In this document: piece by piece, positions 1 through 64,000 of the stretch
Position numbering within the stretch: the first letter of the stretch is position 1
How the letters are laid out: the number at the start of each line of letters is the position of its first letter
NCBI GenBank assembly: GCA_019359235.1
Contig: JAHHHT010000012.1
Location: forward strand, 3,648 to 67,647
From: Oscillatoria princeps RMCB-10
GTDB lineage: Bacteria > Cyanobacteriota > Cyanobacteriia > Cyanobacteriales > Oscillatoriaceae
DNA: 64,000 bases
Direction of reading: 5' to 3'
Notes under the pieces: generated by a model
What the model was told of the DNA's origin: nothing
The model's database searches: none
Seen by the model: the letters and a program-made list of their open reading frames with translations, nothing else
Position numbers and translations under genes: made by a program

Positions 1-726
1 CCGGTGCAAGCTGAGGAGTTCCTTTTTCAGCTCAGGAACTTTATCGAGTTCTGTGGTATTATAAGATTTGCCAAGTTTTTTTAACGTCAGTCCAATGACT
101 TCGCGAGCCTGGTCGGGCAGAGAAATGAGTCTGGCCAGTTCCGGACGCCAGAGATCGTCCCAGTCTTGGGGGGGTTGCAAGCCGGCAGACTTGAACTTGT
201 CGGGGCGATAAGCAATCATGACAGTGCCCCAGCGGTAGGGTGCCGCCCAGACTTGACCATTTTTGTCAATTTGGCCTGACTCATTGCGCTTAACCAGCAT
301 CTGCCACCGGCCCGGCAACTTGTCCCACCCCTGCAGCGGTGCCGGTGCCAGGGGTTGAATCAGTTTCTGCTGAATTGCCTTAGCCAGCCAGTAATCCCCC
401 AGAGTCACCAAGTCAGGAATCCGGATGGGCCCGGCTGCCGGCAAGGGAATTTGGAAGGGCGAGCTGGATTTCGGCGGATCGCCGGCAGCCGGCTGCCGGT
501 GCCAAGCTTGCAGCTGAGCGAACAAGTCTTTCAACTGCGGCTCGGCTTTGAAGTCCAAAGCTGCCGGTTGGCCCAGCTGCTTGCGAAATTGACTCAACAC
601 GAGAGAGGGCACAGAACCTTTCAGCAGCCGCACGCTCAGTGCCGGTTGGTTTTGGCCACCACACCCTGCCAGCAGCTGCCCGAGAGCTAGGGTGCCTGCT
701 CCCACTAGAAAAGACCGTCGGTACAC
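1..726 (-). CDS. ABC transporter periplasmic substrate-binding lipoprotein (PotD/solute-binding family-1-like), 3' end outside window
   Basis: Hand translation of minus strand: open frame across 1-726, GTG start at 724-726 immediately after an in-frame TAA; N-terminus RRSFLVGAGTLALGQLLAGCGG (lipobox LAGC); mature part has SBP-like motifs (DLVTLGDYWLAKAIQQKL, WAAPYRWGTVMIAYRPDKF). Not in ORF track because the gene runs off the window. Confidence 0.6.
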   Translation of the reverse strand, partial: MYRRSFLVGAGTLALGQLLAGCGGQNQPALSVRLLKGSVPSLVLSQFRKQLGQPAALDFKAEPQLKDLFAQLQAWHRQPAAGDPPKSSSPFQIPLPAAGPIRIPDLVTLGDYWLAKAIQQKLIQPLAPAPLQGWDKLPGRWQMLVKRNESGQIDKNGQVWAAPYRWGTVMIAYRPDKFKSAGLQPPQDWDDLWRPELARLISLPDQAREVIGLTLKKLGKSYNTTELDKVPELKKELLSLHR

Positions 727-855
727 GTTTTACTTAATGCGTTTTTTCAGATACTGACCGCTCGTTAGCTGTTCCCCCGCCCGAGACACGATCGTTTGTC
801 GCGTGCGGTAATTGCAGCCAACTGGTTTGATTTCTTCCTTCGAGACAGAGCCATT

Positions 856-1218
856 CTACTCTCTCCGCAAGCGCAAGGTCTGCCTCTCGGGCATGTTAAA
901 CCGAGCCTGCACCCGGTTTTTGGTGGCAAAGCCGCGAGCGCCACACATAATATTGCCTATCACCCCAAATAGAGTTGAACCGGCAGACTGCTGGCGACCG
1001 GACACGGCACCGGTGCTGTCCCAGCTGACGATAGCACCGCAGGTGAGGGTTTGCTCCTCAATCTGGTGCGCTAGCTCCGGACTTGCCGGTTCCAGAAAGC
1101 GAATGCTGAGAAATGTCACCACTTCCTGGATTTCTCCATCCGGTAGCGCCCAGTAGCGTCGCTCCCTTGCGCCTGCGCCCCTCTGAAAGCTGGAGCCACT
1201 CTGCAATCTGGGATTCAC
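856..1218 (-). CDS. hypothetical protein (possible gene remnant)
   Basis: 120-aa ORF (GTG start) downstream of the SBP gene; no recognisable family; flanked by a GGGCTAAAGCCC repeat copy at 1236-1262. Confidence 0.25.
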   Translation of the reverse strand: MNPRLQSGSSFQRGAGARERRYWALPDGEIQEVVTFLSIRFLEPASPELAHQIEEQTLTCGAIVSWDSTGAVSGRQQSAGSTLFGVIGNIMCGARGFATKNRVQARFNMPERQTLRLRRE

Positions 1219-1425
1219 CGGCGGCCCAACTACAAACCGCAGGGCTAAAGCCCAACTGCAAACGGCTCACCGGCACGCCTGACCGGCCTCGGCCTCGCAG
1301 CTTTCCCCCGCTATTGAGGCAGGCATAGGAACTGCTCTCAAAGGTTAAATAATCCAGAAATTAGTTCGGCTAACGCCTGCACCTTTCTAAGATGGAGAAG
1401 AAAGGAGTTCTGCAAAGGGGGGCTA

Positions 1426-1800
1426 ATGATGGAATCGCTGCAAACGCAAGTCAGCATGTTGAGTCACAAGCTGGATGCGCTGTACCAAATCATTGAGGAT
1501 CTCAGTAACAAGATATCCGAAGTGGTGTCCGAACGCAAGTTATCTGGCAGCCAGAGCGGTATGTCTCAAGTTGGGTTTAGTGTTGGGCGATATCACTATC
1601 CAAACCAGAACGCTCTGGATACGCTCCTGGAACATAAAGATGTGCTGGTTGATACAAACCGCTATGAAATTACCGCTCACAGTGCGGATCAAGAGTTAAC
1701 GCCAGAAATTCAAATCCAGCGGCTGACCGCACAACTGACTGCCGCCTACAACCGGATTGCGGCTTTGGAAGAACAGTTACTCTCTCACAGAATCCACTGA
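1426..1800 (+). CDS. hypothetical coiled-coil protein
   Basis: 124-aa ORF with coherent codon usage and heptad-like N- and C-terminal segments (LDALYQIIEDLSNKISEV; IQRLTAQLTAAYNRIAALEEQLL). Confidence 0.5.
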   Translation: MMESLQTQVSMLSHKLDALYQIIEDLSNKISEVVSERKLSGSQSGMSQVGFSVGRYHYPNQNALDTLLEHKDVLVDTNRYEITAHSADQELTPEIQIQRLTAQLTAAYNRIAALEEQLLSHRIH

Positions 1801-2030
1801 AACACTGAGTGGCGATCAGTGTGGAGTTTTGAGTTTTGAATTAAGAAGGTGTGCCTAAGAGCGCTTTTATAAAGTAATTGTTAAGCCAGACTGGTGGCCA
1901 TAAACCTGGAATCTTGCTGCAGGAGGGCGCTCGTTCTTCCGGCTTCCCCACCACAAGAAACCCGGTTTGTTGTGGCTTCACTTTTTCTTTATAAATGCCC
2001 TCTCAATAAACTTCACACAGTTCACCGGCA

Positions 2031-2232
2031 GATATAGCAGCAGTCACTTAGATTAGGACGTAGGACAGGCGTTCCCTCCGTAAGCGTTGCGGGACGCGAC
2101 AGCGTCCTTCCCAGAAACCTTGAGGGCAGGCGTTCCCTCCGACCTACGCCTTCCCTCCGTAAGCGTTGCGGGACGCGACAGCGTCCTGCCCGTGTCCTAA
2201 ACTGACTGCCTGCTGCTATATCTTGGAGAATC
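2031..2232. mobile_element. MITE-like element with 13-bp terminal inverted repeats (GATATAGCAGCAG ... CTGCTGCTATATC) and an internal ~40-bp direct duplication
   Basis: TIRs seen at 2031-2043 and 2220-2232; internal duplicate cgttccctccgtaagcgttgcgggacgcgacagcgtcct at ~2069 and ~2143; related copies at 2279-2389, 43152-43320, 49299-49437, 53215-53308. Confidence 0.6.
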
Positions 2233-2278
2233 CCGCCCTCACAACGAGAGTTCTGCAAAATCGATGCAATCGGATCTG

Positions 2279-2389
2279 AATATAGCAGTGGCCACTAAGG
2301 GCGCGGACGTAGGACAGGCGTCTCGCCTGTCCCTATCCCTACTAGCAAGTGAAATGCCTTGTCCATTACTGAGCTGTCTGTTGCTATAA
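2279..2389. mobile_element. second, shorter member of the same MITE family (TATAGCAG...CTGTTGCTATAAT)
   Basis: Shares the core gacgtaggacaggcgtctcgcctgtcc palindrome and TIR-like ends with 2031-2232. Confidence 0.45.
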
Positions 2390-2434
2390 TTACTCACTCA
2401 TCGCTCCGGAGCGCTTGGCAAGAGCGCAGCTCGC

Positions 2435-3685
2435 TTACGAGCGAGCCGCAACGCTTGCGACTAGCGCTTCAGTAGCGTGCAGGAGTAGGGATTGGTTCCA
2501 ACCCCGGTAGAGACTCGCCGCGATCGCCAGCCCGCCGGCACCCACGCCTTCCTTGACATATCCGCGCTCGTATGCTAAAAGCTGCGAGTAGCGAGACGCG
2601 GCAAAACTCAGCTCGGTGGCCATTAGGGGCACCTGTCCGACCTCTTCCGCCAGTCCAGCCGTGTCGCCGGTGGGGTCTTCCGCCACCCAGCGAGTGGTTC
2701 CCACCACAATTTCCTCCCGACGCCAGGGCAGGGAATACCGGTAGGCTAGAGCCTCAATTAAAGCATAAACCGCCAGCATTTGCGTGCCGCCGGCTAGCAA
2801 AACGCCGCCGGTGCGGCTAGCCGCGATCGCCATCCCCGCCGCCGCCACTTGCATCGGATCTCCCACCGCCGCCACCAGCTGCAGGGGATCGACCGATTTG
2901 GGATTTGGGATTTTGGATTTGTGATTTACAGGGGGCGCGTTAATTGATTTGGGATTTGGGATTTGGGATTTGGGATTTTCAGGTGGCGCGTCACCGGCAT
3001 CCCCCAGTGCAAAATCGAGCAAACCGGCACGCTGCAACCCCACTCGCACGACATCCCACTTCTGCGCGTGATTGCAACTGGGGTGACTGCTGTTCACCTT
3101 GCCGGTTGCCCGCACGCCCAAGCCGGTTAAAATCGCTAGGGCGGTTGTGGTGCCTCCCACCACGCACTCGCTGACGATTAAATATCCGGATGAATTCGCA
3201 AGCTTTTCGCCCCAGCTGAGTCCTTGCTCGAGCAGGTGTTTCACTGCGGATAGTTCCAAGGCGGTGCCGGTGGTGAGACAGCGTGCCGGTGCGCCGCCCA
3301 TATCTATTGCAGGTACTGCCGGCGCTTCCGGCAAACCCGCATTGAACAGGTAAACGGGGATTTCTATTGCCTCGACGACGGCGCGGGAAATCAGCACCGG
3401 CGAGACGCCGGCACAGAGGGGGGGCAAGGGATACTGGGGGCTCGCCACCGGCCCACTGCAGAGAAACTCGGCGTCCGCAATCGCCGTGCGCCGCCTTGCT
3501 TCTGGGGTTGCGCCGGCTGCTGAAATGCCGGGAATCAAGCAAGTGTCCGTGAATCCCAAAATGCAGGCGAATGCGGGCTTGATTCCCCGATACTTTTGCA
3601 GCCACCGCTGCCCTTGTTCCAGCTGGGTGTAGACGCGAATCATATCAATTTCGGTTGCGGGCATGGGGGATCGGGCATCAGGCAT
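2435..3685 (-). CDS. CobT-like nicotinate-nucleotide phosphoribosyltransferase-related protein (UPF0284 / TIGR00303 family)
   Basis: N-terminus MIRVYTQLEQGQRWLQKYRGIKPAFACILGFTDTCLIPGISAAG is typical of cyanobacterial/archaeal UPF0284 proteins. Contains an in-frame heptamer-repeat insertion (see repeat 2893-2992). True start may be an internal Met. Confidence 0.7.
   Translation of the reverse strand: MPDARSPMPATEIDMIRVYTQLEQGQRWLQKYRGIKPAFACILGFTDTCLIPGISAAGATPEARRRTAIADAEFLCSGPVASPQYPLPPLCAGVSPVLISRAVVEAIEIPVYLFNAGLPEAPAVPAIDMGGAPARCLTTGTALELSAVKHLLEQGLSWGEKLANSSGYLIVSECVVGGTTTALAILTGLGVRATGKVNSSHPSCNHAQKWDVVRVGLQRAGLLDFALGDAGDAPPENPKSQIPNPKSINAPPVNHKSKIPNPKSVDPLQLVAAVGDPMQVAAAGMAIAASRTGGVLLAGGTQMLAVYALIEALAYRYSLPWRREEIVVGTTRWVAEDPTGDTAGLAEEVGQVPLMATELSFAASRYSQLLAYERGYVKEGVGAGGLAIAASLYRGWNQSLLLHATEALVASVAARS
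2893..2992. repeat. STRR-type heptanucleotide tandem repeat (GGGATTT)n, two blocks, lying in-frame inside the CobT-like CDS
   Basis: tttgggatttgggattttggatttgtgattt ... gatttgggatttgggatttgggatttgggatttt; each block is followed by cagggggcgcgt / caggtggcgcgt; encodes the duplicated low-complexity NPKSQIPNPKS / NHKSKIPNPKS. Confidence 0.8.
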
Positions 3686-3723
3686 TTAGGAAAACAATTA
3701 TAGCGGTTTTCATCTGAGTGAGG

Positions 3724-3800
3724 TACTGAGAAACCCGGTTTCTTTAAGAAACCGGGTTTCTGGCATGTACTTCATCCAACTGAAAACCGCTATAATCCCC
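3724..3800. terminator. conserved palindromic hairpin element GAGAAACCCGGTTTCTTTAAGAAACCGGGTTTCTGG followed by catccaactga(a/g)aaccgctata; likely intrinsic terminator / REP-like unit
   Basis: Perfect 13-bp stem with a 5-nt loop 87 bp downstream of the DUF2232 stop. Same element at 35761-35835, 39796-39876, 41054-41084, 46755-46835, 59493-59530, and a degenerate copy at 58255-58350. Confidence 0.5.
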
Positions 3801-3846
3801 AATCCCCAATCCAAAATCCAAAATCCAAAATCCAAAATCCAAAATT
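3794..3846. repeat. STRR-type heptamer array (AATCCCC)2(AATCCAA)5, intergenic
   Basis: Direct tandem heptamers; reverse-complement orientation of the array inside the CobT-like gene. Confidence 0.8.
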
Positions 3847-4686
3847 CTATTCCTCAGTCAGCAGAACTTGCACCCAGGGTGGGGGTGGCGGAATCGGGTT
3901 GCCCAGGCGTTCTAGCAGCAGACAAGCCGCCAGATGCACCGCGAACAGATAAATCACATTATTGAGCAACACAATTGCCAGAGCGAGCGCCTGAATCAGC
4001 GCCAGTTCTGGCTGAGCTAGCAAACCCAGCCGCTCAAAAATCCATTCAGTCAATTCAGTAATTTGGGAAGTAAGGTAAACCCAGAGGTCTTCACCCAGCA
4101 AGATCGAGAGCAGCCAAATGCGAAAAAAGACTCCGAAGGAGCCAACCAGAGTGCCCATAAAAATAGAGACGTTCCAGTTAGCACCGCGCCGCCACAGCCC
4201 GCCCAAAAGCACTCCCAACAGGCCAAAAGGCATGACAAACAGGATACTGCGCGTCGGGCCCATCAGCACCGCGAGCAGCAACCCAGAAACCAGCGCCCCC
4301 ATCCAGGCGGCTCGCGCTCCCCAGCGCAGGTAAAGGAGCGCGATCGGAACGGGAAAAAAGATCCGCAGCACCGGCCCGAGGGGAAAATAGTAATTGATCA
4401 GCCAAATCAGACTGGCGGTACTGGCCAGAAAGGCTGTTTCCACCACAATCAAAGGGGCAACATCCTTCACCCTCTGGTCGGAAACAGGTGCCGAGCCGGT
4501 CGAAGGGGACGCCGCTGCCGGTGGGTTGAGGTCATATTCCGGTATCCACTCACCGGCATCTGACTCCTCTGGCTGACTGACCGGCTCAGCAGCAGATTCA
4601 ACGCCTGCCGATGAGTGCTGCTGGTTTTCAGCTTCACCGGCACCAGCTGTTTCAGGCGAAAAGCTATCTCCCTGGGGATTGCTCAT
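3847..4686 (-). CDS. DUF2232 (YybS-like) multi-pass membrane protein
   Basis: 279 aa; acidic N-terminal tail then 5-6 hydrophobic helices; proline-rich C-terminus. Resembles the conserved cyanobacterial DUF2232 family. Confidence 0.55.
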   Translation of the reverse strand: MSNPQGDSFSPETAGAGEAENQQHSSAGVESAAEPVSQPEESDAGEWIPEYDLNPPAAASPSTGSAPVSDQRVKDVAPLIVVETAFLASTASLIWLINYYFPLGPVLRIFFPVPIALLYLRWGARAAWMGALVSGLLLAVLMGPTRSILFVMPFGLLGVLLGGLWRRGANWNVSIFMGTLVGSFGVFFRIWLLSILLGEDLWVYLTSQITELTEWIFERLGLLAQPELALIQALALAIVLLNNVIYLFAVHLAACLLLERLGNPIPPPPPWVQVLLTEE

Positions 4687-4860
4687 GCAGATTATAGGGC
4701 AGCCTCATTGGGCCCGCCCGGATTAAGACAGCCGCAGACAATTTCGAGCCGCAGCTCGGACGGGAATGCGACAGACGCAGACATCTACCATTATCTGCGT
4801 TTATCTGCGTTCATCTGCGGTTTTTAAATTAATCGCCGCCTAAAATCCAAAAACTGCCAT

Positions 4861-5403
4861 CTAAGAATTCACAGCCGGCTCAGCCGCCGAACTGGCAGCG
4901 ACGGGCTCGGCTTCCGACTCTGGCGCGTGCTGAATCACGAGCACAGAACAGGGAGCGTGGTGCGTGACATAGTTGCTGACACTGCCAAGGAAAGCTTCTG
5001 CCAGTCCTGTGCGACCTCGGCGTCCCACCACAACCAGATCCGCTCCCCAGCTTTTGGCCAATTGACACAGAGATTCACCGGCTTCGCCAATCTTGAAGTC
5101 AAATTCTGCCGGCACGCCCTGACTGATGGCGGTATCGCAGTAGTGGCGAAGCATTTCCCGCCCCCGCTCTATCTGGGTTTCCATGTGCCGGTACTGAGAA
5201 ACGAAAGTATAATCGACAGCGGCAGCAGACATCCCCAGATCCACCGGCATTGCCACCATTGGCTCGCCGAGGTTTTCGTGAGTCAGACAGTGAAACAGCA
5301 TCAGACTGCCCCCTTGCACCAAAGCCATCTCCAGCGAGCGGGTAAAAACAGACTTGCTCAATTCCGAGTCATCTAGGGAAACGATAATCTTTTTAAAGCT
5401 CAT
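4861..5403 (-). CDS. universal stress protein (UspA family)
   Basis: IIVSLDDSELS...LVVVGRRGRTGLAEAFLGSVSNYVTHHAPCSVLVI matches the USP ATP-binding fold. Confidence 0.8.
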   Translation of the reverse strand: MSFKKIIVSLDDSELSKSVFTRSLEMALVQGGSLMLFHCLTHENLGEPMVAMPVDLGMSAAAVDYTFVSQYRHMETQIERGREMLRHYCDTAISQGVPAEFDFKIGEAGESLCQLAKSWGADLVVVGRRGRTGLAEAFLGSVSNYVTHHAPCSVLVIQHAPESEAEPVAASSAAEPAVNS

Positions 5404-5542
5404 GAATTCCTCCTTCGGGGGGGGTGGAGGTATGCCCCACCCTCACCTTAGCGCAGCCCGAGGTCAGAGCGGCAGCCGCACAACATTACTTGACAATTGA
5501 GAGAGTGGGAATAGCTTCATTTGGACAGCGAGCCCCGGACAG

Positions 5543-6250
5543 CTAGACGAGCAGGCGCTCCAGGGCGTGCAAGTCGGGAATGCAAAGAACATCGCGCTCC
5601 CGCTGAATCAGCCCTTTTTTTTCCAGCTTGCTGAGCACCCGCGTCACCGTCTCTCGGGCCAGTCCGCTGAGACTGCTCAATTCCCGGTGGGGCAAATTGG
5701 GAATTTCAAGACCTTCGGGGGATTGTTTTCCTTGGCCCTCCGCCAAAAACAGTAAAATATCGGCCACTCGCGAAGTGCTGTCCGCTTCCCGCAACCGCAA
5801 GCGGCGGTTGACTTGACGCAGACGCCGCGCCATCAGCTGAGCCAGCCTAATGCCGGCCAGGGGCTCTGTGTGAATCATCTGGACAAAATCCTGAGCCGGC
5901 AAATTGCCAATCACAGTAGGAGCGAGGGTAATCACATCCGTTGAGCGAGGCACCTCATCGAGTGCCGCCATCTCGCCAAACAGTTCTCCCTTGCCCAGAA
6001 TATTGAGGGTGACTTCCTTGCCATCCAGGTTGTAGGTGCGAATCTTCACCCAGCCGTCCAAAATGAAGTACACCGAACTGCCCCAGTCATTTTCGAGCAA
6101 AATGACCTGATTCGCTGGATGGCTGCGGCTGACAATATGGGCGGTGGCCTTTTCCACAATATCCTCTGGCAGGCCGGCAAAAAAAGGGGTAGAGCGAATC
6201 AACTGGTCAATATTGGAGTGGGGCTCGCGGAGGCTAAATCGTTCGTCCAT
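5543..6250 (-). CDS. Crp/Fnr-family transcriptional regulator (cNMP-binding domain + C-terminal HTH)
   Basis: FFAGLPEDIV...GELFGEMAAL (cNMP-binding beta-roll) and RELSSLSGLARETVTRVLSKLEKKGLI (HTH). Confidence 0.85.
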   Translation of the reverse strand: MDERFSLREPHSNIDQLIRSTPFFAGLPEDIVEKATAHIVSRSHPANQVILLENDWGSSVYFILDGWVKIRTYNLDGKEVTLNILGKGELFGEMAALDEVPRSTDVITLAPTVIGNLPAQDFVQMIHTEPLAGIRLAQLMARRLRQVNRRLRLREADSTSRVADILLFLAEGQGKQSPEGLEIPNLPHRELSSLSGLARETVTRVLSKLEKKGLIQRERDVLCIPDLHALERLLV

Positions 6251-6723
6251 GGGGCCTTCATATCCTAAACGCTCTTGAGGATGGATTCAGTTATAGAGTG
6301 CGGCGGGCGGGATGGGGAAGGGCTGAGCGCGTTTCAACAAGGGCATCCCAGCTTGGGCCAACTTCTTGGTAGCACCCGTACTGACTGACAAACCTATCTA
6401 GATCCTACAGGAGCCTTTGACGCTGGTAGGTTTCCAGCCTGCCAGACCCCTGGGGGGCACAGGCAGGGGCCTGAAAAGCGCCCCAGCACTTTTGGGTTTG
6501 GGTGCGCTTCCACCGGCAGGCTCCTGTTAACAGCAACCTGCGAGAAAAGCGCAATCAGTAGAAAACCCACCGCAATCATAGCTCAAAGATTTTGTGATTG
6601 CGGATCTGGAACGGCGACGCCACACGAGTGCCAGCTTCCCGGGCGGGAGCTTTGCACTATCTGTTCCCCCTGCCATTTCGGGGGGGATAGGGGGGTTAAA
6701 GGGGGAGCCGTTTGGGGGATGAC

Positions 6724-6731
6724 TGTATAAT
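6724..6731 (+). promoter_or_regulatory. candidate extended -10 (TGTATAAT) upstream of the giant gene
   Basis: Only sequence resemblance to the sigma70 -10 consensus, 73 nt upstream of the ATG at 6804. Confidence 0.2.
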
Positions 6732-6803
6732 AAAATCACCCAGCGGCAGAAGACTATTTTTCAAGAGCTCAATCCCGGGAAGGGGATTGAAAGAAACAAA
6801 CCT

Positions 6804-9800
6804 ATGAGCTCCCATCTGGATCAAATTCAAGCACTCATCTCCGACATTGACGGGGCGCTAGCGGCACCAGCGCCCCGCCTGCCTTGGATGGGAGATACTG
6901 CCAGCTTTCGCCGGCTCCTGGAGCGAATTCGCAACTATCTCGTCTGGCTGGAGGGCCAGGTGAGTGCGGGCGAGTCTTTTCTGCCACCGGCAGCGAATCA
7001 AAATCTGCGCGGCGCTGCCATCGAGCCGGTGCCGGCTGTCCCCTCCCCTGAAACGCCGGCTTGGGCCCAGCAGCTGCTGCAAGCGGTTGTGGGAGAGATG
7101 GCATCTGTGCGCTCTACCCTCGCGCAGCCAATACAGGCAGACTTGGCCGCCCTGCAACAGCAGCGGGACGCTCTGTTCAAAGAAATTCGCCAGTTGGAGG
7201 CTCAGCGACAGCACCAATACTCTCTGGTTCAGCAACAGGCTTCCCAGCAGCAAATTATTTCGGAATTTTTGCAGGCGTTAATGGGGCGCTTGCAGGAAAG
7301 CTTGACGGAGCAAGTGGCCCAGACGTTAGGCCATCTAGAGCAGCAATTTTTAACCGGATATGAATCGCCGCCGGTCGGGCAATCCCCGCTACAAGGGGCT
7401 GGCTACTCAACCTCAACAAGTCCGCTGCAGTTGCAAGGATCCAGCCGCCAAATGCACCCGCAAGAGCGCTTGGAGCGGATGCGGCTGCTGCAGCAAAAGA
7501 GCGACGAGCTGTTACTGACGCTGGACTCTACGCTCAAGGTGATGTTTGAAGCGCTGCTGCGGAATATTCACAGCTATGAGAAGTCTTTGGCCAGAGGGCT
7601 TGACAAAAGTTTCAATCCTGTTCCCGGAATTCAGCTAACAGAAATATCACCGCCGCCGCCACCTGAATTTATTATACCCGAAACCGACCGCAGCGAGTCC
7701 CGAAAGAACCTGCCACCGGCGGCGGCTGGCCCAACGCCAGACCCGGGCAGCTCGGTGAAATCCAACCGCCGCGCCGGTGCCGCTAAACCCAAACAGCCGA
7801 CTTCCGGGCTGCCCGCCCCACAGAGCAAACGGCAGCAGCCAGCCGCCGGCAACCGCACCGGAGCCACCGACACGGGGGCTTCCGACCGGCAAACTCCGGA
7901 AACACTTAACAGAGAACCTTCAGCGACAGAGAGTCCGCCGCAGCAAGAGGCGGCCCAAAACTTGCCGGGTTTGGGCCAAGCTGAGGCGGCGGAGATCGAA
8001 ACGCTGCTCAATCTGGACGTGGGGGCAACTGCTGCGCCAGCCCCATCAGAGCTAGCACCGGATGAGGATCTCAATGCCGTTCTTCAGCTGCTCAATGCCG
8101 AGCGCAATCCCTCTTCCGAGCGGGCTGAAGGAGGCGGCATTCCAGCCCGGTTGAGTGCCGGTGTTGCCTCTGCAGACTTCTCGCCGGATATCCACGAGCT
8201 TTATGCCAGTCTGTTTGGGGCTGAGGACGCCCCCGCCACTGCAGCGCCGGCAGCAGAGACTGCCACCGGCTCGCCGGTTCTGTTTGAAGAGGCACTGTTT
8301 GAGGGATTCCCGGATACGGCGGCTGTTGCCCCACCGGCACCCCAGCCAGAAAAATCTGTGACGTCTGTGACCCAGTCGCTCGAAGAGTTCTTATTTGATG
8401 GCGATTCAGCCGAAAGCACCCGCACGGGCTCCCTGAGGTTGGCAGATTTATTCGGGGAAACACCAGCAGAGCGGGAGAAGAATAGCACAAAAGAGTCAAT
8501 TAGTCAAGCGCCCAGTGCTGTAAGGGACCGGCCAGCCGCAAGCAGCACCGGCAGCGAGGATGACATATCCCTGAGCGAGCTTTTCGGAGAGCCAGAGGCA
8601 GGAGAAAGCAATCAGCAATCTGCCTTGAACCCTCAGCCTGGCGCGGCGCTCCACAAGTATGGGGCAAAGGGCTCTGAGGAGCAAAACCAGACCGCTGCCG
8701 ATCTCGCTTGGGAGACAGACAGCTATATCCCGGCATCGCCGGATGAGGATTTACTGCCAAACGTTGAAGAGGAGGGGGAGAGCCGGCTGCCAGCCTTCTG
8801 GATAGATGACAGCACCCTCGAGCAGCTTCGGGAGGATCTTTCGTTTGAACCCCGCTCCCAGGATTCAGCTGGCAGAACTGTTCGCCCCCCGCTTCCTGAA
8901 TTGATCGCACAGTCAGCCCCAACCGAGTCGGGCGCAGACGATTGGCTGGCTGAGCTGTCTGGAGAAAGCTCCCAGCTGCCGGACGCTACGCCAGAGCCAG
9001 AACCGCCGCCAGTTTTAGGGGACACGCCTTCGATGACGCTGGAAGAAGCGTTTGCCAGCTTAACGGAGGCAACGGCTCAGCCCTCACCGGCAGCAGTTAG
9101 CCCTAGCGATAGGGAATTAGCGATTGGCGATAGGGAATTAGCGGCGCGGAAGGCGCAGCGCGACCCAGGGCCAGCGCAACGGCCAGCCAGGATTTACAGC
9201 TCTTGGGAAGAGGCGGACTCACCAGATGTTTTGGATTGGAACGCTGTGGCGGCAACCCCTGAGCCCGACAGCGAGGTGTCGGCGCTCGACGATCTGTTTG
9301 CTAGCTTGACGGGAGAAGAGCCGGCACCATCTGAATTTGAGGGGCTGGACTTATTCGAGCCGTCTGGGGGAACGCTGGATGCGGACGCCACCGAGGAGCT
9401 GCGGGCAGCGGATCTCGACGATCTGTTTGCGGGCTTTGGTGAGGAAACCCCGACGCTCGCTGAGCCGTGGGCGCAACAGCCCTTAAAACCCCCCGCCCCC
9501 GACTCGGGGACAGAGGAAAAAAAAAAGGATTTAGAGGCGGCTGAGCTGCTGGCTTTTCTTGAGTCCGCCACAGCCGCACCGGCTTTGGGGAGGGAGGAAA
9601 GAACAGGGCCCGCAAAAGAGGGCTTTGGGCAGAAAGCCGCTGCCGCTGCCGGTGGAAAAACTGCGGGACAGGCATCTTCGCTGTCCGGTGCGCCATCCCC
9701 CGTTTTGGGGGAGAGCGAGTTCGGCCTTGCCCTCGACGGGGCTCAATCTCAGGGGAAGAGCGGCAGCGGTTCCCCACAAGTGGTGCCCTCTGAGGGCGAG

Positions 9801-11681
9801 CCGTCAGAAAAGGTCTGGTATTTGGGAATTGACTTTGGCACCACCGGCATTTCGGCAGCTCTGCTGAATCGCCAAACTTTGCAGGTGTATCCTATCTACT
9901 GGGTGGAAGGGGAACAGCTATCGGGTCAGGTGCGTTCCGCCGGCTTGAGTCATGCGCCAGACTTATTAATTTCTGGAAGCGCAACGCACCCTGCTAAAGA
10001 GCGCTTGTTTCGCTTGCCCTGTGTGGCTTATCTGTCAGCGGCTGGCGGTGAGTGGTCAGTGGCAGACGTGGGGCGGGCCACCGGCACCCCGCCTCTGGAG
10101 AAACCAGGGCTGTTGCTGCAGAATTTTAAGCCGTATTTGAAGGTGGCTATTGCCGGCACTTCCGCCCGGTCGGAGGCTGAGGCTGACCAGGGGCCTAACC
10201 CGTGGGAGCCTTGGGTGCAGTGGTCAGACCGGCACCTGATTCCTGCCGGTTGCCTGACAGACGCGGCGCGGGCGCTGCTGGCCACCCTCAAGCCGGTGAG
10301 CTCGGTTGTGGGGGGGAGTGGCGAGGAGCGCCAATCCCGAATTATCTCTGGGGCTGCGGGTCTCGAACCGGCAGCTTTCGGCAATGCGATGCGGAGTTTG
10401 GCCGGTGCTTGCTTGAGCTGCAACGTCTCAAGGCCTGACAGCTACAGTTTTAATCTGCGAGAAGCGGTTCTGGCGGCTGGGTTGGTGCGGCGTGCGGAGC
10501 AAATTGTCTTTGTTGAGGATGCGCTGGCGACGCTGCTGTCGGTTCTGGGAGGAGCTTCTGGGGAAAGTGTGACGGTTTCGGGCAGCTCTTCGCAAAAACT
10601 CAACCTTTTTAACGCTGACTGGCTGGGGGTGACTTTGGCTGTCAGTGCCGGTGCGACTGTGACGGAACTTTGTTTGGTGAATTTGCCAGACAACCTGCAA
10701 AACTTAACCCACGAGTCTTTCCGCTCTCACAGTTTTCCTTATGCCGGTGATGCGATGGATTTGGATATTATCTGCCAGCTGCTTTTGGGGGATAAAGGCA
10801 AAAGTGCGCTCCCCCTAGGCGCTCTGCCGGCAGAAGAGTTGCCGCGACCGGGGGAACCCGAGTTGCAGAAGCGCTATCGATTGCAGCAGCTGTTGCGCAG
10901 CTCGTCTCAGGGACAAGCGCTTCTGGAAGCGGCGAAGCACTTGAAGTTAATTCTGCAGCACCAAGAGCGCTTTACTTTGGAACTGGGGAGCCACAGGTGG
11001 GTTTGCACTCGCAGGGATCTGGAAAGCCGGGTGTTTGTGCCGTTCGTGCAGCGCTTGAATCGCGAGCTGAACGCTCTGCTCAGCCACACCGGCGTGCCGG
11101 TGCAAGCTATCGACCAAGCTTTGTGTACGGGTGGGACTGCTTCTCTGCCGGCTATCGCCCGCTGGTTGCGGCAAAAACTCCCCAACGCCACGATTATTCA
11201 GGACACTTACCCCAGCGAGCGCCCGCCGGCTTGCAGTCGTGTGGCCTACGGTCTGGCCACGCTTCCCCTGCACCCCCAAGTTTTCGATGTCAAAAGCCTG
11301 CACTACAGCGACTGCTTTCTGCTGCTGGAGCTGCTGCGGTGCTGTCCCGACCGACCGCTGTCTGTGGCGGAGATTGTGCGATTGCTGGAACTCAGGGGCA
11401 TTAATACCGGCATTTGCTTCGAGCGCATCCTGGCTGTGCTGGAAGGGGAGCTCCCCGCCTGGATTCGCCCAGATCCCTGTGAGGCTTTGCTGCTGACTCC
11501 TGAGTTCCGGGAAAATGCTGACAGTCTCGGACTGCATGCGGCTCCCCTTTTCTACAAGCAAGACAATAACACTTACCGCCCCAATGTCGAGCAGTGTCAG
11601 CGGCTGCGCCAGTACTTGAGCCAGCTGATGGCGGGGACTTACCAAAAATCAGACGAGCCGTTTACGGTTGATTTGGTGTGA
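6804..11681 (+). CDS. giant multidomain protein: N-terminal coiled coil, ~700-aa acidic/Pro-rich low-complexity region with repeated (D/E)LF(G/A) motifs, C-terminal Hsp70/actin-like ATPase domain
   Basis: 1625-aa ORF. Hsp70 signatures LGIDFGTTGIS (nt ~9820), CTGGTASLPAI and VAYGLATLPL near the C-terminus. Linker motifs ADLFGE, SELFGE, DDLFASLTGEE, LDLFEPSG, DDLFAGFGEE, EALFEGF. Confidence 0.75.
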   Translation: MSSHLDQIQALISDIDGALAAPAPRLPWMGDTASFRRLLERIRNYLVWLEGQVSAGESFLPPAANQNLRGAAIEPVPAVPSPETPAWAQQLLQAVVGEMASVRSTLAQPIQADLAALQQQRDALFKEIRQLEAQRQHQYSLVQQQASQQQIISEFLQALMGRLQESLTEQVAQTLGHLEQQFLTGYESPPVGQSPLQGAGYSTSTSPLQLQGSSRQMHPQERLERMRLLQQKSDELLLTLDSTLKVMFEALLRNIHSYEKSLARGLDKSFNPVPGIQLTEISPPPPPEFIIPETDRSESRKNLPPAAAGPTPDPGSSVKSNRRAGAAKPKQPTSGLPAPQSKRQQPAAGNRTGATDTGASDRQTPETLNREPSATESPPQQEAAQNLPGLGQAEAAEIETLLNLDVGATAAPAPSELAPDEDLNAVLQLLNAERNPSSERAEGGGIPARLSAGVASADFSPDIHELYASLFGAEDAPATAAPAAETATGSPVLFEEALFEGFPDTAAVAPPAPQPEKSVTSVTQSLEEFLFDGDSAESTRTGSLRLADLFGETPAEREKNSTKESISQAPSAVRDRPAASSTGSEDDISLSELFGEPEAGESNQQSALNPQPGAALHKYGAKGSEEQNQTAADLAWETDSYIPASPDEDLLPNVEEEGESRLPAFWIDDSTLEQLREDLSFEPRSQDSAGRTVRPPLPELIAQSAPTESGADDWLAELSGESSQLPDATPEPEPPPVLGDTPSMTLEEAFASLTEATAQPSPAAVSPSDRELAIGDRELAARKAQRDPGPAQRPARIYSSWEEADSPDVLDWNAVAATPEPDSEVSALDDLFASLTGEEPAPSEFEGLDLFEPSGGTLDADATEELRAADLDDLFAGFGEETPTLAEPWAQQPLKPPAPDSGTEEKKKDLEAAELLAFLESATAAPALGREERTGPAKEGFGQKAAAAAGGKTAGQASSLSGAPSPVLGESEFGLALDGAQSQGKSGSGSPQVVPSEGEPSEKVWYLGIDFGTTGISAALLNRQTLQVYPIYWVEGEQLSGQVRSAGLSHAPDLLISGSATHPAKERLFRLPCVAYLSAAGGEWSVADVGRATGTPPLEKPGLLLQNFKPYLKVAIAGTSARSEAEADQGPNPWEPWVQWSDRHLIPAGCLTDAARALLATLKPVSSVVGGSGEERQSRIISGAAGLEPAAFGNAMRSLAGACLSCNVSRPDSYSFNLREAVLAAGLVRRAEQIVFVEDALATLLSVLGGASGESVTVSGSSSQKLNLFNADWLGVTLAVSAGATVTELCLVNLPDNLQNLTHESFRSHSFPYAGDAMDLDIICQLLLGDKGKSALPLGALPAEELPRPGEPELQKRYRLQQLLRSSSQGQALLEAAKHLKLILQHQERFTLELGSHRWVCTRRDLESRVFVPFVQRLNRELNALLSHTGVPVQAIDQALCTGGTASLPAIARWLRQKLPNATIIQDTYPSERPPACSRVAYGLATLPLHPQVFDVKSLHYSDCFLLLELLRCCPDRPLSVAEIVRLLELRGINTGICFERILAVLEGELPAWIRPDPCEALLLTPEFRENADSLGLHAAPLFYKQDNNTYRPNVEQCQRLRQYLSQLMAGTYQKSDEPFTVDLV

Positions 11682-11724
11682 CTCCTCTGTGAGAAAGTTG
11701 AGGGGAAGGGGCGACACGGATAAG

Positions 11725-11765
11725 GAACCCCACCCCCCAACCCCCTCCCGCCCGCAGGGAAGGCG
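11725..11765. repeat. GC-rich palindromic element GAACCCCACCCCCCAACCCCCTCCC(G)... (family member)
   Basis: Other copies at 13247-13300, 18086-18128, 27651-27705, 47586-47640, 47757-47822; core hairpin CCCCCTCCCCG-N4-8-CGGGGAGGGGG. Confidence 0.6.
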
Positions 11766-11910
11766 CTGCACAATTGCGGGATGGTAATGTCTGTAGGGGC
11801 AGGCCCCCCTGCCCCCCCCCGATCGTGCAAGGGAGCCCCACAGGGGGATTGCCCCTACAGTTCGATCTGGATTGACCGCTGTTAGGCAGCGCCGGGGAAG
11901 GGATGCAGTC

Positions 11911-11940
11911 ATGCCCAATGCCCCATGCCCCATGCCCAAC
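11911..11940. repeat. heptamer tandem repeat (ATGCCCA/ATGCCCC)x4
   Basis: atgcccaatgccccatgccccatgcccaac. Confidence 0.6.
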
Positions 11941-12519
11941 CCTCTCTTTGGGGATGGCTCCCGCTGCAGGAGCGGAGGGCCGCGCTTGATTAAATAATAT
12001 AAATTCCGGACGATTACTTTATCTTTACAGGCAAGGCGCAAGAAGAAAGACCTTTAAAGGTAGCATTTTTCTTCCTTGTCCCGGCAGATATTTTGAAAAG
12101 CAATTAACCGCAAATTATATAAAAAAGTTTTTGGCAATTTGGCACCACCGGAGCGTATTGCCTTTGTACCATGAAACTGGTGGTTGAGAGTGGGAGGAAA
12201 CCTGAGAGTAAGTCCATTGTCCATATGTGCGGTAACTTTTCTGAGCCGTAGCATCTACTCGTCGGGACAAAAACATGAAAACTTTACACAGCGGCTGGGA
12301 ATTGCAAAGATTCAGTAAACTTCTCTACTTGGACGCGCTCCCTATCCGGGAAATCCCCTAATATGTTCTACAGAAAAGCAAACTTATCTGTAAGTGCTTA
12401 GAGCCGTGATTACTACTTCTGACGTACCCAGTTACTTCGCAAGCAAACTTTCTGTGGTTGATGGCAAATTTGAAGCGCTCTCGTTTGAGCGAGCGGTGCA
12501 TCCCTCTATCAATAGCAAA

Positions 12520-13104
12520 ATGAAACGCCTAATAGATGTTTTGGGCGCACTGATAGGGTTGATGATAACTGCTCTTTTGGCGGTTCCCATCGCCATAGCA
12601 ATTCAGCTGGACGATCCGGGCCCTATTTTCTACAGCCAGATTCGCTGCGGCTACCAGGGTAATTGCTTCCGGATTTGGAAATTCAGGTCGATGGTTGTGG
12701 ATGCCGAGAAACTGAAGCATCTGGTTCCCAATCAAGCAAATGGGCACATATTCAAGAATGAAAACGACCCCCGGATCACCCGGGTGGGAAGGTTTTTGCG
12801 CCGCACCAGCTTGGATGAGTTACCTCAATTCTGGAACGTTCTGATGGGGGATATGAGCTTAGTGGGAACCCGTCCGCCAACACCGGATGAAGTGAAGCGC
12901 TATGACAGTCACCACTGGCAGCGCTTGAATGTCAAGCCGGGGCTAACCGGCGAATGGCAAGTCAACGGGCGCTCGACTGTCAAAGACTTTGAAGATATTG
13001 TTCGGATGGATATGGATTATCAAATCAAGTGGTCTGTTGTTTACGACCTGAGCTTGATTGTCAAAACAGTGCTGGTTATTTTGAATAAAAAGGGCGCTTG
13101 CTAA
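12520..13104 (+). CDS. bacterial sugar transferase (polyprenyl glycosyl-phosphotransferase, EpsL/WbaP C-terminal-domain type)
   Basis: MKRLIDVLGALIGLMITALLAVPIAIAIQLDDPGPIFYSQIRCG...FRSM...DELPQFWNVLMGDMSLVGTRP. The ORF is open from 12394, but the family normally starts at the MKRL Met. Confidence 0.8.
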   Translation: MKRLIDVLGALIGLMITALLAVPIAIAIQLDDPGPIFYSQIRCGYQGNCFRIWKFRSMVVDAEKLKHLVPNQANGHIFKNENDPRITRVGRFLRRTSLDELPQFWNVLMGDMSLVGTRPPTPDEVKRYDSHHWQRLNVKPGLTGEWQVNGRSTVKDFEDIVRMDMDYQIKWSVVYDLSLIVKTVLVILNKKGAC

Positions 13105-13395
13105 GTGCAAAGCGCTTTAATGGGTGCCTGAATGTTTTTGCTGTTAGATTTTGGGGTGGCTCGGGAAGGAACCGCGCCGGCATTCCCGCTCTGGGGGGTG
13201 CCGGTGTGGTGCGTTTCGGGCGTTGCGTCGCAAAGCGTGGGATGAAGAACCCCACCCCCCAACCCCCTCCCCGCGCTTCGGGGAGGGGGAGTAAGAGGGG
13301 GATTTCGATGAGTGTAAAAAGTTTCCGCTCGTCCTTCTAGTGTGCAGCGCCGCATTTCCGGTAAGCTGGTAGGTGTGCTGCTTGGCTTGCGATTA

Positions 13396-13917
13396 ATGAC
13401 TCTTGCTAGCTGGATTACTGTCTCCCGCCTTTTGGGAGTGCCATTTTTGCTCTATTTCCTCCACAACCCGACACCGGCACAGCGGTGGGTGTGTCTGGCC
13501 ATTTTTCTGGTGGCTGCCGGCACGGATTGGCTGGACGGGTATGTGGCTAGGAAGTACAGCCAAATCACGGATTTGGGTAAGTTTCTCGACCCGCTGGTGG
13601 ACAAGTTGCTGGTTCTGGCTCCCCTGCTGGCACTGGTGGAGCTGGGACAGCTGCCGGCGTGGGGGGTGTTTTTGATTTTGGGGCGCGAGTTGGGGATTGC
13701 CGGCTGGCGGGTTAACCAAACTTCGATTGCCGGTGCGAATATCTGGGGAAAGCTGAAAACTGTGAGTCAAATTGTGGCGATCTCTCTTTTAATCGCTCCT
13801 CTGGCTGATGTCTGGAAAGTGCCGTCTCTGGTGGCTTTCTGGATTTGTGTTGCTCTGACGCTGATTTCTGGCGCTATTTATATTTGGCCGCAAAATATGG
13901 CGGGGAAAGAGGCTTGA
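13396..13917 (+). CDS. pgsA: CDP-diacylglycerol--glycerol-3-phosphate 3-phosphatidyltransferase
   Basis: CDP-alcohol phosphatidyltransferase motif DWLDGYVARK...G...D...D; hydrophobic multi-TM profile. ORF is open from 13342; start chosen at MTLASW. Confidence 0.8.
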   Translation: MTLASWITVSRLLGVPFLLYFLHNPTPAQRWVCLAIFLVAAGTDWLDGYVARKYSQITDLGKFLDPLVDKLLVLAPLLALVELGQLPAWGVFLILGRELGIAGWRVNQTSIAGANIWGKLKTVSQIVAISLLIAPLADVWKVPSLVAFWICVALTLISGAIYIWPQNMAGKEA

Positions 13918-14302
13918 TGGGGATTTAGGATACCGGGAGAATGAAGGGTGCCGGCAGACAAACTTTCGCCAGGTATACCGGCAGAATGAATTCTGCCGCT
14001 ATACAAACAAAGCCCGCCTGCGCGGGCTTGATATCTACAGGGATAGTGGGCATTGGGGATTGTGGAGGGGGGATGTGCCGGCACACTGCGCTCAGCTAGG
14101 CGGGTGCGGTAGGGGGCGGGAAAATGAAGGGTGCCGGTGTACGGAGGGTGCCGGTGCGGTTCAAGATTCGAGCAAGGGAGCTCCATCATCCGAGCAAGGG
14201 AGCTCCATCATCCGAGTTCGGAACTCCATCGCTGGAGGTAGGAGCTCCATCGTTCGGTACAGACGCGACATGTTGGGTTTCTACAAGTCCAGCAAGTGCG
14301 CC

Positions 14303-14459
14303 CCACCGGCACCCCCAGCACGCGATTTCAGCTGTCAAAATAACCTGGGACTTTTGCCGGTTCAACCCATAGCGTGCTGGCGAAGTTTCGTTCCCTTACT
14401 TGAGATTGTGGCACCGGCTGTCCCAGATTCCGGGGAGGAAGCACCGGCACCTGTTGCGC
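14303..14459. repeat. ~160-bp direct repeat, copy A (ccaccggcacccccagcac ... gagattgtggcaccggctRtcccagattccggggagRaagcaccRgcacctgttgcgc)
   Basis: About 80% identical to copy B at 16677-16857 in the same orientation. Additional shared modules upstream of both copies (gctatacaaacaaagYccgcctgcgcgg; gggtgccggtg iterations). Confidence 0.6.
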
Positions 14460-14535
14460 CGGCATGGGAGCCGGTGGTGCTTGAGATTAAACCCTTATTA
14501 GGGTACAATAATCAAAGCTTTGCTGCAAAAGAATT

Positions 14536-14760
14536 ATGGGAAAAAGAGGAAAGCCCGATATCTGGGATGAGGTAAAGCGTCACGTTGCGGTGGCGCTGAC
14601 ACCAACCGGGGTGCGGGGGCTGGATGCGGTGGCTGCGGAAATGAACCTGAGCCGGTCGGAGTTGATAGAGCGCATAGGGCGTGGGCTGTTCAAGGTGGTG
14701 AGGAATGAGGAGGCTGAAGTGGACTCTGTGACAGGCGGGTGCGATGCCGGTGACAGGTGA
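14536..14760 (+). CDS. small hypothetical protein (possible ribbon-helix-helix-like)
   Basis: 74-aa ORF; LSRSELIERIGRGL is reminiscent of small RHH/antitoxin-like proteins; weak evidence. Confidence 0.3.
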   Translation: MGKRGKPDIWDEVKRHVAVALTPTGVRGLDAVAAEMNLSRSELIERIGRGLFKVVRNEEAEVDSVTGGCDAGDR

Positions 14761-14835
14761 TGCGGCACTTTTTCCTGGGAACGAGGGGAATCATGCAGAC
14801 TGCTGTTGATGGCGACATCACCCTGCAGTGTCTCA

Positions 14836-15190
14836 ACTCCTTTCGCTATCCAACATTCCCATCTGACCGGCATCATAGCGATCGCCAGCGACAGCATCAG
14901 GCGGAACCGCCGCCTCAATCCGGGCGAGATCCCCATCCGCAAGGCGCACATCGAGAGCGCCGAGGGCTTCCTGCAGCCGGTTGCGCCGGCGAGCACCGAT
15001 GAGCGGGATGATGTCCTCCCCCCGTGACAGAACCCAAGCAATCGTCACTTGCGCGACAGTGGCATTTTTCTCTTCCGCAATACTACGAATCGCTTCAATC
15101 AGCGACAAGTTCCGATCCAGATTCTCGCCGGTGAAACGCGGCAAATGACTGAGAAAATTCTGCCCTGCCTCTAAAGATTGTAGCATCTCA
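14836..15190 (-). pseudogene. 3'-terminal remnant (~115 aa) of an aldo/keto reductase gene
   Basis: FTGENLDRNLSLIEAIRSIAEEKNATVAQVTIAWVLSRGEDIIPLIGARRRNRLQEALGALDVRLADGDLARIEAAVP matches the conserved AKR C-terminus. The N-terminal two-thirds are absent. Upstream part of track ORF 14833..15558 is out-of-frame overlap with the 15251..16069 gene. Confidence 0.55.
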
Positions 15191-15250
15191 AGTTTATTGA
15201 GACAGTAAGCTGTAAACTTTATTGAGGCGAGATAGTTCAAGGAGGAATCT

Positions 15251-16069
15251 GTGTCCGAGCGGGTCTTAGTTGTGGGAGCCACCGGCGGTGCCGGGCAGTT
15301 AACGGTTGCGAAACTGCTGGAGAAGGGCTTTTTGGTGCGGGTGCTGACGCGCAGCGCAGGCATTGCTAGGCAAATGTTTGGCGAGCGCGTGGAAGTCTCG
15401 GTGGGAGACATCCGCCAGCCAGAAACGCTGCCACCGGCTATGCTTGATATTGATTTTATCATCTGCACCACCGGCACGACAGCTTTTCCTTCCGCTCGGT
15501 GGGAGTTTGACATTCCGCCGCAATTAAGCGGACTGCAACGCTTGCAAGAATGGAGCAAGATTTATCTTGATGCCGCTTACCGCAATGCCAAAGCCAAGAA
15601 TAGCCCGGAAAAAGTTGACGCGACGGGCGTCCGCAACCTCGCTGCTGCGGCTCCTCGCTCCTTGAAACGATTTGTGTTAGTTTCCTCCTGCGGCATTGAG
15701 CGCAAAGACAAGCCGCCTTATAGCTTGCTGAATGCCTGTGGCATACTCGACGCCAAGCAGAAAGGCGAGGAAGCGGTGCGCTCTGGGGGCTTTCCTTATA
15801 CTATCATAAGACCGGGCCGGCTGATTGATGGCCCTTACACGTCCTACGATTTGAATACCCTGCTGAAGGCGACCACCGGCGGAAAGCTGGGAATTGCCCT
15901 CGGCACGGGGGACAAGTTAACTGGACAGACGAGCCGGATTGACGTGGCGGCGGCTTGTGTGGAATGTTTAAACGTGCCGGTGACAGCGGGAAAAGTGTTT
16001 GAAATCATCAGCCAAGGAACGCGACCGCCGGCGCTCGACTGGGCAGCACTGTTCGCCCAGATAGATTAG
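15251..16069 (+). CDS. NAD(P)-binding Rossmann-fold oxidoreductase (NmrA-like / atypical SDR, Ycf39-Tic62-like)
   Basis: VLVVGATGGAGQLTVAKLLEKGFLVRVLTR glycine-rich NAD(P) motif; GTG start preceded by a strong AGGAGG RBS (caaggaggaatctGTG). Confidence 0.8.
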   Translation: MSERVLVVGATGGAGQLTVAKLLEKGFLVRVLTRSAGIARQMFGERVEVSVGDIRQPETLPPAMLDIDFIICTTGTTAFPSARWEFDIPPQLSGLQRLQEWSKIYLDAAYRNAKAKNSPEKVDATGVRNLAAAAPRSLKRFVLVSSCGIERKDKPPYSLLNACGILDAKQKGEEAVRSGGFPYTIIRPGRLIDGPYTSYDLNTLLKATTGGKLGIALGTGDKLTGQTSRIDVAAACVECLNVPVTAGKVFEIISQGTRPPALDWAALFAQID

Positions 16070-16143
16070 CTCTTCCACTCACTTTGTGGGAGAGGGGCTA
16101 TGCAAAAGTGCGGGGCTGTGTGGGGTGACGGAGGAGAACAAAG

Positions 16144-16338
16144 GTGAGCGAAGAATCAGAAGTAATTATACTAGGGATAATGTGCGTGTTGCTAGTGCTG
16201 CACTGCGCAATCGGGCTGGCTGCAGCTCAGGTGGCTCGGCGCAAGGGGTTGAATTTTAGCCGGTGGCTGACTTGGGGCTTAATTGGCGGCACTCCCGCTC
16301 TGGTTGCAGCCCTTTTGAGCCAGGAAAAACAGCCCTGA
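16144..16338 (+). CDS. small two-helix membrane protein (hypothetical)
   Basis: 64 aa; GTG start with upstream GGAGGAG; two hydrophobic segments (ILGIMCVLLVLHCAIGLAAA; LTWGLIGGTPALVAALL). Confidence 0.4.
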   Translation: MSEESEVIILGIMCVLLVLHCAIGLAAAQVARRKGLNFSRWLTWGLIGGTPALVAALLSQEKQP

Positions 16339-16676
16339 GTGCCGAGTGCGTCACTCGCGGAAACCGCTAGAGATCCTGGCGATTGAAATCGCGGCTATAC
16401 AAACAAAGTCCGCCTGCGCGGACTTTTTGAAAGCCGGTGCTACCCGTAGGGTGCGTTCCCAGAAGGAACGCACCCTCCCAGCTATATGCAGGGGCGGAGT
16501 AACTTTTTTTAAAGACAGGTTTTTTAGGGGTTGCCTTAGGAGCATGCCAATTTGGGATTGTCGCATAAAACGTGCCGGTCACACGGACTTTCCCGGTGCG
16601 ACGACGGTGCCGGTGTGCGCAGGGTGCCGGTCAAAGGAGGGTGCCGGTGGGGCTAAAGCCCAACTACAAACCGGTC

Positions 16677-16857
16677 CCACCGGCACCCCCAGCACCTTCT
16701 GGGTTTCAGCTATAAAAAGAGCCGGGCACTGTTGCCGGTGCAACCCATCACTCCCGTAGTGGGGTGCTTTACTGCAGGGTAAGTCCTCTTACCTTACCTG
16801 AGATTGTGGCACCGGCTATCCCAGATTCCGGGGAGAAAGCACCAGCACCTGTTGCGC
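16677..16857. repeat. ~160-bp direct repeat, copy B (partner of 14303-14459)
   Basis: See copy A. Confidence 0.6.
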
Positions 16858-17048
16858 TGCGAGCCGGCGATTGCCGTCGGTGTCGATCCTGGGCTGCGCT
16901 CAGTGGCGCTTAGGTAGAACTCGTTTCGGCTCGGCGACTGGTTTAAAGGGAGGTAAGGATACCCGATCCTCAGCAATACGGAAAACTCTAATCTGTCCCT
17001 TTTTAGCGGACGCTACACTTTGTAAGTCCACCAGCGAAATAATTAATA

Positions 17049-17879
17049 ATGTACATAGACCATAAAATCGGTGACTTAGTTGTTCAGCAACGCCAAAAAG
17101 ATGGTTACATCAACGCAAGTAAGCTAACTAAGGCTTATGAGCGAAAAACCGGAACTCGAAAGAATCCTAAACATTGGTTTGAGAACGATAGAACTTATAA
17201 ATATTATGAGCTTTTATCGGACAAAACAGGGCTGGAGGTCTCTGACATCGTACAAAAAAAAGGAAGCGGTAACAAGCAAGAGACTTGGATTCATCCAAAA
17301 TTAGCTATCTCTTTTGCTATGTGGCTATCGCCCGAATTTGAGATGATGGTCTCTGAGTGGGTCGAGGAATGGCTAACAACTGGCAAAACTCCGGTCTATG
17401 AGACTGTTCAGTTACGTCCTTACCAGCGAGTTTGGTATCAGCGATTAGCCCTGTTTGAGCAAAAGACCAAGTTGCCCCGAGGTACATGGTGTATTTTTGA
17501 GGAGATAGGGAAGCTGATGAGAGATTTAGAAGCTAAAGGTGTTCTGCTGCACGACAGAGCTACTATAGATATTTCGGTAGGCAGAACGTGGTGTCATTGG
17601 CTGAGAGAAAAAGGCCGTAATACAGATGAGTTTCAACAGTACCCCCATCACTATCCCGACAGCAGGGGAGAGCAACCTGCAAACGTTTACCCTTTCGAGT
17701 TGCTAGGGGAGTTTCATCAGTGGCTGGAAGATACGTACATTCCTGACAAGTTCCCGGAATATGTAAGAAACTATTGTACGCCAGAAGAATGCAAATTAAT
17801 CTCAGAAGCTATCGGATATGAGGTTAAGCCTATTCAAATAAGGCTTAAACCAAATAAGTCTCAGTCCGCTTCTGACTAA
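17049..17879 (+). CDS. KilA-N domain protein (phage-derived DNA-binding domain) with unknown C-terminal domain
   Basis: N-terminus DGYINASKLTKAYERKTG...KHWFEN...TWIHPKLAISFAMWLSPEF is a KilA-N/APSES-type fold. Gene is markedly AT-richer than its surroundings. Confidence 0.75.
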   Translation: MYIDHKIGDLVVQQRQKDGYINASKLTKAYERKTGTRKNPKHWFENDRTYKYYELLSDKTGLEVSDIVQKKGSGNKQETWIHPKLAISFAMWLSPEFEMMVSEWVEEWLTTGKTPVYETVQLRPYQRVWYQRLALFEQKTKLPRGTWCIFEEIGKLMRDLEAKGVLLHDRATIDISVGRTWCHWLREKGRNTDEFQQYPHHYPDSRGEQPANVYPFELLGEFHQWLEDTYIPDKFPEYVRNYCTPEECKLISEAIGYEVKPIQIRLKPNKSQSASD

Positions 17880-18195
17880 CTTTACCGCTTTTTCCGGATC
17901 GCGAGCGCCCCGTTCTGCCCCTTCTCCCCTCGCTCATATTGCCCTAACGCCTGCCTCCCCTCGCAAATTTGCGATGGCGAATTAGGCGGAATAGGGAGGC
18001 GCTGGTGTGTCTCAATATCAAAATTTGTGCGTGTTTACGCATTTTAATGGGATTCGTGAAACGCACCCTCCCAGCTACATGCTCTGAACCCCACCCCCAA
18101 CCCCCTCCCCGTGTAGGAGGAGGGGGCTAAAAGAAAGGGGTTCGCGAAACTCCTCGAAAATGCGGCAATTCTAATCCAGAAAAACCGGTAGAACT

Positions 18196-18316
18196 TTAGC
18201 CCAACTACAAACTTTAGGGCTAAAGCCCAACTACGAACTTTTGGGCTAAAGCCCAACTACGAACTTTTGGGCTAATACCCAACTACGAACTTTTGGGCTA
18301 AAGCCCAACTACAAAC
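18196..18316. repeat. tandem array (~4.5 copies) of a 27-bp unit ttttGGGCTAAAGCCCaactacgaac, each unit containing the hairpin GGGCT-AAA-AGCCC
   Basis: Seen directly. Single or paired copies of the same unit at 1236-1262, 16653-16680, 33537-33565 (inverted), 46451-46524 (3 tandem copies, inverted). Confidence 0.85.
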
Positions 18317-18331
18317 AGTTCTCCGGCTCTC

Positions 18332-21007
18332 TCAAACGATCGTGCCGTCGGAAAAGAATACCTGGAACTCCTCAAACGACAGGTCAATAAACCCATCGTT
18401 ATTCCTGTCCCTGGAACCTGCCGGCGCATCTACGCCCCAGGGATTAAACACGACAATGCGCTCAGCGTCCGAGTCAGTCACATAGACCTGGGTAATTGCG
18501 TAAGGGTGATTGGCAACTATCAAGCCGGCTGAATTAGCCGCACTTTCTCTGTCAGTAGAGGCCGCTACAAACCGGCCCGTATCAAAAGCTTGGTTTATCC
18601 GCTCAAACGTGAAGTCCGCAAAGGTGCCGGTGGCGCGGCTGTCTCCATTCCTAAACACATCCGCCTTGCGGGAAGTCAGCTGGGAGATCGCCTCAGAAAC
18701 ATCACCCCCTCGGCTAATCAATTCATAGCCATTTGTCGCGTCCCCTTCTTGCCACTGCTGCCACACTGCGTAAGCTTTTTCCAGCAGCGTTATCCAAATC
18801 GGTCGGTTATTCGGGTTGCTGGGAACCTCCAGATTTTTGTCCTTAGCGCCGTATATCTCGCCGGCGTACACTGCCACATCCTGATTCACTGTCACCCACT
18901 GCTCAGCGCCGTTTTCGTAGAAGCGCACGCCGTAGGTTTGGTCGCCGTTATCAAAGATTGCACCGGCAATCGCCTCACTCGATTTTCCTGGATTGTTCCC
19001 CGCCACCGGCCTGAACGTTGCGCCAGCAGCCGCAATCAAAAAGCTGTCCGCAAACTGGTTTTGATTCACCTGCGAAATTTGCGGCACATTTTCGCTGCCA
19101 TACAGCTGTCCTGTTAGCCGCTGAAGTTCCAAGTTGAAAACCCTGGAATCCCCACTGCCGTCTGTCGCCGTGTAGGGAGGATTGTAAGGCTGAACAATCC
19201 CGCGAAACCAGCGGTTAACAATCTCCTTAAACGGAGCGGTTTGTACGGCTCCTAGACTGTTCGCTATCTTCCCGGCATCCTGAACAACCTGTTCCGCAAT
19301 AAACGCTACATAGGGCGGTAAATCAAACTGCTTCTGATTCCCCACTAAGGCTTTTAAATCCTGCAACTCAGCTTCCGTGACGATATCATCGTCTGTCGCT
19401 CTGTCAAATATCTGCAACATGTCGTTGCGGCTTAATTGCCCATCCGCAGACAGGGTGCGGGCGTCTGTTCGCACTTGCTCATCTTCCAAGCTGTTCAAGT
19501 CGAGGGTTGGGTCTGACAGCGGTGTCGAAACAAGACGGGCGTTCAAAGTGTAACTTCCTGTGGCGTCTTCATTAAAGCTCGTCACGCGCACGATGTACTC
19601 AGTTCCCGCATCTGCAGTGAAGGTCACGGCAGAGTTGAGGTCGCCCCGCGCCCGACCAAAATCTTTGCTTTCCGCAACCGGCATGCCGGTGAGGGCGTCT
19701 ATCACTTGCAGATAAGTTTCAAACTGCCCAGAATTGGCGCTGATTTGCACAATTTGATCCGCAGAAACGCCCGTCAGCCGGTAGTCATCGCTGTAGGTTC
19801 CGGGACGAGTGGGGTTATCCAAGTCCGTGGTGGCGAGGGAGTTGCTGCGGGAGGAGGAGACGGCGAGAGAAGCAACGATGGGGCTGGACGCATCTGCAGT
19901 CAGGGTGAAATTGCCGGTGCCGGCAAGCTGTTTGGGATCGCTCGTCACGCGAATTGCATATCGCACGCCTTGCTGCGCGGTAAAATTGAGCGCGGAATTG
20001 CTGTCGCTGCCGGTGGGGATGGCTTCTCCTGTGAGGGCGTCCACCAGTTCCAGGCGGGGGCTGAATTCGGTGGAGGTGAGGGTGACTTCTACCTGCTGAC
20101 CGGCAGTTACCTCTCGCAGGATGTAGTCTTTGGCGAAAGTCCCCTCTTGCAGGGGGTTAACTTTGTCTTGAAACGACAAATTGCCAATAATCGTGTCATC
20201 GCCACGGATGAAGTCAGCCTCTTCAAAGCCGGTTAAGAAGCTGCCGTTTTTTAGGGTGCGGCGCGGTTCCCTGATTCCACTGGTAATATAGTGTTTGTAG
20301 GCTCCCTCGAAGTTGAAACCGGCTGCCTGCAAGTCTGGGCTTGACTCTAAGTACGCTCTGACATTAAAATTCTCTGTGGAGGCGCGTCCTTCGTTAATGC
20401 CGGTGCTTTCAAAGTGTTCTAGCAGCTGCCGGTTGCTGAGGCGGGCAGACCGCAAGTCCGGATTGGCATTCCGGTAAAACTGAACATCAAACGCTGGGGA
20501 AAAGGGGCGACTTTCCGCCAGGCCGAAGTTTTCCAGGTGATCTAAAAGCTGCCGTCCTTTCAAACCGGCAGCGAACAAGTCTGGATTGTTTGCGAGATAG
20601 TAATTGGGGTCAAAGAAGGGGGATAAGTTGCGCTGTTCCGCTAAGCCGGATAGCAGCAGGTGGTCGTAGGCTTGCTCCAGGTTGCCCTTAAAGGCTTGCT
20701 GCAAGTCGGGGTTGGCTTCTAAATAATATTCTAAATCGATAAAGGGTGAAAATTTGCGCCCCTCCTGCAAGCCAAAGTTTTGCAAGTGCTCGAAGAGCTG
20801 TTTGTTGGTGGTCAAGCCGGCTGCTTTCAGGTCGGGGTTGGCTTGCCGGTAGAAGTTGAGGTTGATGAGGGGGGAGAAGGGACGCCCTTCGTTGAGGCCA
20901 AACTGCTGGAAGTGGAGCCGGAGCTGTTGGTCAGCTGTCAGACCGGCTGCTGCTAAGTCTGGGTTGACTTGCCGGTAGTAATTGACATCGAATAAGTCTT
21001 TGGCCAC
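18332..21007 (-). CDS. multidomain calpain-like (peptidase C2-fold) protein: 6-7 N-terminal ~38-aa repeats, two pre-peptidase C-terminal (PPC) domains, C-terminal calpain-like domain with Ser replacing the catalytic Cys
   Basis: Calpain core alignment: FADSFLIAAAGA (calpain GDCWLLAA), IWITLLEKAYAVW (FWSALLEKAYAK), LIVANHPYAIT (LVKGHAYSVT), IVVFNPWG (IRMRNPWG). N-terminal repeats NYY(R/L)xANPDL..AGL...LxHxxxFGLxEGR. Confidence 0.8.
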   Translation of the reverse strand: MAKDLFDVNYYRQVNPDLAAAGLTADQQLRLHFQQFGLNEGRPFSPLINLNFYRQANPDLKAAGLTTNKQLFEHLQNFGLQEGRKFSPFIDLEYYLEANPDLQQAFKGNLEQAYDHLLLSGLAEQRNLSPFFDPNYYLANNPDLFAAGLKGRQLLDHLENFGLAESRPFSPAFDVQFYRNANPDLRSARLSNRQLLEHFESTGINEGRASTENFNVRAYLESSPDLQAAGFNFEGAYKHYITSGIREPRRTLKNGSFLTGFEEADFIRGDDTIIGNLSFQDKVNPLQEGTFAKDYILREVTAGQQVEVTLTSTEFSPRLELVDALTGEAIPTGSDSNSALNFTAQQGVRYAIRVTSDPKQLAGTGNFTLTADASSPIVASLAVSSSRSNSLATTDLDNPTRPGTYSDDYRLTGVSADQIVQISANSGQFETYLQVIDALTGMPVAESKDFGRARGDLNSAVTFTADAGTEYIVRVTSFNEDATGSYTLNARLVSTPLSDPTLDLNSLEDEQVRTDARTLSADGQLSRNDMLQIFDRATDDDIVTEAELQDLKALVGNQKQFDLPPYVAFIAEQVVQDAGKIANSLGAVQTAPFKEIVNRWFRGIVQPYNPPYTATDGSGDSRVFNLELQRLTGQLYGSENVPQISQVNQNQFADSFLIAAAGATFRPVAGNNPGKSSEAIAGAIFDNGDQTYGVRFYENGAEQWVTVNQDVAVYAGEIYGAKDKNLEVPSNPNNRPIWITLLEKAYAVWQQWQEGDATNGYELISRGGDVSEAISQLTSRKADVFRNGDSRATGTFADFTFERINQAFDTGRFVAASTDRESAANSAGLIVANHPYAITQVYVTDSDAERIVVFNPWGVDAPAGSRDRNNDGFIDLSFEEFQVFFSDGTIV

Positions 21008-21020
21008 AGGTTGTTGCTGC

Positions 21021-21103
21021 TAGATTAGGGAGTTATGTAATATTATTTTAACGTGCCGGTGGTGAGTCGTAGGGTGCGTTACGGAGTAACGCACCCTACA
21101 GCT
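21021..21103. repeat. ~85-bp direct repeat, copy 1 (tagattagggagttatgtaatattattttaacgtgccggtggtgagtcGTAGGGTGCGTTAcggagTAACGCACCCTACagct)
   Basis: Second copy at 21223-21306. Both end in the GTAGGGTGCGTT-loop-AACGCACCCTAC hairpin family (also at 16446-16478, 33357-33390, 39942-39976, 53172-53210). Confidence 0.8.
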
Positions 21104-21222
21104 AACTTTTTCACAGTTTAAGCTGTTAGGCTAATAATGCTGCTTGCCCCTTGAAAGTCGGCGGAGCGGACAGCTCGGCGTTCCCAGGCGGTAGGGGCGG
21201 GTCCCCGTGCCCGCCCCGGAAC

Positions 21223-21306
21223 TAGATTAGGGAGTTATGTAATATTATTTTAACGTGCCGGTGGTGAGTCGTAGGGTGCGTTACTCCGTAACGCACCCTA
21301 CAGCTG
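21223..21306. repeat. ~85-bp direct repeat, copy 2
   Basis: Near-identical to 21021-21103. Confidence 0.8.
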
Positions 21307-21395
21307 CAACGTCACATAGACGGAATATCAAGAAAGCAGGTTTCTTTAAGATTCGCTTTCTTTGGGTGCGTGCCGGTTTAGCACGCACCTGAATT

Positions 21396-22331
21396 CTAAA
21401 GGGATGAGAGGATTTCGTCGTCTGCCGACAAGTCCACTTCAGCGCTGTCCCGACCGGCAGTCAAGTAATCGTTCTGGAATGCGTCTTTCAGCCCAGAAAC
21501 CAGGTCAAATTCTGGCGTCCAGTTCAGTTCAGTCATGGCTTTGCGGACATCGGCAAAGAAGTGCTGCACTCGCATCGGGAAAGCTTTGCGCTTGCCGAAG
21601 TCAAATTTCTTGGGGTCGTAATGCACGATTTGCAGCGCGTCGGGGGACTTGCCGGCGGCGGCGGCGCAGGCGCGGGCTAATCCGTCGAAGGTGACGTAGC
21701 GGTCGCCGGATACATTATATATCTGACCGATTGCTTTTTCGTTGCCGAGCACGGCGGCCATCGCACCGGCCAAGTCTTTGCAGTGACCCAGCTGGGTGAA
21801 GTGCAGTCCGTTACCGGGGATGGCAATCGGGCGATCGCGGACGATGCGGTCGAAAAACCACGCTTCTAAATCGTTGTAGTTTTGCGGGCCATAGATATAA
21901 GTCGGGCGAATGGCGGTAAAGGGCAATCCCTGTTCTGCTAAGTAAGCTTCGGTTTCGTATTTGCCCTTGTGCCGGCTTTTCGGGTCAACCGGATCGCCCT
22001 CAATATGGGGCATCTGGTCAGATTTCAGGTAGACGCCGGCGGAACTCATATATATAAAGTGCCGCACCCGACCTTTAAATATCTCAGCCAGGGGTTGGGT
22101 GTCGCTCAGTTCGCGGCCATTGTTGTCATAAATGGCGTCAAATTCTTCCCCAGCTAACTTTTCTTTCAGTTGGGCGGCGTCGGTGCGGTCGCCGTGAATT
22201 TGCTTGACTCCTTCTGCCGGTGCCGGCTTGTTGCCGCGATTGAAGAGCACCACTTCGTGCCCTCGCTCGACCAGGATTTTTGTCAGATACACCCCGATAA
22301 ACCGAGTGCCGCCCATCATTAAGATTCGCAT
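21396..22331 (-). CDS. NAD-dependent epimerase/dehydratase family protein (CSP41-like)
   Basis: MRILMMGGTRFIGVYLTKILVERGHEVVLFNRG Rossmann motif; YxxxK-type SDR core; length and profile typical of cyanobacterial CSP41-like proteins. Confidence 0.8.
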   Translation of the reverse strand: MRILMMGGTRFIGVYLTKILVERGHEVVLFNRGNKPAPAEGVKQIHGDRTDAAQLKEKLAGEEFDAIYDNNGRELSDTQPLAEIFKGRVRHFIYMSSAGVYLKSDQMPHIEGDPVDPKSRHKGKYETEAYLAEQGLPFTAIRPTYIYGPQNYNDLEAWFFDRIVRDRPIAIPGNGLHFTQLGHCKDLAGAMAAVLGNEKAIGQIYNVSGDRYVTFDGLARACAAAAGKSPDALQIVHYDPKKFDFGKRKAFPMRVQHFFADVRKAMTELNWTPEFDLVSGLKDAFQNDYLTAGRDSAEVDLSADDEILSSL

Positions 22332-22435
22332 TTTTCTTCTCCCTCACTATTGGCCGGTAGAGGCCACTATCTTGCAGTTTGCCCTTAGCTATCTTAACCC
22401 AAGTTTATACTTACAACTGAGTCAAGAGCGATCCC

Positions 22436-22515
22436 CCCCTAGCCCCCCCTTAAAAAGGGGGGGAACATTCTCTTGCGCCCCCCTTTTTAAGGGGGGTTGG
22501 GGGGATCGGGATACT
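22436..22515. repeat. paired G/C hairpin element CCCCCCTTAAAAAGGGGGGG ... CCCCCCTTTTTAAGGGGGGTTGGGGGGATC
   Basis: Family members at 37101-37145, 56930-57000, and inside the NACHT CDS at ~51155-51200. Confidence 0.6.
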
Positions 22516-22581
22516 TAGACTTATAAGTAGCAACTTAGGTTATCTTACACCTTATCGGGGCGGCGGGATGCCGGCCCTTTG

Positions 22582-23253
22582 CTAAAGTTTCAGCTGAGTC
22601 ACGGCAATTTTACCAGAAAAGCAGACATCCACATCCGTGCCGGCTGCCCGCCGGCGTTTGGCGTATTCTCCCGCGTAGTAATATTCATCGCCCTCAACTC
22701 GGTAATTCACCGGCAGCGGTTCGGTGCACGCAGGGCAAAACACCACTTCTGGATCGGGTTCTCCTGGCAACAGATGGGGCAAATTCACATTCCAGAACGT
22801 TCCCGGTTCCAGGGGGCGCGTGAGTAAATCCGCCAGCACACCGGCAGTCCACCGCGCGGCGAGATCCCAGTCAATAAGTCTGCTTTTGCGGTAGTGGGAA
22901 ATGGCGACACCCCCAATCCCGTGCAGCGCCGCTTCCCGCGCCGCCGCTACGGTTCCTGAAATGTAGATATCCGCCCCCAGATTGCCACCGGCATTGATGC
23001 CAGACAGCACCCATTTGACATCCGGGCAAAGATGTGTTAATGCGAGGCGGGTGCAGTCGGCGGGGGTGCCGGCAACGGCATACTCGGTGGCTGAGCGCCG
23101 GTGGACGCGGATCAGCGAGGTGGTGACGCGATGGCCACATCCCGACCACTCCTCTTTGGGTGCGACGAGGATGCCGGTGCCGTTGAGGGCTTTCTGCAGC
23201 GCCCGAATGCCGGGGGCGTCGATGCCGTCGTCGTTGGTTAATATTAGTGTCAT
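22582..23253 (-). CDS. surE: 5'/3'-nucleotidase SurE
   Basis: MTLILTNDDGIDAPGIRAL...GINAGGNLG...GTVAAAREAALHGI are canonical SurE motifs. Confidence 0.9.
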   Translation of the reverse strand: MTLILTNDDGIDAPGIRALQKALNGTGILVAPKEEWSGCGHRVTTSLIRVHRRSATEYAVAGTPADCTRLALTHLCPDVKWVLSGINAGGNLGADIYISGTVAAAREAALHGIGGVAISHYRKSRLIDWDLAARWTAGVLADLLTRPLEPGTFWNVNLPHLLPGEPDPEVVFCPACTEPLPVNYRVEGDEYYYAGEYAKRRRAAGTDVDVCFSGKIAVTQLKL

Positions 23254-23440
23254 CTGTCGTTCTGTCAGTCAATCCTAGAGCGCAGCACCAACTTTCCAGC
23301 ATATCTTCAATTCGCTGGCGCTGCACGCTTCCCTGCCACTATGTTAAAATTTATAACAATCAGGTTCGCTGTTCGTTTTTATGAGAGAAGATTATAAAAT
23401 AATTGGCTGTAATATCAGGTGCGAACCGGGAGAATGACTC

Positions 23441-26400
23441 ATGTATGTGTACGCTACGCCAGAGTGCAAACGGAAGGCAAAGCAGCACAATGTAGAGGCA
23501 GTGGTTGAAAGACTTTGTGAGGAGGAGAACCCCCTGTCGCGCTTCAGGAGGTTTTCTCATGTCTACTTAAAAAAGACAGTGGACAGAAATCTCAGACTGA
23601 TTGCCAAGCTTGTCGAAACCTCGGACAGGGAGCCGGTGCTGTGCTTGCTCGATATTCTCAAACGCGGGGATGCGGACTATGAAATAGACTTCTGCTTTGA
23701 ACCAGAAGTCTTTGGCGAGAAGCGTTTAGATCCTTTGCTGGATATTGAACAGCTGCAGGAGTGGCTGAATGCACAGAAAAGGTTGCAAGAGCGTTCGGAG
23801 AGCAAAGCCAAGCCGGTTCCAGTGGAGTTACTTCCTTGGCTAGAGCTGCCCAAGTGGGGGATGGACGCCCAAGAACTTGTGATCTGTGAGAGCGAGGAAT
23901 GGGTTCGCCGGTTTAAGCTGAACACAATCCAACGGGACTGGCACTTCTACTGGGAAATAGTTTTCAATCTAGTTGAAAATTGCAGCAGTGCGCTCCAGGG
24001 ATGGGCGGAGGAAGAAACGGAGTGGCGGGGAGTGAAGCTGTGCGGAAATCCCGACGGGCGGTATGTGCTGTTCAGCCGGCTGGAAACGGCGGAAACAGGG
24101 GACACAGCGGCGCGGCAAGTCATCTTCCTGCTGGCTCCATTTAATGGCAAACCCGCGCCAAAAGAAATAGAGGAAGTCGGGCGGGAAACCAATCTTTTCA
24201 AATTAGGGAGCAGCCAGCTGTCGGACGTGCCGGCGCTGAAAGACTTAGCCCCCTACGCCCGACGTTCCTATCCGGGCTATATCCTGTACGATAAGGACAG
24301 CTGGAGCGAAATCGAGTGCGATGACGAGGCAAATATAGCGCTCTCAGCTGAAGAGGAGCAAATTCTCCAGTCCGTGTCAGCGCCGGGAAACAAATCCCTG
24401 CCAATCTTTATTAATGGACGTGCCGGCAGCGGCAAGTCTACCATTCTATTTTACCTGTTTGCGGACTACTGCGCTCGCCACCAGGAGTATTGCCAGCAGC
24501 AGGGAAAGAGCTTCGGTGAGAAACCCCACCCCCTGTTCCTCACTTACAGCAAAAGCCTGCTAGAGGTCGCTCAGAAGGTGGTGCGCCGGATTGTCGCGTC
24601 CCATCACAAGTTTGTAGCGAAAAGGACTGAAGAGATCCAGAAACTGTCCGCTGATGACTTGCAGCCACTTTTCAAGACATTTCGGGATTTTATCCTAGAC
24701 CTGCTTCCGCCCGACGAGCGCGACCGCTTCCAGCCAGAGAAGGAAATTTCATTCTATCACTTCCGGGAGCGATACAAGACGTGCAGGCTGCCAGAAGCTA
24801 AAGATAAAGATTGCCCTCCCGAACTCTGCTGGCACATCATTAAAACCTTCATCAAAGGGTATGACCTCGACGAGGAAGTAGACCCGGAATACTACCGGGC
24901 GTTTGTGCCCAGAAGAGAGCGCACTGTAGAGCCGGCTCTGTTCACAAAGATTTACGAAAGCATTTGGGAGAGGTGGTACAAAAGGCTGACAGCGGCGGAT
25001 GGCGAAGGCTACTGGGACGATCAGGACTTGGTGAGAAAAGTTCTGGAATCCGGGAGTTCCTCTCACGACTACACCGCCATCTTCTGCGACGAATCTCAGG
25101 ACTTCACGAGTTTGGAGCTCAAGCTAATCCGACAGCTGTCTGTTTTCTCGCAGTATGACTTTGGATACCAGCCGGTGCCGAGTTTGCCCTTTGCATTTGC
25201 CGGCGATCCGTTCCAAACCTTAAACCCGACGGGATTCCGCTGGGAAAGAGTTGGGTCTTCCTTCTACAGCGAAGTGCTCGCCAACCCGATCGGTGGCAAA
25301 AAGCTGGCTCTCGAAATGAACTTCCAGGAGCTAGAATTAAACTACCGCTCCAGTCACCCCATCGTTCGGCTCACCAATTTGATACAGCTGTGGCGGTGCG
25401 TTCGCTTTGGGCTAGACGACCTCAAACCCCAGAAACCCTGGCAGAACAAAGACAGTTCCCTGGAGCCGCACAAGTTCATCTTTGGCGAAAACCTCTCCCT
25501 GGAAAAGCTGAAACCCCACATCCAAAAAAAGCCCATCTTTATTATACCTTGTGAGGCCGGCGGGGAAATCGACTACATCCGCAATGATCAGATCCTGCGC
25601 GAGATATTCCCGGACGTGACAGAGGAGAATCCGCCTGAGAACCTGTGCAGCGCTATCAAAGCAAAGGGACTGGAGTTTCCCCTGGTTATCCTGTACAAGT
25701 TTGGCGACGAGCTGCACAAAAGATACAGCCACAGGGAGGTTTGGGAGCGTGCCGGCGATCGCTCAGACCATTTAGTGGGGCTGGAATACTTTTTCAACAA
25801 GCTGTACGTCGCAGCCAGCCGCGCTATGTCAGACTTGTTTGTGATAGACTCAAAAGAAGGAGATCGCATACTTTGGCAGTACGCCGGCGACTCCCAGATA
25901 GAGCGATTACTGCAGCTGGCGGGCGGTGGCGCACGCTGGAAAGACCTTGTGGGAACCCTCGCCCTTGGCGAAGATATAGCAGCGCTCGATAAAGACAACC
26001 GGCAGTCTCAAGCCGAGCAGTTGAAAAAGCGGGGGATGCAGGAAAAAGACCCGCAAGACTTGCGAGCCGCCGCTAAATTTTACAGAGCGCTTGGGTGCGC
26101 AGAAGAAGCCAAACGCTGCTCGGCGTTCGCCTTGAAATTCGACCGGCAATACAGGGAAGCCGGTCAGCTTTTCCTGGAACTCGGCGAAAAAGAGCCGGCT
26201 TGGGAATGCTTCTGGGATGGACTGTGCTGGCAAAATTTGCTAGAATGGTATTCGGTATCTCCTGAACGGAAGAGAGAGTACCGCCCCCTCGTCGAGTTCA
26301 TGGCTGAAAACCCGAAAACCCAACAGGTAATTAACGATTTTACGGAATTCCTGGAAACCCTCGAACTCGAACAGCTCAGCGATAATCGCATGCGCCAGCA

Positions 26401-27598
26401 ATGGCAGAAAGCTGTGCGAGAGTATGCCGGTCTAATCCAAGGTTTGACTATCTTCCAGCAAGTTCACCGGCCAAACTGGCAGCGGTTTGGGGAAATTGTG
26501 GAAAAGTTGGCAGAGGCTCGCTATAATGGAATGCGCGAGCTAGCGGGAGACTGTTTCTTCCGCACGGGCACCCGCGAGAACCTGGAACGCGCTGTGGAGT
26601 GCTGGGAGGCTTGCGGCGCAACTCAAAAGCGCGAGTATTACTTGGCTAAAGCTGAGTTAACTAAAATTCCAGAGCGCCTGGAATATTTGGAAAAGGCAAA
26701 GGACTTCCAGCGCCTGCTGGGAGAGTGGGAGCGTGCCGGCAAACCAGTCACCCCGCCGTGGTCAAAATATGTTGAGCCGGCTCTGGACAGCCAGAAGCGG
26801 TACGCGGATCTGGCTGAGTGTTTAATTCGCGGGACTCAGTGGCTAAAAGCCATAGAAGTGTTAGAAAAACACCCGGAAACCGCAAGTTTGGGTTTTTATG
26901 TCGTGCGGGAACTGGCTCGCTCAAACCTAGCGGCACAGAATTTTCTGGAGGATATGTGCCGGCGCTACGAGAGATTCATCAGCACCCATGTCCTCTCAAA
27001 TCCCAACTGGCTGCAGCAGGTTTCGCCGCAGGAAGTGGGAGCCGCACTGGAGAAAACGGGCGAGCTTGTAGCCACCTTAAGGTTTTACGAGGGATTCACT
27101 GACAGCCGCGACCAGATCCTGAAAAATTTGGCGCGTGAGCGATGGATAAAGAACAAGAAAAAGCAGGCGGATTACCACCGGCATAAAGGAGAAACGAACA
27201 GAGCGGAAGAAATTCGGGCGGAAATTTTACTCAAGGCAAATGAGTGGCGAATCTCGACCGCCCGACTGATTTGCCGGCACGCCGGTGCGCCGGTGGGAGA
27301 ATTTTTACTGGATGGCAGCAGCAAGTACAGAGTTGGGCGCTTCAGTTCCGATGCCGGTCGCGACGATATCATCGACCTGCAAAAATTCCCGCAAGGCGAG
27401 TACATCTCCCGCAGTCACGCTGAAATTTATCAAGAGGGCGGGGAGTGGAAAGTCTTAGATACCGGCTCGCGCGCAGGGGTGTTCATTCAGCGTGCCGGTC
27501 AGGAGCGCCGGCACGCTTTAGTTGATGTGCCGGAAATTTTAAAAGCCGGTGATGAGGTAGTCTTTGCAACTATTCCCTTCCTGTTTCAAACACCTTGA
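23441..27598 (+). CDS. large UvrD/PcrA-like SF1 helicase-family ATPase with unknown ~300-aa N-terminal domain, helical (TPR-like) region and C-terminal FHA domain
   Basis: SF1 motifs: I INGRAGSGKSTIL (nt ~24415), II FCDESQDFT, IV LNYRSSHPIV, VI AKGLEFPLVIL. C-terminus YRVGRFSSDAGRDDIIDL...ISRSHAEIYQEGGEWKVLDTGSRAGVFI is an FHA fold. Confidence 0.8.
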   Translation: MYVYATPECKRKAKQHNVEAVVERLCEEENPLSRFRRFSHVYLKKTVDRNLRLIAKLVETSDREPVLCLLDILKRGDADYEIDFCFEPEVFGEKRLDPLLDIEQLQEWLNAQKRLQERSESKAKPVPVELLPWLELPKWGMDAQELVICESEEWVRRFKLNTIQRDWHFYWEIVFNLVENCSSALQGWAEEETEWRGVKLCGNPDGRYVLFSRLETAETGDTAARQVIFLLAPFNGKPAPKEIEEVGRETNLFKLGSSQLSDVPALKDLAPYARRSYPGYILYDKDSWSEIECDDEANIALSAEEEQILQSVSAPGNKSLPIFINGRAGSGKSTILFYLFADYCARHQEYCQQQGKSFGEKPHPLFLTYSKSLLEVAQKVVRRIVASHHKFVAKRTEEIQKLSADDLQPLFKTFRDFILDLLPPDERDRFQPEKEISFYHFRERYKTCRLPEAKDKDCPPELCWHIIKTFIKGYDLDEEVDPEYYRAFVPRRERTVEPALFTKIYESIWERWYKRLTAADGEGYWDDQDLVRKVLESGSSSHDYTAIFCDESQDFTSLELKLIRQLSVFSQYDFGYQPVPSLPFAFAGDPFQTLNPTGFRWERVGSSFYSEVLANPIGGKKLALEMNFQELELNYRSSHPIVRLTNLIQLWRCVRFGLDDLKPQKPWQNKDSSLEPHKFIFGENLSLEKLKPHIQKKPIFIIPCEAGGEIDYIRNDQILREIFPDVTEENPPENLCSAIKAKGLEFPLVILYKFGDELHKRYSHREVWERAGDRSDHLVGLEYFFNKLYVAASRAMSDLFVIDSKEGDRILWQYAGDSQIERLLQLAGGGARWKDLVGTLALGEDIAALDKDNRQSQAEQLKKRGMQEKDPQDLRAAAKFYRALGCAEEAKRCSAFALKFDRQYREAGQLFLELGEKEPAWECFWDGLCWQNLLEWYSVSPERKREYRPLVEFMAENPKTQQVINDFTEFLETLELEQLSDNRMRQQWQKAVREYAGLIQGLTIFQQVHRPNWQRFGEIVEKLAEARYNGMRELAGDCFFRTGTRENLERAVECWEACGATQKREYYLAKAELTKIPERLEYLEKAKDFQRLLGEWERAGKPVTPPWSKYVEPALDSQKRYADLAECLIRGTQWLKAIEVLEKHPETASLGFYVVRELARSNLAAQNFLEDMCRRYERFISTHVLSNPNWLQQVSPQEVGAALEKTGELVATLRFYEGFTDSRDQILKNLARERWIKNKKKQADYHRHKGETNRAEEIRAEILLKANEWRISTARLICRHAGAPVGEFLLDGSSKYRVGRFSSDAGRDDIIDLQKFPQGEYISRSHAEIYQEGGEWKVLDTGSRAGVFIQRAGQERRHALVDVPEILKAGDEVVFATIPFLFQTP

Positions 27599-27858
27599 AA
27601 CCGGGCGGATAAGCCGGCAGCCCTAGGGCGCTGGACATTCCTGCGATCGAGAACCCCACCCCCCAACCCCCTCCCCGTAAACGGGGAGGGGGAGCAAGAG
27701 GGGATTACCCTCGTTCGCCGGCGGAGCGGGGGAGATGCCCAAAAGGAGGCTGCGGATATATCTCGCAGGACAGGCGTCTCGCCTGTCCCAATCTGTCCCA
27801 ATCTCCTTGAGAGCGAGCGAGATGACATTTTTTCCAACAGCTGTTAATATACTGCAGA

Positions 27859-30192
27859 GTGCTAAAAAATGGGAACGAAACGTTTCCCCCACCAACCAGC
27901 CAGCCGCCAAGTAAAACCACCCAGTTCAGCCCAATGACGCCCCTAGATTACACCTCAGAAACCCTCCTCGAACAACTTCCCCAGCTGAGTGACGAGCAGC
28001 TGAAACGGGAGTATTTGAATTCCCTGAAATGGACAGAACCCCTAGCGCAGATGTTAGCGCGTGCCGGTTCGGAAGAGCAAGCGCTGCGAGCGGTAAAACT
28101 AGCCCTAGAAGTGGACTGGCAACTGGGCGCAAAGCTAGCAGGAGCGGTCAAACCGGCATTTCAGGCGCAAACTGTAGAGCTAGTTGCTAATTTAGACATT
28201 CCCCAACACCTGAAGCTTAAACTGTTAGGCATCACCCGCTCTGACAGCGCCATCTCACCCGTGGCGCAAGCTTTGAGCGCGGAAGACTACGATATTCGCT
28301 CTAGCGCTGTCGAGGCATTAGGGGAAATCGGCTCAGAGGCGGCGGCGAGCCGGCTGCTGCAAGTTTTGGACTCGGAAAACTCCGGAATTCGCCAGAGCGC
28401 TTTCGAGGCGCTAGGGCAAATTGCCTCGCCAGCAACAGTACCGCTATTGCTGCTCGCCCTCAACGACGAAGACGTAGCAATCAGCGCACTGCTGGCGCTG
28501 GTGAAAATCAGCCCTGAAGCCGGCGCAACAGGATTGCGGCAAGTTTTAAACCATCAAACCGAGGCGGTTCGCCAAGAGGCGAAAAATCTCTTAACCGGCG
28601 GCGAAGAAATCAGCTCTCAGGCGTGGGTGGCGACGCTCGTGCGAGCCCTGAAAGATAGCGATTCAGAAGTTCGCATTTCTGCGGCAGTGGGGCTGCACGA
28701 AATCGGCTACACCTTGCGGAGAACCGGCGACTCGTCTGCAGTGGAACCCCTGATTCAAACTGTGCGCGACGAAAACCCAGAAGTTCGCCGGTGGGCGGCT
28801 GCAGCTTTAGGGCGAATTGGCACCGAAACAGCAGTGCCGGCGCTCATAGAAGCTCTCAGCGATGAAAACCCCAAAGTTCGCAGCTCCGCTGCTAGTGCGC
28901 TGTACGAAACCGGCTCAAGAGCCGCCGCGCCGGCGCTCACCCTAGCCCTGAACGATACCGAGCGTTTGGTTCGCGCTTCCGCTGCAGAAGCCCTCGGCAA
29001 AATTGGCTCCGAATCAGCCGTGCCCGATCTAGTGCGAGCTTTAAACGATGAAAACCATACCGTTCGCGAGAGCGCAGCTTCTGGGCTGGGAAAAATCGCC
29101 ACACAAGCTGCTGTCGAGGCGCTCATTCAAGCCCTCAGCGATCCAACCCCTCACGTTCGCGCCACCGCTGCAGTAGCCTTAGGAGAAACCGGAGCGGAAG
29201 CTGCAGTGCCGGCACTCTTGGAAGCCCTGAAAGACAGAGACTCTCAAGTTCGCGACAGCGCCGCAGTGGCATTAGGAAATATCGGCTCCTCAGAAGCCGT
29301 GCCGGCGCTCGTGCAAACCTTACTCGATGACATCGCTCTCGACTCTGGCTGCGATTTTAAAGTTCGTTCCGAAGCCGCCAAAGCCTTAGGAAAAATCGGC
29401 TCGGAAACCGCTGTGGCAGAACTCGTGCAAGCCTTGAACAACCCAGACGCTTTAGTTCGCGAACTCGCTGCCTATGCTCTGAGAAAAACTGCCACACTGG
29501 TAGCTGCACCGGCACTCCTGCAAGCGCTGAAAGATGAAGACTACCACGTTCGCGCCAGCGCTGCAGTAGCCTTAGGGAATATCGGCTCCGAAACCGCAGT
29601 GCCGGCGCTCATTGAAGCATTCAGCGACGAAAAATGGATGGTTCGTGAAGACGCAGCCGAAGCCGTGGGTAAAATCGGCGCTAAATCCGCAGTGCCGGCA
29701 CTGCAGCAACTTTTGAATGAGGACTCCCCCGAACTTCGCCGCAAGGCGGCTGAAGCCTTAGGGAAAATCGGTTCCGAAACTGCACTTCCCGCCCTGCTTG
29801 AAGCTTTGAGCGACGAACACTATAAGGTGCGTCATGAAGCTGCCGAAGCCTTACAGAAAATCGGCTCCTCTGCAGCTGTAGAAAAACTCCTGCACGCTTT
29901 GACCCACCACAATTCCAGGGTTCGCTGGAAAGCTGCCGAAGCCTTAGGCGAAATTAACTCGATCGCCGCCGTGCCGGCACTGCTGAAAGCCCTCAGCGAT
30001 GACGACTCTGACGTTTGCCGCAGTGCAGCCAAAGCCTTAGGTAAAATCGGCAGCCCTGAAGCTCTGCCGAGTCTGTCCCCACTCCTGCGCAGTGAGAACC
30101 GATTTGTAATTTCCGCCGCGCTCGATGCAATCTCTGCGATTCAAGAGCGTTGCGGTTATTACAATAGCGCCCTGGTAAGCTCGGATTTATGA
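27859..30192 (+). CDS. HEAT-repeat protein (PBS-lyase HEAT-like repeats, ~18 units)
   Basis: Iterated ~31-aa units LxALxDEdxxVRxxAAxALGxIGSExAVPAL throughout; unique ~150-aa N-terminal region. Confidence 0.8.
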   Translation: MLKNGNETFPPPTSQPPSKTTQFSPMTPLDYTSETLLEQLPQLSDEQLKREYLNSLKWTEPLAQMLARAGSEEQALRAVKLALEVDWQLGAKLAGAVKPAFQAQTVELVANLDIPQHLKLKLLGITRSDSAISPVAQALSAEDYDIRSSAVEALGEIGSEAAASRLLQVLDSENSGIRQSAFEALGQIASPATVPLLLLALNDEDVAISALLALVKISPEAGATGLRQVLNHQTEAVRQEAKNLLTGGEEISSQAWVATLVRALKDSDSEVRISAAVGLHEIGYTLRRTGDSSAVEPLIQTVRDENPEVRRWAAAALGRIGTETAVPALIEALSDENPKVRSSAASALYETGSRAAAPALTLALNDTERLVRASAAEALGKIGSESAVPDLVRALNDENHTVRESAASGLGKIATQAAVEALIQALSDPTPHVRATAAVALGETGAEAAVPALLEALKDRDSQVRDSAAVALGNIGSSEAVPALVQTLLDDIALDSGCDFKVRSEAAKALGKIGSETAVAELVQALNNPDALVRELAAYALRKTATLVAAPALLQALKDEDYHVRASAAVALGNIGSETAVPALIEAFSDEKWMVREDAAEAVGKIGAKSAVPALQQLLNEDSPELRRKAAEALGKIGSETALPALLEALSDEHYKVRHEAAEALQKIGSSAAVEKLLHALTHHNSRVRWKAAEALGEINSIAAVPALLKALSDDDSDVCRSAAKALGKIGSPEALPSLSPLLRSENRFVISAALDAISAIQERCGYYNSALVSSDL

Positions 30193-30243
30193 ACCGCCAA
30201 GACGCCAAGAGCGCCAAGTTTTAGAAGGGGAAGCAGCTATCTA

Positions 30244-31896
30244 ATGGAATCTCAAAATTCTCTTGACAAAAACGCCCGGAAACTGCTAGAATGTCTGGCA
30301 GGTGAAAATCGTCTGAGTCGCCGGCGTGCCGCCCGCGCCTTAGCGCAAATCCCCACAGACGCAGCCGTTACCGGGCTGCTGGGAGCGCTCAACTCTCCAG
30401 ACTGGGAGATTCGCGGTTTGGCGGCTTGGGCGCTCGGGCAAATCCGCACCGGCACAGCCATTACCGGCTTGCTGCAAGCCCTCAGCCACCCAGACACTGA
30501 AATTCGCCAGTGGGCGGTTTGGGCGTTGGGGGAAACCGGCACCGGCGCGGCAATTTCTGGGTTGCTGGAAGCCCTCCAGCATCAAGACTCTGAAGTTCGC
30601 TGGCGGGCGGCTTCCGCACTGGGAAAAACCGGCGATTCCGCCTGTATTGCCCCCCTGCAGTCAGCCCTCAGCGATCGGGAGTCAGAAGTTCGCGGAAAAG
30701 CCGCTGCAGCCTTAGGAAAAATCGGCTCTCCCACAGCAGTTGCGGCGCTGCTGCAAGCCCTCAGCGATGACGATTGCGTTCGCTGGAAAGCCGCTTCTGC
30801 CTTAGGGGAAATCGGCTCAGATGAGGCTGTCGCTGGGTTGCTGCAACTGCTCAGCCACCTGGACTCGGAGATTCGCGGACTTGCCATCTGGGCGTTAGGA
30901 AAAATAGGCTCTCAGCCGGCAATTGACGGATTGCTGCACGCGCTCAACAATCCAGATTCCTCTCTGCGCACAAAAGCCGCTGAAGCCCTAGGGGAAATCG
31001 GCAGTGCGCAGGCTGTTCCCGCCCTGCTGCAAGCCCTCAGCGATGCGGACTTTTATGTTCGCTGGAGAGCGGTTTCAGCCTTAGGAGAAATTGGCTCACC
31101 GGCAGCAATTTCCGGACTGCTGCAAGCCCTCGAAGATCAAACCTCCTCAGTTCGCGGCTCAGCCGCTACCGCCTTAGGAAAAATAGGCTCGGAGTCAGCA
31201 ATTCCCGCACTCGCGCGAGCGCTCGACGATGAGAGTTCCTCTGTTTGCCAGAGAGCCGGTGAAGCTTTGAAAAAAATCGCAACCCCAGCCGCACTCGCCG
31301 CACTGCACCCAAATTCTGTTGAAGCTGACAGCAGCGCCCAAGAAGAACAGCAAACCTCCCCTCAGACTATTATAACAGAAGTTCAGAGCGATAAACTGCC
31401 CAAACTATTCATCACCGGCTGTGCGGAAGCCGGCGCTCACATCCTCTGCAAAATAAGAGGGCCATTAATCAAACATCTGATCTCGATAGGCAGCCCGGGC
31501 GTACCGCTCCCCCACGGGTACAGCCAAGTTCCCCACCGGCTGCGGCTGGAATTTAACGACATACACGCGCCCGATAGCGACCCGGAATTAGTTCTGCCCA
31601 CCGTTCAAGATATACTCAAAGTAATAGACTTCGTATCTTCAGTTTCGCAGTTCGACGACCACCTGCTCATCCACTGCCAAGCCGGCATCAGCCGCTCCTC
31701 AGCAGTAGCCTTAACAGTTTGCGCCCACATCCTGGGTGCCGGGAAAGAAAAAGAAGCCCTGGATTACATCCTAGCCGCCAGACCCCAAGCCAGACCTAAC
31801 TGGTGGATAGTAGAATTAGCAGATGAAGCCTTGAATCGAGATGGCCGGTTAGTGCGAGCCATTGAAACCTCAGGCATCTATCCAGGGATAGACTAA
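30244..31896 (+). CDS. HEAT-repeat protein fused to a C-terminal dual-specificity/tyrosine-phosphatase-like domain
   Basis: About 10 HEAT-like units, then DHLLIHCQAGISRSSAVAL, which is an exact HCX5R(S/T) PTP active-site signature, with an upstream Asp-rich loop (HAPDSDPE). Confidence 0.8.
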   Translation: MESQNSLDKNARKLLECLAGENRLSRRRAARALAQIPTDAAVTGLLGALNSPDWEIRGLAAWALGQIRTGTAITGLLQALSHPDTEIRQWAVWALGETGTGAAISGLLEALQHQDSEVRWRAASALGKTGDSACIAPLQSALSDRESEVRGKAAAALGKIGSPTAVAALLQALSDDDCVRWKAASALGEIGSDEAVAGLLQLLSHLDSEIRGLAIWALGKIGSQPAIDGLLHALNNPDSSLRTKAAEALGEIGSAQAVPALLQALSDADFYVRWRAVSALGEIGSPAAISGLLQALEDQTSSVRGSAATALGKIGSESAIPALARALDDESSSVCQRAGEALKKIATPAALAALHPNSVEADSSAQEEQQTSPQTIITEVQSDKLPKLFITGCAEAGAHILCKIRGPLIKHLISIGSPGVPLPHGYSQVPHRLRLEFNDIHAPDSDPELVLPTVQDILKVIDFVSSVSQFDDHLLIHCQAGISRSSAVALTVCAHILGAGKEKEALDYILAARPQARPNWWIVELADEALNRDGRLVRAIETSGIYPGID

Positions 31897-31915
31897 TATC
31901 CAACCTCTTGGCGTC

Positions 31916-33340
31916 TTGGCGTCTTGGCGGTTCATTTCCCTCCCTCCCTCCCTTCCCAAAACTCAAAACTTTTTTTATAATACCAGCAAGGAGAAAGCAG
32001 TTAACATGACAGAGCAACGCGACACCGATTCACCCCCAGCTGATTCCGGACAGTTGGACAAACCGGCGGCTCAGCCCCTGACAGCTGAGTCAGAAGATCA
32101 TTCCCCCGCCAGCCGCATTGCGGGCATCTGGAGAGACGCAACCGCACGCTTGCAGCAACTCATGCCCCTAGAGCAAGTGGGGCAAACAGTTGTAAACTGG
32201 TTTAGCGTTGGCGAAGAGCGGGTTGCAGAGATTTTGGAAACCGTTCGGGCTCAACTGCCCACCACAGAAGCCCTCCTCATTGGCAAACCCCAAGCCGGAA
32301 AAAGTTCCATTGTGCGGGGGATGACAGGAGTTTCTGCTGAAATTGTCGGTCAGGGATTTCGCCCCCACACGCAACATACCGAGCGCTACGCCTATCCGTC
32401 AAAAGACCTGCCCCTGCTGATTTTCACCGATACCGTCGGACTGGGAGATGTCAGCCAGGACACTCAGACCATTATACAGGAACTGTCCGGCAATTTGCAA
32501 CAGCAAACTCGCTGCGCCAGAGTCCTGATTCTCACCGTCAAAATCACTGATTTCGCCACCGGCACACTGCGACAAATTGCCACAGAGTTGCGCCAGAAGT
32601 ATCCCAACATCCCCTGCTTGCTGGCGGTGACGTGCTTGCATGAACTCTATCCTTCCGGCACTGCCGATCATCCCGCTTACCCGCCCGAATATGAGGAAGT
32701 CAGCCGAGCCTTCGCTGCCATTCAAGAAACTTTTGCGGGGCTGTACGATCGGGCTGTCGCCATTGACTTCACCCTGGAAGAAGACGGATACACCCCCGTG
32801 TTTTATGGCTTAGAAGCGCTGAGAGACACCCTAGCAGACTTGCTGCCAGAAGCGGAAGCCGGTGCCATTTACCAGTTATTAGATGAAAAAGCGGGCCGGC
32901 AGCTGAGCGATCTCTACCGAGATGTCGGACGCCGGTACATTTTAGCCTTTTCCATTATGGCAGCCGCCCTAGAAGCCGTGCCGCTGCCACTTGCCAGCAT
33001 GCCGGTGCTAATTGCCTTGCAAATCTCGATGGTGGGTTTGCTGGGGAGACTGTACGGGCAAACACTAACTGTATCGCAAGCAGGAGGAGTTGTCAGCGCA
33101 ATTGCCGGCGGTTTTCTAGCCCGCGCTGTTGGAAGAGAATTAATCAAATTTGTGCCCGGAATAGGCACCGCAATCGCCGCCTCATGGGCGGGTGCGTACA
33201 CCTGGGCGCTCGGCGAAGGTGCCTGCGTGTACTTCGGTGATTTAATGGGGGGCAAGAAGCCAGATACCAAGAGAATTCAGTCCGCAATGCGAGAAGCCTT
33301 CCAGACAGCCAAAGAACGGTTTAAGGAAATCAAACGCTGA
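31916..33340 (+). CDS. HSR1/YfjP-type P-loop GTPase with C-terminal hydrophobic/amphipathic domain (DUF697/YcjF-like)
   Basis: G1 LIGKPQAGKSSIV, G3 FTDTVGLGD; C-terminal ~130 aa rich in Gly/Ala helices (MPVLIALQISMVGLLGRLYG...IAASWAGAYTWALG). Start may be the internal MTEQRD. Confidence 0.7.
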   Translation: MASWRFISLPPSLPKTQNFFYNTSKEKAVNMTEQRDTDSPPADSGQLDKPAAQPLTAESEDHSPASRIAGIWRDATARLQQLMPLEQVGQTVVNWFSVGEERVAEILETVRAQLPTTEALLIGKPQAGKSSIVRGMTGVSAEIVGQGFRPHTQHTERYAYPSKDLPLLIFTDTVGLGDVSQDTQTIIQELSGNLQQQTRCARVLILTVKITDFATGTLRQIATELRQKYPNIPCLLAVTCLHELYPSGTADHPAYPPEYEEVSRAFAAIQETFAGLYDRAVAIDFTLEEDGYTPVFYGLEALRDTLADLLPEAEAGAIYQLLDEKAGRQLSDLYRDVGRRYILAFSIMAAALEAVPLPLASMPVLIALQISMVGLLGRLYGQTLTVSQAGGVVSAIAGGFLARAVGRELIKFVPGIGTAIAASWAGAYTWALGEGACVYFGDLMGGKKPDTKRIQSAMREAFQTAKERFKEIKR

Positions 33341-33776
33341 GCGCTTCTCCCCACCCCGTAGGGTGCCGTTCCGAGCGGGAACGCACCCGAAGAGTTTATT
33401 TACCAAAATTGCTAGTTTCCGGGCGATTAGAAATCGCGGCTATACAGACTTTCGCCCGCCTACGCGGGCTAATATAACATCGATCTTATCAAAATATGCG
33501 CGGTTTTACCTCGTTTCCAAGCTCTGACTTGAAAATGTTTGTAGTTGGGCTTTAGCCCAATCGGCGGGACTCGTAGGGGCGCAGAATTTTCATCGGTGGC
33601 GGTGTGCGCAGTTCCGAAGCGACTGCCTGGAAACTCAGGGAGAAGATGGAGCCGGCGCACAATCTCTTCAATTACAACTTTCAGAATTACTCCTCCTTTA
33701 GATAGGGAGCGAAAACCCATCACAGAAGTGTTACAACTAGCAGTATAACAACTCTAACCCAAACAAGCAAAAGACA

Positions 33777-35693
33777 ATGGTGCGATTAAAACTGTGGCAA
33801 TGGATCGTGCTAGCACTGCCGGTCGCCAGCATCATCATCTTCCTGATGGTAGCAGCGGGGCAGCACATCAACCAGTGGGGCATTAACTGGATCTGGGGGG
33901 TATTCACCCTCGCATTAGTCGGCTGGCGCTGGCTGCTGGTCAAATGGACTCGACCGGCAATAGACCAGGTGGAAGCCCTTGTAGCGCAAGTCAGCAAAGA
34001 AATAGAACCCCCTGCAGACAGTACCGCCGCCCAGCCGGCACCAGATGAGGCTGCAATTAAAGCGCAAACCGCACTCCAAGACATCCTCAAAGCCTCACAA
34101 AACGACCCACCGGCATGGGAAGACTGGCAGACCTTTTGGCAGCGGTGCCAGGAACTTGTGATCGCCATTGCCGGCATCTACTATCCCGAAGATAACTATC
34201 CCCTGCTCAACATTTACGTTCCCCAAGCTTACGCCCTGATTCGGGGAACACTGGACGACTTAGATCGCTGGATGCAAAACTTATCCCCCGCCCTCAATCA
34301 AGTCACAGTTGGGCAGGCATACCAAGCATACGAAGTTTACCGCAAGCTGGAACCCTCCGCTCGCAAACTCTCGCAAGCCTGGAACTGGGCGCAGTGGCTC
34401 CTCAACCCAGCAGCTGCAGTAGCAGCACTGATCAGCCGGCGTTCCAGCAACCGCGCAACTCAGGAACTCGTGGTGAATTTGAGCCAGCTGCTGCGGGAAG
34501 CAGCCCTGCGCAACCTGTGCCGGCAGGCGATTGCCCTCTACGGAAGCCGCACCCTGCCGGCGGCTGCATTTTCCACTCCCGCACCGGCACTGGCTTTAGT
34601 CAAAACCCAAACCCTCCGAGACATCCTCGAACAAGCCGAACCCGTCGAAACAGTTGAGCAAAAACCCGTCACTATTCTGATTGCGGGGCGAACCGGCGCT
34701 GGCAAAAGCAGCCTGATTAACACCCTATTTCAAGCAGATCGCGCAGCGGTCGATGTTTTGCCCAGCACCGAGCGGATTGAAAATTACCGCTGGCAAACTG
34801 AAACTGGAGAAAGCCTGACCCTCTTGGATACCCCCGGTTACGAACAAGTCAACCGTGCGGATTTGCGGGAATTAGTGCTTGATTGCGCCAAAAGCGCCGA
34901 TTTGTTGCTATTAGTCAACCCAGCCGGCGATCCCGCCCTGCAAATGGATGTAGACTTTCTCAAAGATATCAAAACACAAGTTACAGATTTACCCGCACTC
35001 GCCATTGTTACCCAGGTAGATCGCCTGCGTCCAGTACGCGAATGGCAGCCCCCTTACGACTGGGTTTGGGGCGATCGCCCCAAGGAAAAAGCCATTCGGG
35101 AAGCCACCCAGTATCGCGCTCAACTCCTCGGCGAGTTTTGCCAGCGAGTTTTGCCGGTCGTCACCGGCGACAGTAAAGCCGGTCGAGTCGCCTGGAATGC
35201 CGACGTCCTGTCATTAGCGCTGCTAGAAGAGATCGCGCCGGCTAAACAGCTCCGCCTCGCCCGCTTTTTGCGCCATCTGGACGCCCGCACCGCCGCCGCC
35301 GCCAAAATCATCGACCGCTACACCTTCCAAATGGCCACAACCCAAGGCGTGACCGCACTGCTCAAAAGTCCCGTCCTCCAGTTTCTCAGCACACTCTCCA
35401 CCGGCTCTCCCACCCTAGCCTATCTGCTCGCAGAGAAAATTCCCGCCGAACAGTTGCCGGTGGTTATTGGCAAACTCCAGATGGCTTATGAGCTGTTCTC
35501 GCTGTTTAACACAGACGATTCTAGCCCGCTCAACTTTGACCTGCGCTCCCTCTGGCCACTTCTGCAGGAAAACTCCGCCTCACCCGACCGCAATGCCTCC
35601 GCATTTGGTCACGCCCTAGTGGAGTTCTGGACTCAAAATCTCACAGTTGAGCAACTCCGGGAGCGCTTTGAATACTATCTCAAGCACGTTTAA
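33777..35693 (+). CDS. membrane-anchored HSR1/YfjP-type GTPase (2 N-terminal TM helices, central G domain, ~250-aa C-terminal domain)
   Basis: TM: WIVLALPVASIIIFLMVAA and IWGVFTLALVGWRWLLV; G1 ILIAGRTGAGKSSLINTLF, G3 LLDTPGYEQ, G4-like VTQVD. Confidence 0.75.
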   Translation: MVRLKLWQWIVLALPVASIIIFLMVAAGQHINQWGINWIWGVFTLALVGWRWLLVKWTRPAIDQVEALVAQVSKEIEPPADSTAAQPAPDEAAIKAQTALQDILKASQNDPPAWEDWQTFWQRCQELVIAIAGIYYPEDNYPLLNIYVPQAYALIRGTLDDLDRWMQNLSPALNQVTVGQAYQAYEVYRKLEPSARKLSQAWNWAQWLLNPAAAVAALISRRSSNRATQELVVNLSQLLREAALRNLCRQAIALYGSRTLPAAAFSTPAPALALVKTQTLRDILEQAEPVETVEQKPVTILIAGRTGAGKSSLINTLFQADRAAVDVLPSTERIENYRWQTETGESLTLLDTPGYEQVNRADLRELVLDCAKSADLLLLVNPAGDPALQMDVDFLKDIKTQVTDLPALAIVTQVDRLRPVREWQPPYDWVWGDRPKEKAIREATQYRAQLLGEFCQRVLPVVTGDSKAGRVAWNADVLSLALLEEIAPAKQLRLARFLRHLDARTAAAAKIIDRYTFQMATTQGVTALLKSPVLQFLSTLSTGSPTLAYLLAEKIPAEQLPVVIGKLQMAYELFSLFNTDDSSPLNFDLRSLWPLLQENSASPDRNASAFGHALVEFWTQNLTVEQLRERFEYYLKHV

Positions 35694-35886
35694 TCAGTAG
35701 GCCGGCAAAACTCAACCGAACATCACGAAACCAGGTTTTTAAAATTAACCAGGTTTCGGTACTGAGAAACCCGGTTTCTTTAAGAAACCGGGTTTCTGGG
35801 CCGGATTTCATCCAACTGAGAACCGCTATATCCGCTATGTTAGGCTTACTTATCTGAGCATACTTGTGAGCCGGCACCCTGCCAAA

Positions 35887-36735
35887 TTACAGCATCGTCT
35901 CCGGATAAATCAGCTGATACCCCGCCGCCTTAATCTTCTGATTAGAGACCAGTGCGTTATAAGGAAAAACCTGTTTTTCTGACGGATTCCACGAAACCTT
36001 CTCCCAACCGTGACGAGCGCAGAGCCGGTCAAGCAGTTCGCGGCGGGTGAGCGGAGTGTCATTCACCAAATTGTAAATGCCTTGCAATTGATTCAGGCGG
36101 GCAAACTCCAAAGTCCCAACAATATCATCCAGGTGAATCCAATTGGAGATATCGTCACCGGCACCCGGGCGAGTCGTGCCGGCAACCCTGCCGAAAATCT
36201 TGGCCAGCTCCCGACCGGGGCCGTAAATTCCTCCCAGGCGCAAGATGCAAACGCGCAGGTTTTCACCCGCCGCCCCCAGCAGCACCCGCTCCGTCTCGCA
36301 CAAAATTTCACCGTTCTCATTGACCGGCGCTACCGGCGTTTCTTCACTCACCGGCTCGCCATTCCTGTCCCCATACACCGAATAGCTGCCGGTGTAGATC
36401 AAATGCCGCACGCTGGGAGTTTGTTTTAGCACCTCCATCAGGTTTTTTGCCGTTCCCAGATAGGTTTCCCGATATACGCTGGCATTGGCTGCGCCAACAC
36501 TCAAGAGCACGACATCCTGGTTTTCTGCTGCTTCCTTCAAGGCGTCTGAGTCATCCCCTCTCGCCACCACCACGCGCTGCGCCACCTTTTCCAGTTCAGC
36601 GACGCGCTCCTCCCTGGTCGTGGTTGCCGTCACGACATGACCTGCACTGCGCCACAGTCTGGCAACAGCAGTTCCAACGTAGCCACAGCCGATAATAGCG
36701 ATGTTCATCCGTATTCCCCCCAAGTGTTCCTGCAA
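35887..36735 (-). CDS. NAD(P)-dependent oxidoreductase (epimerase/dehydratase-type Rossmann fold)
   Basis: MNIAIIGCGYVGTAVARLW dinucleotide-binding motif; probable start at the MNIAII Met (36708). Confidence 0.75.
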   Translation of the reverse strand: MQEHLGGIRMNIAIIGCGYVGTAVARLWRSAGHVVTATTTREERVAELEKVAQRVVVARGDDSDALKEAAENQDVVLLSVGAANASVYRETYLGTAKNLMEVLKQTPSVRHLIYTGSYSVYGDRNGEPVSEETPVAPVNENGEILCETERVLLGAAGENLRVCILRLGGIYGPGRELAKIFGRVAGTTRPGAGDDISNWIHLDDIVGTLEFARLNQLQGIYNLVNDTPLTRRELLDRLCARHGWEKVSWNPSEKQVFPYNALVSNQKIKAAGYQLIYPETML

Positions 36736-37295
36736 GCCATTCGTGCAAGCCGGTGCAGTTTAGTTCTTTGGGTAGAATATAACGAACTGGTGACTCCCCA
36801 CTGAAACCGGCACCGTTTGGCGAATGGCCACTCCCGGGCACATCAACCCTGGGGCCAACTCTCACCTTGGCCAGTCCGCCCAGTTAAGCTGTTGCGCATT
36901 TAATTTGCACTATCCATTTCTATCCCTCGTTCCGGTGCGGTCTCCGTGGGTGGCACCGCCCCTACAGTCTGGGAGCGCGTATCGGACGGAGCTGCCTACT
37001 TTCTCTAACAAGCAGATTAAAAGCCTAACAGCTGAGTCTGGCCTTGAGAGCTTGTTTGTAAAAAAATCTTAAAGGTTGCCGGCGGCTGGAAAAGTGGCTC
37101 TCCCCCCCCGCAAGCCCCCTTGTTAAGGGGACTTGGGGGGATCGGAGTTGAGGATGTTAGGGAACAGGAAATCTCTTCACCCCCTCAAAGCAAACACCCT
37201 CTCTGGCAACGGTAGCGGGCGGATGCCTGCGCTGCTTTGGGTGCGGCGCTCCCTGACTCAAAACTCAAAGCGGAAAGCTCGCTCTGTAGCTTGCT

Positions 37296-37535
37296 TCAGA
37301 ATGGAATGTCATCGTAAGGAGGCTCGTCATCGGGACGAATGATTTCAGGCTTGCCCGTAAGTTCAGGAGAACCTTTCTGCCGGTCGATCCAGCGCTTGAC
37401 TTGCTTGAGCGCATCCCGTTCCGAGATCGCCTCTGGGACTAGAACCCGGTGATTGCCCTTCTCGTCCCAGACCTCCACACAGTAAACTTGCTGCACCTTA
37501 ATTATCCAGCCATTGTAAACGTCTGGTGAGCTCAT
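37296..37535 (-). CDS. small hypothetical protein
   Basis: 79-aa ORF with coding-like composition; no family recognised. Confidence 0.4.
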   Translation of the reverse strand: MSSPDVYNGWIIKVQQVYCVEVWDEKGNHRVLVPEAISERDALKQVKRWIDRQKGSPELTGKPEIIRPDDEPPYDDIPF

Positions 37536-37851
37536 AGCCTTACTCTCCCCAATTTCTGACAGCCGCTGCTAAAACCATGATAAGTGGGACAGTGACCTTT
37601 TTTGTCACCGGCACGCAGGTCGAGCAGCGCTACCTGCGATTGGGATGCCAGAGTCGCACAAGGGAAGTGGTTTTTAGCTTCTTGCCTGACTTCTCTGGAT
37701 TACCGCTCTGGGTTGCCATACACTATCATACCCCAATCCCCTAGTGTCAGAATTTGTCAGGATTTTTCGCCCCTGTAACCTGCCCTTTACGCCCACCCTA
37801 ACACGCTCACCCCCCCCAGCGTGAGTTTTTCGGCCACTTCTGCAGTATTTT

Positions 37852-38607
37852 TTGGAAACGAGCACTTTTAGGACTCATCCCATGCACCCTATCCTCCAGC
37901 AAATCTTCAGCAGGTTGCTTTACCACACGCGCCTGATTTTGTCAATCGCCCTGGTCGTTTTGGCCGCGTCGCAGTTCGCGCCACCGGCAGGAGCCACCGG
38001 CGTCTATCAAATGCCCGCCCTGAAAGCCGGCGAGCCCACCTGGACGATCGACTTTGATGACGTGCTCAGCCGCAGTACAGAAAACCAGCTGAACAGCGTC
38101 TCGGAAAAGCTCGCCGAAAAAACAGGCAATCAGGTGAGGTTCGTCACCATCCACCGGCTGGACTACGGCGAAACCATCGACAGCTTCACCAACAAGCTGT
38201 TTGAAACATGGTTCCCCACCCCTGAAGCGCAAGCGAATCAAACCCTGCTGGTTCTGGACACCCTCACCAACAACTCCGCCATCCGCACCGGCGACCGAGT
38301 CAAGAGCCTGATGTCCGATCAGATCGCCCTCAGCATTGCAACGGAAACCCTGCAAGCTCCCCTGCGCCAGGGCAACAAATACAATCAGGCGTTCGCCGAC
38401 GCCAGCGAGCGCCTGCAAGCCGTGCTTTCGGGCCAGCCTGACCCGGGCCCGCCTCAAGTCGCGGACGCCCTGAACGTAGAGAGCACCTTTAAAAGCGCAG
38501 AAGAAACCGACACCGGCAACGCCACGATTGTCGTCGTGGTGCTGTTAATTGCCGCCACCGTCATCCCGATGCTCACCTACTTCTGGTATCAAAATTTTTC
38601 AGGCTAG
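37852..38607 (+). CDS. TPM-domain protein (Psb32/TLP18.3-like; signal peptide + C-terminal TM anchor)
   Basis: N-terminal hydrophobic signal (LILSIALVVLAASQFAPPAGA); TPM-like core DFDDVLSRSTENQLNSVSEKLAEKTGNQVRFVTI; Gly-rich linker and C-terminal TM IVVVVLLIAATVIPMLTYFWY. Start may be the Met at 37882. Confidence 0.65.
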   Translation: METSTFRTHPMHPILQQIFSRLLYHTRLILSIALVVLAASQFAPPAGATGVYQMPALKAGEPTWTIDFDDVLSRSTENQLNSVSEKLAEKTGNQVRFVTIHRLDYGETIDSFTNKLFETWFPTPEAQANQTLLVLDTLTNNSAIRTGDRVKSLMSDQIALSIATETLQAPLRQGNKYNQAFADASERLQAVLSGQPDPGPPQVADALNVESTFKSAEETDTGNATIVVVVLLIAATVIPMLTYFWYQNFSG

Positions 38608-38987
38608 TCCTGCACGTACTCGCAGCCACTCACCAGCCCCATCTCAGCCCGCACAAACTCCCGCCCCAGATAAGCTGCGTGATCCAGCAGCGTCACGGGA
38701 CAGGGCTGAGTTTGCTCAAAAATCTTGACGCAAAGTTCCTTAGCTGTCCTGCCGGCGAACAGCCGCGTGTGGGTGCGCTCCACCTTACCCCGTGCGGGAA
38801 TCACCTTGCCGGTTTGAGGATCTACAGCCAGCCCGCGTTCGTCAATCGCATTGCTGAAATGCTTGGCGCAAATTAACCCCGCCTCCCGATCCAGGTAAAT
38901 GATAAAATAGCCGCCCGGGTCGAGGTCGAGGTGACGCTGGGAAAGCTTTTCATCAATCGCGGTTATATTTTCTAGGGTTTGAGTCAT
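38604..38987 (-). CDS. conserved hypothetical protein (possibly DUF4346-like)
   Basis: 127-aa ORF with LDLDPGGYFIIYLD motif; overlaps the convergent TPM gene by 4 nt; family assignment is tentative. Confidence 0.5.
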   Translation of the reverse strand: MTQTLENITAIDEKLSQRHLDLDPGGYFIIYLDREAGLICAKHFSNAIDERGLAVDPQTGKVIPARGKVERTHTRLFAGRTAKELCVKIFEQTQPCPVTLLDHAAYLGREFVRAEMGLVSGCEYVQD

Positions 38988-39056
38988 CTCTTTGCTTATC
39001 TTATCTCTCCCTCCAGACTAACAGAAAAGGGCCCGACCGGAGGGAGCCACTCCCGC

Positions 39057-39728
39057 TTACAGCCTTTCCATCTCCAGAAAATTCTGTAATTCTCCGGTTC
39101 GCTGCTCAGTCAGGCGCGTCAGGCAAAGATTCTCACCCGCCCGCGCTTGCGTGCTTTCAAACCGGCAGTTTTGATCTCGAAACTTTATCCACGCCAGCTG
39201 TGCTGACTCCAGTTTGGTTTGGCGGGCTCCGGCGAGTTTAGACCGCAGTTGCTTGTAAACTTCATTCAGCCGGCGGTCGGCTTCCTGATAGCTCCTGCCT
39301 TCTGGCTGTGGCAGCTCACCCCGCTTGTAGCTCTCCAAGGAAGCCGCCCGCTTTTCAGTGATATCGGCAAGGCACCCCGCACGAATCGCCGGTGCCATCG
39401 TTCCCCCCTCAACTTGGCTTTTGGCAAATTCGCAATTGCCCTCTCGAAACTCAATCCACGCCCGCTGCGCCAAGGTCAATTTCTCCCGGTTCGCTCCCCG
39501 CAACTTCGATCGCACCTGCTGGTAGACTTCGTTTAGGGTTTTGTCGGCACTCTCATACAGCAAGCCGGCGCAGGCGTTCATTTCCGCTTGGGTTTGGGGA
39601 TCGTTGCAGTTTGGCTCCTGCGCCAAGCGCACTCCCAGTTCAGCCGCAGCGCTGCCGCAGAGCGCGGCTGCCAGCGAGCCGGTCAGCGCTGCCGCCGCCA
39701 GCCGGAAGAAGAGCCGGTTGAATTTCAT
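39057..39728 (-). CDS. secreted protein with two tandem DUF1311 (LprI-like lysozyme-inhibitor) domains
   Basis: Signal peptide; duplicated LNEVY(Q/K)Q(V/L)RSKL...AQ(R/L)AWI(E/K)FR(E/D)(G/Q)NC(E/R)F modules, each with conserved Cys pairs. Confidence 0.7.
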   Translation of the reverse strand: MKFNRLFFRLAAAALTGSLAAALCGSAAAELGVRLAQEPNCNDPQTQAEMNACAGLLYESADKTLNEVYQQVRSKLRGANREKLTLAQRAWIEFREGNCEFAKSQVEGGTMAPAIRAGCLADITEKRAASLESYKRGELPQPEGRSYQEADRRLNEVYKQLRSKLAGARQTKLESAQLAWIKFRDQNCRFESTQARAGENLCLTRLTEQRTGELQNFLEMERL

Positions 39729-39759
39729 ATTCTAGCCCATCGCTCAGGGGGTTTCTCTT

Positions 39760-39876
39760 AAATTATATAGCGCCTCTAAATCATTCGTGTAAATTTCAGA
39801 ACCCCGGTTTCTTTAAGAAACCGGGGTTCTGGGCCAAGAGCGGTTGCGCCCATCATTTAGAAGTGCTATATCACTG
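39760..39876. mobile_element. ~115-bp MITE-like repeat (TTATATAGCGCC...hairpin GAACCCCGGTTTCTTTAAGAAACCGGGGTTC...GCTATAT)
   Basis: About 90% identical copy at 46718-46835; contains the terminator-type hairpin core. Confidence 0.6.
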
Positions 39877-40006
39877 AGAAATATTTCTTTACAACCCGCC
39901 CCTCCCGGTCTGGGGCTAAAAACCAGGTTTCTTAAAGTTAAAGTAGGGTGCGTTCCTTTGGGGAACGCACCCTACTGGGGTACCGGCTAGCGGTCAAAGC
40001 AATTTG

Positions 40007-40831
40007 TCAGACCACACTGCGAATAAGTCCGCCATCCACCCTCAGACAGGCACCATTAATCGCTGAAGCCAGCGGACTGCACACAAATGCCACCAAGTCC
40101 GCCACCTCTTCCGGGCGAATCAGGCGTGCGATCAGTGAAGTCGGGCGATTTTCCGCCATGAAGCGTTTCTCCGCCGTTTCATAATCCACATCCGGGAAAA
40201 CCTCTTGGATGAATTTCTCAACACCGGCAGTCTTAGTAGAACCGGGAAGAACGGCATTTACTGTTACATTTGTCCCTTTTGTCAGTTGAGCCAAACTGCG
40301 AGAAATGGAAAGCTCCATGAGCTTTGTCGCGCTGTAGTGCGCCATCTCCGGAGCCGGATTAACAGCAGATTCGCTAGATACAAACACAATTCGCCCACTG
40401 TTTTGCGCCAGCATTCTTTTTAGATAGTGCCGGCTCAACCGCACCCCGCTGAGAATATTCACTTCAAAAAGGTGTTGCCACTGTTCGTCTGCAGTCTCGA
40501 AAAAGTCAGTGGCTTCATAAATTCCCAAATTGTTGACCAAAATGTCAACGTCAGGATACTCTGTAATAGTCTTTTGGCAACCCTCTGCCGTGCCGTTGTC
40601 TGCGACCGAGAGCAAAAGTTTTGCGTCCGGGCAGTCAGAATAGATGCTGTCACAAGCATGGTTTACTGTCTGTGACCTCCGGCCACTGATAATCACCGTA
40701 GCCCCTTCGCGGGCTAACCTGCGAGCAATTTCCAAGCCGATCCCGCCCGAAGAACCAGTTACAAGTGCAGTTTTATTTGTGAGTTTTAGATCCATATCGC
40801 TTTTTACCTTTTGCCGTTTTTCCCTGACCAT
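40007..40831 (-). CDS. SDR-family short-chain dehydrogenase/reductase
   Basis: [26 protein letters not shown] (TGxxxGxG), NNLG, YSATK catalytic motif; probable start at the MDLKL Met (40795). Confidence 0.85.
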
Positions 40832-41053
40832 TTCTTAAACAGCTCGCAGCAGTTTAACGGCTGTCCGGTCGCCCCCTTATTGTAGAGTGCTGACCGGCAT
40901 TTTGCAAGTAGGGGCGTCCTGAGAACATCTTCTGCCCCCACAGATATTTCGGGTGAGCCGGCCCCCACTCTCGAATAGCGGGGCAACCGGCGGGCGCAGC
41001 CGCAGGCGGACATCATTAAAATAACATAACACAGCCGGCCTCAAAAGCGATTA

Positions 41054-41084
41054 GAAACCAGGTTTCTTCAAGAAACCTGGTTTC
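41054..41084 (-). terminator. hairpin GAAACCAGGTTTCTTCAAGAAACCTGGTTTC directly downstream of the lysC stop (putative intrinsic terminator)
   Basis: 13-bp perfect stem 25 bp after the lysC stop, followed on the minus strand by a T-containing tract. Confidence 0.5.
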
Positions 41085-41109
41085 TTTATGTTAGCGGTGT
41101 GTCTCTCAA

Positions 41110-42969
41110 TTAAACCGGCACCTCAATTTTTTTGCTGCCAGACAAACCGAAGGCGGCGTGGACAGCTTGCAAAGCGCGCACTCCGCTTTCCTCGCCCACC
41201 ACACAGCTGACCTTAATTTCCGAGGAGGCGATCATTTGAATGTTGATTTTCTCCTTAGCCAGAGCGTCAAACATGCGGGCGGCGACGCCGGGGCGGTGAA
41301 TCATGCCGGCACCCACCACGCTGACTTTGGCGACTGCGGTGTCAACCACCAGCTCAGAGCACCCCAGCTCCCGGGCTAAAGGTTCCAGCACTTTCCGGGC
41401 GTCCTCGGCGTCAGGTCGCGCCACGGTGAAAGCAATATCCCGCGTCGCCACGCCATTAATGATGCGACAGCGCTGGGACTGGATAATCGTATCGACGCTG
41501 ATATTGTTTTTGGCCAGCAGTCCGAACAGTTTGGCCGCCATCCCGGGACGGTCGGGAATGTGGCGAATCGCCAGACGGGCTTGGTTTTTGTCCAGCGCCA
41601 CCCCCCGGACGGGCGGGGGGAGAGAGTCGGCGGGGGACAGGGGGAGACCGGCAGCGTTCACCTGCACCGGCGAACTGCTCAGATCAAAGGTTTCGCAGAG
41701 GGCGGCAATGGCGCGATCGCAATCTTCGGCGTCAATGGCGCAGCTGACTTTCACCTCAGAGGTGGAAATCATTTGGATGTTGACACCGGCCTCTGCCAAG
41801 CTTTGGAACATCTGCGCCGCCACCCCCGGACGCCCAATCATGCCGGCACCGGCAATGCTGATTTTGGCGATTTCTCGCTCCACCATCACCTCCGCTTCTT
41901 CCGGTGCGGCGTCGAAGTGACTGCGCAGTGCCGGCGCAATCGCAGATGCCACAGCTTCCGCTTGATTGAGCGAGTTTTTGGTAACAGTAAAGGCAATGTC
42001 GTTGGTATTGCCCTCGTGAATTGACTGGATAATCAAGTCCACATCCAGGTTTTGACGCCCGATTTCCCCGAACAGGCGGGCGGCGACTCCCGGTCGATCC
42101 GGCACTCGCAGTAAGGACACCTTGGCTTGATCCGTGTCGAACTCCACCGCATCTACCGGGTGAACAATTTCCAAACCCTGCAGGGGGCGGGGCACCCGTG
42201 CCGGCGAGATCACCTTCGTACCCGGATCGTCTGTCCAGCTGGAGCGCACCACCAAGGGCACGCCGTAATTGCGGGCAATTTCCACGGCGCGGGGGTGCAG
42301 CACCTTCGCGCCCAAGCTCGCCAATTCCAGCATTTCGTCGCAGGTAATCTCCGACATCAGCTCGGCCTCGGGCACCAGGCGCGGGTCTGCTGTTAAAATG
42401 CCCGGAACGTCGGTGTAAATTTCGCACAAGTCAGCCCGCAACGCGGCGGCGAGCGCTACTGCAGAGGTGTCTGAACCGCCGCGCCCCAGGGTGGTGATTT
42501 CTAAGTCCTCGCTTGCGGTGATGCCTTGGAAACCCGCCACCACTACGACTTTCCCCTCGCGCAACTGGCGCTCCATGCGCTCGGTTTCGATGCCCAAAAT
42601 GCGAGCCCGGGTGTGTTCGGCTTCCGTGACGATGCCGACTTGAGCGCCGGTCAGGGAAATGGCCGGCTGGCCCAGTTCCTGCAGCGCCATGCTGACCAGG
42701 GCGATGGAAACTTGCTCGCCGGTGGACAGCAGCATGTCCATTTCCCGCCGCGAGGGGTTGGGGGTAATATCCTTTGCCAGTTTGACCAGCCCGTCGGTGG
42801 TTTTCCCCATCGCGGAAACGACCACCACTAGGGAATTGCCGGCTTTAACGGTTTGAAGAACGCGCTGGGCCACTGCTTGAATGCGTTCGACTGACCCAAC
42901 CGAGGTGCCACCGTATTTTTGGACTATCAGCGCCATGATTTTTATCTCTCTGAACTTCCTGCTTTCCAC
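41110..42969 (-). CDS. lysC: aspartate kinase, cyanobacterial long form with duplicated ACT-domain pairs
   Basis: MALIVQKYGGTSVGSVERI...VVVVSAMGKTTD kinase core; two repeated regulatory halves (LDVDLIIQS...; SVDTIIQS...). Probable start at the MALIV Met (42936). Confidence 0.9.
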   Translation of the reverse strand: MESRKFREIKIMALIVQKYGGTSVGSVERIQAVAQRVLQTVKAGNSLVVVVSAMGKTTDGLVKLAKDITPNPSRREMDMLLSTGEQVSIALVSMALQELGQPAISLTGAQVGIVTEAEHTRARILGIETERMERQLREGKVVVVAGFQGITASEDLEITTLGRGGSDTSAVALAAALRADLCEIYTDVPGILTADPRLVPEAELMSEITCDEMLELASLGAKVLHPRAVEIARNYGVPLVVRSSWTDDPGTKVISPARVPRPLQGLEIVHPVDAVEFDTDQAKVSLLRVPDRPGVAARLFGEIGRQNLDVDLIIQSIHEGNTNDIAFTVTKNSLNQAEAVASAIAPALRSHFDAAPEEAEVMVEREIAKISIAGAGMIGRPGVAAQMFQSLAEAGVNIQMISTSEVKVSCAIDAEDCDRAIAALCETFDLSSSPVQVNAAGLPLSPADSLPPPVRGVALDKNQARLAIRHIPDRPGMAAKLFGLLAKNNISVDTIIQSQRCRIINGVATRDIAFTVARPDAEDARKVLEPLARELGCSELVVDTAVAKVSVVGAGMIHRPGVAARMFDALAKEKINIQMIASSEIKVSCVVGEESGVRALQAVHAAFGLSGSKKIEVPV

Positions 42970-43151
42970 CTGGCCGGTTGAAGCGTGAAACCTGTCAGGT
43001 ACGCCAAAATGTATTTAAACATTAACTTCTTCAAATTAACAGACTTAATTTTCGCAAAACAGCCGAAATATATAATTTAATAACAATCTTTTCACAGCCC
43101 TGGCCCTGCGGATTGACGCCCCGCAGGACCGGCATCTTGCCTGTCCTTGAG

Positions 43152-43320
43152 GATATAGCAGCAGTCATATTGGTTAGGACATCAGTGACCTAGGGAAAAA
43201 GGCGTAGGACAGGCGTTCCCTCCGATAGCGAAGCGGGACGCGACAGCGTCCTTCCCAGAGACCTTGAGGGCAGGCGAGACGCCTGCCCTACGCCTATACC
43301 TCGCAGGACAGGCGCTCCCA
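43152..43320. mobile_element. MITE family member (GATATAGCAGCAG left TIR; right end degenerate)
   Basis: Shares TIR and internal cgtaggacaggcgttccctccg / gggacgcgacagcgtcct blocks with 2031-2232. Confidence 0.5.
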
Positions 43321-43449
43321 CCGGCACTCCCTGACAATCCGATTGAATAGATTATGATTAGCGGGCGGCGAGTTAAGTGGGCTTGATTGCCGCCTGTAAC
43401 TCTTAACCGCTCACGAAGCGCCGAATAGAAAAACCAATCAAACGGAACT

Positions 43450-46245
43450 TTACTGCCGGGAGCCAATCCCCTCGCACAACAGCCGGTCGCTTTCTGGGAC
43501 ATTGGGGTTGTTCTGCAGGTAGTTGCGCAGCCAATTGCAGGGGCGATCGAGCAGCTTGTCGGAATTCATTTGAGCCATGCGGCGCATTTCATAGAGAGAT
43601 TCCAGGTTCCAGAGGATCGCGGTGCTGTCAGCGGAACCCGATGCTAGGGTTTGGCCATCAGGCGACCAAGCGACCGCCCTCACCCAGTCGCCGTGCTGTT
43701 CCAGCGCTGCCAGCAACTGGCCATCCAAATCCCAGAATTTCACAGAATCGTCTTCAGCCACCGTGGCAATCATCTGGCCATCTCGACTGAAGCTCACCTG
43801 CCAAACCCCACCGGTAAACCCTTTTATCGCTGTCAGTTCTGTACCGTCCAGGTTCCAGAGTTTGACGATTTTGTCAGCACCGGCAGAGGCAATCGTCTTG
43901 CCATCCGGACTGAAACTGACACTATTCACCCGATTCGTGTGCCCGACAAAAGTCTTCACCGGCGTGCCGTCTTTGCGCCAGAGCTTCACCGTGCTGTCAC
44001 CGCCGGCAGTCGCAATCAGCTCTCCATTCGGCGAAAAACTGACATCATTAACCTCCGCGTCCTTGTGCGCCTCAACAGTGATTATCTCCGGGCTATTCAC
44101 ACCCCAAAGTTTCACAGTGCCGTCAGCGCTAGCCGAGGCGAGCGTTTCCCCATCGGGCGAGAAACTGACGCTCTTCACCGCAGAAAAATGGCCTTGCAGG
44201 GTTTCCGGCGTATCCCGCTGCAGGTCCCACAGCAGCACCTTGCCGTCATAACCGGCAGTGGCAACCCTGTTCCCGTCGGGTGAGAAACTCACATCTGTGA
44301 CCGGGGTGTCACTCTTGAGCGTTCGCCGCAGCGTGCCGTCGGCAACCCGCCAAACCAGCGCCACACTGTCCGCGCCGCCGGTGGCGAGAAATTTCCCATC
44401 CGGGCTGAAACTGACGCTTTTGACGCTGGCAGTGTGCCCTTGCAGGATGTCGCGCACCGCGCCTTTCAAGCTGCGAAGGCGAATAATTTTATCAGCACCG
44501 GCACTGGCGATTTCTGGCTGCTTGGCGTCGGGCGAGAAACGGACGCTCTTCACACTGCCTTTGTGCTCCAGAAAAGTTTGCAGCAACTTGCCGTCAGCGC
44601 TCCAGAGTTTGACCGTTTTGTCATCGCTGGCGGTGGCAATCGTCTTGCCGTCGGGGGAGAAACTGACGCTATTCACCCAACTGGTGTGGGAAGCGAGGAT
44701 TAGCAGGAGAGTGCCGTCAGTATCCCACAATTTCACCGTACCGTCACGGCTGGCTGAGGCAATTGTTTTGCTATCCGGGGAAAAGCTGACATCGAGCACT
44801 CTGCCGTCATGCGCCTGCAGCAGTTTTTCCAGCTTACCTCTCAAGTTCCAGAATCTGACAGTTCTGTCGGAGCCGCCGGTAACAATTCTGCGCCCATCGG
44901 GGCTGAAACTGAGGGCGGTAACAGCACCGACATGCGCTTCTATATTTGCCACCGGCGTGCCGTCGGAAGTCCACAGGATCAGCTGCCCGTCTGCGGTGCC
45001 GGCGGCTATCAGCTGCCCGTCAGGACTGAACGCCACGTTTAAAACATCCGCTTCCCGCTGGAGGATTTTGATTTCAGTTCCGTCTGGGTTCCAGAGTTTC
45101 ACCGTTCTGTCGGCGCAGACGGTGGCTAAAGTCTGCCCGTCGGGCGACCAGGCGACATAGCGGACTCTGTCCCGATGCGGTAAAGTGGCTTCCAGTGTGC
45201 CGTCTGCGCGCCAGATTTTTGCCGTGCTGTCCTCACTGGCGGAGGCAATCAGCTGGCCATCGGGGGAGAAGCTCAGCCCAGTGACAGTATCGGTGTGCCC
45301 TTCCAGCCGGTTGCGCTCGCTGGTTGTGTTCATGGCCACCACCAGGCTTTGCAAAGTCCGGTCGCGAACGGCTGGGGAGATGCCGGTTTGCACTTTCAGC
45401 TGTTGGGCGGCTTTCACCGCCCACAGCAGCGCCTCAAGCCCGTCGTTAGCTTGCAGCCGCTCTTGAGACAGGGCGCTCAAGGCGCTGATGTAGTTTTCTC
45501 CAGTTCGGGAGCGCTGCTGTTCCGTATCGGGGGGCTGCCGTTCCCTGTCCTGCCGGCTAGCGAGGGAGGCTTGGTACTGGCTGAAAGCCAGTCCCGCCAG
45601 CACAGCGGTGAGCAAGCAGCCCCCAGCGAGAGCGGCGAGCCCTGCGCCCAGGAACTTGATTTTGGCTCGGGCGCTGGCGGTGATGTACTGAATTTGCAGT
45701 GGTGTGGGAGATGGCTCTTTGGCTTCGCTCTGGATCAGCCATTCCTCAGCTTCTTTTAAATCCTTGCCGTTTAATAAAAAGTTGGGGTCGCGCTTTTCGC
45801 TGTCCCACTCCAGGGCCCGCACCAGCAAGCGCGTGTGGGCCCGCACATAGTTTTGGTCGGCATCGACAGCGCTGAGCAAGGTAGAAAAGGCGCTGTGGAA
45901 ATCCCCATTTTCTGGAAAGGGAATCGGGTTGACAGCGAGAAGGGCGGGATGCACCTTTGAAGGGGGAGTCTGCCGGTACATCACCGGGATCAGCCGTTTG
46001 TGGCAGTTGAGCGCGTGGGCAATCTCCTCCTGACAGGCTTCGCAGAACGCGGAATCGGGAGAGATGATGAAGATGAAATTGTTTGCCGCTTCGATACCGG
46101 CAAGCATGTCTTTGCGCCACTCCGGCGTCAGCGGAGTGTTCTGCCAGTAGGCGTTGACCTCGCGGCTGTTTTGCAGGAACGCTTCGTAGAGTTTTTTGAC
46201 GAACTCCAAATCCTCGTGCGAGTGGGAAATATAAACCTCTGCCAT
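43450..46245 (-). CDS. TIR-domain / single-TM / WD40-repeat (~14 blades) protein
   Basis: N-terminus VYISHSHEDLEFVKKLYEAFLQ...FIFIISPDSAFCEACQEEIAHAL (TIR fold); hydrophobic AGLAALAGGCLLTAVLAGLAF; then 14 GH...WD-type repeats (GHTDTVTGLSFSPDGQLIASASEDSTAKIW...). Confidence 0.85.
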   Translation of the reverse strand: MAEVYISHSHEDLEFVKKLYEAFLQNSREVNAYWQNTPLTPEWRKDMLAGIEAANNFIFIISPDSAFCEACQEEIAHALNCHKRLIPVMYRQTPPSKVHPALLAVNPIPFPENGDFHSAFSTLLSAVDADQNYVRAHTRLLVRALEWDSEKRDPNFLLNGKDLKEAEEWLIQSEAKEPSPTPLQIQYITASARAKIKFLGAGLAALAGGCLLTAVLAGLAFSQYQASLASRQDRERQPPDTEQQRSRTGENYISALSALSQERLQANDGLEALLWAVKAAQQLKVQTGISPAVRDRTLQSLVVAMNTTSERNRLEGHTDTVTGLSFSPDGQLIASASEDSTAKIWRADGTLEATLPHRDRVRYVAWSPDGQTLATVCADRTVKLWNPDGTEIKILQREADVLNVAFSPDGQLIAAGTADGQLILWTSDGTPVANIEAHVGAVTALSFSPDGRRIVTGGSDRTVRFWNLRGKLEKLLQAHDGRVLDVSFSPDSKTIASASRDGTVKLWDTDGTLLLILASHTSWVNSVSFSPDGKTIATASDDKTVKLWSADGKLLQTFLEHKGSVKSVRFSPDAKQPEIASAGADKIIRLRSLKGAVRDILQGHTASVKSVSFSPDGKFLATGGADSVALVWRVADGTLRRTLKSDTPVTDVSFSPDGNRVATAGYDGKVLLWDLQRDTPETLQGHFSAVKSVSFSPDGETLASASADGTVKLWGVNSPEIITVEAHKDAEVNDVSFSPNGELIATAGGDSTVKLWRKDGTPVKTFVGHTNRVNSVSFSPDGKTIASAGADKIVKLWNLDGTELTAIKGFTGGVWQVSFSRDGQMIATVAEDDSVKFWDLDGQLLAALEQHGDWVRAVAWSPDGQTLASGSADSTAILWNLESLYEMRRMAQMNSDKLLDRPCNWLRNYLQNNPNVPESDRLLCEGIGSRQ

Positions 46246-46450
46246 GCCTCTCTCTGGGACAGTCTAACGTGTGCCTTCGACCTCACCCCAACTTGACCCC
46301 TCTGCAAGCTGCCGCTCATTAGGCTGGAACCGGCTGTCACCAAACCGGCTGCCGGTGGCGGTGTCCGTCTCGGACACGAAACGCGATGCCTGATAAGTAT
46401 ACCTTAAGAGGTACATTTGTGCGGAAAATTCAGGAGTGAGCCGGTGAGCG

Positions 46451-46524
46451 GTTTGTAGTTGGGCTAAAGCCCAAAAGTTCGCAGTTGGGCTAAAGCCCAA
46501 AAGTTCGCAGTTGGGCTAAAGCCC
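46451..46524. repeat. 3 tandem copies of the GGGCTAAAGCCC-containing 27-bp unit (inverted relative to 18196-18316)
   Basis: gtttgtagttgggctaaagcccaaaagttcgcagttgggctaaagcccaaaagttcgcagttgggctaaagcccc. Confidence 0.85.
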
Positions 46525-47585
46525 CATACCGCCGGCACGAGCCGGCAACCCCACACCCCCTAGTCCCCAAACCCCCTACCCCTTACTCCCCGATCTCGCT
46601 CACGGGGCTGATGAGACCGGCTGCAGGAACTGGATGCGACGAACTCAGCTGAGCGTACAGGCTGTCAGGGAAGCGGCAAACTTGATAGAAATTTCCCTAA
46701 AGTTGCCACAGTCTGAAACATTATATAGCGCCTCCTATACCTTCGTGTAAATTTCAGAACCCCGGTTTCTTAAAGAAACCGGGGTTCTGGGCCCCAGCGG
46801 TTGCGGAAATCATTTCTAACTGCTATAATAGAATTTGCTGTCGTAGGGAACGCCATCTAAAGTTCAATCTACACGCAACACTTTTGGCTAGTATCCTGGC
46901 GATTGGAAAGATGCTGTTGGCGAATTAACGGGGGGTTAGACCTACAGCTAGTTCGTCGGCGATTAGCCAAGTTACTGGCGATTGGAAAGAGACTGTTGGC
47001 GAATTGATGTGGGGGCTTACACCCTACGCCTTCTTTTGGGGGCAGGTTGTTCGGTTGTAGCTAGCGCTAGGGGAAGGGCGAAGCATGAGCGGATGTAATC
47101 TTTTCACCGATTGCAAATATCCTCGCGCTCATGCTTCGCCCCTACATCGGATCTTGTGTAGGGGCGAAGCATTGGCGGCGCGGATCTTTACGACTGCGCC
47201 CGAAATAACGCGCTTCGCCAATGCTTCGCCCTCTTTACTTACGAGCGAGAAGGTCTAACCCCTCACGGAGAGCGCCAACAGCATCTTGAAAATCGCGGCT
47301 ATACAGACGAAGCCCGCCTACCCAACGGGCACGGGCTTCGCCCAACGCGGGCTAAGAGTGGAGCGAGACTCTCACAATTTGCGGGGTTTCTCCTCGTTTG
47401 GTGCTCACCGGCTCACACTATTGTGATTTCACTTTTTCTTTATAAATCACCTGCCCACCGGCTCTCTCTTTCGGTAGAATTTATTGGCGGGCTCTGGCAA
47501 ATGTAGCCTGAGATACAGCCCGTTCAATCAATATGAGCTATAATCATAGAAGCCGGCGCAAACAGGCGTTGCAGATGTGTGGGAT

Positions 47586-47822
47586 GAACCCCACCCCCCA
47601 ACCCCCTCCCCGTGTACAAGGAGGGGGAGTAAGGCGGGGTTTTGGTACAGTGGAAAAAGTCTCATCGTCCTTGTACTGTGCGACGCCCGCAAACAGACCA
47701 TCACCGGCTCGTTGATAAAACTTTGTTCGCCCCTAACCTCTCGCACCAGATTTCAAGAACCCCAGCCCGCATCTTCCCCCTCCCCGCTAGCGGGGAGGGG
47801 GCTAGGGGGTGGGGTTCCCCGC
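47586..47822. repeat. two copies of the GC-rich palindromic element (GAACCCCACCCCCCAACCCCCTCCCCG-loop-GGAGGGGGAG; second copy carries both arms including GGGGGTGGGGTTC)
   Basis: 47586-47640 and 47757-47822, just upstream of the NDH-2 gene; spurious small ORFs in the track overlap them. Confidence 0.6.
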
Positions 47823-47883
47823 TGGTCTAAGATGTTAATTAAATAACAGCCCCTGACAAGATAAAACAACGGAAATCTCTCTT

Positions 47884-49245
47884 ATGGCAGATGCAATTGA
47901 AAAGCAGATCCCTCACCATGTAGTGATTATTGGCGGCGGTTTTGGCGGACTTTATGCGGCGCAAGCGCTCGGTCGCGCCCCTGTTAAAGTGACGCTGATT
48001 GACAAGCGCAATTTTCACCTATTTCAGCCCCTCCTGTACCAAGTCGCCACCGGCAGTCTGTCGCCGGCGGACATTTCCTCGCCGCTGCGGGCTGTGCTCA
48101 GCCGCAATAAGAATACCACAGTGCTGCTGGGTGAGGTGACAGATATTGACGCGAAAGCGCAAAAAGTTATCATGCGCGGGGGAGAGGTGAGTTATGATAC
48201 CTTAATTGTAGCCACCGGCGCGAGCCACCACTACTTCGGAAAAGACGAGTGGGAGCAGTTTGCGCCGGGGTTGAAAACGGTGGAAGGGGCGCTAGAAATC
48301 CGCCGGCGCGTTTTCATGGCTTTTGAAGCGGCGGAAAAGGAAACTGACGCGGAAAAACGGCAAGCGTGGCTGACTTTTGCGATTGTGGGGGGTGGGCCAA
48401 CTGGTGTGGAATTAGCCGGCGCTATTGCGGAACTCGCCCACAATACGCTGAAGCACGATTTCCGCAATATTGACACAACGGAAGCGGAAATAGTATTATT
48501 GGAAGGGACGGATCGGATTCTGCCGCCTTACGCGCCGGCACTGTCGGAAAAAGCGGAAGAAGCCCTGCACCGGCTGGGGGTGAGAGTGCGGACAAAAACC
48601 CTGGTGACGAAGATAGAAGGCGATACGGTTGCGGTGCGCGAGGGGGAGAAAGAAGAGGAGATAAAAGCGCGAACCGTGCTGTGGGCGGCTGGGGTGAAAG
48701 CTTCCAAGCTGGGACAGGTTTTGGCGCAGCGAGCCGGCGCTCAACTCGACAGAGTGGGGCGGGTGATTGTGGGTCCGGATTTGAGTGTGGGGGGATATGG
48801 GAATATTTTTGTGATTGGGGATTTGGCGAATTATTCCCATCAGGAGGGGAAACCCCTACCCGGTATCGCGCCGGTGGCGATGCAGGAAGGGGAATATGTG
48901 GCGAAGCTGATTAAACAGCGGCTGAAAGGCAACAGTGCGCCGGCATTCCGGTATGTGGATACCGGCAGTTTGGCGGTGATTGGGCGGAATGCGGCTGTGG
49001 TGGATTTGGGGTATGTGAAGCTGTCGGGTTTCCTGGCGTGGCTGATTTGGGTGTTTGTGCACATCTACTTTTTGATAGAGTTTGACAATAAACTGGTGGT
49101 GATGCTGCAGTGGGGGTGGAATTATTTCACGCGCAAGGGCGGCGCTCGCTTGATTACGGGGGATGAGTCTGTGGGGCGCATCGCCGTGGATGAGGGGGGG
49201 AATTATTACGTGCCGGTGGGTAAGAAAGAGCCGGTGGAGGTGTAG
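47884..49245 (+). CDS. type II NADH dehydrogenase (NDH-2, FAD-dependent pyridine nucleotide-disulfide oxidoreductase)
   Basis: HVVIIGGGFGGLYAA (FAD GxGxxG) and second dinucleotide motif FAIVGGGPTGVELAG; C-terminal amphipathic/hydrophobic tail. Confidence 0.85.
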   Translation: MADAIEKQIPHHVVIIGGGFGGLYAAQALGRAPVKVTLIDKRNFHLFQPLLYQVATGSLSPADISSPLRAVLSRNKNTTVLLGEVTDIDAKAQKVIMRGGEVSYDTLIVATGASHHYFGKDEWEQFAPGLKTVEGALEIRRRVFMAFEAAEKETDAEKRQAWLTFAIVGGGPTGVELAGAIAELAHNTLKHDFRNIDTTEAEIVLLEGTDRILPPYAPALSEKAEEALHRLGVRVRTKTLVTKIEGDTVAVREGEKEEEIKARTVLWAAGVKASKLGQVLAQRAGAQLDRVGRVIVGPDLSVGGYGNIFVIGDLANYSHQEGKPLPGIAPVAMQEGEYVAKLIKQRLKGNSAPAFRYVDTGSLAVIGRNAAVVDLGYVKLSGFLAWLIWVFVHIYFLIEFDNKLVVMLQWGWNYFTRKGGARLITGDESVGRIAVDEGGNYYVPVGKKEPVEV

Positions 49246-49298
49246 TGGTAGGAGGATTTTAACCGCAGATGCACGCTGATAAACGCAGATGAAGAGGA

Positions 49299-49437
49299 TG
49301 ATAGCAATAGACAATCAGTTTAGGACACTGGGATACGAAGTATAGACGTAGGGCAGGCGTCTCGCCTGCCCTCAATATCTCTGGGACAGGCGAGACGCCT
49401 GTCCTACGTCCTAACCTAAGTGGCTAGTGCTATATCT
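49299..49437. mobile_element. MITE family member nested between inverted CAGATAAACGCAGATGAA / TTCATCTGCGTTTATCTGCG repeats
   Basis: Core gacgtagggcaggcgtctcgcctgccc ... gggacaggcgagacgcctgtcctacgtc palindrome. The outer inverted repeat also occurs as a direct copy at 4795-4835. Confidence 0.55.
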
Positions 49438-49481
49438 GGGTTCATCTGCGTTTATCTGCGGTTTTAAAAAGTCCCGCACAG

Positions 49482-52454
49482 TTATCTGGGCCACCATCGG
49501 GTGAGCCGGCTGAGGATGGATGGGCGATTGTGCCAAGCCTGATAAAACTCCGGGTAGGGCATAGTTTGGGCGCAGTGCCAGATGAGTTTGTAGCACTCCA
49601 GGAACCGCCTATAGAATCGCCTATAGTTTATGATTAAGCTTATAAATGATAACTCATCTTTCAAGGCTGTGACAACTTCTGCAAATTGATTGTCTCGGAG
49701 GATTTTCTTCAAGCTTTCTGCCGTTCGCTTGCGGGTGTCTTCATCCTGAGCTGACTTGATGAGTCGCACTAACCCCCGGATGGCTGTTTGATTGCCGATG
49801 CCAATTTTCCCTAAGCTATATGTTGCTTTTCTGCGGGTGTCTTCATCCGGAGCGAAATCGATGAGTCTCACTAACCCCTCGATGGCTGTTTGACTGCCTG
49901 GGTCAATTTCCCCTAAGCTTTCTGCCGCGAGCCAGCGGGTAAATTTATCCTCAGCTGACTCGACGAGTCCCTTTAACGCCCGGATTGCTTTTTGGCTGCC
50001 AGGGTCAATTTTCCCTAAGCTTTCTGCCGCTTTACAGCGGATAAAATCATACTGCTCTGATTTGATGATCTGCTCTAACGCCCGAATAGCTGTTTTACTG
50101 CCAGTGCCAATTTTACCTAAGCTTTCTGCCGCGAGCCAGCGGGTGCCTTCATTTTGATGTGACTCGAAAACTCGCACTAACGCCAGGATTGCTGTTTCAC
50201 TGTCTGGATGAATTATCCCTAAGTTTTCTGCCGCAATCCTGCGGGTTAATTCATCCTGATCTGAATCGATGAGTCGCATTAACCCCGTGATGGCTGTTTG
50301 ATTGCTGGTGCCAATTTTCCCTAAGCTATATGCCGCTTCTATACGGGTTAATTCATCCTGATCTGACTCGGTGAGTCGCACTAACCCCCGGATTGCTGTT
50401 TCACTGCCAGTGCCAATTTTTCCTAATGTATATGCTATTTCCCAGGGGGGAAATTCATCCTGTTCCGACTCGATGAGTCGCACTAACTCCTGGATGGCTG
50501 TTTCGTTGCCAGGGTCAATTTCCCCTAAGCTTTCTGCTGCTTCCCAGCTGGTGTGCTCACCCTGAACTGACTCAATGACTGGCCCTAACGCCCGGATGAC
50601 TGTGTAGTTTTCAATGTGCCATAAGCTTTCTGCCGCTCGCCTGCGGGTATATTCACCTTGAGCTGACTCGATGACTCGCTCTAACCCCCGGATGGCAGTT
50701 TCACTGCCGGGGTCAATTTTCCCTAAGCTATATGCCGCTCGCCAGCGGGTGTCTTCATCCTGAGCTGACTCGATGACTCGCACTAACGGCTCAATTGCCC
50801 TGTTGCGATCCGTCTCTAGTAAGGCAGCTTTAGCTCCCTCCTTAACCGGCTCGACAAAATCGCCAAAACCCCACTTGACAATCTGCTCCGCAATCTCCTG
50901 ACTCCACCGGCAATCCTTAAACTCGGCAATCCCAGCTGCGGCTAGGAAATACGCCCGATACTCATAAAACCCCCTGCCGATTTGTTCCATTCCAGAGAAT
51001 TTGCCACACCCATCCTTAAACTCCACCAGCGCTTTGATAAACGCCTCTTTCCGCTCCTTGGCCACATCCTCTCGCCCCAGCCAGAGCAAAATCACCTGCT
51101 TCCACTGGGCTGAAAAAATGCGGTAGGTGAGATCCCCCCAACTCTTCTTGGAAAGGGGGGCATTCAACCCCCCCTTTTTAAGGGGGGGCAGGGGGGGATC
51201 TTGATGATTCAGGAAAAAGCGCCAGTCATCTATCGCCAGCGCGGCGAAGTATTCCTGAAACGTGGTATGGTAGAAAGCGTAAACAGCTTCATCGGGACTT
51301 TCTGCCGCCAAGCCCACTTTGTTCAGCCAAGCCAGTTTAGTAACCGCCAGCTCATAAAGTTCTTCTCCCGGCTGCCCCAGGAAACGACAAACCCAACTGT
51401 GCTTGAGCCGGAACCGAGACTCCTTTTGGTCAATCGCCCACTTTGCCAACTCCCCAAGCTTCCGATTCAAATCTCTTCGCTGATTGGGGGTAATTGGAAA
51501 TTCCTTCTGTTTCCAATCATAGAACTTCTCCACAAATCCCTTGTAGAGTTTCGCCCGCGTATCTGGCAATCCCCCACGCTCTTGCCACAAACTCCAAGTT
51601 CCGCACAGCAGCGCCAACCGCAGGGGATTTTTCGCCAGATCCTTAATCCGCTCTTTGCCCGGTTCGTCTAGCGCCCGCCGCAACTTTTGCCCTAACTCTG
51701 GCTCGCGCCCAAACCACTTGGCGATCAACTGCCCCACTTGATCCGGATAACTAAATTCCAAACTGCGATAAATCTCAAATGTGTCCGCCAGCACATTGCG
51801 GTTGGCATCCCAGACATTCAGCCGGCAAGTCAGCACCACCCGCGCCGGCGCTATCCAGCCCCTGAGCTGGCTTTCGATAGCCGAGAGCGGTTCTCCTCCC
51901 ACCGGCATCTCATCCACCGCATCCAGCAGCAACCACACCCGCCCCTGCTTGCACAGCTGTTTGAACGCCGTTTTCAGCGCTTCCGTCACTTCCACCAGTT
52001 CCGGCAAATGCGCCAGCGCCGCTTTCAGCCATTTACTCAGTAAATACTCCTCCAGAAACTCCTGCTTAGAAGTAACCGCCGGCAAATCTGCCAGAGAAAT
52101 CAAAACCGGCAAATCCTCCGTAGTGTCAGACAGCCAAAACGCAATTTTGCGCAACAGGGTGGATTTTCCCGCCCCCGGTTCCCCAATAATAGCGATCCGC
52201 TTGCCCTTGCTTTTCCCTGTCCCCTTTTCCAGGACATCGCGCAAAAACTGCTCGTGCTCAAACCGCTGCTTTTCCTCGTATGCCGGCTCGTACAGGCGCG
52301 ATCCCCGCTCTGCCGAAATCTCCTCATTCGGCTTCTTCTCCTGTTTTTTGCGCTCCACCAATGCCAGCGGCACATGGATTTGGTCGATATCCAAATCTGT
52401 CCCGTGGTTGTGCAGAAGCGCATTGACAGTCAGCTTTTTCTCAGCCGCCAGCAT
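49482..52454 (-). CDS. NACHT-domain STAND NTPase with C-terminal HEAT-repeat array
   Basis: Walker A IAIIGEPGAGKSTLLRKIA; Walker B LLLDAVDE; downstream ~12 PBS-lyase HEAT-like units (DEDTRWRAAYSLGKIDPGSETAIRGL...). Confidence 0.8.
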   Translation of the reverse strand: MLAAEKKLTVNALLHNHGTDLDIDQIHVPLALVERKKQEKKPNEEISAERGSRLYEPAYEEKQRFEHEQFLRDVLEKGTGKSKGKRIAIIGEPGAGKSTLLRKIAFWLSDTTEDLPVLISLADLPAVTSKQEFLEEYLLSKWLKAALAHLPELVEVTEALKTAFKQLCKQGRVWLLLDAVDEMPVGGEPLSAIESQLRGWIAPARVVLTCRLNVWDANRNVLADTFEIYRSLEFSYPDQVGQLIAKWFGREPELGQKLRRALDEPGKERIKDLAKNPLRLALLCGTWSLWQERGGLPDTRAKLYKGFVEKFYDWKQKEFPITPNQRRDLNRKLGELAKWAIDQKESRFRLKHSWVCRFLGQPGEELYELAVTKLAWLNKVGLAAESPDEAVYAFYHTTFQEYFAALAIDDWRFFLNHQDPPLPPLKKGGLNAPLSKKSWGDLTYRIFSAQWKQVILLWLGREDVAKERKEAFIKALVEFKDGCGKFSGMEQIGRGFYEYRAYFLAAAGIAEFKDCRWSQEIAEQIVKWGFGDFVEPVKEGAKAALLETDRNRAIEPLVRVIESAQDEDTRWRAAYSLGKIDPGSETAIRGLERVIESAQGEYTRRRAAESLWHIENYTVIRALGPVIESVQGEHTSWEAAESLGEIDPGNETAIQELVRLIESEQDEFPPWEIAYTLGKIGTGSETAIRGLVRLTESDQDELTRIEAAYSLGKIGTSNQTAITGLMRLIDSDQDELTRRIAAENLGIIHPDSETAILALVRVFESHQNEGTRWLAAESLGKIGTGSKTAIRALEQIIKSEQYDFIRCKAAESLGKIDPGSQKAIRALKGLVESAEDKFTRWLAAESLGEIDPGSQTAIEGLVRLIDFAPDEDTRRKATYSLGKIGIGNQTAIRGLVRLIKSAQDEDTRKRTAESLKKILRDNQFAEVVTALKDELSFISLIINYRRFYRRFLECYKLIWHCAQTMPYPEFYQAWHNRPSILSRLTRWWPR

Positions 52455-52526
52455 AGCGCGGCAAACCTCGCGCCAGTCAATGGGAGGTAACTTTGCCCCC
52501 TCCTCCCCTCCCGGGGGCGACTGCAG

Positions 52527-52970
52527 TCAGGTGATATTGATGGGCGAGTTTTGGACAGTCCCTTGGATAAATAACGATTTTTCTTGCCTGTTCGTGAAGT
52601 TAGGGTTATTGATAGCTGGCTGTTGAGCTTTCAGCGTATCCACGACTTTTTGAACTTCTTGGATTTGTCGGGCAATTTCGGGATTTGGGTCTGCCTTCGC
52701 CGCTTCTGCCAACTCCCGCACCGCTCGCTCGAATTCAGGATTTGCCTTCGCTGCTGAATCCACCTCCAGCACAGCTTGACCAATATCCAAAGGTTGCTGG
52801 GGAGCGAGTTCGATAGCACTTGCTATATTTGGCAATAGCCTTTTTAACCCTGACCTAACATGTTCCCACTTTTCAATTACATTCTCCCCTATGCTTTCTC
52901 CAGCTTTCTCCAAAATTTTTGTCCCTATTCCAGTGCCGACAGCGATAGCAGCAAATGTTAGAGGTTCCAT
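52527..52970 (-). CDS. 147-aa ORF encoding a probable N-terminal domain of the NACHT protein, separated from it only by an in-frame TGA
   Basis: Same reading frame as 49482..52454; TGA, then 24 sense codons (LQSPPGGEEGAKLPPIDWREVCRA), then the annotated ATG. No family recognised for the 147-aa part. Confidence 0.5.
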   Translation of the reverse strand: MEPLTFAAIAVGTGIGTKILEKAGESIGENVIEKWEHVRSGLKRLLPNIASAIELAPQQPLDIGQAVLEVDSAAKANPEFERAVRELAEAAKADPNPEIARQIQEVQKVVDTLKAQQPAINNPNFTNRQEKSLFIQGTVQNSPINIT

Positions 52971-53214
52971 GTGCGATATTTATAAATGTACAAATTGATG
53001 TGTCAGCCACACCGTTGATGGGTGACTTGACTGCTAGCAGCAACCGTCAGGATAGGCAGAAAAATCCTTTCCAGCCAAACCCCACCAGCCGTGCGAGCGA
53101 GCGTATTCATCTTTTTTACCACATCTCGCCCTCGTGCGTCAACTTTTCCCAGTGAGCCACTCCCCCACTGTAACTCGTAGGGTGCGTTCCCTCTTAGGGA
53201 ACGCACCCTACCCC

Positions 53215-53308
53215 TGAGCAGCAATAGACAGTCAGTTTAGGGCACTGGGATACCAAGTATAGGCGTAGGGCAGGCGTCTCGCCTGCCCTTATGGCTAATG
53301 CTATAACT
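53215..53308. mobile_element. MITE family member (GCAATAGACAGTCAG ... CTAATGCTATAAC)
   Basis: Shares the gcgtagggcaggcgtctcgcctgccc core. Confidence 0.5.
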
Positions 53309-53727
53309 CCTCCCCCGCCCCCAGAATGCCGGCACGCCAGAGCCACCCCCGGCTAAGTCGCTTGAGTCTTCAACCGGATATCTTAAAATATCTGCTTTAT
53401 ACCCAATTCTGCAATGTTTACCTTTAAAGCATTATAGCTGTAAAAGCCAGCAAACTATTGCGTATTATCCGGTAGAATACATAAGTAAACGTACCCCACC
53501 GGCAGGCTCGCTCGGTGCACCGGCTGCCGGTGTGATGCGCCAAGTTGCCGGTGGCTTCCCCAGCACCCAATATAGCGGCAAAGCCGGTGTTGCACAGAGC
53601 TGAAGAACCCCGTGGGGTTCAATCCTGTTGCTCTAAAAGCGACTCCCGACGCTCTTCCTCTTTATACAACAAGCAAATTAAAAGCGCAACTCCTGCGATC
53701 CCCAAAATCCGCAAAAACAACTACAGC

Positions 53728-55095
53728 TTATTCCAGAGAGAGCTCGCAGCTCTCCTCACTAACCGGCACAGCCTCCGGAGCCAGCAAGTTAACTTTCACG
53801 TTTTGCCGGATTGGAATTTCAATTGCAAACTCCGATCCCCGCCCCGGCGATGAAACACAAACAAGCCGCCCGCCGTGTTTTTTCACCACAATCTGGTAGC
53901 TAATGGACAGCCCCAATCCGGTGCCGCTCCCCACAGGCTTAGTCGTAAAAAACGGGTCAAATATTCTATTAAGCACATCTTCAGTCATCCCCGGGCCATT
54001 GTCAACAATCCGGATTCTCACGCAGTCAAAGGAAGACACTTCAGTGCGAATCCGAATCCAGGGAACAAACCGTGACGAGTCACGAGGGGAACCATCACCC
54101 CCCACTTCCGACTCCCCACACCCCATACTTTCTTCCAGGGCATCAATCGCATTCGTAAGAATATGCATAAACGCTTGGTTTAGCTCGCCGGCGTAGCAGG
54201 TAACTTCTGGCACATCACCGTACTCTTTAATCACTTCCACCTCAGCCAGACGCCCGTCTTTTTTGAACCTGTGCTGCAAAAAAAGCAACGTGCTGTCAAT
54301 GCATTCGTGAATGTTCACCGGCTTGAGTTCCGATTCATTCAGCCGGGAAAAAATCCGCAAGCTCAACACCATATTGCGGATGCGGTCGGCTCCCACCTTC
54401 ATCGAATCCAGAATTTTTTGCAAGTCTTCAACCATAAATTCAAGGTCGATGCTCTCAGTTGCCGCTTTAATATCAGGTGCCGGATTGGGGTAAGTTTTCT
54501 GGTAGAGATAAAGCAGGTTGAGCAAGTCTTGGATATAGCTATTCACAGGAAACAGATTCCCGTAAATGAAGCTGATGGGGTTGTTAATTTCGTGGGCGAC
54601 ACCCGCCACTATCTGCCCCAAGCTGGACATTTTTGCCGCCTGAATCACTTGGGCTTGGGTGCTGCGAAGTTCCGAGAGGGTTTGTTCCAGCGTTTTCGTC
54701 AAAGTGCGCAGTTTCACGTGCGCAGTGATGCGAGCCAAAACCTCCTCTTGCTGGAATGGCTTGGTAATGTAATCCACTGCGCCCAGCGAAAACCCTTTGA
54801 CCTTATCCACCGTCTCGGAAAGAGCCGTCATAAAAATCACGGGGATGTCTTTCGTTGCGTCATTGGCCTTCAGCCGGCGGCAAGTTTCAAATCCGTCGAT
54901 TCCGGGCATCATCACATCCAGCAAAATCAGAGCCGGCGGCTCGTATTCCACCTTACGGATAGCACTTTCTCCATCTCGCGCTACCCGCACTCCAAAACCA
55001 GCTTCATTCAAAACCTCCGAGAGTAAACCCAAATTCGCCGGGGTGTCATCCACGATTAAAATAGCAGCTTTTTCAAGCTTTTTACCGTTCATCAT
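53728..55095 (-). CDS. hybrid response-regulator receiver / histidine kinase (REC-HisKA-HATPase_c), no sensor domain
   Basis: REC: ILIVDDTPANL...LILLDVMMPGIDG; HisKA H-box AHEINNPISFIYGNL; HATPase_c G-boxes IVDNGPGM and GTGLGLSIS. Confidence 0.85.
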   Translation of the reverse strand: MMNGKKLEKAAILIVDDTPANLGLLSEVLNEAGFGVRVARDGESAIRKVEYEPPALILLDVMMPGIDGFETCRRLKANDATKDIPVIFMTALSETVDKVKGFSLGAVDYITKPFQQEEVLARITAHVKLRTLTKTLEQTLSELRSTQAQVIQAAKMSSLGQIVAGVAHEINNPISFIYGNLFPVNSYIQDLLNLLYLYQKTYPNPAPDIKAATESIDLEFMVEDLQKILDSMKVGADRIRNMVLSLRIFSRLNESELKPVNIHECIDSTLLFLQHRFKKDGRLAEVEVIKEYGDVPEVTCYAGELNQAFMHILTNAIDALEESMGCGESEVGGDGSPRDSSRFVPWIRIRTEVSSFDCVRIRIVDNGPGMTEDVLNRIFDPFFTTKPVGSGTGLGLSISYQIVVKKHGGRLVCVSSPGRGSEFAIEIPIRQNVKVNLLAPEAVPVSEESCELSLE

Positions 55096-55195
55096 ATCGC
55101 TGTTTATTATTTAAGGAAAGGGCTGCTCAAGAGAGAAAAAAGGAGGGAACTAAGTTAGCCGGCGGGTTGAGTCCCATTAGGTAGACGAACAAAAC

Positions 55196-56791
55196 TCAAC
55201 CTATTTCCCCCAGGTGGTTGCGCAGCACCGGCACCAAATACTGCGTCAAAGTAAACGCATCCACCCCCAACTCACTCCGCTCCCGCGCCGCCAGAATACC
55301 GGCTCTCGCGTGCCACCACACCGCCAATTTACATAACTCTTCAACCGGCTCCCCCGCAACAGCAGCCTGCGCCCACAAGCCACCCATCAACCCCGTAAGC
55401 ACATCCCCGCTGCCCCCGCGAGCCAAAGCTGGCGTACTTTCCGGCTGTACCCACACCTTACCATCAGGATGCGCCACCGCAGTTCTCGCCCCCTTCAGCA
55501 GCACTGTCGCCCCACTTTGCATCGCCGCCGCCCGCACAGCACCAATTCTGCCTATCTTTCCCCCCGAGTCCTCAATAGCAGACGAATTAGAACTCAGAGT
55601 CTCTTCTGGAAACAGACGCTTGAACTCACCCAGATGGGGCGTCAGCACTGCAGGCGCTCGCCGCTCACTTAATGTCGGAATCGCCCCCAGATGCGCCAGC
55701 ACATTCAGCCCGTCCGCATCCAAAACCAGAGGGCGATCGCTCTCCAGCACAGCCTCCACCACCGGCGCAGCCCCCACCGTCAGCCCCGGCCCGCAAGCGA
55801 TCGCACTGTACGAACCCAAATCAACCCCCACCGGCAGACCTGCGATCGCCCCCGCATCCGTCTCCGGACACCCGACAATCAGCGCCTCAGGCAGCTGCAA
55901 ACTCAACAGCGGCTTAACCGACTCCGGAACCGCCACCGAGAGCATCCCCACCCCAGACGCCCGCGCCCCCAAACCCGTCAAAATCGCCGCGCCGGTGTAC
56001 TTGCGCGAACCGCAAACCAGCAGCAAATGCCCCATCTTGTACTTGTGCGCCGCCGGCGGGCGGGGGATGGGGAGGAGCGACAGCGCGGATGCCGGTGTGA
56101 TGCGCCGAATTGCCGGTTGCTCGCCCAGCACCGCCCGGATATCCGCCAGCGGCAAATCAAAATCAACCAGCTCCGCCTCACCAATATACTCCAGCGCCCC
56201 ATCTTGCAGAAACGCCAGCTTCCACAACCCCAAACAAAACGTCCGCGCCGCCCGAATCGCAGTTCCGAGCACCTCGCCAGTATCCGTGTGCAGCCCCGAA
56301 GGAATATCCACACTCAGCACCGGCACCCCCCAGCGATTCACCCGATCGATCGCCGCCGCAACCGCACCTGACAGCGAACGCTCCAACCCAAAGCCAAACA
56401 GCCCGTCAACCAGCAAATCGCAATTTTTCAGAACGTCAACTTCCTGATAAAAAGGAATTCCCAGACTCGCCACATACTGAGCGTGCTGCCCCGTCAGCTC
56501 CTTAAGCTTAGAAAAAGGCGAATAAACCGCCACCTCAAAGCCCCGCAAGTGCAGCTCCCTAGCCACCACCAAAGCGTCCCCCCCATTGTGACCGGGACCG
56601 ACCAGCACACCCGCACGCACCGGCTGCCGGTATTGCTCCAGAATCCGCTTAGCAACCAATCCCGCCACCTTTTCCATCAGCGCCGCCACCGGCATCCCCG
56701 CCTCAAACACGCGCCCCTCAATCGCACGCATTTGCTCAGCCGTCACAGCAAACTGCTGAATCTGTTCCACCCTGTCCTGAGTCCGCCCCAC
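55196..56791 (-). CDS. nnr: bifunctional NAD(P)H-hydrate repair enzyme (epimerase YjeF-N + ADP-dependent dehydratase)
   Basis: YjeF-N: LVGPGHNGGDALVVAREL; C-terminal carbohydrate-kinase-like half (LLLVCGSRKYTGAAILTGLGARASGVGM ... GSGDVLTGLMGGL). Confidence 0.85.
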   Translation of the reverse strand: MGRTQDRVEQIQQFAVTAEQMRAIEGRVFEAGMPVAALMEKVAGLVAKRILEQYRQPVRAGVLVGPGHNGGDALVVARELHLRGFEVAVYSPFSKLKELTGQHAQYVASLGIPFYQEVDVLKNCDLLVDGLFGFGLERSLSGAVAAAIDRVNRWGVPVLSVDIPSGLHTDTGEVLGTAIRAARTFCLGLWKLAFLQDGALEYIGEAELVDFDLPLADIRAVLGEQPAIRRITPASALSLLPIPRPPAAHKYKMGHLLLVCGSRKYTGAAILTGLGARASGVGMLSVAVPESVKPLLSLQLPEALIVGCPETDAGAIAGLPVGVDLGSYSAIACGPGLTVGAAPVVEAVLESDRPLVLDADGLNVLAHLGAIPTLSERRAPAVLTPHLGEFKRLFPEETLSSNSSAIEDSGGKIGRIGAVRAAAMQSGATVLLKGARTAVAHPDGKVWVQPESTPALARGGSGDVLTGLMGGLWAQAAVAGEPVEELCKLAVWWHARAGILAARERSELGVDAFTLTQYLVPVLRNHLGEIG

Positions 56792-57034
56792 TGCTTTGCC
56801 CCAACGCCAACATTTTCAAAATATCAGCGAGTCGGTTTAGATGGGAATTTTATTAATCTAAAATCCCAAATCTAAAAATTCAGTCCTGTTCAGGTATCGC
56901 ACAGAACCGAGCAACTCGAAGATCCCCCCCGAACCCCCCCCTTAAAAAAGGGTGGAATCGGTCAGCCCCCCTTTTTAAGGGGGGTTGGGGGGATCTAACC
57001 CCCGTGCGAAGTGGAGCGCCAACAGCACAAAAAT

Positions 57035-57727
57035 CTAAAAATTCCCGTAATTAACCCGTGCGTTCTCCAAACCAAAATCCTGGAGATAGAAGTTCCAGCG
57101 CTCTGCCTTATCCCGGTCAGCAAATGGCCCCACCACCACATATGGCCCCTGCGGACTGTCTCGTCGCTGGCTGACCCCGAAATTCACCAGTCCCAGCAGG
57201 CGCACCCGCTCTGCAGTCGCCCGCAAGTCCCTCTCGTCAGTGGGGATAACCACGAAATAGCCGGCTGTATCACTGAGTCTGTCCTGTCTGTCCTGTCTGT
57301 CCTGTCTGTCCTGTCTGTCCTGTCTGTCCTGTCTGTCCTGTCTGTCCTGTCTGTCCTGTCTGTCCTCAATTGTCGCGATCTCAGCGCGGATGTACTGCTC
57401 TTCGAGATCCCTTTCCCGCTGCTTGGCCCGGTCTTTATCAGAAAAAAGGCCCGCCTGGATGACGCGGCGTCCCTCGTACTCGGTGACAAATGCCTCGGGC
57501 TCTATCCTGCGGACTTGTTCCAGCAGCAGCGGGCTGTTCCCATTGACATAAACCAAGTAGTACCTGTTCGACCTTTGGGCCAGGATTTGGGACTGCGCAG
57601 CCTCTGCGAGAGGGGTTTGTCCGAGAGGTTGAGCCCCGGCGGCTGTATTCCACGCCAGCAGCAAACACCCCCCCAACAGCAGGCGAGCGGGGGTCAGCAG
57701 AGAGGGGACAGAGCTTTCAGGCATATC
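57035..57727 (-). CDS. secreted protein with two SPOR-like peptidoglycan-binding domains separated by a (Asp-Arg-Gln)9 linker encoded by a 9-bp tandem repeat
   Basis: Signal peptide MPESSVPSLLTPARLLLGGCLLLAWNTAAGA; SPOR-like YYLVYVNGNS...RRVIQAGLFSDKDRAKQ and GYFVVIPTDERDLRATAERVRLLGL...YVVVGPFADRDKAERW. Track ORF extends to 57925, but the signal-peptide Met at 57727 is the likelier start. Confidence 0.6.
   Translation of the reverse strand, partial: DMPESSVPSLLTPARLLLGGCLLLAWNTAAGAQPLGQTPLAEAAQSQILAQRSNRYYLVYVNGNSPLLLEQVRRIEPEAFVTEYEGRRVIQAGLFSDKDRAKQRERDLEEQYIRAEIATIEDRQDRQDRQDRQDRQDRQDRQDRQDRQDRLSDTAGYFVVIPTDERDLRATAERVRLLGLVNFGVSQRRDSPQGPYVVVGPFADRDKAERWNFYLQDFGLENARVNYGNF
57278..57366. 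repeat. perfect 9-bp tandem repeat (GTCTGTCCT)x~10 inside the SPOR-protein CDS
   Basis: tctgtcctgtctgtcctgtctgtcct...; translates as DRQDRQDRQ... on the minus strand. Confidence 0.9.
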
Positions 57728-58420
57728 AGTAGCGGATTGACCAAAACGAGGGGACGCCTGTATATACTCCTTTTCGGGGGGAGCGCCAGCAAAATTGCTG
57801 AGCGTGCTGGCGCGGGCGTCGCGCCGGCAAAGCCGGCAACTGCCAAAAAATCGAGACAGCAATTCGGGAAATTCGTTTGGTTGGTTGCGATCGGGGGAGC
57901 ATCCCGGTTGTGGGAAGAAGTCCATATCAATGCGACAATAATTTCAGCAGGGGGTAGGAGGAGAAGATTTTTGGCCAGCGAATCAAAGGAAACGGCATTG
58001 AAACACACTCATGCCGGCTCACCTGCCCTTCTGTTCTCTGGGGATGGTAACGATTTTGTCACTCTATCGAACGGGAGCATCCCGGCTGTGCGTGGGAAGC
58101 CCAAATGAATGCGACAAGGATTTCAGCAGGTTGCAGGAGGAGAAGATTTTTGGCCAGCGAATCAAAGGAAACTGGATTGAAACTTCTGCGCTCCTAGCAC
58201 CCTTTGCCAATCTGCCGGTACTGTAACATATCGCGTTTCTCATCCTTTGTGAACTGCTGAGAAACCCGGACGGGGCGGGCACGGGGGCACCGCCCCTACG
58301 CTGACCGGGTTTATGGGCCGCAGTACATCCAACTGAGAACCGCTATAGAGTGCGACAGTTTTTGTTTGCCGGTGCTAGCTTAAAGATAGAACGAACTTCT
58401 TTGCAATTATTCAAACTTCG

Positions 58421-59473
58421 ATGCACAAAGTTGTGGTGGGCCTCTCCGGTGGGGTCGATAGTTCAGTGGCGGCTGCAACCCTCCACCACCAGGGATATGA
58501 AGTGGTGGGACTGACCCTTTGGCTGATGAAGGGCAAAGGGCAGTGCTGCTCGGAGGGGATGGTTGACGCTGCCTACATTTGCGAACAGTTAGGCATCCCC
58601 CATCACATCGTCGATATCCGAGAGGTATTCCAAACCCAGATCGTCGATTACTTGGTTGCCGGTTACAGTGCCGGTGTGACGCCGCTGCCCTGCTCGCAGT
58701 GCAACAAAACGGTAAAATTTGGCCCGATGCTGCAGTACGCTAAGGAATTGCTGGGCGCAGACAAAATTGCCACCGGCCACTACGCCCGCGTCAAATTTGA
58801 CCCAGCCACCGGGCGCTACCAGCTCAGCCGCGCCCTTGACCGCAACAAAGACCAGTCCTACTTCCTGTACGACTTGACCCAGGACTTGCTGGCGGGGTGC
58901 GTCTTCCCCCTCGGCGAGCTGTCCAAAACCGAAACCCGCCGCCAAGCCGCCGAGTTCGGGCTCAAGACCGCTGACAAGCCAGAAAGTCAAGACCTGTGCT
59001 TGGTGGAAGCCAGCGGCTCCATGCGGGCGTTTCTGGACAAATACCTGGCCCCCACAAAAGGGGACATTGTAGACCAGGAAGGGCGAGTGCTGGGACAGCA
59101 CGACGGCATCCATCACTACACGATTGGCCAGCGCAAAGGGCTGGGCGTCGCCGCCAGCGAGCCCCTGTACGTCATTGAGCTGGACGCCGGACGCAACCGG
59201 GTGATTGTCGGCAATCGTACCAGCGCCCACCAGTCCGAGTGCGGCGTCCACCGGCTCAACTGGGTTTCCATCCCAGAACCTTCCGCCCCCATCCGGGCCC
59301 AAGTCCAAGTCCGCTACCGCACCCCCGCCGTGCCGGCAACCGTCATTCCCCTGGAAGGTGCCGGTGCTCGCATCGTCTTCGACGAGCCCCAGTTCGGGAT
59401 TACCCCCGGTCAAGCCGCCGTTTGGTACGACGGCGAGGTACTGCAGGGCGGCGGCATTATAACAGAAAGCTGA
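58421..59473 (+). CDS. mnmA: tRNA-specific 2-thiouridylase
   Basis: [17 protein letters not shown]-loop, [11 protein letters not shown], canonical MnmA length. Confidence 0.9.
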
Positions 59474-59492
59474 GAAAACGTCAAGGGCGGGA

Positions 59493-59530
59493 GAGAAACC
59501 GGGTTTCCAGAAAAGAAACCCGGTTTCTTT
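59493..59530 (+). terminator. hairpin GAGAAACCGGGTTTCcagaaaaGAAACCCGGTTTCTTT 20 bp after the mnmA stop (putative intrinsic terminator)
   Basis: Perfect 12-bp stem followed by TTT; member of the hairpin family. Confidence 0.55.
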
Positions 59531-59583
59531 GGCGCTCCTGTCGCGAACGCCCCCAAGAGCAGTAGGATAAAAGATCGGGAAAA

Positions 59584-60810
59584 TTGGAAAATTCTCACCA
59601 GTCGCAGTCAACGCAAAGAGGGATTGCTTTGAGCTACCATCCAGACGGTATCGCGCCTCACGGGGGCCACCTGATTAATCGCACAGCCACAGCAGCTATG
59701 CGGCAAGAATTTCTCCAGCAAGCAGACGTTTTAGCCCGCGTCCAACTTGACGAGCGCAGTCTCTCCGATCTGATCCTGATCGCGATTGGCGGGTTCAGTC
59801 CGCTCACCGGCTTCATGGCGCAAGCGGACTACGCCTCAGTTGTGACTGAGATGCGGTTAACCAGTGGGCTGCCTTGGTCAATTCCAATCACGCTCTCCGT
59901 CAGCGAAGAGGTGGCCCAACCCCTGAAAGAGGGGAGCTGGGTGCGTTTAGATGACCCCACCGGCCAGTTTGTCGGCGTCTTGGAGCTGACCCAAAAATAT
60001 CGCTACAACAAAGCTCACGAGGCGATTAACGTCTACCGCACCGATGATTTCAAGCACCCCGGTGTTAAGGTCGTTTACGAGCAAGGGCCAGTGAATTTAG
60101 CAGGGCCGGTGTGGCTGCTGCAGCGGGACACCCACCCTCAATTTCCTAAATACCAGATTGACCCAGCCGAGTCCAGGACGCTGTTCAAGCAGCGGGGGTG
60201 GAAAACAATCGTGGGTTTCCAAACCCGCAACCCCATCCACCGCGCCCACGAGTACATCCAGAAGTGCGCCCTAGAAGTGGTGGACGGTCTGTTCCTGCAC
60301 CCGCTGGTGGGCGCGACCAAAGAAGACGACATCCCAGCAGACGTGCGGATGCGCTGCTACGAAATCATGCTGGAGCACTACTTCCCCAAAGACCGGGTGA
60401 TCATGGCCATCAACCCGGCGGCCATGCGCTACGCCGGCCCGCGCGAGGCGATTTTCCACGCCACAGTGCGCAAAAACTACGGCTGCACTCACTTTATCGT
60501 CGGGCGCGACCATGCCGGTGTGGGGGACTACTACGGCACTTATGACGCTCAGAAGATTTTTGATGAGTTTACGCCGGCAGAACTGGGCATCGTGCCGATG
60601 AAGTTCGAGCACGCCTTCTACTGCAAGTTAACTCAGGGCATGGCCACCACCAAGACCAGCCCCAGCACCCCCGAACAGCGAATTCACCTGTCCGGAACAA
60701 AAGTGCGAGAGCTGCTTCGGCAAGGTGAGCTGCCGCCGCCGGAGTTTTCCCGTCCGGAGGTGGCCCTAGAGCTGGCCAAGGCCATGAACGTCACGACTTA
60801 TGAAATTTGA
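59584..60810 (+). CDS. sat: sulfate adenylyltransferase (ATP sulfurylase)
   Basis: [13 protein letters not shown] and GRDHAGVG motifs; PUA-like N-terminal domain ([10 protein letters not shown]). Confidence 0.9.
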
Positions 60811-61009
60811 AATCAGGGGAAAAGTCTCGTTCATCTCTCGTTCCGGGCCCGCGCCCGGTCATGCCCGCACTTTGGGGGGCTACCGGCCTCCGATCGCACA
60901 AGGAATCGGCTGGCAAGAAGTATAAGTGCTCAGAGGCTTTCACAAACGCTTGCCGGGAACGGCAGCGGGCTCTGCAACGAAAATAGGGCGGCTTGAAGCT
61001 TAATCGAGT

Positions 61010-63274
61010 ATGAAGCGGCGGGAATTTTGGCAACGAACCGGCTGGGCGCTAGCAGCCCTGGGAATGACTGAGGCGGGACTGTCCCGCTTGACCGATCGCT
61101 ATTACCGAGCCCTGGCACAACCGAGCACTCGCAAGTTGGCCCTGCTCGTGGGCATCAACCAATATGGCACCGGCTACGCCCTCAACGGCTGCCTCACGGA
61201 TGTGGAGCTGCAGCGGCAACTTTTGATTCACCGGTTTGGCTTCCAGCCGGCGGATATCCTGACGCTGACCGACAGCCAAGCCACCCGCAAAAATATTCAG
61301 GACGCCCTCACCAGCCACCTGAGTCAGGGGGCGGCTGCCGGTGATGTCGCCGTCTTCCACTTCAGCGGCTACGGTCGCGCCCTCAACTGGGCAAACTCCT
61401 CAGAAACTGCAGGGGCGCAGCAAAATACCTTGGTGCCGGCAGATGGCGGGCTCGCCCCAGACGCGAACACGGCAAGCGACCTGCCCGAAGAAACCCTGCT
61501 GCTGCTGCTGCGCTCGCTGCGAGCGGAGCGGGTGCTGGCTGTCCTGGACACCAGCTACACCTATACCGGCACCAATTTGCTGGGCAATCTGCGGATTCGC
61601 TCTCGCCCCAGCCCGCCGGCGGTCGCCCTCGCGCCGGAGGAACTGGCTTTCCAAGAGGAGCTGCGGCGTCAAACCCCCGACCGGCGCGGCGGTGAGATGC
61701 CCGTCGCTATCCTGACCGCAGCTGGGCCAAACCAGCAAGCCGCAGAAATGCAGTGGAATGGCTTCAACTGCGGTCTGCTCACCTACGCCCTCACCCAAAG
61801 CCTTTGGTGGGCCACACCGGCAGCAACCCTGCTTTTCACCCTGCAGCGGGCGGCTTGCTCCATTGAGCAAATGGCCGGTTTTGAGCAGCCGCCGCAGTTG
61901 AAGGCGGAAGGCGGAAACCGGAAGGCGGAATTAATTCCTCTTTCCTCCTTGCTATTGGAGGCTTCTGATGTTGGGGCTGATGGCGCGGTGACTTCTGTGG
62001 GGGAGGACGGCAAAACCGCACAGCTGTGGCTGGGCGGACTCCCCGCCCGGGTGCTGGATTGCTACGGGATGAATTCCCTGCTCACCGCGGTTCCAGATGC
62101 CGGCACTGCCGGTGCGCCGGCTCGATCGCCTAGCGAAACAAATCCCTCGCTCCTCCAGATTCGCTCCCGCACCGGTTTGGCGGCGCAGGCGCAATTTTTG
62201 GGTGCGGGCAGCGCCACAAAACCCCTGCAGGTGGGACAATTGCTTCAGGAAGCTGTCCGGGTTTTGCCTCGCAATACCGGCCTGACGGTGGCCCTCGATC
62301 CAAGCTTGGAGAGAATTGAGCGCGTGGACGCTACCAGCGCCTTTGCCAGCATTCCCTACGTCTCGCCGGTGGTGGCGGGCGAGCAGCCGGCTGACTGTCT
62401 TTTCGGTCGCGCCCGGGAGATGCTGCTCGCCCAGACGCCCTCGGCTGCTTTGCCATCCCTCGCGCCGACCAGCTACGGCTTGTTTTCTCTCGGTCAAGAT
62501 TTAATCCCCAATACTGTTGGGGAAGGGGGAGAGGCGGTGCGCAGTGCGGTGCGCCGGCTTGTCCCGCAACTGCAAACCCTTCTGGCGGCTAAGTTGTGGC
62601 GCAAGACCTGCAATGAGGGCTCGTCGCGTCTGGGAGTGCGAGCCACTCTGGTGATTGTGGGGGGGAGCAAAGAGCGGGTGCTGATAGAACGCGCCACTCT
62701 CCGGGGCGCAGGGGAGGGCGCAGTTGCCGCACCGGGGGAACAAAAGGACAAGCAGGTAGGGGTTCTGACTGTACCCGCCGGCAGCCGCATCCAGTACCGG
62801 CTGCGCAACGACAGCAACCGCCCTATCTATTTTGTCCTGCTGGGCACAGATAGCAGGGGTCGCGCTTATGCCGGCTGTGTCGAGGATGCCATTGCGCCGG
62901 CACAGGCAGCCCCAACCCAGCCCCCCCCGCAACAGGGTGCGATCCCCCCCGGAGAAACGGTGACGATTCCCTCCGCTGCCTCGGCCTCTGCCTGGGTGAT
63001 TGGCAGCACTGCTGGACTTGCGGAAACCCAACTGATCTGTAGCGCCGCCCCCCTCACCCGCACACTGGCGGCGCTGGCTGCCGCAATGCCGCAACGCGGT
63101 GACGACCGGCCTATTAGCGTGCTGTCCAATCCCTTGCCGGTGGCGCAAGCTCTCCTGCAAGATTTGCACCAAGCCAGCTCGGGCGGCTCCCTCCAGGCTG
63201 CTATGCCGGCAGATGTCTACGCTCTCGATGTCAGCACTTGGGCAACTCTCAGTTTTATCTATCGGGTGGTGTGA
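61010..63274 (+). CDS. Tat-secreted caspase-family (peptidase C14, orthocaspase-like) protein lacking the His-Cys catalytic dyad, with ~450-aa C-terminal domain
   Basis: Tat motif RREFWQRTGWALAALG; p20-like KLALLVGINQYGTG...LNGCLTDV...; dyad positions read FHFSGYG (His->Tyr) and AVLDTSYTYTG (Cys->Ser). Confidence 0.75.
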   Translation: MKRREFWQRTGWALAALGMTEAGLSRLTDRYYRALAQPSTRKLALLVGINQYGTGYALNGCLTDVELQRQLLIHRFGFQPADILTLTDSQATRKNIQDALTSHLSQGAAAGDVAVFHFSGYGRALNWANSSETAGAQQNTLVPADGGLAPDANTASDLPEETLLLLLRSLRAERVLAVLDTSYTYTGTNLLGNLRIRSRPSPPAVALAPEELAFQEELRRQTPDRRGGEMPVAILTAAGPNQQAAEMQWNGFNCGLLTYALTQSLWWATPAATLLFTLQRAACSIEQMAGFEQPPQLKAEGGNRKAELIPLSSLLLEASDVGADGAVTSVGEDGKTAQLWLGGLPARVLDCYGMNSLLTAVPDAGTAGAPARSPSETNPSLLQIRSRTGLAAQAQFLGAGSATKPLQVGQLLQEAVRVLPRNTGLTVALDPSLERIERVDATSAFASIPYVSPVVAGEQPADCLFGRAREMLLAQTPSAALPSLAPTSYGLFSLGQDLIPNTVGEGGEAVRSAVRRLVPQLQTLLAAKLWRKTCNEGSSRLGVRATLVIVGGSKERVLIERATLRGAGEGAVAAPGEQKDKQVGVLTVPAGSRIQYRLRNDSNRPIYFVLLGTDSRGRAYAGCVEDAIAPAQAAPTQPPPQQGAIPPGETVTIPSAASASAWVIGSTAGLAETQLICSAAPLTRTLAALAAAMPQRGDDRPISVLSNPLPVAQALLQDLHQASSGGSLQAAMPADVYALDVSTWATLSFIYRVV

Positions 63275-63457
63275 GAATTTATGATAGTTTAATGGTTATA
63301 GCGGTTCAGTCTTGAGCTGTGATTTCTTCTGTTTATAAACCGCCGCCGTGAAGGAGCGCCAAGGGAAGAGAAGCAATATAATTTCACAAATCATTTAGAC
63401 CGGCTATATAATTTTGAATAAATTGAGAAGGCCCAATTAAGACTAGAGAGTTTTTCG

Positions 63458-64000
63458 ATGAGTTCGCAATGGGATAATTTTTTGCAAAATCTTGGGGAGT
63501 GGCGGGGCTCTTTCACCAAAATCTCACCGGCAGGCGAGGTTGTGGGGAACTCTCCCACTATCCTTTCTCTGGAAGGTTTAGACTCAAACGAGACGGTTCG
63601 CCTCACGCTCCGCTACTTCTCGCCGGCGGATGAAAACTATGCCCAACCCCCTGTTAGTGAGCTGGTGCGGCAATACCGCTCTATCGGACGGGACATGCTG
63701 TTTTTTGAGACCGGCGCTTTCTCTCAGGGCACGATTCAGCTGGCACCTTTTTCGGAGTTTGGAGGGGAGTTGAGTTTGATTGCCGGCAACCGCCGCCTGC
63801 GTCTGGCGGTGGTGTTTAACCGGGATGGCGATTTGTCTTCTTTTACTCTGATTCGGGAAAAGCGGGCGGGATCTGACGCTGCGGAACGCCCTCCCCTGAC
63901 TCTCGACCAGCTGCTAGGAGAGTGGCGCGGAGAGGCGATTACTCTCTACCCAGACTGGCGACCGGCTGATACTTATTCGACTGTACTGAAATTGCAGGAT
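63458..64000 (+). CDS. conserved cyanobacterial hypothetical protein (DUF3598-like), 3' end outside window
   Basis: ATG at 63458; open to window end (181 codons); MSSQWDNFLQNLGEWRGSFTKISPAGEV N-terminus and repeated LGEWRGE motif; not in track because it runs off the window. Confidence 0.5.
   Translation, partial: MSSQWDNFLQNLGEWRGSFTKISPAGEVVGNSPTILSLEGLDSNETVRLTLRYFSPADENYAQPPVSELVRQYRSIGRDMLFFETGAFSQGTIQLAPFSEFGGELSLIAGNRRLRLAVVFNRDGDLSSFTLIREKRAGSDAAERPPLTLDQLLGEWRGEAITLYPDWRPADTYSTVLKLQD

Follow-up and report, generated by a model that had tools for sequence, protein, structure and literature searches.

A five-gene block of Oscillatoria princeps probably brings together three modules with separate evolutionary histories

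Within a 64,000-nucleotide stretch of Oscillatoria princeps RMCB-10 DNA (the window), five neighbouring genes, here p1 to p5, encode a helicase-like giant ending in an FHA domain, two HEAT-repeat proteins, one of them with a phosphatase domain, and two GTPases. Do these genes specify one machine, or have they merely come to lie side by side? We favour the second answer, at a probability of about three in four: three modules that evolved separately came to lie next to one another recently, at the level of a genus; they would be p1 (module A), p2 with p3 (module B) and p4 with p5 (module C). Gene and domain content, the N-terminal fold of p1, the motifs and the synteny counts are shown by the data, whereas every biochemical activity and any functional coupling between the genes is inferred.

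Gene and domain content of the block

The ORF listing of the window places five ORFs on the plus strand at 23441-27598, 27859-30192, 30244-31896, 31916-33340 and 33777-35693, confirming the co-directional block and the coordinates of the preliminary description. Their GenBank counterparts are five consecutive proteins of strain RMCB-10 (MBW4494518-522). Minus-strand SurE/epimerase genes border the block upstream and an epimerase gene borders it downstream; an aspartokinase gene is also among the flanking genes. Two start codons were revised. The true start of p2 is most likely ATG 27934 rather than GTG 27859 of the mechanical ORF, since a relative (L134) has the gene called as 752 aa; the p1-p2 gap thus becomes 335 bp instead of the 261 bp first given. 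Translation of p4 from ATG 32006 yields a 444-aa product that is 100% identical to the deposited protein, with orthologues of 443-445 aa, and this start widens the p3-p4 gap from 20 to 109 bp. The p2-p3 and p4-p5 gaps measure 51 and 436 bp. The features are as follows.

23441-27598, plus strand: p1, 1385 aa (Pfam AAA_16, UvrD_C, FHA)
23441-23740, plus strand: p1 aa 1-100, toxin fold of the RelE/ParE/HigB superfamily; K44, R52, R75 and Y80 are conserved throughout the family
23873-24325, plus strand: p1 aa 145-295, second N-terminal alpha/beta domain
24338-25870, plus strand: p1 aa 300-810, SF1A (UvrD/Rep-type) helicase core with six motifs
24416-24442, plus strand: p1 motif I, GRAGSGKST
25088-25105, plus strand: p1 motif II, DESQDF
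25202-25228, plus strand: p1 motif III, GDPFQTLNP
25340-25354, plus strand: p1 motif IV, NYRSS
25664-25678, plus strand: p1 motif V, KGLEF
25805-25825, plus strand: p1 motif VI, YVAASRA
25871-27310, plus strand: p1 aa 811-1290, helical region, W- and C-rich, with conserved alignment columns
27317-27595, plus strand: p1 aa 1293-1385, FHA (Pfam 30.4 bits; PDB matches GarA, OdhI)
27599-27933, no strand: p1-p2 intergenic region, dispersed palindromic repeats followed by a conserved stretch that resembles a promoter
27822-27850: promoter-like ATGACA-17-TAATAT upstream of p2 (sequence match)
27934-30192, plus strand: p2, 752 aa from ATG 27934 (Pfam HEAT_2, 4e-133)
30244-31896, plus strand: p3, 550 aa (Pfam HEAT repeats; DSPc 34.6 bits)
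31672-31698, plus strand: p3 phosphatase motif HCQAGISRS, aa 477
32006-33340, plus strand: p4, 444 aa, GTPase fused to a YcjF/DUF697-like membrane domain (Pfam MMR_HSR1, DUF697)
32282-32308, plus strand: p4 P-loop GKPQAGKSS
33341-33776, no strand: p4-p5 intergenic region, dispersed repeats
33777-35693, plus strand: p5, 638 aa (Pfam MMR_HSR1 48.6 bits; Dynamin_N 1e-9)
34686-34712, plus strand: p5 P-loop GRTGAGKSS; DTPG and TQVD are also present

Pfam searches (cut-offs 20.7 bits for FHA and 33.5 bits for DSPc) support the domains first read from the ORFs, namely UvrD-like and FHA, HEAT, phosphatase and HSR1-type GTPase. As had also been noted, none of the five genes encodes a kinase.

The most interesting part of the block is p1, in which a RelE-type toxin fold is joined to a UvrD-like helicase; this N-terminal domain, which has basic and aromatic residues like those of RelE, had been overlooked. 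An alpha/beta domain, the SF1A core, a helical C-terminal region without a matching Pfam family and the FHA domain follow in this order. The six helicase motifs are invariant across an alignment of 25 family members, and the homologues P0008 and P0110 exceed the Pfam thresholds for UvrD_C and UvrD-helicase. Some relatives carry the name 'TPR repeat protein' in their source annotations. Sequence and profile searches of the PDB returned nothing closer to p1 than the UvrD/Rep/PcrA SF1A helicases. The FHA domain has GR at aa 1299-1300 and SxxH at aa 1323-1326, and the usual Asn of its 'NG' loop is replaced by Ala. We infer that p1 is a single-polypeptide nucleic-acid surveillance or conflict protein, whose helicase would engage nucleic acid in an ATP-driven manner and gate the toxin-like domain, with RNA cleavage or translation arrest as the outcome; the N-terminal domain may instead have a ParE-like, non-nuclease role.

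Next in the block, p2 consists of an N-terminal domain of about 110 aa and about 20 PBS-lyase-type HEAT repeats, with no catalytic domain. In p3, about 11 HEAT repeats precede a C-terminal, Cys-based dual-specificity phosphatase (DSP); the DSPc match and the HCQAGISRS motif corroborate the proposed PTP-type, CX5R phosphatase on a HEAT scaffold; PDB matches of this domain are DUSP10, DUSP16 and DUSP5. The closest of its 2,490 relatives are HEAT-DSP proteins of 390-640 aa, and in the top ones (535-640 aa) the N-terminus matches the N-domain of p2 and the remainder matches p3. The p2 N-domain likewise matches the N-termini of single-gene N-domain-HEAT-DSP proteins (P0373, P0374, P0377, P0379, P0382 and P0385). 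Judged by these matches, p2 and p3 probably arose by splitting or duplication from a one-gene N-domain/HEAT/Cys-based DSP family. The literature yielded no characterised member of the HEAT-DSP fusion; module B may act in envelope or two-component signalling, as a phosphatase held on a scaffold.

The G domain of p4 scores 30.5 bits (MMR_HSR1), and its DUF697 match is weak (22.2 bits); p5 comprises an N-terminal transmembrane anchor, a helical region, the GTPase domain and a helical C-terminus. Only one GTPase had been described as membrane-anchored, yet strongly hydrophobic segments occur in both (p4 aa 311-347, p5 aa 4-32). Their G domains share 26% identity (E 3e-5), and the two proteins would form a membrane-anchored pair with distantly paralogous G domains.

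Spacing and promoter-like sequences point in different directions. The short p2-p3 and p3-p4 gaps allow co-transcription. The longer gaps do contain repeats, as first described; these are dispersed and palindromic, with CCTCCCCGTAAACGGGGAGG-like units that have copies elsewhere in the window; the repeat GTAGTTGGGCTTTAGCCCAA, present between p4 and p5, occurs nine times in the window against none expected. The p1-p2 gap is not filled by repeats only: its promoter-like stretch is nearly identical in three genomes. A TATAAT-like box and a Shine-Dalgarno sequence lie in the p3-p4 gap, and the length of the p4-p5 region differs among close relatives (436, 815 and 1053 bp). The promoter-like elements upstream of p2 and p4 suggest separate transcription units.

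Conservation of the block across genomes

Beyond the window, Oscillatoria sp. PCC 10802 alone has all five genes side by side. A metagenome-assembled genome, Prado101, has the same block without p3 and without the FHA domain. Gene order within this clade is kept at 83-93% protein identity. The two losses in Prado101 are separate deletions: a clean in-frame removal of about 315 bp took out the FHA domain and left its last 9 codons, and a deletion of about 1.65 kb removed p3 except for 49 nt of its 5' end, where ATG-GAA is changed to ATG-TAA. Otherwise p2 and p1 are intact there (91% and 83% identity).

Outside the clade the block dissolves. At 41 loci, of which 29 extend 5 kb or more downstream, p1 homologues have no HEAT or GTPase gene nearby, and no HEAT or p1 gene lies near p4 orthologues at 82 loci; the single exception among 83 p4-anchored loci is that of Prado101. 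The FHA-helicase, HEAT-phosphatase and GTPase genes are therefore not syntenic beyond one genus-level clade, a result that contradicts the preliminary view that all five belong to one system and have a phospho-signalling logic in common. The conserved order inside the clade and the short p2-p3-p4 gaps are counterpoints to a mere juxtaposition.

Each module has its own distribution. The p1 family, with 326 homologues that come mainly from filamentous cyanobacteria and with 43 genomic loci spread over several phyla, is made up of widespread stand-alone proteins of about 1,400 aa. In this set the FHA domain is absent from every homologue outside the clade, and other members end in a different, conserved beta-rich domain; in the O. 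princeps clade FHA would have taken the place of that domain and may have brought p1 under phosphothreonine control. No neighbour is widely conserved at p1 loci. Defence islands had been suggested as a context, and this holds for the family outside cyanobacteria, where its neighbours include Cas10, Cmr4, Cas6, MkoA (7e-118), AbiP2 (1e-164) and type I and II methyltransferases; it does not hold for the cyanobacterial loci, whose neighbours are not defence genes. A prophage-like contig has one homologue of the family near its border.

Orthologues of p2 and p3 outside the clade were sampled at six loci, mostly on short contigs. A SIMPL gene adjoins the N-domain-HEAT-DSP gene at all three loci with upstream sequence (L129, L132 and L133), and orthologous HAMP histidine kinase genes adjoin HEAT-DSP genes at L130 and L131. 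At L136 the orthologues of the window genes at 37852-38987 come immediately after a p3-type gene, with neither p4 nor p5 between.

Both p4 and p5 are core cyanobacterial genes, 75-80% identical across cyanobacterial orders (p4, 76-81% in Coleofasciculus, Scytonema and Nostocales; p5, 74-77% in Nostoc and others). Of the 25 loci that are flanked by 9 kb or more on each side, 8 have p5 orthologues no farther than 10 kb from p4; for a gene placed at random in a 7-Mb genome, about 0.3% would be expected. Among 13 linked loci p5 is downstream of p4 in 12 and on the same strand in 10. The proposed pairing of the GTPases thus recurs outside the window, and it is the only widely conserved link in the block. 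Surrounding genes are housekeeping genes. We found neither an NCBIfam equivalog match nor literature on the cyanobacterial orthologues; the two may form a heteromeric GTPase pair at the membrane with a housekeeping task, such as maintaining or remodelling membranes.

Alternative readings of the block

Very improbable, and largely refuted by the synteny survey, is a reading of the whole block as a novel anti-phage defence system of several genes, in which the helicase would be the sensor and the GTPases the effectors, with scaffolds and a phosphatase besides. The defence-island neighbours of the p1 family in other phyla would fit it, as would the domain-level PADLOC matches of HEAT-ARM_XIII and LeoA/LeoBC models to p2, p3 and p5. 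However, PADLOC placed no protein of the block in a defence family and matched no system, and these hits stem from the HEAT repeats and from generic G domains. Defence genes are patchy and fast-evolving; p4 and p5, conserved across orders among housekeeping genes, show the opposite pattern. The five genes co-occur in one genus-level clade, flanked by SurE, epimerase and aspartokinase genes. Less improbable, although still unlikely, is that p2 to p5, but not p1, are left over from an older neighbourhood for envelope signalling made up of SIMPL, HEAT-DSP, HAMP kinase, p4 and p5, in which the two membrane GTPases would be under the control of the phosphatase and the kinase. Besides the SIMPL and kinase genes beside HEAT-DSP genes, Microcoleus FACHB-672 has the same kinase (53-54% identity) and SIMPL (47-49%) directly upstream of p4, with p5 nearby, so the p3-p4 adjacency may predate the clade. 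Yet the kinase is found at only one of 83 p4 loci, no HEAT gene adjoins p4 outside the clade, HEAT-DSP genes occur without kinase or GTPases at L133 and L136, and slowly decaying inherited gene order fits the pattern as well as function does.

The most credible alternative, which we nevertheless regard as doubtful, is a lineage-specific circuit. Once the genes had come together, the newly gained FHA domain of p1 would read a phosphothreonine mark set by a kinase encoded elsewhere and p3 would erase it, perhaps scaffolded by p2; the toxin-helicase would be switched by phosphorylation, with p4 and p5 as bystanders or membrane recruiters. Consistent with this, the FHA domain retains its phosphate-binding Arg and Ser-x-x-His motif, and FHA and p3 are both present in the window and in PCC 10802 and both lost, independently, from the otherwise intact p1-p2 region of Prado101, as a functional FHA-phosphatase link would predict. 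This one correlated loss, which remains as a hint of such a link, concerns a single lineage and may be coincidence. Moreover, FHA domains bind phosphothreonine but the substrate of the p3 DSP could be non-protein, none of the five genes codes for a kinase, Ala stands in place of the conserved 'NG'-loop Asn, and the promoter-like elements suggest separate transcription units.

Comparison with known systems

The HEAT_PBS repeats of the block match the models of CpcE and NblB (among the PBS-lyase-type HEAT proteins CpcE/F and NblB) strongly, but the scores lie far below the equivalog cut-offs (CpcE 258.9 versus 330), which rules out identity as bilin lyases. With eukaryote-type dual-specificity phosphatases p3 shares the HCX5R(S) motif. 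Like E. coli YcjF (DUF697) with the YcjX NTPase, p4 links a P-loop GTPase to a membrane domain of the DUF697/YcjF type, but its G domain is MMR_HSR1-type and fused to that domain. The dynamin-like GTPases LeoA/LeoBC resemble p4 and p5 in being encoded as a pair, and PADLOC matches p5 to LeoBC (8e-15) and LeoA (9e-12) at the level of the G domain; unlike dynamin-like proteins, p5 has an N-terminal transmembrane anchor and a central G domain.

The N-domain of p1 is 8-21% identical to the type II toxins RelE, ParE, HigB, YoeB and YafQ and the CARF-RelE effector Cami1. In contrast to those toxins, it is the N-terminal part of a protein of 1,385 aa, and no antitoxin gene adjoins it. All six SF1A motifs and the family's UvrD_C and UvrD-helicase matches are shared with UvrD, Rep and PcrA, and Gabija GajB is a weak match (E 0.008), but p1, at double the size, carries additional domains at both its N- and C-terminal ends and lacks a GajA-like partner. 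A published precedent for the fusion of a RelE-like domain to an SF1 helicase is CnuH of the CoCoNuT systems, predicted RNA-targeting relatives of type IV restriction (PMC11090510). Like p1, CnuH combines an SF1 helicase with an N-terminal 'RNase toxin-like' domain of RelE/colicin-D fold, and its genes lie in a defence context. CnuH, however, is UPF1-like (SF1B), bears SmpB-like or OB domains and is accompanied by genes for McrBC-type CnuB/C and CnuE effectors, whereas p1 has UvrD/Rep-type motifs (NYRS, KGLEF), stands alone and carries a different helical C-terminus, joined here to FHA.

Composition and distribution of the gene block

The five plus-strand open reading frames that the preliminary description had placed at window positions 23441-35693 were confirmed in the sequence, and Pfam agreed with its domain calls for all five proteins, here denoted p1 to p5. 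They correspond to MBW4494518 to MBW4494522, consecutive proteins of Oscillatoria princeps RMCB-10 (p4 matches its deposited counterpart at 100% identity), and are flanked upstream by minus-strand SurE and epimerase genes and downstream by an epimerase gene.

Pfam matches of the proteins encoded in the block (window 23441-35693, plus strand)
p1: AAA_16, UvrD_C and a C-terminal FHA domain
p2: HEAT repeats
p3: HEAT repeats and a DSPc phosphatase domain (HCQAGISRS)
p4: MMR_HSR1 and a weak DUF697 match
p5: MMR_HSR1

The co-directional order held, but the intergenic distances, previously given as 261, 52, 20 and 437 bp, became 335, 51, 109 and 436 bp because the starts of p2 and p4 were corrected. 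p2 probably starts at ATG 27934, given a gene call of 752 aa in a close relative; p4 starts at ATG 32006, its orthologues being 443-445 aa long and beginning with MTEQRDTD. Dispersed palindromic repeats fill part of both long gaps, and copies recur elsewhere in the window. They are not known RNA families, since an Rfam scan of the whole window returned zero matches. The palindromic repeat GTAGTTGGGCTTTAGCCCAA occurs in 9 copies in the window compared with 0 expected; single copies lie at 1240, 16648 and 33541, and it also builds short tandem arrays, repeating every 26 bp, at 18198-18316 (4.6 copies) and 46457-46524 (2.6 copies).

Synteny, on which the preliminary description had itself staked its five-gene system, was surveyed twice, with p1 and with p4 as anchors. 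A scan of the genome collection yielded 43 p1 loci, among which neighbours from the block were seen only in Oscillatoria sp. PCC 10802 (p1 89% identical to that of the window) and in the MAG Oscillatoria sp. Prado101. All five genes occur together only in PCC 10802; the Prado101 block is devoid of p3 and the FHA domain. The other 41 loci belong to cyanobacteria (Microcoleaceae, Coleofasciculaceae and thermophilic Synechococcus/Thermostichus) and to Chloroflexota, Pseudomonadota, Bacillota, Bacteroidota, Acidobacteriota, Armatimonadota and KSB1. At none of these 41 loci outside the genus-level clade of the window strain, PCC 10802 and Prado101 was a HEAT or GTPase gene found near p1 (in 29 of them the sequence extends 5 kb or more downstream), and no neighbour is widely conserved across the surveyed p1 loci. 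The p4-anchored survey comprised 80 loci from a metagenome scan and 3 genome loci. Among these 83, HEAT or p1 genes lie near p4 only at the locus of the Prado101 organism (L049) and are absent from the remaining 82. Likewise, the p4 orthologues of Scytonema HK-05 and Coleofasciculus and the p5 orthologue of Nostoc punctiforme are surrounded by unrelated genes. The proposed five-gene system is therefore not supported, as its partners are not neighbours in independent lineages (41 p1 loci, 82 p4 loci).

An assignment of the block to known defence systems fared no better. In PADLOC-DB v2.0.0, where membership was taken as a marker HMM match over most of the length together with the gene arrangement of the system, p1-p5 were assigned to no defence system; the only matches were at the level of repeats or G domains (HEAT-ARM_XIII, LeoBC/LeoA and GajB, the last with E 0.008). 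The five-gene unit is thus confined to one genus-level clade. We consider it probable (about 0.75) that the block arose when three parts came to lie side by side at a late stage: a toxin-helicase (p1), a split HEAT-phosphatase (p2/p3) and a core membrane GTPase pair (p4/p5). Among these three parts, broad linkage is restricted to the p4-p5 pair. The five-gene "signalling or defence system" should stay out of system catalogues; a common strand and short gaps in a single genome were misleading, which calls for caution when cyanobacterial genomes are scanned.

The wider window consists of housekeeping genes and typical cyanobacterial signalling proteins and contains no compact defence island. HEAT repeats also occur elsewhere in the window, in the 990-aa STAND protein listed below, an NTPase of the conflict or signalling kind that is typical of filamentous cyanobacteria.

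Other genes in the window
6804-11681, plus strand: 1625-aa open reading frame, for which Pfam at E <= 1e-5 finds no family
17049-17879, plus strand: KilA-N protein, around the block
18332-21007, minus strand: calpain-type peptidase, 891 aa, around the block
43450-46245, minus strand: 14-WD40-repeat protein, 931 aa, around the block
49482-52454, minus strand: 990-aa STAND protein combining NACHT and HEAT repeats with a C-terminal NCC-H domain
61010-63274, plus strand: caspase-domain protein, 754 aa, around the block

The HEAT-phosphatase and the GTPase pair

Dual-specificity phosphatases (DSPs) were recognized by an HCX5R(S/T) P-loop, an upstream acidic residue and a Pfam DSPc score above threshold. 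The C-terminus of p3 has the features of this Cys-based class (HCQAGISRS at aa 477; DSPc 34.6 bits versus 33.5), and its phosphatase domain matches DUSP structures (8e-5). A search of the full library with this domain retrieved 2,490 relatives, the closest of which are HEAT-DSP proteins. Members of 535-640 aa (P0373, P0374, P0377, P0379, P0382 and P0385) consist of a p2-type N-domain followed by a p3-like portion; the N-domain shared with p2 spans ~110 aa and is characterized by LLxQLPxLSDEQLK...ALRxVKLALEVDxxLGAKLAGAVKP. Because of these single-gene relatives, p2 and p3 look as if one gene had undergone fission, or had been duplicated with reciprocal loss afterwards.

A SIMPL gene adjoins the single-gene HEAT-DSP versions divergently in 3/3 loci with upstream sequence, and orthologous HAMP histidine kinases are encoded downstream of the HEAT-DSP gene at two loci (L130 and L131). 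In Microcoleus FACHB-672 the same HAMP kinase and SIMPL lie directly upstream of the p4 orthologue, and the kinase was found at 1/83 p4 loci. These arrangements hint that SIMPL, HEAT-DSP, kinase, p4 and p5 once lay together in a neighbourhood that by now has mostly decayed. At a further locus (L136), the next genes after one of p3 type are orthologues of window genes 37852-38987; GTPase genes do not intervene. We view the HEAT-DSP family as a scaffold-plus-phosphatase tied to SIMPL and a HAMP kinase, here caught split; a literature search on HEAT repeats combined with dual-specificity phosphatases found nothing relevant. An identity of p2/p3 as phycobilin lyase CpcE/F or NblB was rejected, as the NCBIfam equivalog scores (CpcE, 258.9 versus 330; NblB, 200.6 versus 300) are below cut-off and driven by the many repeats. 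Within p3, window positions 30345-30613 form a 93-bp tandem repeat at the DNA level (2.9 copies, 74% matches), which suggests a recent expansion of its HEAT repeats.

Both p4 and p5 are TRAFAC-class MMR_HSR1-type GTPases by their Pfam scores (30.5 and 48.6 bits, respectively; threshold 21.9) and their G1 and G3 motifs (p4: G1 GKPQAGKSS, G3 DTVG, with no clear G4; p5: G1 GRTGAGKSS, G3 DTPG, with G4 TQVD). One of them had been described as membrane-anchored; a hydrophobic segment was indeed found, but strongly hydrophobic segments are present in both proteins, that of p4 at aa 311-347. The window p4 scores 22.2 bits on DUF697 (threshold 27.7), many of its orthologues carry a precomputed PF05128 match, and some are named YcjF family. 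The two G domains share 26% identity (E 3e-5) and are, on this similarity, distant paralogues.

A p5 orthologue lies no more than 10 kb from p4 at 8 of the 25 loci with at least 9 kb on both sides, compared with a chance expectation of ~0.3% per locus for a genome of ~7 Mb. Altogether 13 loci are linked; p5 lies 3' of p4 in 12 of them, and the two genes share a strand in 10. The two genes are directly adjacent at L049, L059 and L082 and divergently adjacent at L107; often various genes sit between them. In Microcoleus sp. FACHB-672 these are three minus-strand genes (L048, 8108-9890), one with a Toxin-deaminase domain. Since p4 and p5 are 75-80% identical across cyanobacterial orders (p4, 76-81% to the listed orthologues outside the clade; p5, 74-77% to Nostocales and Chroococcales orthologues), a core membrane function is suggested, and the two look like a core cyanobacterial membrane GTPase pair. 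No literature on the pair was found, and two such strongly conserved membrane GTPases are worth keeping in view as an unstudied pair.

In Scytonema sp. HK-05, Ser/Thr kinase and FHA-GAF-guanylate cyclase genes lie ~5-8 kb downstream of the p4 orthologue (L044/L045, 16053-19633), with a small MMR_HSR1 GTPase gene in between; this GTPase/FHA/kinase neighbourhood is probably a coincidence. An assignment of p5 to the bacterial dynamin-like or LeoABC proteins was dismissed, there being no full-length match: the LeoBC profile aligns through the G domain only (positions 74-179 of 601). In LeoABC and bacterial dynamin-like proteins a large N-terminal G domain precedes stalk and paddle, whereas the G domain of p5 is central and follows a transmembrane anchor. 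Pfam searches with the isolated N- and C-terminal regions of p5 gave nothing usable, and its AlphaFold2 model reached a pLDDT of 50 from a very shallow alignment (30 sequences, 83% mean identity).

The FHA domain and the Prado101 deletions

The FHA domain of p1 (Pfam 30.4 bits versus 20.7) contains the GR and SRSH motifs, with the Asn of the 'NG' loop replaced by Ala (GSRAG). Within the p1 family it is found only among the closest relatives, P0001-P0003. Because all other members end in a different, conserved beta-rich C-terminal domain, FHA is a replacement domain peculiar to this clade. A clean in-frame deletion has removed the part of p1 that codes for FHA in Prado101 but retains the last nine FHA codons (IPFEFQTP versus IPFLFQTP), so the absence is a loss and not the primitive state. 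The same genome is missing ~1.65 kb including p3. The remaining 49 nt of the p3 5' end, in which ATG-GAA has become ATG-TAA, run into the stretch that in the window follows the p3 stop codon. Persistence of this 5' end with its ATG led us to reject an insertion of p3 elsewhere as the explanation.

A local functional coupling between the FHA domain of p1 and the phosphatase p3 would explain why two independent deletions in Prado101 hit exactly the predicted phosphothreonine reader and the phosphatase, as expected of partners that work together. We nevertheless regard such coupling as unlikely, as the co-loss concerns a single lineage; the contigs of two further relatives (L134 and L135) end before p3.

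The proposed toxin-helicase family of p1

SF1A motifs I, II, III, IV, V and VI, sought as GxGKT/S, DExQD, GDxxQ, NYRS, KGLEF and YVxxxRA, occur in order in p1, both in the sequence and in the alignment. GRAGSGKST, DE(A/S)QDFT, GDPFQTLNP, NYRSS, KGLEF and LYVAASRA are invariant in an alignment of 25 homologues, motif II of the window protein being DESQDF. On UvrD_C the window p1 scores 24.3 bits versus a threshold of 25.6, and the homologues P0008 and P0110 pass with 28.1 and 27.4 bits, the latter also matching PF00580 (25.9 versus 23). The motifs thus predict a real UvrD/Rep-type motor, beyond an AAA-like ATPase. Sequence and profile searches of the PDB matched only the FHA domain and the P-loop, with no closer helicase relative, and Pfam searches with the isolated C-terminal helical region gave nothing usable.

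The N-terminal 300 residues have no Pfam match, and their structure is predicted with confidence (pLDDT 86.7). Residues 1-100 adopt the beta-alpha-alpha-beta-beta-beta arrangement of the RelE/ParE superfamily. Of 37 homologues, which cover every phylum sampled, 36-37 keep Lys44, Arg52, Arg75 and Tyr80. The active site of RelE comprises Lys52/Lys54, Arg61, Arg81 and Tyr87; the p1 residues resemble this catalytic set in spacing, from which, and not from a residue-level superposition, we infer their equivalence. No conserved small neighbour that could encode a cognate antitoxin was seen across the surveyed loci. The sole recurrent small neighbour, missing from the window, is a 120-aa rhodanese-like gene (CHHGxRS loop) directly 3' of the p1 homologue in the Lyngbya, Limnoraphis and Planktothrix group (L003, 11715-12077; L008, 14409-14771; L017, 14513-14875; and 9 further loci). 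It was rejected as an antitoxin, being conserved in one cyanobacterial clade only.

Outside cyanobacteria, members of the family neighbour Cas10, Cmr4 and Cas6 (L022), a Mokosh MkoA-like helicase (L025, 7e-118), an AbiP2 reverse transcriptase (L041, 1e-164), a CARF nuclease, and type I and II methyltransferases; neighbours of the cyanobacterial homologues gave generic matches only. A complete homologue of 1450 aa is found terminally on a contig that resembles a prophage (L137, 184-4536; IMG/VR UViG_3300044737_000121), beside genes for a transposase, both terminase subunits (large and small) and a ParB-methyltransferase, and could be phage cargo or part of a host flank.

With the observed fold, motifs, conservation and contexts, p1 is best read as a member of an uncharacterised stand-alone toxin-helicase family, in which engagement of nucleic acid by the motor would gate the toxin-like domain, a putative RNase. 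More tentatively, the family may comprise single-polypeptide immune or abortive-infection effectors in which a RelE-type ribonuclease at the N-terminus is gated by a UvrD-type helicase sensor; in the Oscillatoria version the acquired FHA domain, together with the adjacent HEAT-DSP phosphatase, could place the toxin under phosphothreonine control. Novelty rests on the p1 family and its FHA variant, and less so on the GTPase pair. Proteins of ~1,400 aa joining a RelE fold to a UvrD-like helicase, present in several phyla and missing from PADLOC, are a candidate for a new conflict system encoded by one gene, and the variant with FHA gives a natural way into its regulation. The attachment of a RelE-like domain to an SF1 helicase has been published, as a prediction only, for CnuH of CoCoNuT systems (PMC11090510); CnuH is UPF1-like and located within McrBC-type operons, whereas p1 is of the UvrD/Rep type and stands alone.

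Follow-up and report, generated by a model that had tools for sequence, protein, structure and literature searches.

The open reading frame that we analyzed occupies positions 43450 to 46245, on the minus strand, of a 64,000-nucleotide window of the Oscillatoria princeps RMCB-10 genome; all the features of the gene given below lie on that strand. It lies where the initial annotation had put it and is a frame of 931 amino acids that begins with ATG; the ORF list gives it as complete, with its stop codon, and a JGI contig of 8.6 Mb is already known to encode an identical protein. The domain order is TIR domain, helical linker, transmembrane (TM) helix, helical spacer, 14 WD40 blades and a Cys-bearing tail, and the full-length AF2 model of the protein has a mean pLDDT of 92.8. 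The succession of TIR domain, TM helix and some 14 WD40 blades that had first been read from the sequence was borne out by the match to Pfam TIR_2, a single hydropathy peak and 14 occurrences of PF00400. The absence of an NTPase was also borne out, as residues 1–317 match TIR families alone in Pfam and residues 129–313 are modeled as all-helical by AF2; a central P-loop NTPase (NACHT, NB-ARC, or nSTAND) was found in neither of these two stretches. The protein combines an N-terminal effector (the TIR domain) with a C-terminal repeat sensor (the 14 blades), as do STAND/Avs/NLR-like receptors. Our literature searches found no paper on TIR-TM-WD40 proteins.

The TIR domain comprises residues 1–128 (45862 to 46245) and has the flavodoxin-like TIR fold. 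Pfam TIR_2 (PF13676) matches residues 4–124 with E=1.2e-16 and 61.7 bits, the curated gathering cutoff being 28 bits, and model positions 1–122 of 122 are covered. The initial annotation had suggested that a catalytic glutamate lies within CEACQEE, and our alignment to known NADase TIRs places it at E74 (codon at 46024 to 46026), in the motif A70-C71-Q-E-E74-I. This residue falls in the same column as the catalytic Glu of AbTir (WTEYE), SARM1 (HKE642), and Cat1 (CWDE), and both E74 and C71 are invariant in 87 of 87 relatives as well as in all three orthologs; S7, P63, and K83 are likewise invariant among the 87. Judged from its sequence, the TIR domain is probably an NAD-cleaving enzyme. The tryptophan of the WxxxE motif is absent: position 70, four residues before E74, is Ala in the 931-aa protein and V or I in the family, where the most frequent residues among the 87 relatives are V (44), I (11), P (8), T (5), and N (5). 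This Trp is reported to be needed for the production of cADPR isomers and to be less conserved where TIRs make non-cyclic products or function without catalysis (PMC11374754). Because the family is without it, the product is likely to be plain ADP-ribose, with depletion of NAD+, and not a cyclic-ADPR signal, a prediction that agrees with there being no gene for a partner effector. The domain diverges at six positions that are kept in 78–85 of the 87 relatives (F5Y, Y8H, R10H, W31N, D33Y, and S68C), and it scores 61.8 bits, against E=7e-51 for the top-scoring relative. By sequence comparison, it is a derived, divergent member of its family. Positions 31, 33, and 68 differ even between the three orthologs, which suggests relaxed constraint around the pocket and the base of the BB loop.

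Next to the TIR domain lies a conserved helical linker, or juxtamembrane adapter (residues 129–197; 45655 to 45861), with the motif VRAHTRLLVRALEW...LLxG.DL.EAE.WL...PT.LQ..YI.AS. Among the 87 relatives W147 is invariant and H137, T138, L140, A144, G160, and E167 are conserved in at least 90%; the AF2 model places its helices at 131–149, 160–175, and from 182 onward, with pLDDT values of 95–98. We found no counterpart of the linker in Pfam, NCBIfam, or the PDB. Its HMM matches all 264 of 264 TIR-family proteins, and the TIR+linker unit is present in more than 8,500 protein clusters. The motif also occurs just before the TM helix, without a TIR domain, in 25 of 120 WD40-array relatives, in the form W...LLRG.xL.xAe.W...FI.aS, and it precedes the TM helix in nSTAND1/AAA-type WD40 proteins too. 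The single TM helix that follows (residues 198–221, FLGAGLAALAGGCLLTAVLAGLAF; 45583 to 45654), rich in small-xxx-small patterns, was located by Kyte-Doolittle hydropathy, with a 19-residue maximum of 2.17 at about 198–221 and no second segment above 1.6. It consists of 24 uncharged residues in a row with charged residues on both flanks, it lies within one unbroken helix of the AF2 model (182–236), and the window 198–222 shares 24/25 and 23/25 identities with the two orthologs. Beyond the membrane segment, the full-length AF2 model shows a helical spacer (residues 222–313; 45307 to 45582), which has no Pfam match and contains helices at 241–265, 269–285, and 291–307 with pLDDT values of 86–96. 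The core of the TM helix is at residue 203 and the first blade motif at 326; the median spacing from TM helix to first blade is 109 aa in the relatives (99 of 120 WD40-array relatives).

The 14 WD40 blades extend over residues 314–888 (43582 to 45306), as delimited by PF00400 (14 stretches, E=4e-154), a blade table and the AF2 model, in which the region has 56 beta-strands. Direct delineation gives a blade spacing of 40–43 aa, and the mean identity between blades is 39%. A phmmer comparison with PDB entry 2YMU (Npun_R6612 WRAP) returned 48% identity and E=4e-237, and the blades are predicted to form two 7-bladed propellers. The protein ends in a helical tail (residues 889–931; 43453 to 43581; AF2 helices 882–921) with two conserved Cys, C.WLRNYLQNNPNVPESDRLLC, which was recognized by comparison with the family member P0119 and the orthologs; a similar Cys-tail motif is found in 45 of the 120 WD40-array relatives. 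Pfam NCC-H, with which the neighboring NACHT-HEAT protein terminates, was considered for this tail and rejected, as the tail does not match it. We did not count the two cysteines as a sign of a disulfide in the periplasm.

Full-length orthologs with about 91% identity are present in Oscillatoria sp. PCC 10802 and in an Oscillatoria MAG, and no blade has been gained or lost between these close orthologs. Syntenic orthologs occur in 2 close Oscillatoria genomes, and none was present at 55 further aspartate-kinase loci of cyanobacteria whose flanks were long enough; the gene is therefore lineage-specific and not core. The initial annotation had reasoned that orthologs conserved in a core housekeeping context would speak against an immune role, and such a context does exist at the genus level (2 Oscillatoria) but at 0 of the 55 other aspartate-kinase loci. 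The whole-gene dN/dS is 0.23, which denotes purifying selection and is similar to that of the neighboring genes. By segment, the lowest value is that of the linker and TM helix (0.07), followed by the WD40 array (0.20) and the TIR domain (0.27), and the post-TM spacer is the fastest-evolving internal segment (0.57). The dN/dS analysis, WD40 array included, gave no sign of diversifying selection, and when viral contigs were scanned with the family profile, no relatives turned up.

Within about 10 kb the gene is accompanied by genes for an aspartate kinase, an SDR, LprI, NDH-2, a NACHT-HEAT protein, and a histidine kinase. None of the annotated neighbors is a partner of the ThsA-like (SIR2/SLOG/Macro), STING, SAVED, or Argonaute kind, nor does any nearby gene qualify as a candidate TIR partner, and the gene is not in a defense island; the 64-kb window does hold apoptosis-like genes, namely the NACHT-HEAT gene, a caspase, and a calpain-like protease. 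Neither PADLOC nor NCBIfam assigned a system or family to the full protein or to its N-terminal 230 aa. The best ThsB match in PADLOC is weak (E=3e-4, 18.7 bits), ThsB_TIR PF08937 scores 15.9–18.3 bits, under its cutoff of 21.2, and the match to the PADLOC candidate model HEAT-ARM_XIII is driven by the WD40 blades. Membership of Thoeris was rejected on account of the sub-threshold ThsB scores and the lack of ThsA. PADLOC, proposed at the outset as a check, thus recognized no system, and the protein's proposed candidacy as an antiphage or cell-death effector found no direct support, given the weak ThsB match alone in PADLOC, the housekeeping neighbors, the lack of viral relatives, and purifying selection. 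The dense repeats and MITEs said to flank the gene proved real in part: an element at 47586–47817, with 43-nt inverted repeats at its ends, is an insertion missing from the ortholog locus of Oscillatoria PCC 10802, and a 26-nt tandem repeat lies at 46451–46528, with related copies at 18210–18310, but the 123-nt periodic repeats within the ORF are merely the WD40 units. In the gene flanks, searches for Rfam families (E up to 1) and for tRNAs detected nothing relevant, and a promoter/terminator scan stayed at background level and so did not bear on co-transcription with the aspartate kinase.

With one TM helix, the membrane would separate the TIR domain from the WD40 array. To orient them, we compared the charges that flank the helix. 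A TM helix follows the linker in 214 of 266 TIR-family proteins, and in these 214 the mean number of K+R is 4.61 before and 2.33 after it, with more K+R before the helix in 181 vs 10 proteins (Wilcoxon p=3e-30). In WD40-array relatives, which mostly carry other heads (n=84), the corresponding figures are 75 vs 5 (p=8e-14). A TM-like segment stands at equal spacing ahead of the array in 99 of the 120 closest WD40 arrays and is missing in the other 21. This family-wide positive-inside asymmetry would place the TIR domain in the cytoplasm, and for the family as a whole it argues strongly for an N-in/C-out topology with the WD40 array outside. The flanks of the Oscillatoria protein itself have 3 vs 3 K+R and a net charge of +3 vs +1, a weak bias, and we infer the same N-in/C-out topology for it. 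Some members of the family have CHASE2 or SH3_3 after the TM helix instead of WD40 blades; both are typically extracytoplasmic domains. In single-pass Ser/Thr kinases, the kinase is cytoplasmic and the WD40/TPR arrays are predicted to be periplasmic (PMC11032199). The analogy to STAND/Avs proteins drawn at first holds for the order of effector and repeats, but a single TM helix separates the WD40 array from the TIR domain and would bar direct gating; the Oscillatoria protein thus appears to be a receptor-like bitopic protein and not an Avs-type cytosolic sensor, and it is better likened to Toll-like receptors or to the kinase-TM-WD40 receptors of Planctomycetota and cyanobacteria (PMC11032199).

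The explanation that we favor, and to which we give somewhat less than an even chance, is that the protein may be a type II (N-in/C-out) bitopic receptor in which ligand-induced clustering turns on NAD+ hydrolysis by the TIR domain, leading to growth arrest or death. The TIR domain and the helical adapter would be cytoplasmic, and the spacer, the two 7-bladed propellers, and the Cys-bearing cap would be periplasmic. A periplasmic ligand, such as a phage or competitor component, a product of envelope damage or a signal that spreads through the filament by diffusion, would bind the propellers, and the receptor would then oligomerize or pack differently. This change would travel through the small-xxx-small-rich TM helix and the stiff, unbroken juxtamembrane helix until it reaches the adapter, and the TIR domains so brought together would build composite active sites around E74, whose hydrolysis of NAD+ would arrest the growth of the affected cell or kill it. 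For the Oscillatoria protein we infer the NADase activity, the ligand-induced clustering, and the role in conflict or cell death; the near-symmetric charge around its TM helix, its derived TIR domain, and the lack of a defense context speak against this receptor/NADase reading.

The same receptor topology could serve a TIR domain that is a non-catalytic assembly or adaptor module of the TLR/MyD88 type, which would recruit TIR or effector proteins or hold the oligomer together. The missing WxxxE tryptophan is compatible with such a domain as well. We nevertheless consider it unlikely, as E74 and C71 do not vary among the 87 relatives, which are diverse, or the three orthologs, position 8 is His and position 10 is not Arg in the proven NADase AbTir too, the dN/dS of the TIR domain indicates that constraint persists, and there is no candidate TIR partner gene nearby. 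Alternatively, the protein might be a sensor of normal physiology, responding to envelope status or to an intercellular cue in the periplasm of the filament and modulating NAD+-derived metabolites or signaling, with no immune or suicide role. The aspartate kinase, SDR, and NDH-2 genes next to it would suit this possibility, as would the stable synteny, full-length conservation, unchanged blade number, and neighbor-like dN/dS in close relatives, the presence on the same linker-TM-WD40 chassis of kinase and NTPase heads, which are typical of signal transduction, and the occurrence in relatives of CHASE2, a signaling sensor domain. Yet the gene is missing at the 55 other aspartate-kinase loci, which implies that there is no conserved physiological function at that site, the prokaryotic TIR enzymes characterized in the literature that we consulted act in conflict or cell death, and the window contains the NACHT-HEAT, caspase, and calpain-like protease genes, so we regard a purely physiological role as improbable.

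It is very unlikely, in our estimate, that the hydrophobic helix is no membrane span or a mere anchor and that the TIR domain and the WD40 array are both cytoplasmic, forming an NTPase-less, Avs-like soluble sensor. WD40 arrays of a like type do sense in Apaf-1-like STANDs, which are cytosolic, and both the 21 arrays without a TM-like segment and the nearly symmetric flanks of the Oscillatoria protein would be consistent with it. Against it stand the uninterrupted run of 24 uncharged residues between charged flanks, with its hydropathy of 2.17, the very strong asymmetry across the family, and a TM helix whose place is kept by 99 of the 120 relatives and by 214 of the 266 TIR-family proteins; moreover, one span cannot put both large domains on the same side.

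In a broader sense, the Oscillatoria protein and its thousands of relatives could be a modular class of bacterial transmembrane pattern-recognition receptors for immunity or cell death, of an origin independent of animal TLRs and working from the outside in, with interchangeable heads (TIR, nSTAND1, AAA-like, kinase) and no NTPase switch, a proposal that we find possible but doubtful. Under this proposal, a ligand in the periplasm would be detected by the two WD40 propellers outside the cytoplasm, and the unnamed adapter would relay the signal to the TIR NADase. In the literature that we consulted, the characterized prokaryotic TIR immune proteins sense their trigger inside the cell, directly or via STAND, STING, SAVED, Argonaute, or CARF components. 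If the proposal is true, a TIR domain wired through one TM helix to extracytoplasmic repeats would let a trigger outside the cytoplasm deplete NAD+ and would be functionally the nearest bacterial analog of a Toll-like receptor. The conserved linker is a candidate signal-transmission module common to several receptor heads. The cells of a cyanobacterial filament are believed to have one periplasm in common, and such a receptor would be relevant to the containment of infection or damage along the filaments of these multicellular organisms. Should the TIR domain lack activity or the WD40 array lie in the cytoplasm, the protein would be one more member of the large uncharacterized TIR/WD40 repertoire of cyanobacteria with big genomes.

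Among known proteins, the Oscillatoria protein belongs to an uncharacterized family of ‘TIR domain-containing proteins’ from cyanobacteria, Chloroflexi, and other groups that have the TIR domain, the linker, and the TM helix in common. Its named relatives are P0119 (944 aa), P0301 (933 aa), and P0309 (from Oscillatoria sp. FACHB-1407), the first two of which also carry the WD40 array; P0119, 38% identical over the full length and 48% over the N-terminal 317 aa, has the Cys tail too. In many other relatives the TIR+linker unit occurs 2–7 times in tandem, or the WD40 blades are replaced by TPR, SH3_3, or CHASE2. Compared with SARM1/TIR-1 and AbTir, the Oscillatoria TIR is without the WxxxE Trp and the post-betaB Asp, and its control would come from a TM receptor, whereas SARM1 uses ARM-SAM and AbTir a coiled coil. 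In Thoeris ThsB, TIR-STING, TIR-SAVED, SPARTA TIR-APAZ, Cat1, and TIR-STAND/Avs, a TIR domain is also joined to a sensor, and activation by oligomerization is common; the Oscillatoria protein has no ThsA, STING, SAVED, APAZ/Argonaute, CARF, or NTPase module, and, unlike in these antiphage systems, its sensor would sit across the membrane. Toll-like receptors have the same layout of a repeat ectodomain for the ligand, one TM helix, and a cytoplasmic TIR that acts on clustering, but they are type I proteins with LRRs and a C-terminal TIR that recruits adaptors, whereas the Oscillatoria protein would be a type II protein with WD40 propellers, an extra helical adapter, and an N-terminal TIR that is probably an enzyme. 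The likeness is an analogy, with no sign of common descent of the architecture. The closest solved structure is that of Npun_R6612 WRAP (PDB 2YMU), in which 14 blades form two 7-bladed propellers; its blades are nearly identical, pointing to recent amplification, while those of the Oscillatoria protein are 39% alike. The single-pass Ser/Thr kinase-TM-WD40/TPR receptors of Planctomycetota, Myxobacteria, and cyanobacteria (PMC11032199) have a kinase head in place of the TIR domain, and the nSTAND1/AAA-like-TM-WD40 proteins of cyanobacteria set a P-loop NTPase head on the same TM-spacer-WD40 chassis; the 14-blade array of the Oscillatoria protein is 40–47% identical to kinase-, nSTAND1-, and AAA-like-TM-WD40 proteins.

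The open reading frame at 43450..46245 (-) begins with an ATG and encodes a protein of 931 aa, identical to one already on record (JGI contig). Pfam places TIR_2 at residues 4-124 (61.7 bits against a cutoff of 28, E=1.2e-16) and 14 stretches of WD40 across the C-terminal two thirds (E=4e-154); by manual delineation, residues 314-888 form 14 blades with a spacing of 40-43 aa, and the 123-nt direct-repeat families within the ORF are these blades themselves. The sole hydrophobic segment is found at residues 198-221 (FLGAGLAALAGGCLLTAVLAGLAF), where the Kyte-Doolittle 19-residue maximum reaches 2.17, all others being at most 1.6. Since residues 1-317 match TIR families only in Pfam, and the model shows residues 129-313 as entirely helical, we conclude that an NTPase is absent. 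The ORF, the Pfam matches, the hydropathy profile and the model thus bear out the layout proposed in the initial annotation, a TIR domain, a transmembrane (TM) helix and about 14 WD40 blades with no NTPase. The full-length AF2 model (pLDDT 92.8) contains 56 strands, that is, 14 four-stranded blades, preceded by a three-helix spacer (residues 241-307) and followed by a helical tail (882-921). Its nearest solved structure is 2YMU, with which it shares 48% identity (phmmer E=4e-237, Foldseek E=4e-62). In 2YMU, a WRAP domain from Npun_R6612 of Nostoc punctiforme, 14 blades build two 7-bladed propellers (bioRxiv 10.1101/723619). Unlike those of WRAP, the blades of our protein are old and diverged (mean pairwise identity 39%). 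The closest arrays, at 40-47% identity, belong to cyanobacterial proteins of ~1,150-1,240 aa whose annotations read AAA-like, nSTAND1 or 'WD40 repeat protein', and the heads among these relatives include a few TIRs, one kinase and one NACHT. A TM-like segment precedes the first blade in 99 of the 120 closest arrays, at a median distance of 109 aa, which is also the spacing in our protein.

A single TM span would place the TIR and the WD40 array on opposite sides of the membrane, and there is no signal peptide, as the TIR begins at residue 4. Single-pass kinase-TM-WD40/TPR proteins offer a parallel, with the kinase predicted to be cytoplasmic and the repeats periplasmic (PMC11032199). Among 214 TIR-family proteins with a TM following the linker, K+R in the 15 flanking residues averages 4.61 before the TM vs 2.33 after it (181 vs 10, p=3e-30), and 84 WD40-array relatives, with mostly other heads, split 75 vs 5 (p=8e-14); the query itself has near-even K+R on its two flanks (3 vs 3), though an uneven net charge (+3 vs +1). 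Relatives carry CHASE2 and SH3_3 after the TM, both typically extracytoplasmic domains, and NAD+ is located in the cytoplasm. Taken together, the family charge asymmetry, the post-TM domains, the location of NAD+ and the kinase-receptor parallel support an N-in/C-out arrangement, in which the TIR and its linker would be cytoplasmic and the WD40 array periplasmic.

The linker itself (residues 129-197) is helical and strongly conserved, with the motif VRAHTRLLVRALEW...LLxG.DL.EAE.WL...PT.LQ..YI.AS, and has no counterpart in Pfam, NCBIfam or PDB. In the AF2 model it forms, at pLDDT 95-98, helices at 131-149 and 160-175, and a further helix runs from 182 unbroken through the TM to residue 236. A linker HMM matches 264/264 TIR-family proteins. 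Multi-TIR relatives have their own copy after each TIR, three TIR+linker units being the commonest arrangement (103 of 150 representatives), and the motif also stands directly before the TM helix of TIR-less nSTAND1-/AAA-type WD40 proteins (25/120); judged by this distribution, the linker is a separable adapter. In P0296, P0327, P0330, P0340 and other database relatives with an nSTAND1/AAA_16 head and WD40, RLR....W.....D.GALLRGA.L.EAE.WL......E.EFI.ASR lies just ahead of the TM; the P-loop NTPase head and the repeat sensor would there sit across the membrane from each other, an unusual arrangement for STAND proteins.

Searched exhaustively with HMMER, residues 1-317 matched 8,554 representative clusters at E<=1e-3, and 2,313 when the limit was set at E<=1e-30. 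A scan of viral contigs with the family profile turned up no relative. The named relatives come from cyanobacteria, Chloroflexi/Anaerolineae and Chthoniobacterales, are labelled just 'TIR domain-containing protein', and the family carries WD40, TPR, SH3_3 or CHASE2 after the TM. By sequence, our protein is an ordinary member of the TIR_2 superfamily and of this huge, uncharacterised TIR+linker family. Two relatives, P0119 (944 aa) and P0301 (933 aa), have the same TIR-linker-TM-WD40 layout, and P0119 also has the tail motif C.W...YL.NNPNV...D..LC of our protein. Most of the top-scoring representatives (P0009-P0158) have three (range 2-7) tandem TIRs, each with its own linker, ahead of TM-WD40 or TM-CHASE2, with seven TIR_2 stretches in the 1773 aa of P0009; this tandem layout hints that TIR oligomers are built into the single chain.

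The gene is followed on the same strand by an aspartate kinase, an SDR and LprI, and upstream lie, divergently, NDH-2 and then a NACHT-HEAT-NCC-H STAND protein. The adjoining aspartate kinase shares 94-95% identity with its counterparts in two Oscillatoria MAGs and in Oscillatoria sp. PCC 10802, which points to a large filamentous cyanobacterium from this lineage as the source. Syntenic full-length orthologs of the TIR gene, ~91% identical and without indels in the WD40 array, are present in PCC 10802 (931 aa) and in one of the MAGs (936 aa). We fetched 80 cyanobacterial aspartate-kinase loci. In 57 of them the upstream sequence extends for 3.3 kb or more, and among these the TIR gene was present at only two, PCC 10802 and one MAG. 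Hence it is lineage-specific at this site, yet stable and functional, and the orthologs in a housekeeping context that would have spoken against the initial annotation occur only at genus level. Against PCC 10802 its overall dN/dS is 0.23 (aspartate kinase 0.13, NDH-2 0.26), with 0.27 for the TIR, 0.57 for the spacer, 0.20 for the WD40 array, 0.75 for the tail and, lowest of all, 0.07 for linker+TM, where constraint on the gene is strongest. In the array, substitutions between orthologs follow the positions that are variable from blade to blade (rho 0.50, p=9e-4) and reach their highest density in blades 8-9, with no sign of diversifying selection at this depth.

The 990-aa NACHT-HEAT protein (49482-52454, -), two genes away from the TIR gene and ending in an NCC-H motif (Pfam), is strain-variable, as PCC 10802 keeps in the syntenic place just a 111-aa C-terminal remnant (48% identity). 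Compared with PCC 10802, the intergenic region between the TIR gene and NDH-2 is a patchwork. Just upstream of NDH-2, a ~230-bp element (47586-47817) has G/C-rich inverted repeats of 43 nt (GAACCCCACCCCCCAACCCCCTCCCCG...) at its ends; since the PCC 10802 locus is contiguous across this point, the element is a genuine MITE-like insertion. Four copies of GGGCGAAGCAT(G/T)(A/G)GCG in alternating orientation (47076-47231) form nested hairpins within this 1.6-kb non-coding stretch, the only place in the window where they occur. Upstream of the TIR gene (46451-46528), a 26-nt unit with a palindromic core (AGTTGGGCTAAAGCCCAAAAGTT) is repeated in tandem, in just under three copies, and has relatives in an intergenic region 28 kb away (18210-18310), where none is expected by chance. 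On the other side, a ~110-bp segment between the TIR gene stop and the aspartate kinase (43153-43261) is missing from PCC 10802 and overlaps short inverted repeats (43200-43216/43279-43295). Elsewhere in the window, a same-strand run (23441-35693, +) encodes a 1385-aa AAA_16 + FHA protein, a 777-aa HEAT-repeat protein, a HEAT + dual-specificity-phosphatase protein and two GTPases (MMR_HSR1 and dynamin/septin-like), and may represent a conflict system centred on NTPases/GTPases, such as have been described in multicellular bacteria. There are also a 754-aa caspase-domain (Peptidase_C14) protein (61010-63274, +), an 891-aa protein with a calpain-like C2 peptidase domain (18332-21007, -) and a 1625-aa ORF to which Pfam assigns nothing (6804-11681, +).

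The best-supported reading, which we favour only tentatively, is that of a bitopic receptor: a ligand bound by the periplasmic propellers would change how the receptor packs, and the change would reach the adapter by way of the TM helix, which is rich in small-xxx-small motifs, and of the rigid juxtamembrane helix. The TIR domains would then be brought together so that active sites form around E74, the Glu at the catalytic position, with NAD+ hydrolysis leading to cell arrest or death. Such clustering-induced activation is established for SARM1, plant TIRs, AbTir, TIR-STING, TIR-SAVED and SPARTA. The TIR is a derived member, scoring far below its relatives and substituted at six sites conserved in 78-85 of 87 sequences (F5Y, Y8H, R10H, W31N, D33Y and S68C), of which 31, 33 and 68 also vary among the three orthologs. 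In AbTir, a proven NADase, position 8 is likewise His and position 10 likewise not Arg, but Asp is retained at 33, unlike in our protein. The position of the WxxxE Trp is V/I throughout the family and Ala here; this Trp is reported to be necessary for cADPR-isomer formation and less conserved in TIRs with non-cyclic products or without catalysis (PMC11374754). Given the missing Trp, the derived TIR and the partial match to AbTir, NADase activity is plausible but not assured and, if present, simple NAD+ hydrolysis is more likely than signal synthesis. That the TIR is instead a non-catalytic scaffold seems to us unlikely.

That the receptor serves physiological signalling and not immunity is equally improbable. 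The TIR gene, proposed as a candidate antiphage or cell-death effector, is part of no system recognised by PADLOC. Identity with ThsB was rejected on scores under threshold and the lack of a ThsA, and identity with STAND/Avs/NLR proteins on the lack of an NTPase. The initial annotation is confirmed in the domain layout and partly supported in its interpretation; a soluble Avs-like sensor is very unlikely, the TM evidence speaking against it. Published work covers bacterial TIR-NBD-WD40/TPR proteins and the TIR effectors that multicellular bacteria have in their conflict systems (PMC9153377, PMC7159879, PMC8195603, PMC10907252), and we found no description of a TIR-TM-WD40 receptor in the searchable literature. 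The interest of the proposed bitopic receptor lies in its receptor-like topology and common adapter, both predicted computationally. Its linker-TM-spacer-WD40 chassis is common to kinase-, nSTAND1- and AAA-headed cyanobacterial receptors, and its layout resembles, as an analogy only, that of Toll-like receptors, with WD40 in place of LRR, the polarity reversed and a TIR that is probably enzymatic.

Follow-up and report, generated by a model that had tools for sequence, protein, structure and literature searches.

The locus lies on the minus strand of the window, defined here as the whole 64,000-nucleotide stretch of Oscillatoria princeps RMCB-10 DNA that was analyzed. It comprises two open reading frames (ORFs), the short region between them, and an RNA element that begins at the stop codon of the upstream ORF. 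The features are listed in Table 1. The ORFs start 516 nucleotides apart (52970 − 52454 = 516 = 3 × 172), so their frames are identical. The 24 codons that follow the TGA contain no stop codon and no ATG, GTG, or TTG. Continuous reading is predicted to give a product of 147 + 1 + 24 + 990 = 1162 aa. This layout, two ORFs in one frame split by a TGA and 24 sense codons, had been described in a sequence-only reading of the locus and was confirmed on recomputation.

TGA is an ordinary stop codon here: of the 31 ORFs in the window that reach 250 aa, 13 end with it. Neither a terminator-like nor a promoter-like site was found between the two ORFs. The ATG at 52454, in the window and in its syntenic ortholog L003, is in frame 24 codons past the TGA and has a GAGG 11 nucleotides upstream. 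Independent initiation at this ATG could therefore occur at the window locus.

Table 1. Features of the locus and their positions in the window.
Feature	Position	Strand	Remarks
Bell-like effector ORF	52530..52970 (52527..52970 including stop)	minus	147 aa
Q/N/G-rich C-terminal motif	52530..52610	minus	residues 121-147, NNPNFTNRQEKSLFIQGTVQNSPINIT; putative amyloid signaling motif, BASS-like
In-frame TGA (UGA, opal), then C	52527..52529	minus	proposed recoding site
Whole recoding element	52475..52529	minus	as matched by covariance model R1; 50.1 bits, E 8e-9
Sense codons from TGA to first ATG	52455..52526	minus	24 codons, LQSPPGGEEGAKLPPIDWREVCRA
Spacer	52519..52526	minus	8 nt, CUGCAGUC, consensus CUNNAGUC; length invariant (alignments A2 and A5 gap-free here)
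Stem 1 hairpin	52495..52518	minus	GCCCCC 52518-52513; loop 52512-52501; GGGGGC 52500-52495
A-rich linker	52488..52494	minus	AAAGUUA, consensus AAAGUUAA; kept even at synonymous positions (A2, A5)
CCUCCC	52482..52487	minus	complementary to GGGAGG of the stem 1 loop; proposed stem 2 of an H-type pseudoknot
NACHT-HEAT-NCC-H STAND NTPase ORF	49482..52454	minus	990 aa; opens at ATG 52454, ends at 49482
NACHT domain	~51708-52199		PF05729
HEAT repeats	~49656-50804
NCC-H domain	~49530-49613		Pfam

The effector and the NACHT-HEAT protein

The 147-aa protein carries an MEPLT motif at its N-terminus with a hydrophobic, Gly-rich helix, and its helical domain extends to approximately residue 116. M1, E2, and P3 are invariant in the family alignment (A1). 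The AF2 model is helical from residue 6 to 116 and of low confidence from 118 to 147, with pLDDT below 50 across the C-terminal motif. The protein has no match in Pfam or NCBIfam, and none was returned by PDB sequence and fold searches. Bell domains have been described with a MEPIS-type N-terminus (10.1101/2024.11.07.622273). A Bell-like identity for the 147-aa protein is suggested by its N-terminal motif, predicted helices, and gene neighborhood. Such a Bell-type effector domain probably targets the membrane.

A database search returned 40 homologs, all of them cyanobacterial, 97 to 160 aa long, and free-standing. Because the family also exists as free-standing small proteins, the terminated 147-aa product is probably functional in its own right. 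The protein also behaves as the N-terminal effector or signaling module of a STAND protein of ~1160 aa, as had been proposed. The free-standing family, the link to Bell/amyloid-motif NLRs, and the RNA hairpin/pseudoknot 8 nucleotides past the TGA had no place in the sequence-only reading.

The C-terminal motifs of the effector family are Q/N/G-rich and fall into several classes. Effectors that bear the RNA element are mostly Bell-like and helical, with TIR and alpha/beta-hydrolase types also present, and all end in a Q/N/G-rich motif. The motif-bearing segment of the window protein, residues 113-147, aligns with residues 1-34 of the NACHT protein of L008, a class-A relative, with 40% identity and an E-value of 5e-5 for this single comparison. 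The region past the TGA, from I16 on, aligns with residues 45-80 of the same L008 protein (E 6e-11). Judged from sequence, the canonical motif-NACHT N-terminus would be reproduced by the read-through product only.

The downstream ORF matches NACHT with 40.4 bits (cut-off 26.7) and HEAT_2 with an E-value of 7e-64, and its HEAT repeats show a 102-nucleotide tandem periodicity. The ORF is intact and retains both Walker motifs, GEPGAGKST (A) and LLLDAVDE (B). The last nine of the 24 codons before its ATG (IDWREVCRA) are part of a conserved pre-NACHT motif, DWxxxCRxM, and comparison with L008, L051, and L001 places ATG 52454 at the conserved internal Met of this motif.

The RNA element and its distribution

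The element has no matching family in Rfam. The base after the TGA is C in ~90% of the sequences of alignment A2. Stem 1 closes a G-rich loop of 12 nucleotides (GGGAGGGGAGGA) and has a value of −13.7 kcal/mol by itself. Its pairing is 98.9% in 37 sequences and 99.3% in 89 distinct sequences. Both sides change at three of five pairs (UA 55/CG 34; CG 57/UG 21/GC 6/UA 2; GC 67/CG 15), and the observed values were reached by 0 of 500 shuffles. Swapping the stem 1 arms between loci gave p < 5e-5, although the loci are linked by descent and cassette exchange, so that this and the other p-values given here overstate their independence. G-U pairs are frequent in stem 1 (UG 21, GU 7) and would become A-C mismatches in the opposite strand, which indicates that the structure acts in the sense RNA. 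In the linker codons, TTA is the only codon used for Leu, and AAG is used for Lys with few exceptions.

In almost every locus the stem 1 loop is complementary to sequence downstream, and covariation is seen in GGGGC/GCCCC, AGGC/GCCU, GAGC/GCUC, GGGAA/UUCCC, and GGCA/UGCC. Swap tests of stem 2 gave p = 0.0003 in a narrow window, 0.0015-0.003, and 0.04-0.09 in a wide window on the larger set, the last being counted as not significant. In a fixed register, stem 2 is 84-91% paired and shows little column-wise covariation. Stem 2 alone has a value of −10 to −11 kcal/mol. In the window, the pseudoknot has a competitor in a nested alternative fold (−18.7 kcal/mol), and the element region folds no better than shuffles (z = 0.47). 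Support for stem 2 and an H-type pseudoknot is moderate.

The cassette, composed of the TGA, the 8-nucleotide spacer, the hairpin, the linker, and the C-run, is present in 101 loci from genomes and metagenomes of many cyanobacterial genera (101 matches of R1 over 99 sources in the extended set). Carriers of the element include Nostoc linckia NIES-25, Calothrix PCC 7103, a Tolypothrix PCC 7601 plasmid, and, among complete genomes, AP018222.1. In 933 kb, R1 has 42 matches, every one of them exactly at the stop of a Bell-family gene. Among genome loci with the element, TGA is the stop in 40 of 40, and the downstream ORF is in frame 0 in 35 of 35. At loci without the element, the stop is TAA (28), TAG (5), or TGA (5), and the downstream frames are distributed 10/8/10. 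This arrangement at the TGA junction far exceeds chance. The TGA is also present in the window, in L036, and in three loci matched by the covariance model only, and no sense-codon, TAA, or TAG variant occurs at the junction among the ~100 element loci. Comparison with orthologs, as the sequence-only reading had advised, bears this out: L003, from another assembly, has 88% nucleotide identity over 2.7 kb and keeps the same TGA and 3' RNA element.

The cassette is modular. Upstream of it are Bell, TIR_2 (E 4e-16), and DUF676/PGAP1-like hydrolase domains, and downstream are NB-ARC (28 of 41), NACHT (8 of 41), PsbP-like (3), and CHASE2 (1) proteins. The frame-0 extension past the TGA is at least 100 codons long in 40 of 41 loci and at least 200 in 37 of 41. 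Across genomes and metagenomes, the DWxxxC motif precedes the first start codon in 13 of 13 NACHT extensions. The FVGR (hhGRExE-like) motif does so in 44 of 59 NB-ARC extensions, and in the remaining 15 a GTG or TTG lies a few codons ahead of it. The first ATG, GTG, or TTG of several loci is at or past the Walker A motif (P-loop). Variation by codon position is 6/7/6 at codons 1-14 past the TGA, which hold the RNA element, and 6/3/13 at codons 15-33, ahead of any start. The latter is a coding signature.

Proposed read-through and competing explanations

The TGA is real and, judged from its sequence setting, looks deliberate. The explanation preferred here, with a probability of about 0.68 on computational grounds, is programmed read-through of the UGA, by which the gene would make both a free effector and an effector-motif-NLR fusion. 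It is one of three options that the sequence-only reading had offered; conservation argues strongly against the other two, a nonsense mutation and a sequencing error. In the window alone, a lone TGA in an open frame of 1162 codons does have the look of a fresh mutation in a once-continuous effector-NACHT gene, now a pseudogene or a decaying two-part protein. The same TGA, however, is found in the independent assembly of a related organism and in ~100 loci with varied effectors and NTPases, the neighboring RNA element is kept with compensatory changes, and the 990-codon NACHT ORF is intact together with its Walker motifs. The probability of such a mutation or of an assembly error is close to nil. 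Dedicated decoding of the UGA, as selenocysteine through a SECIS-like hairpin or by an opal-suppressor tRNA, would make mainly the full-length fusion. In bacterial SECIS elements the UGA is followed within ~10 nucleotides by a conserved hairpin inside the coding sequence. The spacing here resembles this geometry and the conservation of the TGA is absolute. Dedicated decoding is nevertheless highly improbable: no homolog has Cys or another sense codon at the site, which is a variable linker with no redox motif, the hairpin loop appears to be paired with downstream sequence and so would not be free for SelB, and no suppressor tRNA was found in the window. Cyanobacteria are reported to lack the Sec-decoding trait, and a 2016 survey names them only for Prochlorococcus strains with an orphan SelD (PMC5029168).

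The ORFs may instead be two separate genes, with the NLR translated by re-initiation or from an internal start (ATG 52454 here, a non-canonical codon elsewhere) and the hairpin serving as a regulatory, processing, or stability element, such as a coupling device, an RNase site, or a protein-binding site. The GAGG ahead of the ATG in the window and L003 fits this explanation, as do the free-standing small homologs (40 of 40), the separate annotation of such pairs in RefSeq (for example, on a Tolypothrix PCC 7601 plasmid), and the tiny gaps or overlaps that are the published norm for Bell/NLR pairs (10.1101/2020.01.06.895854). Independent initiation leaves the constant frame and the constant TGA unexplained, however, and no start codon is shared family-wide. 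The NTPase motifs lie ahead of the first start in most extensions, a coding-type substitution pattern precedes any start codon, the first start of several loci is at or past the P-loop, and ATG 52454 itself falls on a conserved internal Met. Among orthologs, separate genes with start signals of their own occur only in class A, which lacks the element and in which the NLR has its own ATG and its own N-terminal copy of the effector's C-terminal motif; window-type loci do not show this, and an independently initiated NLR would lack the signaling motif. Separate genes are accordingly considered unlikely. A DNA-level recombination junction that shuffles effector and NLR modules, with the in-frame layout as a by-product, is quite improbable as the primary role of the element. 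One cassette does join three effector types to at least four types of downstream protein, the post-TGA sequences of the window and L003 are near-identical while their effector C-termini diverge, and the element shares homology with class-A NLR coding sequence over its 3' half. Such a junction does not explain the fixed 8-nucleotide distance from an invariant TGA, the frame conservation, or G-U pairs that are tolerated in sense-strand RNA only. It is also compatible with read-through, and the cassette may be both.

Under programmed read-through, the Bell-like and NACHT-HEAT genes would form one recoded cistron. The majority of ribosomes would stop at the UGA and release the free 147-aa effector with its amyloid-type motif. 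In a minority, the UGA would be decoded by a near-cognate tRNA, most likely tRNA-Trp, and translation would continue in frame. Read-through would be aided by the weak UGA-C context, by the stable GC-rich hairpin that starts exactly 8 nucleotides downstream, at the point where mRNA enters the ribosome, and by the probable H-type pseudoknot between the G-rich loop and the CCUCCC past the A-rich linker. The 1162-aa Bell-motif-linker-NACHT-HEAT fusion would be the sensor. Its NACHT-HEAT part may sense a trigger and oligomerize, and the clustered motifs may then nucleate an amyloid fold that recruits the abundant free Bell-motif protein. The free and fused motifs would be identical because both come from the same codons. 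The recruited Bell protein would lead to membrane damage or abortive infection, consistent with a putative role in defense.

Comparison with known systems

Two-gene amyloid signaling clusters of Bell-domain/BASS proteins and NLRs are known from filamentous bacteria (Dyrka et al., 10.1101/2020.01.06.895854; Bab/Agp, 10.1101/2024.11.07.622273). As at the window locus, the effector of these clusters is small, N-terminal, and helical; it begins with MEP..., its first helix is hydrophobic, and it ends in a short Q/N/G-rich motif. A collinear NLR with repeats, of the NACHT or NB-ARC type, lies next to it, and the taxa are the same (Nostoc, Calothrix, Microcystis, and Tolypothrix). Close relatives of the window protein belong to canonical pairs, where the motif recurs at the N-terminus of the NLR. 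The window-type NLR differs: it has neither its own motif nor a conserved start, and the two ORFs are instead joined by a structured RNA and an in-frame TGA that never varies. Because the published screens selected for a motif at the NLR N-terminus as annotated (10.1101/2020.01.06.895854), they would miss the window-type class. Neither read-through nor stop codons are mentioned in 10.1101/2020.01.06.895854 or 10.1101/2024.11.07.622273.

Viral read-through with a 3' structure is represented by MuLV gag-pol (UAG, 8-nucleotide spacer, pseudoknot) and by the UGA-C and stem-loop of alphaviruses and coltiviruses (Firth et al. 2011, PMC3159437). The likenesses are a putatively leaky UGA with C as the next base (CUA or CUG in many cases), an 8-nucleotide spacer, a stable GC-rich stem, a probable H-type pseudoknot topology with an A-rich loop, and an expected fixed ratio of a short to a C-terminally extended product with a common N-terminus. 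The viral cases involve eukaryotic ribosomes and eRF1, whereas those described here would involve the bacterial 70S ribosome and RF2 on chromosomal and plasmid genes. The cyanobacterial element is also much smaller than the alphavirus structures, and its function is putative.

On bacterial ribosomes, two proteins with a common N-terminus arise from one reading frame in bacteriophage Q-beta coat/A1, where Trp is inserted at a leaky UGA, and in E. coli dnaX tau/gamma, where a downstream hairpin is stimulatory. The dnaX event is a −1 frameshift and not read-through, and Q-beta has, to our knowledge, no dedicated 3' structure. We know of no established structure-stimulated stop-codon read-through in a bacterial cellular gene, and a literature search found no case.

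All-in-one bacterial NLRs with an N-terminal effector include Avs2/Avast2 and bNACHT proteins, with a MEPIS-type N-terminus (10.1101/2024.11.07.622273). The read-through product would match them exactly, with a Bell-type N-terminal domain, NACHT, and repeats. They differ in that each is encoded by one uninterrupted ORF, makes no free effector, and has no amyloid motif separating its domains.

The two ORFs of the window and their junction

The split effector-NTPase locus of the window is real and no defect. It is a member of a conserved class in which an amyloid-motif effector is connected to an NLR-type NTPase by a UGA codon and a structured RNA. The features of the locus are listed in the following table. 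The element named throughout consists of a conserved hairpin (stem 1) and a possible pseudoknot (stem 2) located 3' of the TGA.

Features of the window locus, from the effector ORF through the junction to the NTPase ORF
Feature	Position	Strand	Remarks
Bell-like effector ORF	ATG 52970 to TGA 52529-52527	minus	147 aa
Post-TGA linker, 24 codons, LQSPPGGEEGAKLPPIDWREVCRA	52526-52455	minus	contains no stop and no ATG, GTG, or TTG
Spacer CUGCAGUC	52526-52519	minus	
Stem 1, 5' arm GCCCCC	52518-52513	minus	
Loop GGGAGGGGAGGA	52512-52501	minus	
Stem 1, 3' arm GGGGGC	52500-52495	minus	
Linker AAAGUUA	52494-52488	minus	
Stem 2, 3' arm CCUCCC (putative)	52487-52482	minus	
STAND NTPase ORF	ATG 52454 to 49482	minus	990 aa; same frame as the 147-aa ORF

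The 990-aa ORF encodes a NACHT-clade STAND NTPase with C-terminal repeats. In Pfam it matches NACHT PF05729 (40.4 bits against a cut-off of 26.7), eight HEAT_2 stretches (E 7e-64), and a C-terminal NCC-H domain (E 2e-16). Walker A (GEPGAGKST) and Walker B (LLLDAVDE) are both intact. The sequence-only reading had described two ORFs sharing a frame, split by one TGA, with a NACHT-HEAT protein downstream, and the ORF and Pfam results agree with that account. Its suggestion of a recent nonsense mutation or pseudogene does not hold, because the ORFs are intact and the stop and element are kept in an orthologue and in about 100 loci. The orthologue compared (L003, an uncultured Oscillatoria contig) carries the same TGA between both ORFs, so the stop is no artefact either. 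It is syntenic with the window, with 88% identity across 2.7 kb spanning both ORFs, and its element matches that of the window except for two substitutions within the hairpin.

The effector begins with MEPLTFAAIAVGTGIGTK, and M1, E2, and P3 are invariant across 27 family members in the small-protein alignment. The AF2 model of the window effector (pLDDT 66.8) has helices at residues 6-116. Members of the family share the MEP start, a hydrophobic Gly-rich helix 1, and a helical body, followed by a C-terminal tail of low AF2 confidence that is rich in Q, N, and G and in hydrophobic residues that alternate. Among 5.8 billion proteins searched, 40 homologues were identified, each 97-160 aa in length and none fused to an NTPase. 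Those with organism labels are from filamentous or colonial cyanobacteria. The small protein matched no Pfam or NCBIfam family, Foldseek of the AF2 model against the PDB returned nothing at E ≤ 0.001, and a PDB profile search with the family gave only spurious WD40 and coiled-coil matches. The same description has been given for Bell-domain effectors that end in a bacterial amyloid signalling sequence (BASS) (10.1101/2020.01.06.895854; 10.1101/2024.11.07.622273), and a 'MEPIS' N-terminal motif is highlighted for Bell domains in the latter. With its predicted helices, MEPIS-type start, and hydrophobic helix 1, the window protein resembles, by sequence motif and prediction, a Bell domain, for which a helical N-terminal region of ~80-100 aa is expected.

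When the Bell profile (alignment A1 of the small-protein family, positions 23-48) is compared with designed WD40 propellers and with 2ymu, a WD40 protein of Nostoc punctiforme, the summed E is 1e-16. The match is composed of many weak repeats of one segment, with no single stretch significant. We take this WD40-blade-like segment to be the consensus ALWDKTGQFLVTLKKHS. The resemblance may be due to chance or may be a remnant of exchange with NLR WD40 repeats.

Several repeats are present in and around the locus. The HEAT region (49686-50897) is a tandem array with a period of 102 nt (34 aa) and at least eight copies with a DNA identity of 61-75%, which is typical of fast-diversifying NLR repeat sensors. 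Direct repeats of 70 nt flank the effector-NACHT unit (49303-49372 and 53220-53289) and are 94% identical. Their palindromic core GTAGGGCAGGCGTCTCGCCTGCCCT has five copies in the window (2309, 43267, 49348, 49383, and 53265) against a chance expectation of 0. It looks more like a palindromic repeat dispersed through intergenic regions than a locus-specific feature. Elsewhere in the window, ARAGORN places a tRNA-Ser(CGA) at 28352-28439 (minus strand), inside and antisense to a 777-aa ORF (27859-30192). One of the two is probably spurious.

Two architectures and a conserved element

A scan of one genome per species identified 299 places encoding relatives of the small protein, of which the best 80 were analysed. 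The loci can be sorted into two classes. In class A, the small gene stops at TAA or TAG, rarely at TGA, and the NLR lies in any frame, has its own ATG, and begins with a copy of the C-terminal motif of the effector. An example of such a motif pair is ...KLADKIGQVVMPGGTGNIENMSF in the small protein and MSEDSGKFADKIGAYAAPGGQVNIGTQ... in the NLR. Class A is the published two-gene Bell/BASS-NLR arrangement. In class B, which includes the window, the stop is TGA and the frame is open straight through into the NTPase, which lacks both a nearby start codon and a motif of its own.

The two classes differ in the presence of the element. In the genome set, loci with the element stop at TGA in 40 of 40 cases, and the downstream ORF is in frame 0 in 35 of 35. 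Loci without it stop at TAA (28), TAG (5), or TGA (5), and their downstream ORFs are spread over frames 0, 1, and 2 (10, 8, and 10). Of the five TGA loci that R1, the covariance model of the element, does not match, two still bear an altered copy, truncated in L014 and variant in L051. Homology to the coding sequence of class-A NLRs extends over the 3' half of the element (GGGCAAAAACAGTTAACTCCCAC aligned with GGACAAAG, a three-position gap, and TTAACTCCCAC), which indicates that the two architectures can interconvert.

The class-B layout is TGA-C, an 8-nt spacer (CTNNAGTC), a hairpin with 5-7 GC-rich pairs and a G-rich loop, AAAGTTAA, and YCCC. The base after the TGA is C in ~90% of element sequences (context consensus CUNNAGUC), and the spacer is invariably 8 nt long.

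Stem 1 is 99.3% paired over 89 distinct sequences, with both-sided changes at three of five pairs. The variable pairs are U-A (55) or C-G (34) at one position; C-G (57), U-G (21), G-C (6), or U-A (2) at another; and G-C (67) or C-G (15) at the third. None of 500 shuffles matched the observed values, and every slid register collapses. In a smaller set of 37 sequences, 98.9% is paired. Swapping arms between loci abolishes pairing (p < 5e-5), where this p-value and those for stem 2 overstate independence because the loci are related by descent. On the opposite strand the many G-U pairs would become A-C mismatches, which places the structure in the sense RNA. A conserved stem-1 hairpin at the stop is almost certainly real.

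For stem 2, the loop is complementary to the downstream C-run in nearly all loci. Covarying variants are GGGGC/GCCCC, AGGC/GCCU, GAGC/GCUC, GGGAA/UUCCC, GGCA/UGCC, and, in the window, GGGAGG/CCUCCC. In the swap test, p is 0.0003 when the target window is narrow and 0.0015-0.003 for the first set; for the larger set and a wide window it is 0.04-0.09. Column-wise covariation in a fixed register is slight because the register slides within the G and C runs. From the complementarity and the covarying variants, an H-type pseudoknot whose third loop is A-rich is plausible, and the chances that it forms are put at about even. Folded alone, the window junction gives no signal (z = 0.47) and has a nested alternative fold, so that the structure is apparent only by comparison across loci. 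An Rfam scan of the junction returned two chance matches far under threshold and no family.

Covariance model R1 gave 42 matches in 933 kb, all exactly at the stop of a Bell-family gene. Pooled over all sources, the model identified 101 copies, three of which fall outside the search pattern. These three too lie on a TGA that closes a Bell gene, with an NB-ARC ORF downstream. A metagenome scan with a DNA pattern blind to the upstream protein found 94 stretches, 55 with a paired stem. All 55 end an ORF with a Q/N/G-rich C-terminus, and the upstream protein belongs to the Bell family in 46. The others are DUF676/PGAP1-like alpha/beta hydrolases, TIR_2 (E 4e-16), and other short or Bell-like helical ORFs. 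Fungal amyloid signalling controls alpha/beta-hydrolase effectors, and BASS motifs have been reported on TIR domains (10.1101/2024.11.07.622273).

Two groups of matches were rejected. About 20 metagenome pattern matches (for example L084, L087, L099, L111, and L112; mostly from Ga0209679) show no stem pairing and share a LKSRKLLRPKLS translation, and are an unrelated repeated sequence. An R1 match at window position 20145-20216 (minus strand, E 0.07) lies inside an 891-aa ORF (18332-21007) and is due to chance, since its TGA is out of frame.

Candidate read-through and alternative explanations

On comparative evidence, the element is proposed to programme stop-codon read-through, with a probability of roughly 0.68. 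Found together at these loci are a putatively leaky stop with its 3' context, an in-frame coding ORF without a start, and a covarying structure ~8 nt downstream, a combination that points to a read-through signal. In E. coli, UGA-C is an intrinsically poor site of termination by RF2, and the near-cognate tRNA that usually reads UGA is tRNA-Trp. The first stem-1 pair is 8 nt past the stop, and the hairpin or pseudoknot would sit at the mRNA entrance while the UGA is in the A site. This stop-to-structure geometry is that of MuLV and alphavirus-type read-through stimulators (PMC3159437), and is also that of frameshift stimulators.

The main rival is that the NLR is translated independently or by re-initiation and the hairpin has another role. 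For the window alone this may be the case, because an ATG is on hand. Across loci, independent initiation leaves unexplained the invariant TGA, the shared frame, the starts missing elsewhere, and the missing motif. Of 41 genome loci, 40 have a frame-0 extension of 100 codons or more and 37 one of 200 or more, and the first ATG, GTG, or TTG is often at or past Walker A (L076, L061, and L046). The FVGR..EL motif, which corresponds to the hhGRExE motif of the NB-ARC domain, is upstream of the first possible start in 44 of 59 NB-ARC extensions, and the DWxxxC motif is upstream of it in 13 of 13 NACHT extensions. In 12 NB-ARC loci, variable columns in codons 15-33 after the TGA are distributed 6/3/13 over codon positions 1/2/3, which is a coding signature. 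The distribution in codons 1-14, which hold the RNA element, is 6/7/6.

The ATG of the window itself, at 52454, is the conserved internal Met of DWxxxCRxM(L/M) (compare IDWQKICREMM in L008 and DDWQRICREMM in L051). In the class-A NACHT protein encoded at L008, residues 1-34 are matched by the effector C-terminus of the window (40% identity, E 5e-5) and residues 45-80 by its post-TGA sequence from linker Ile-16 onward (E 6e-11). By these two alignments, the read-through product would recreate the canonical motif-NACHT N-terminus. The 27-aa C-terminal motif of the effector is absent from the N-terminus of the NACHT ORF of the window. In class-A loci of the same small-protein family, such a motif is repeated at the NLR N-terminus, as expected of a BASS (~20-25 aa). 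A product started at ATG 52454 would be without the motif, and the window NLR would gain it only through the read-through product.

The element could also be a DNA-level shuffling junction, which is compatible with read-through and does not exclude it. Selenocysteine insertion at the UGA, as in a SECIS-type gene, is very unlikely: none of the 101 element loci has Cys or another sense codon at the site, the peptide around it is a variable linker, and the Sec-decoding trait was reported as undetected in Cyanobacteria (PMC1794560). The window contains no suppressor tRNA, and reassignment of TGA is dismissed, as 13 of the 31 window ORFs with 250 aa or more end in TGA. Sequence inspection led to the rejection of translational bypassing as in T4 gene 60: the linker does contain a matching landing codon (ACC in the window and AAC in loci of the Nostoc type), but reading from it is in the wrong frame and meets a stop only a few codons on. 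Frameshifting has no place where the long ORF is already in frame 0. An intrinsic terminator was discarded as well: AAAGUUA follows the hairpin instead of a U-run, and a scan found no promoter-like or terminator-like site between the two ORFs of the window. Longer Bell-family ORFs (L059, L071, and the 422-aa ORF of L035) are true HEAT, TPR, or low-complexity fusions without the element, and are uninformative on the residue that replaces the stop.

With read-through of a minor fraction of ribosomes, the major product would be the free Bell-motif effector and the minor product a Bell-motif-NACHT-HEAT fusion. The activated fusion would oligomerise and bring copies of the motif together, which would seed the amyloid fold and draw in free effector. 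The activation scheme is the same as in the two-gene Bell/BASS-NLR model, except that both motif copies come here from the same codons. A broader proposal is that a modular and portable cassette (UGA-C, 8-nt spacer, GC-rich hairpin or pseudoknot) programmes read-through by the bacterial ribosomes of Cyanobacteria. Two products would then come from one ORF in constant proportion: a death effector that is free and abundant (Bell, TIR, or hydrolase, always with an amyloid motif) and an effector-motif-NLR sensor that is rare. This proposal is given slightly better than even odds. Since effector and sensor would come from one ORF, the amyloid-templating motif would necessarily be identical in both.

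In viruses and eukaryotes, stimulation of read-through by an RNA structure 3' of the stop is a textbook mechanism. To our knowledge, very few bacterial examples of structure-stimulated read-through exist, and in none of them does a cellular gene carry a conserved structure dedicated to it. If the proposal is true, the element is, as far as known, the first such programmed signal in bacterial cellular genes, and the loci represent a third NLR amyloid signalling architecture beside the two-gene and all-in-one forms. At 45 nt and ~100 loci, it would be a compact and readily testable case of recoding. The class of UGA/element-joined loci is apparently not previously described. Full-text literature searches, which have incomplete coverage, turned up no description of read-through for Bell or bacterial NLR systems, and it is unmentioned in 10.1101/2020.01.06.895854 and 10.1101/2024.11.07.622273.

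In the published Bell/BASS model, sensor and effector must bear the same motif. Read-through would guarantee this identity and prevent cross-talk among the many paralogous pairs of a genome, and would fix a low sensor-to-effector ratio suited to amplification. In a published screen, half of the motifs were left unpaired (10.1101/2020.01.06.895854), and read-through could explain some of the Bell C-terminal motifs that lacked a partner there.

Partners, copies, and variants of the element

Among the 41 in-frame extensions of the genome set, 28 are NB-ARC, eight are NACHT, three are PsbP-like with a transmembrane helix, and one is CHASE2. The PsbP-like and CHASE2 partners are not NLRs. At L175, on a plasmid of the laboratory strain Tolypothrix sp. 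PCC 7601 (NZ_CP064885.1, 4501-5601), the element joins the Bell gene to a 'PsbP-related protein', which RefSeq lists as a separate gene with a start 90 nt past the TGA. This is one RefSeq example of a wider effect, in which gene callers split element loci and assign arbitrary truncated starts to the NLRs. At L176, on Nostoc sphaeroides plasmid p1, transposase-like ORFs downstream of the element disrupt the copy.

Three metagenomic contigs contain two Bell-TGA-element units each: L081 (4004 and 9648), L094 (6330 and 10408), and L166 (5186 and 8113). Most of these units run into long NB-ARC-type frames, and each pair looks like the outcome of a local duplication, in tandem, of the entire recoded unit.

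The variant at L051 (Hormoscilla, ~7439-7500) has TGA CTGAAGTCG, a CCTCA-GGA-TGAGG hairpin, and an A-rich run, and is in frame with a 993-codon NACHT extension. It was missed by model R1, and the element family is wider than that model. Two Brasilonema-type loci, L064 (7421-7429) and L133 (~4686-4694, minus strand), have TGA CTG TAG where TGA CTG CAG is found elsewhere. The element and a 500-aa NB-ARC frame are still present after the second stop. This double stop could represent a pseudogene, double read-through, or one organism sampled twice.
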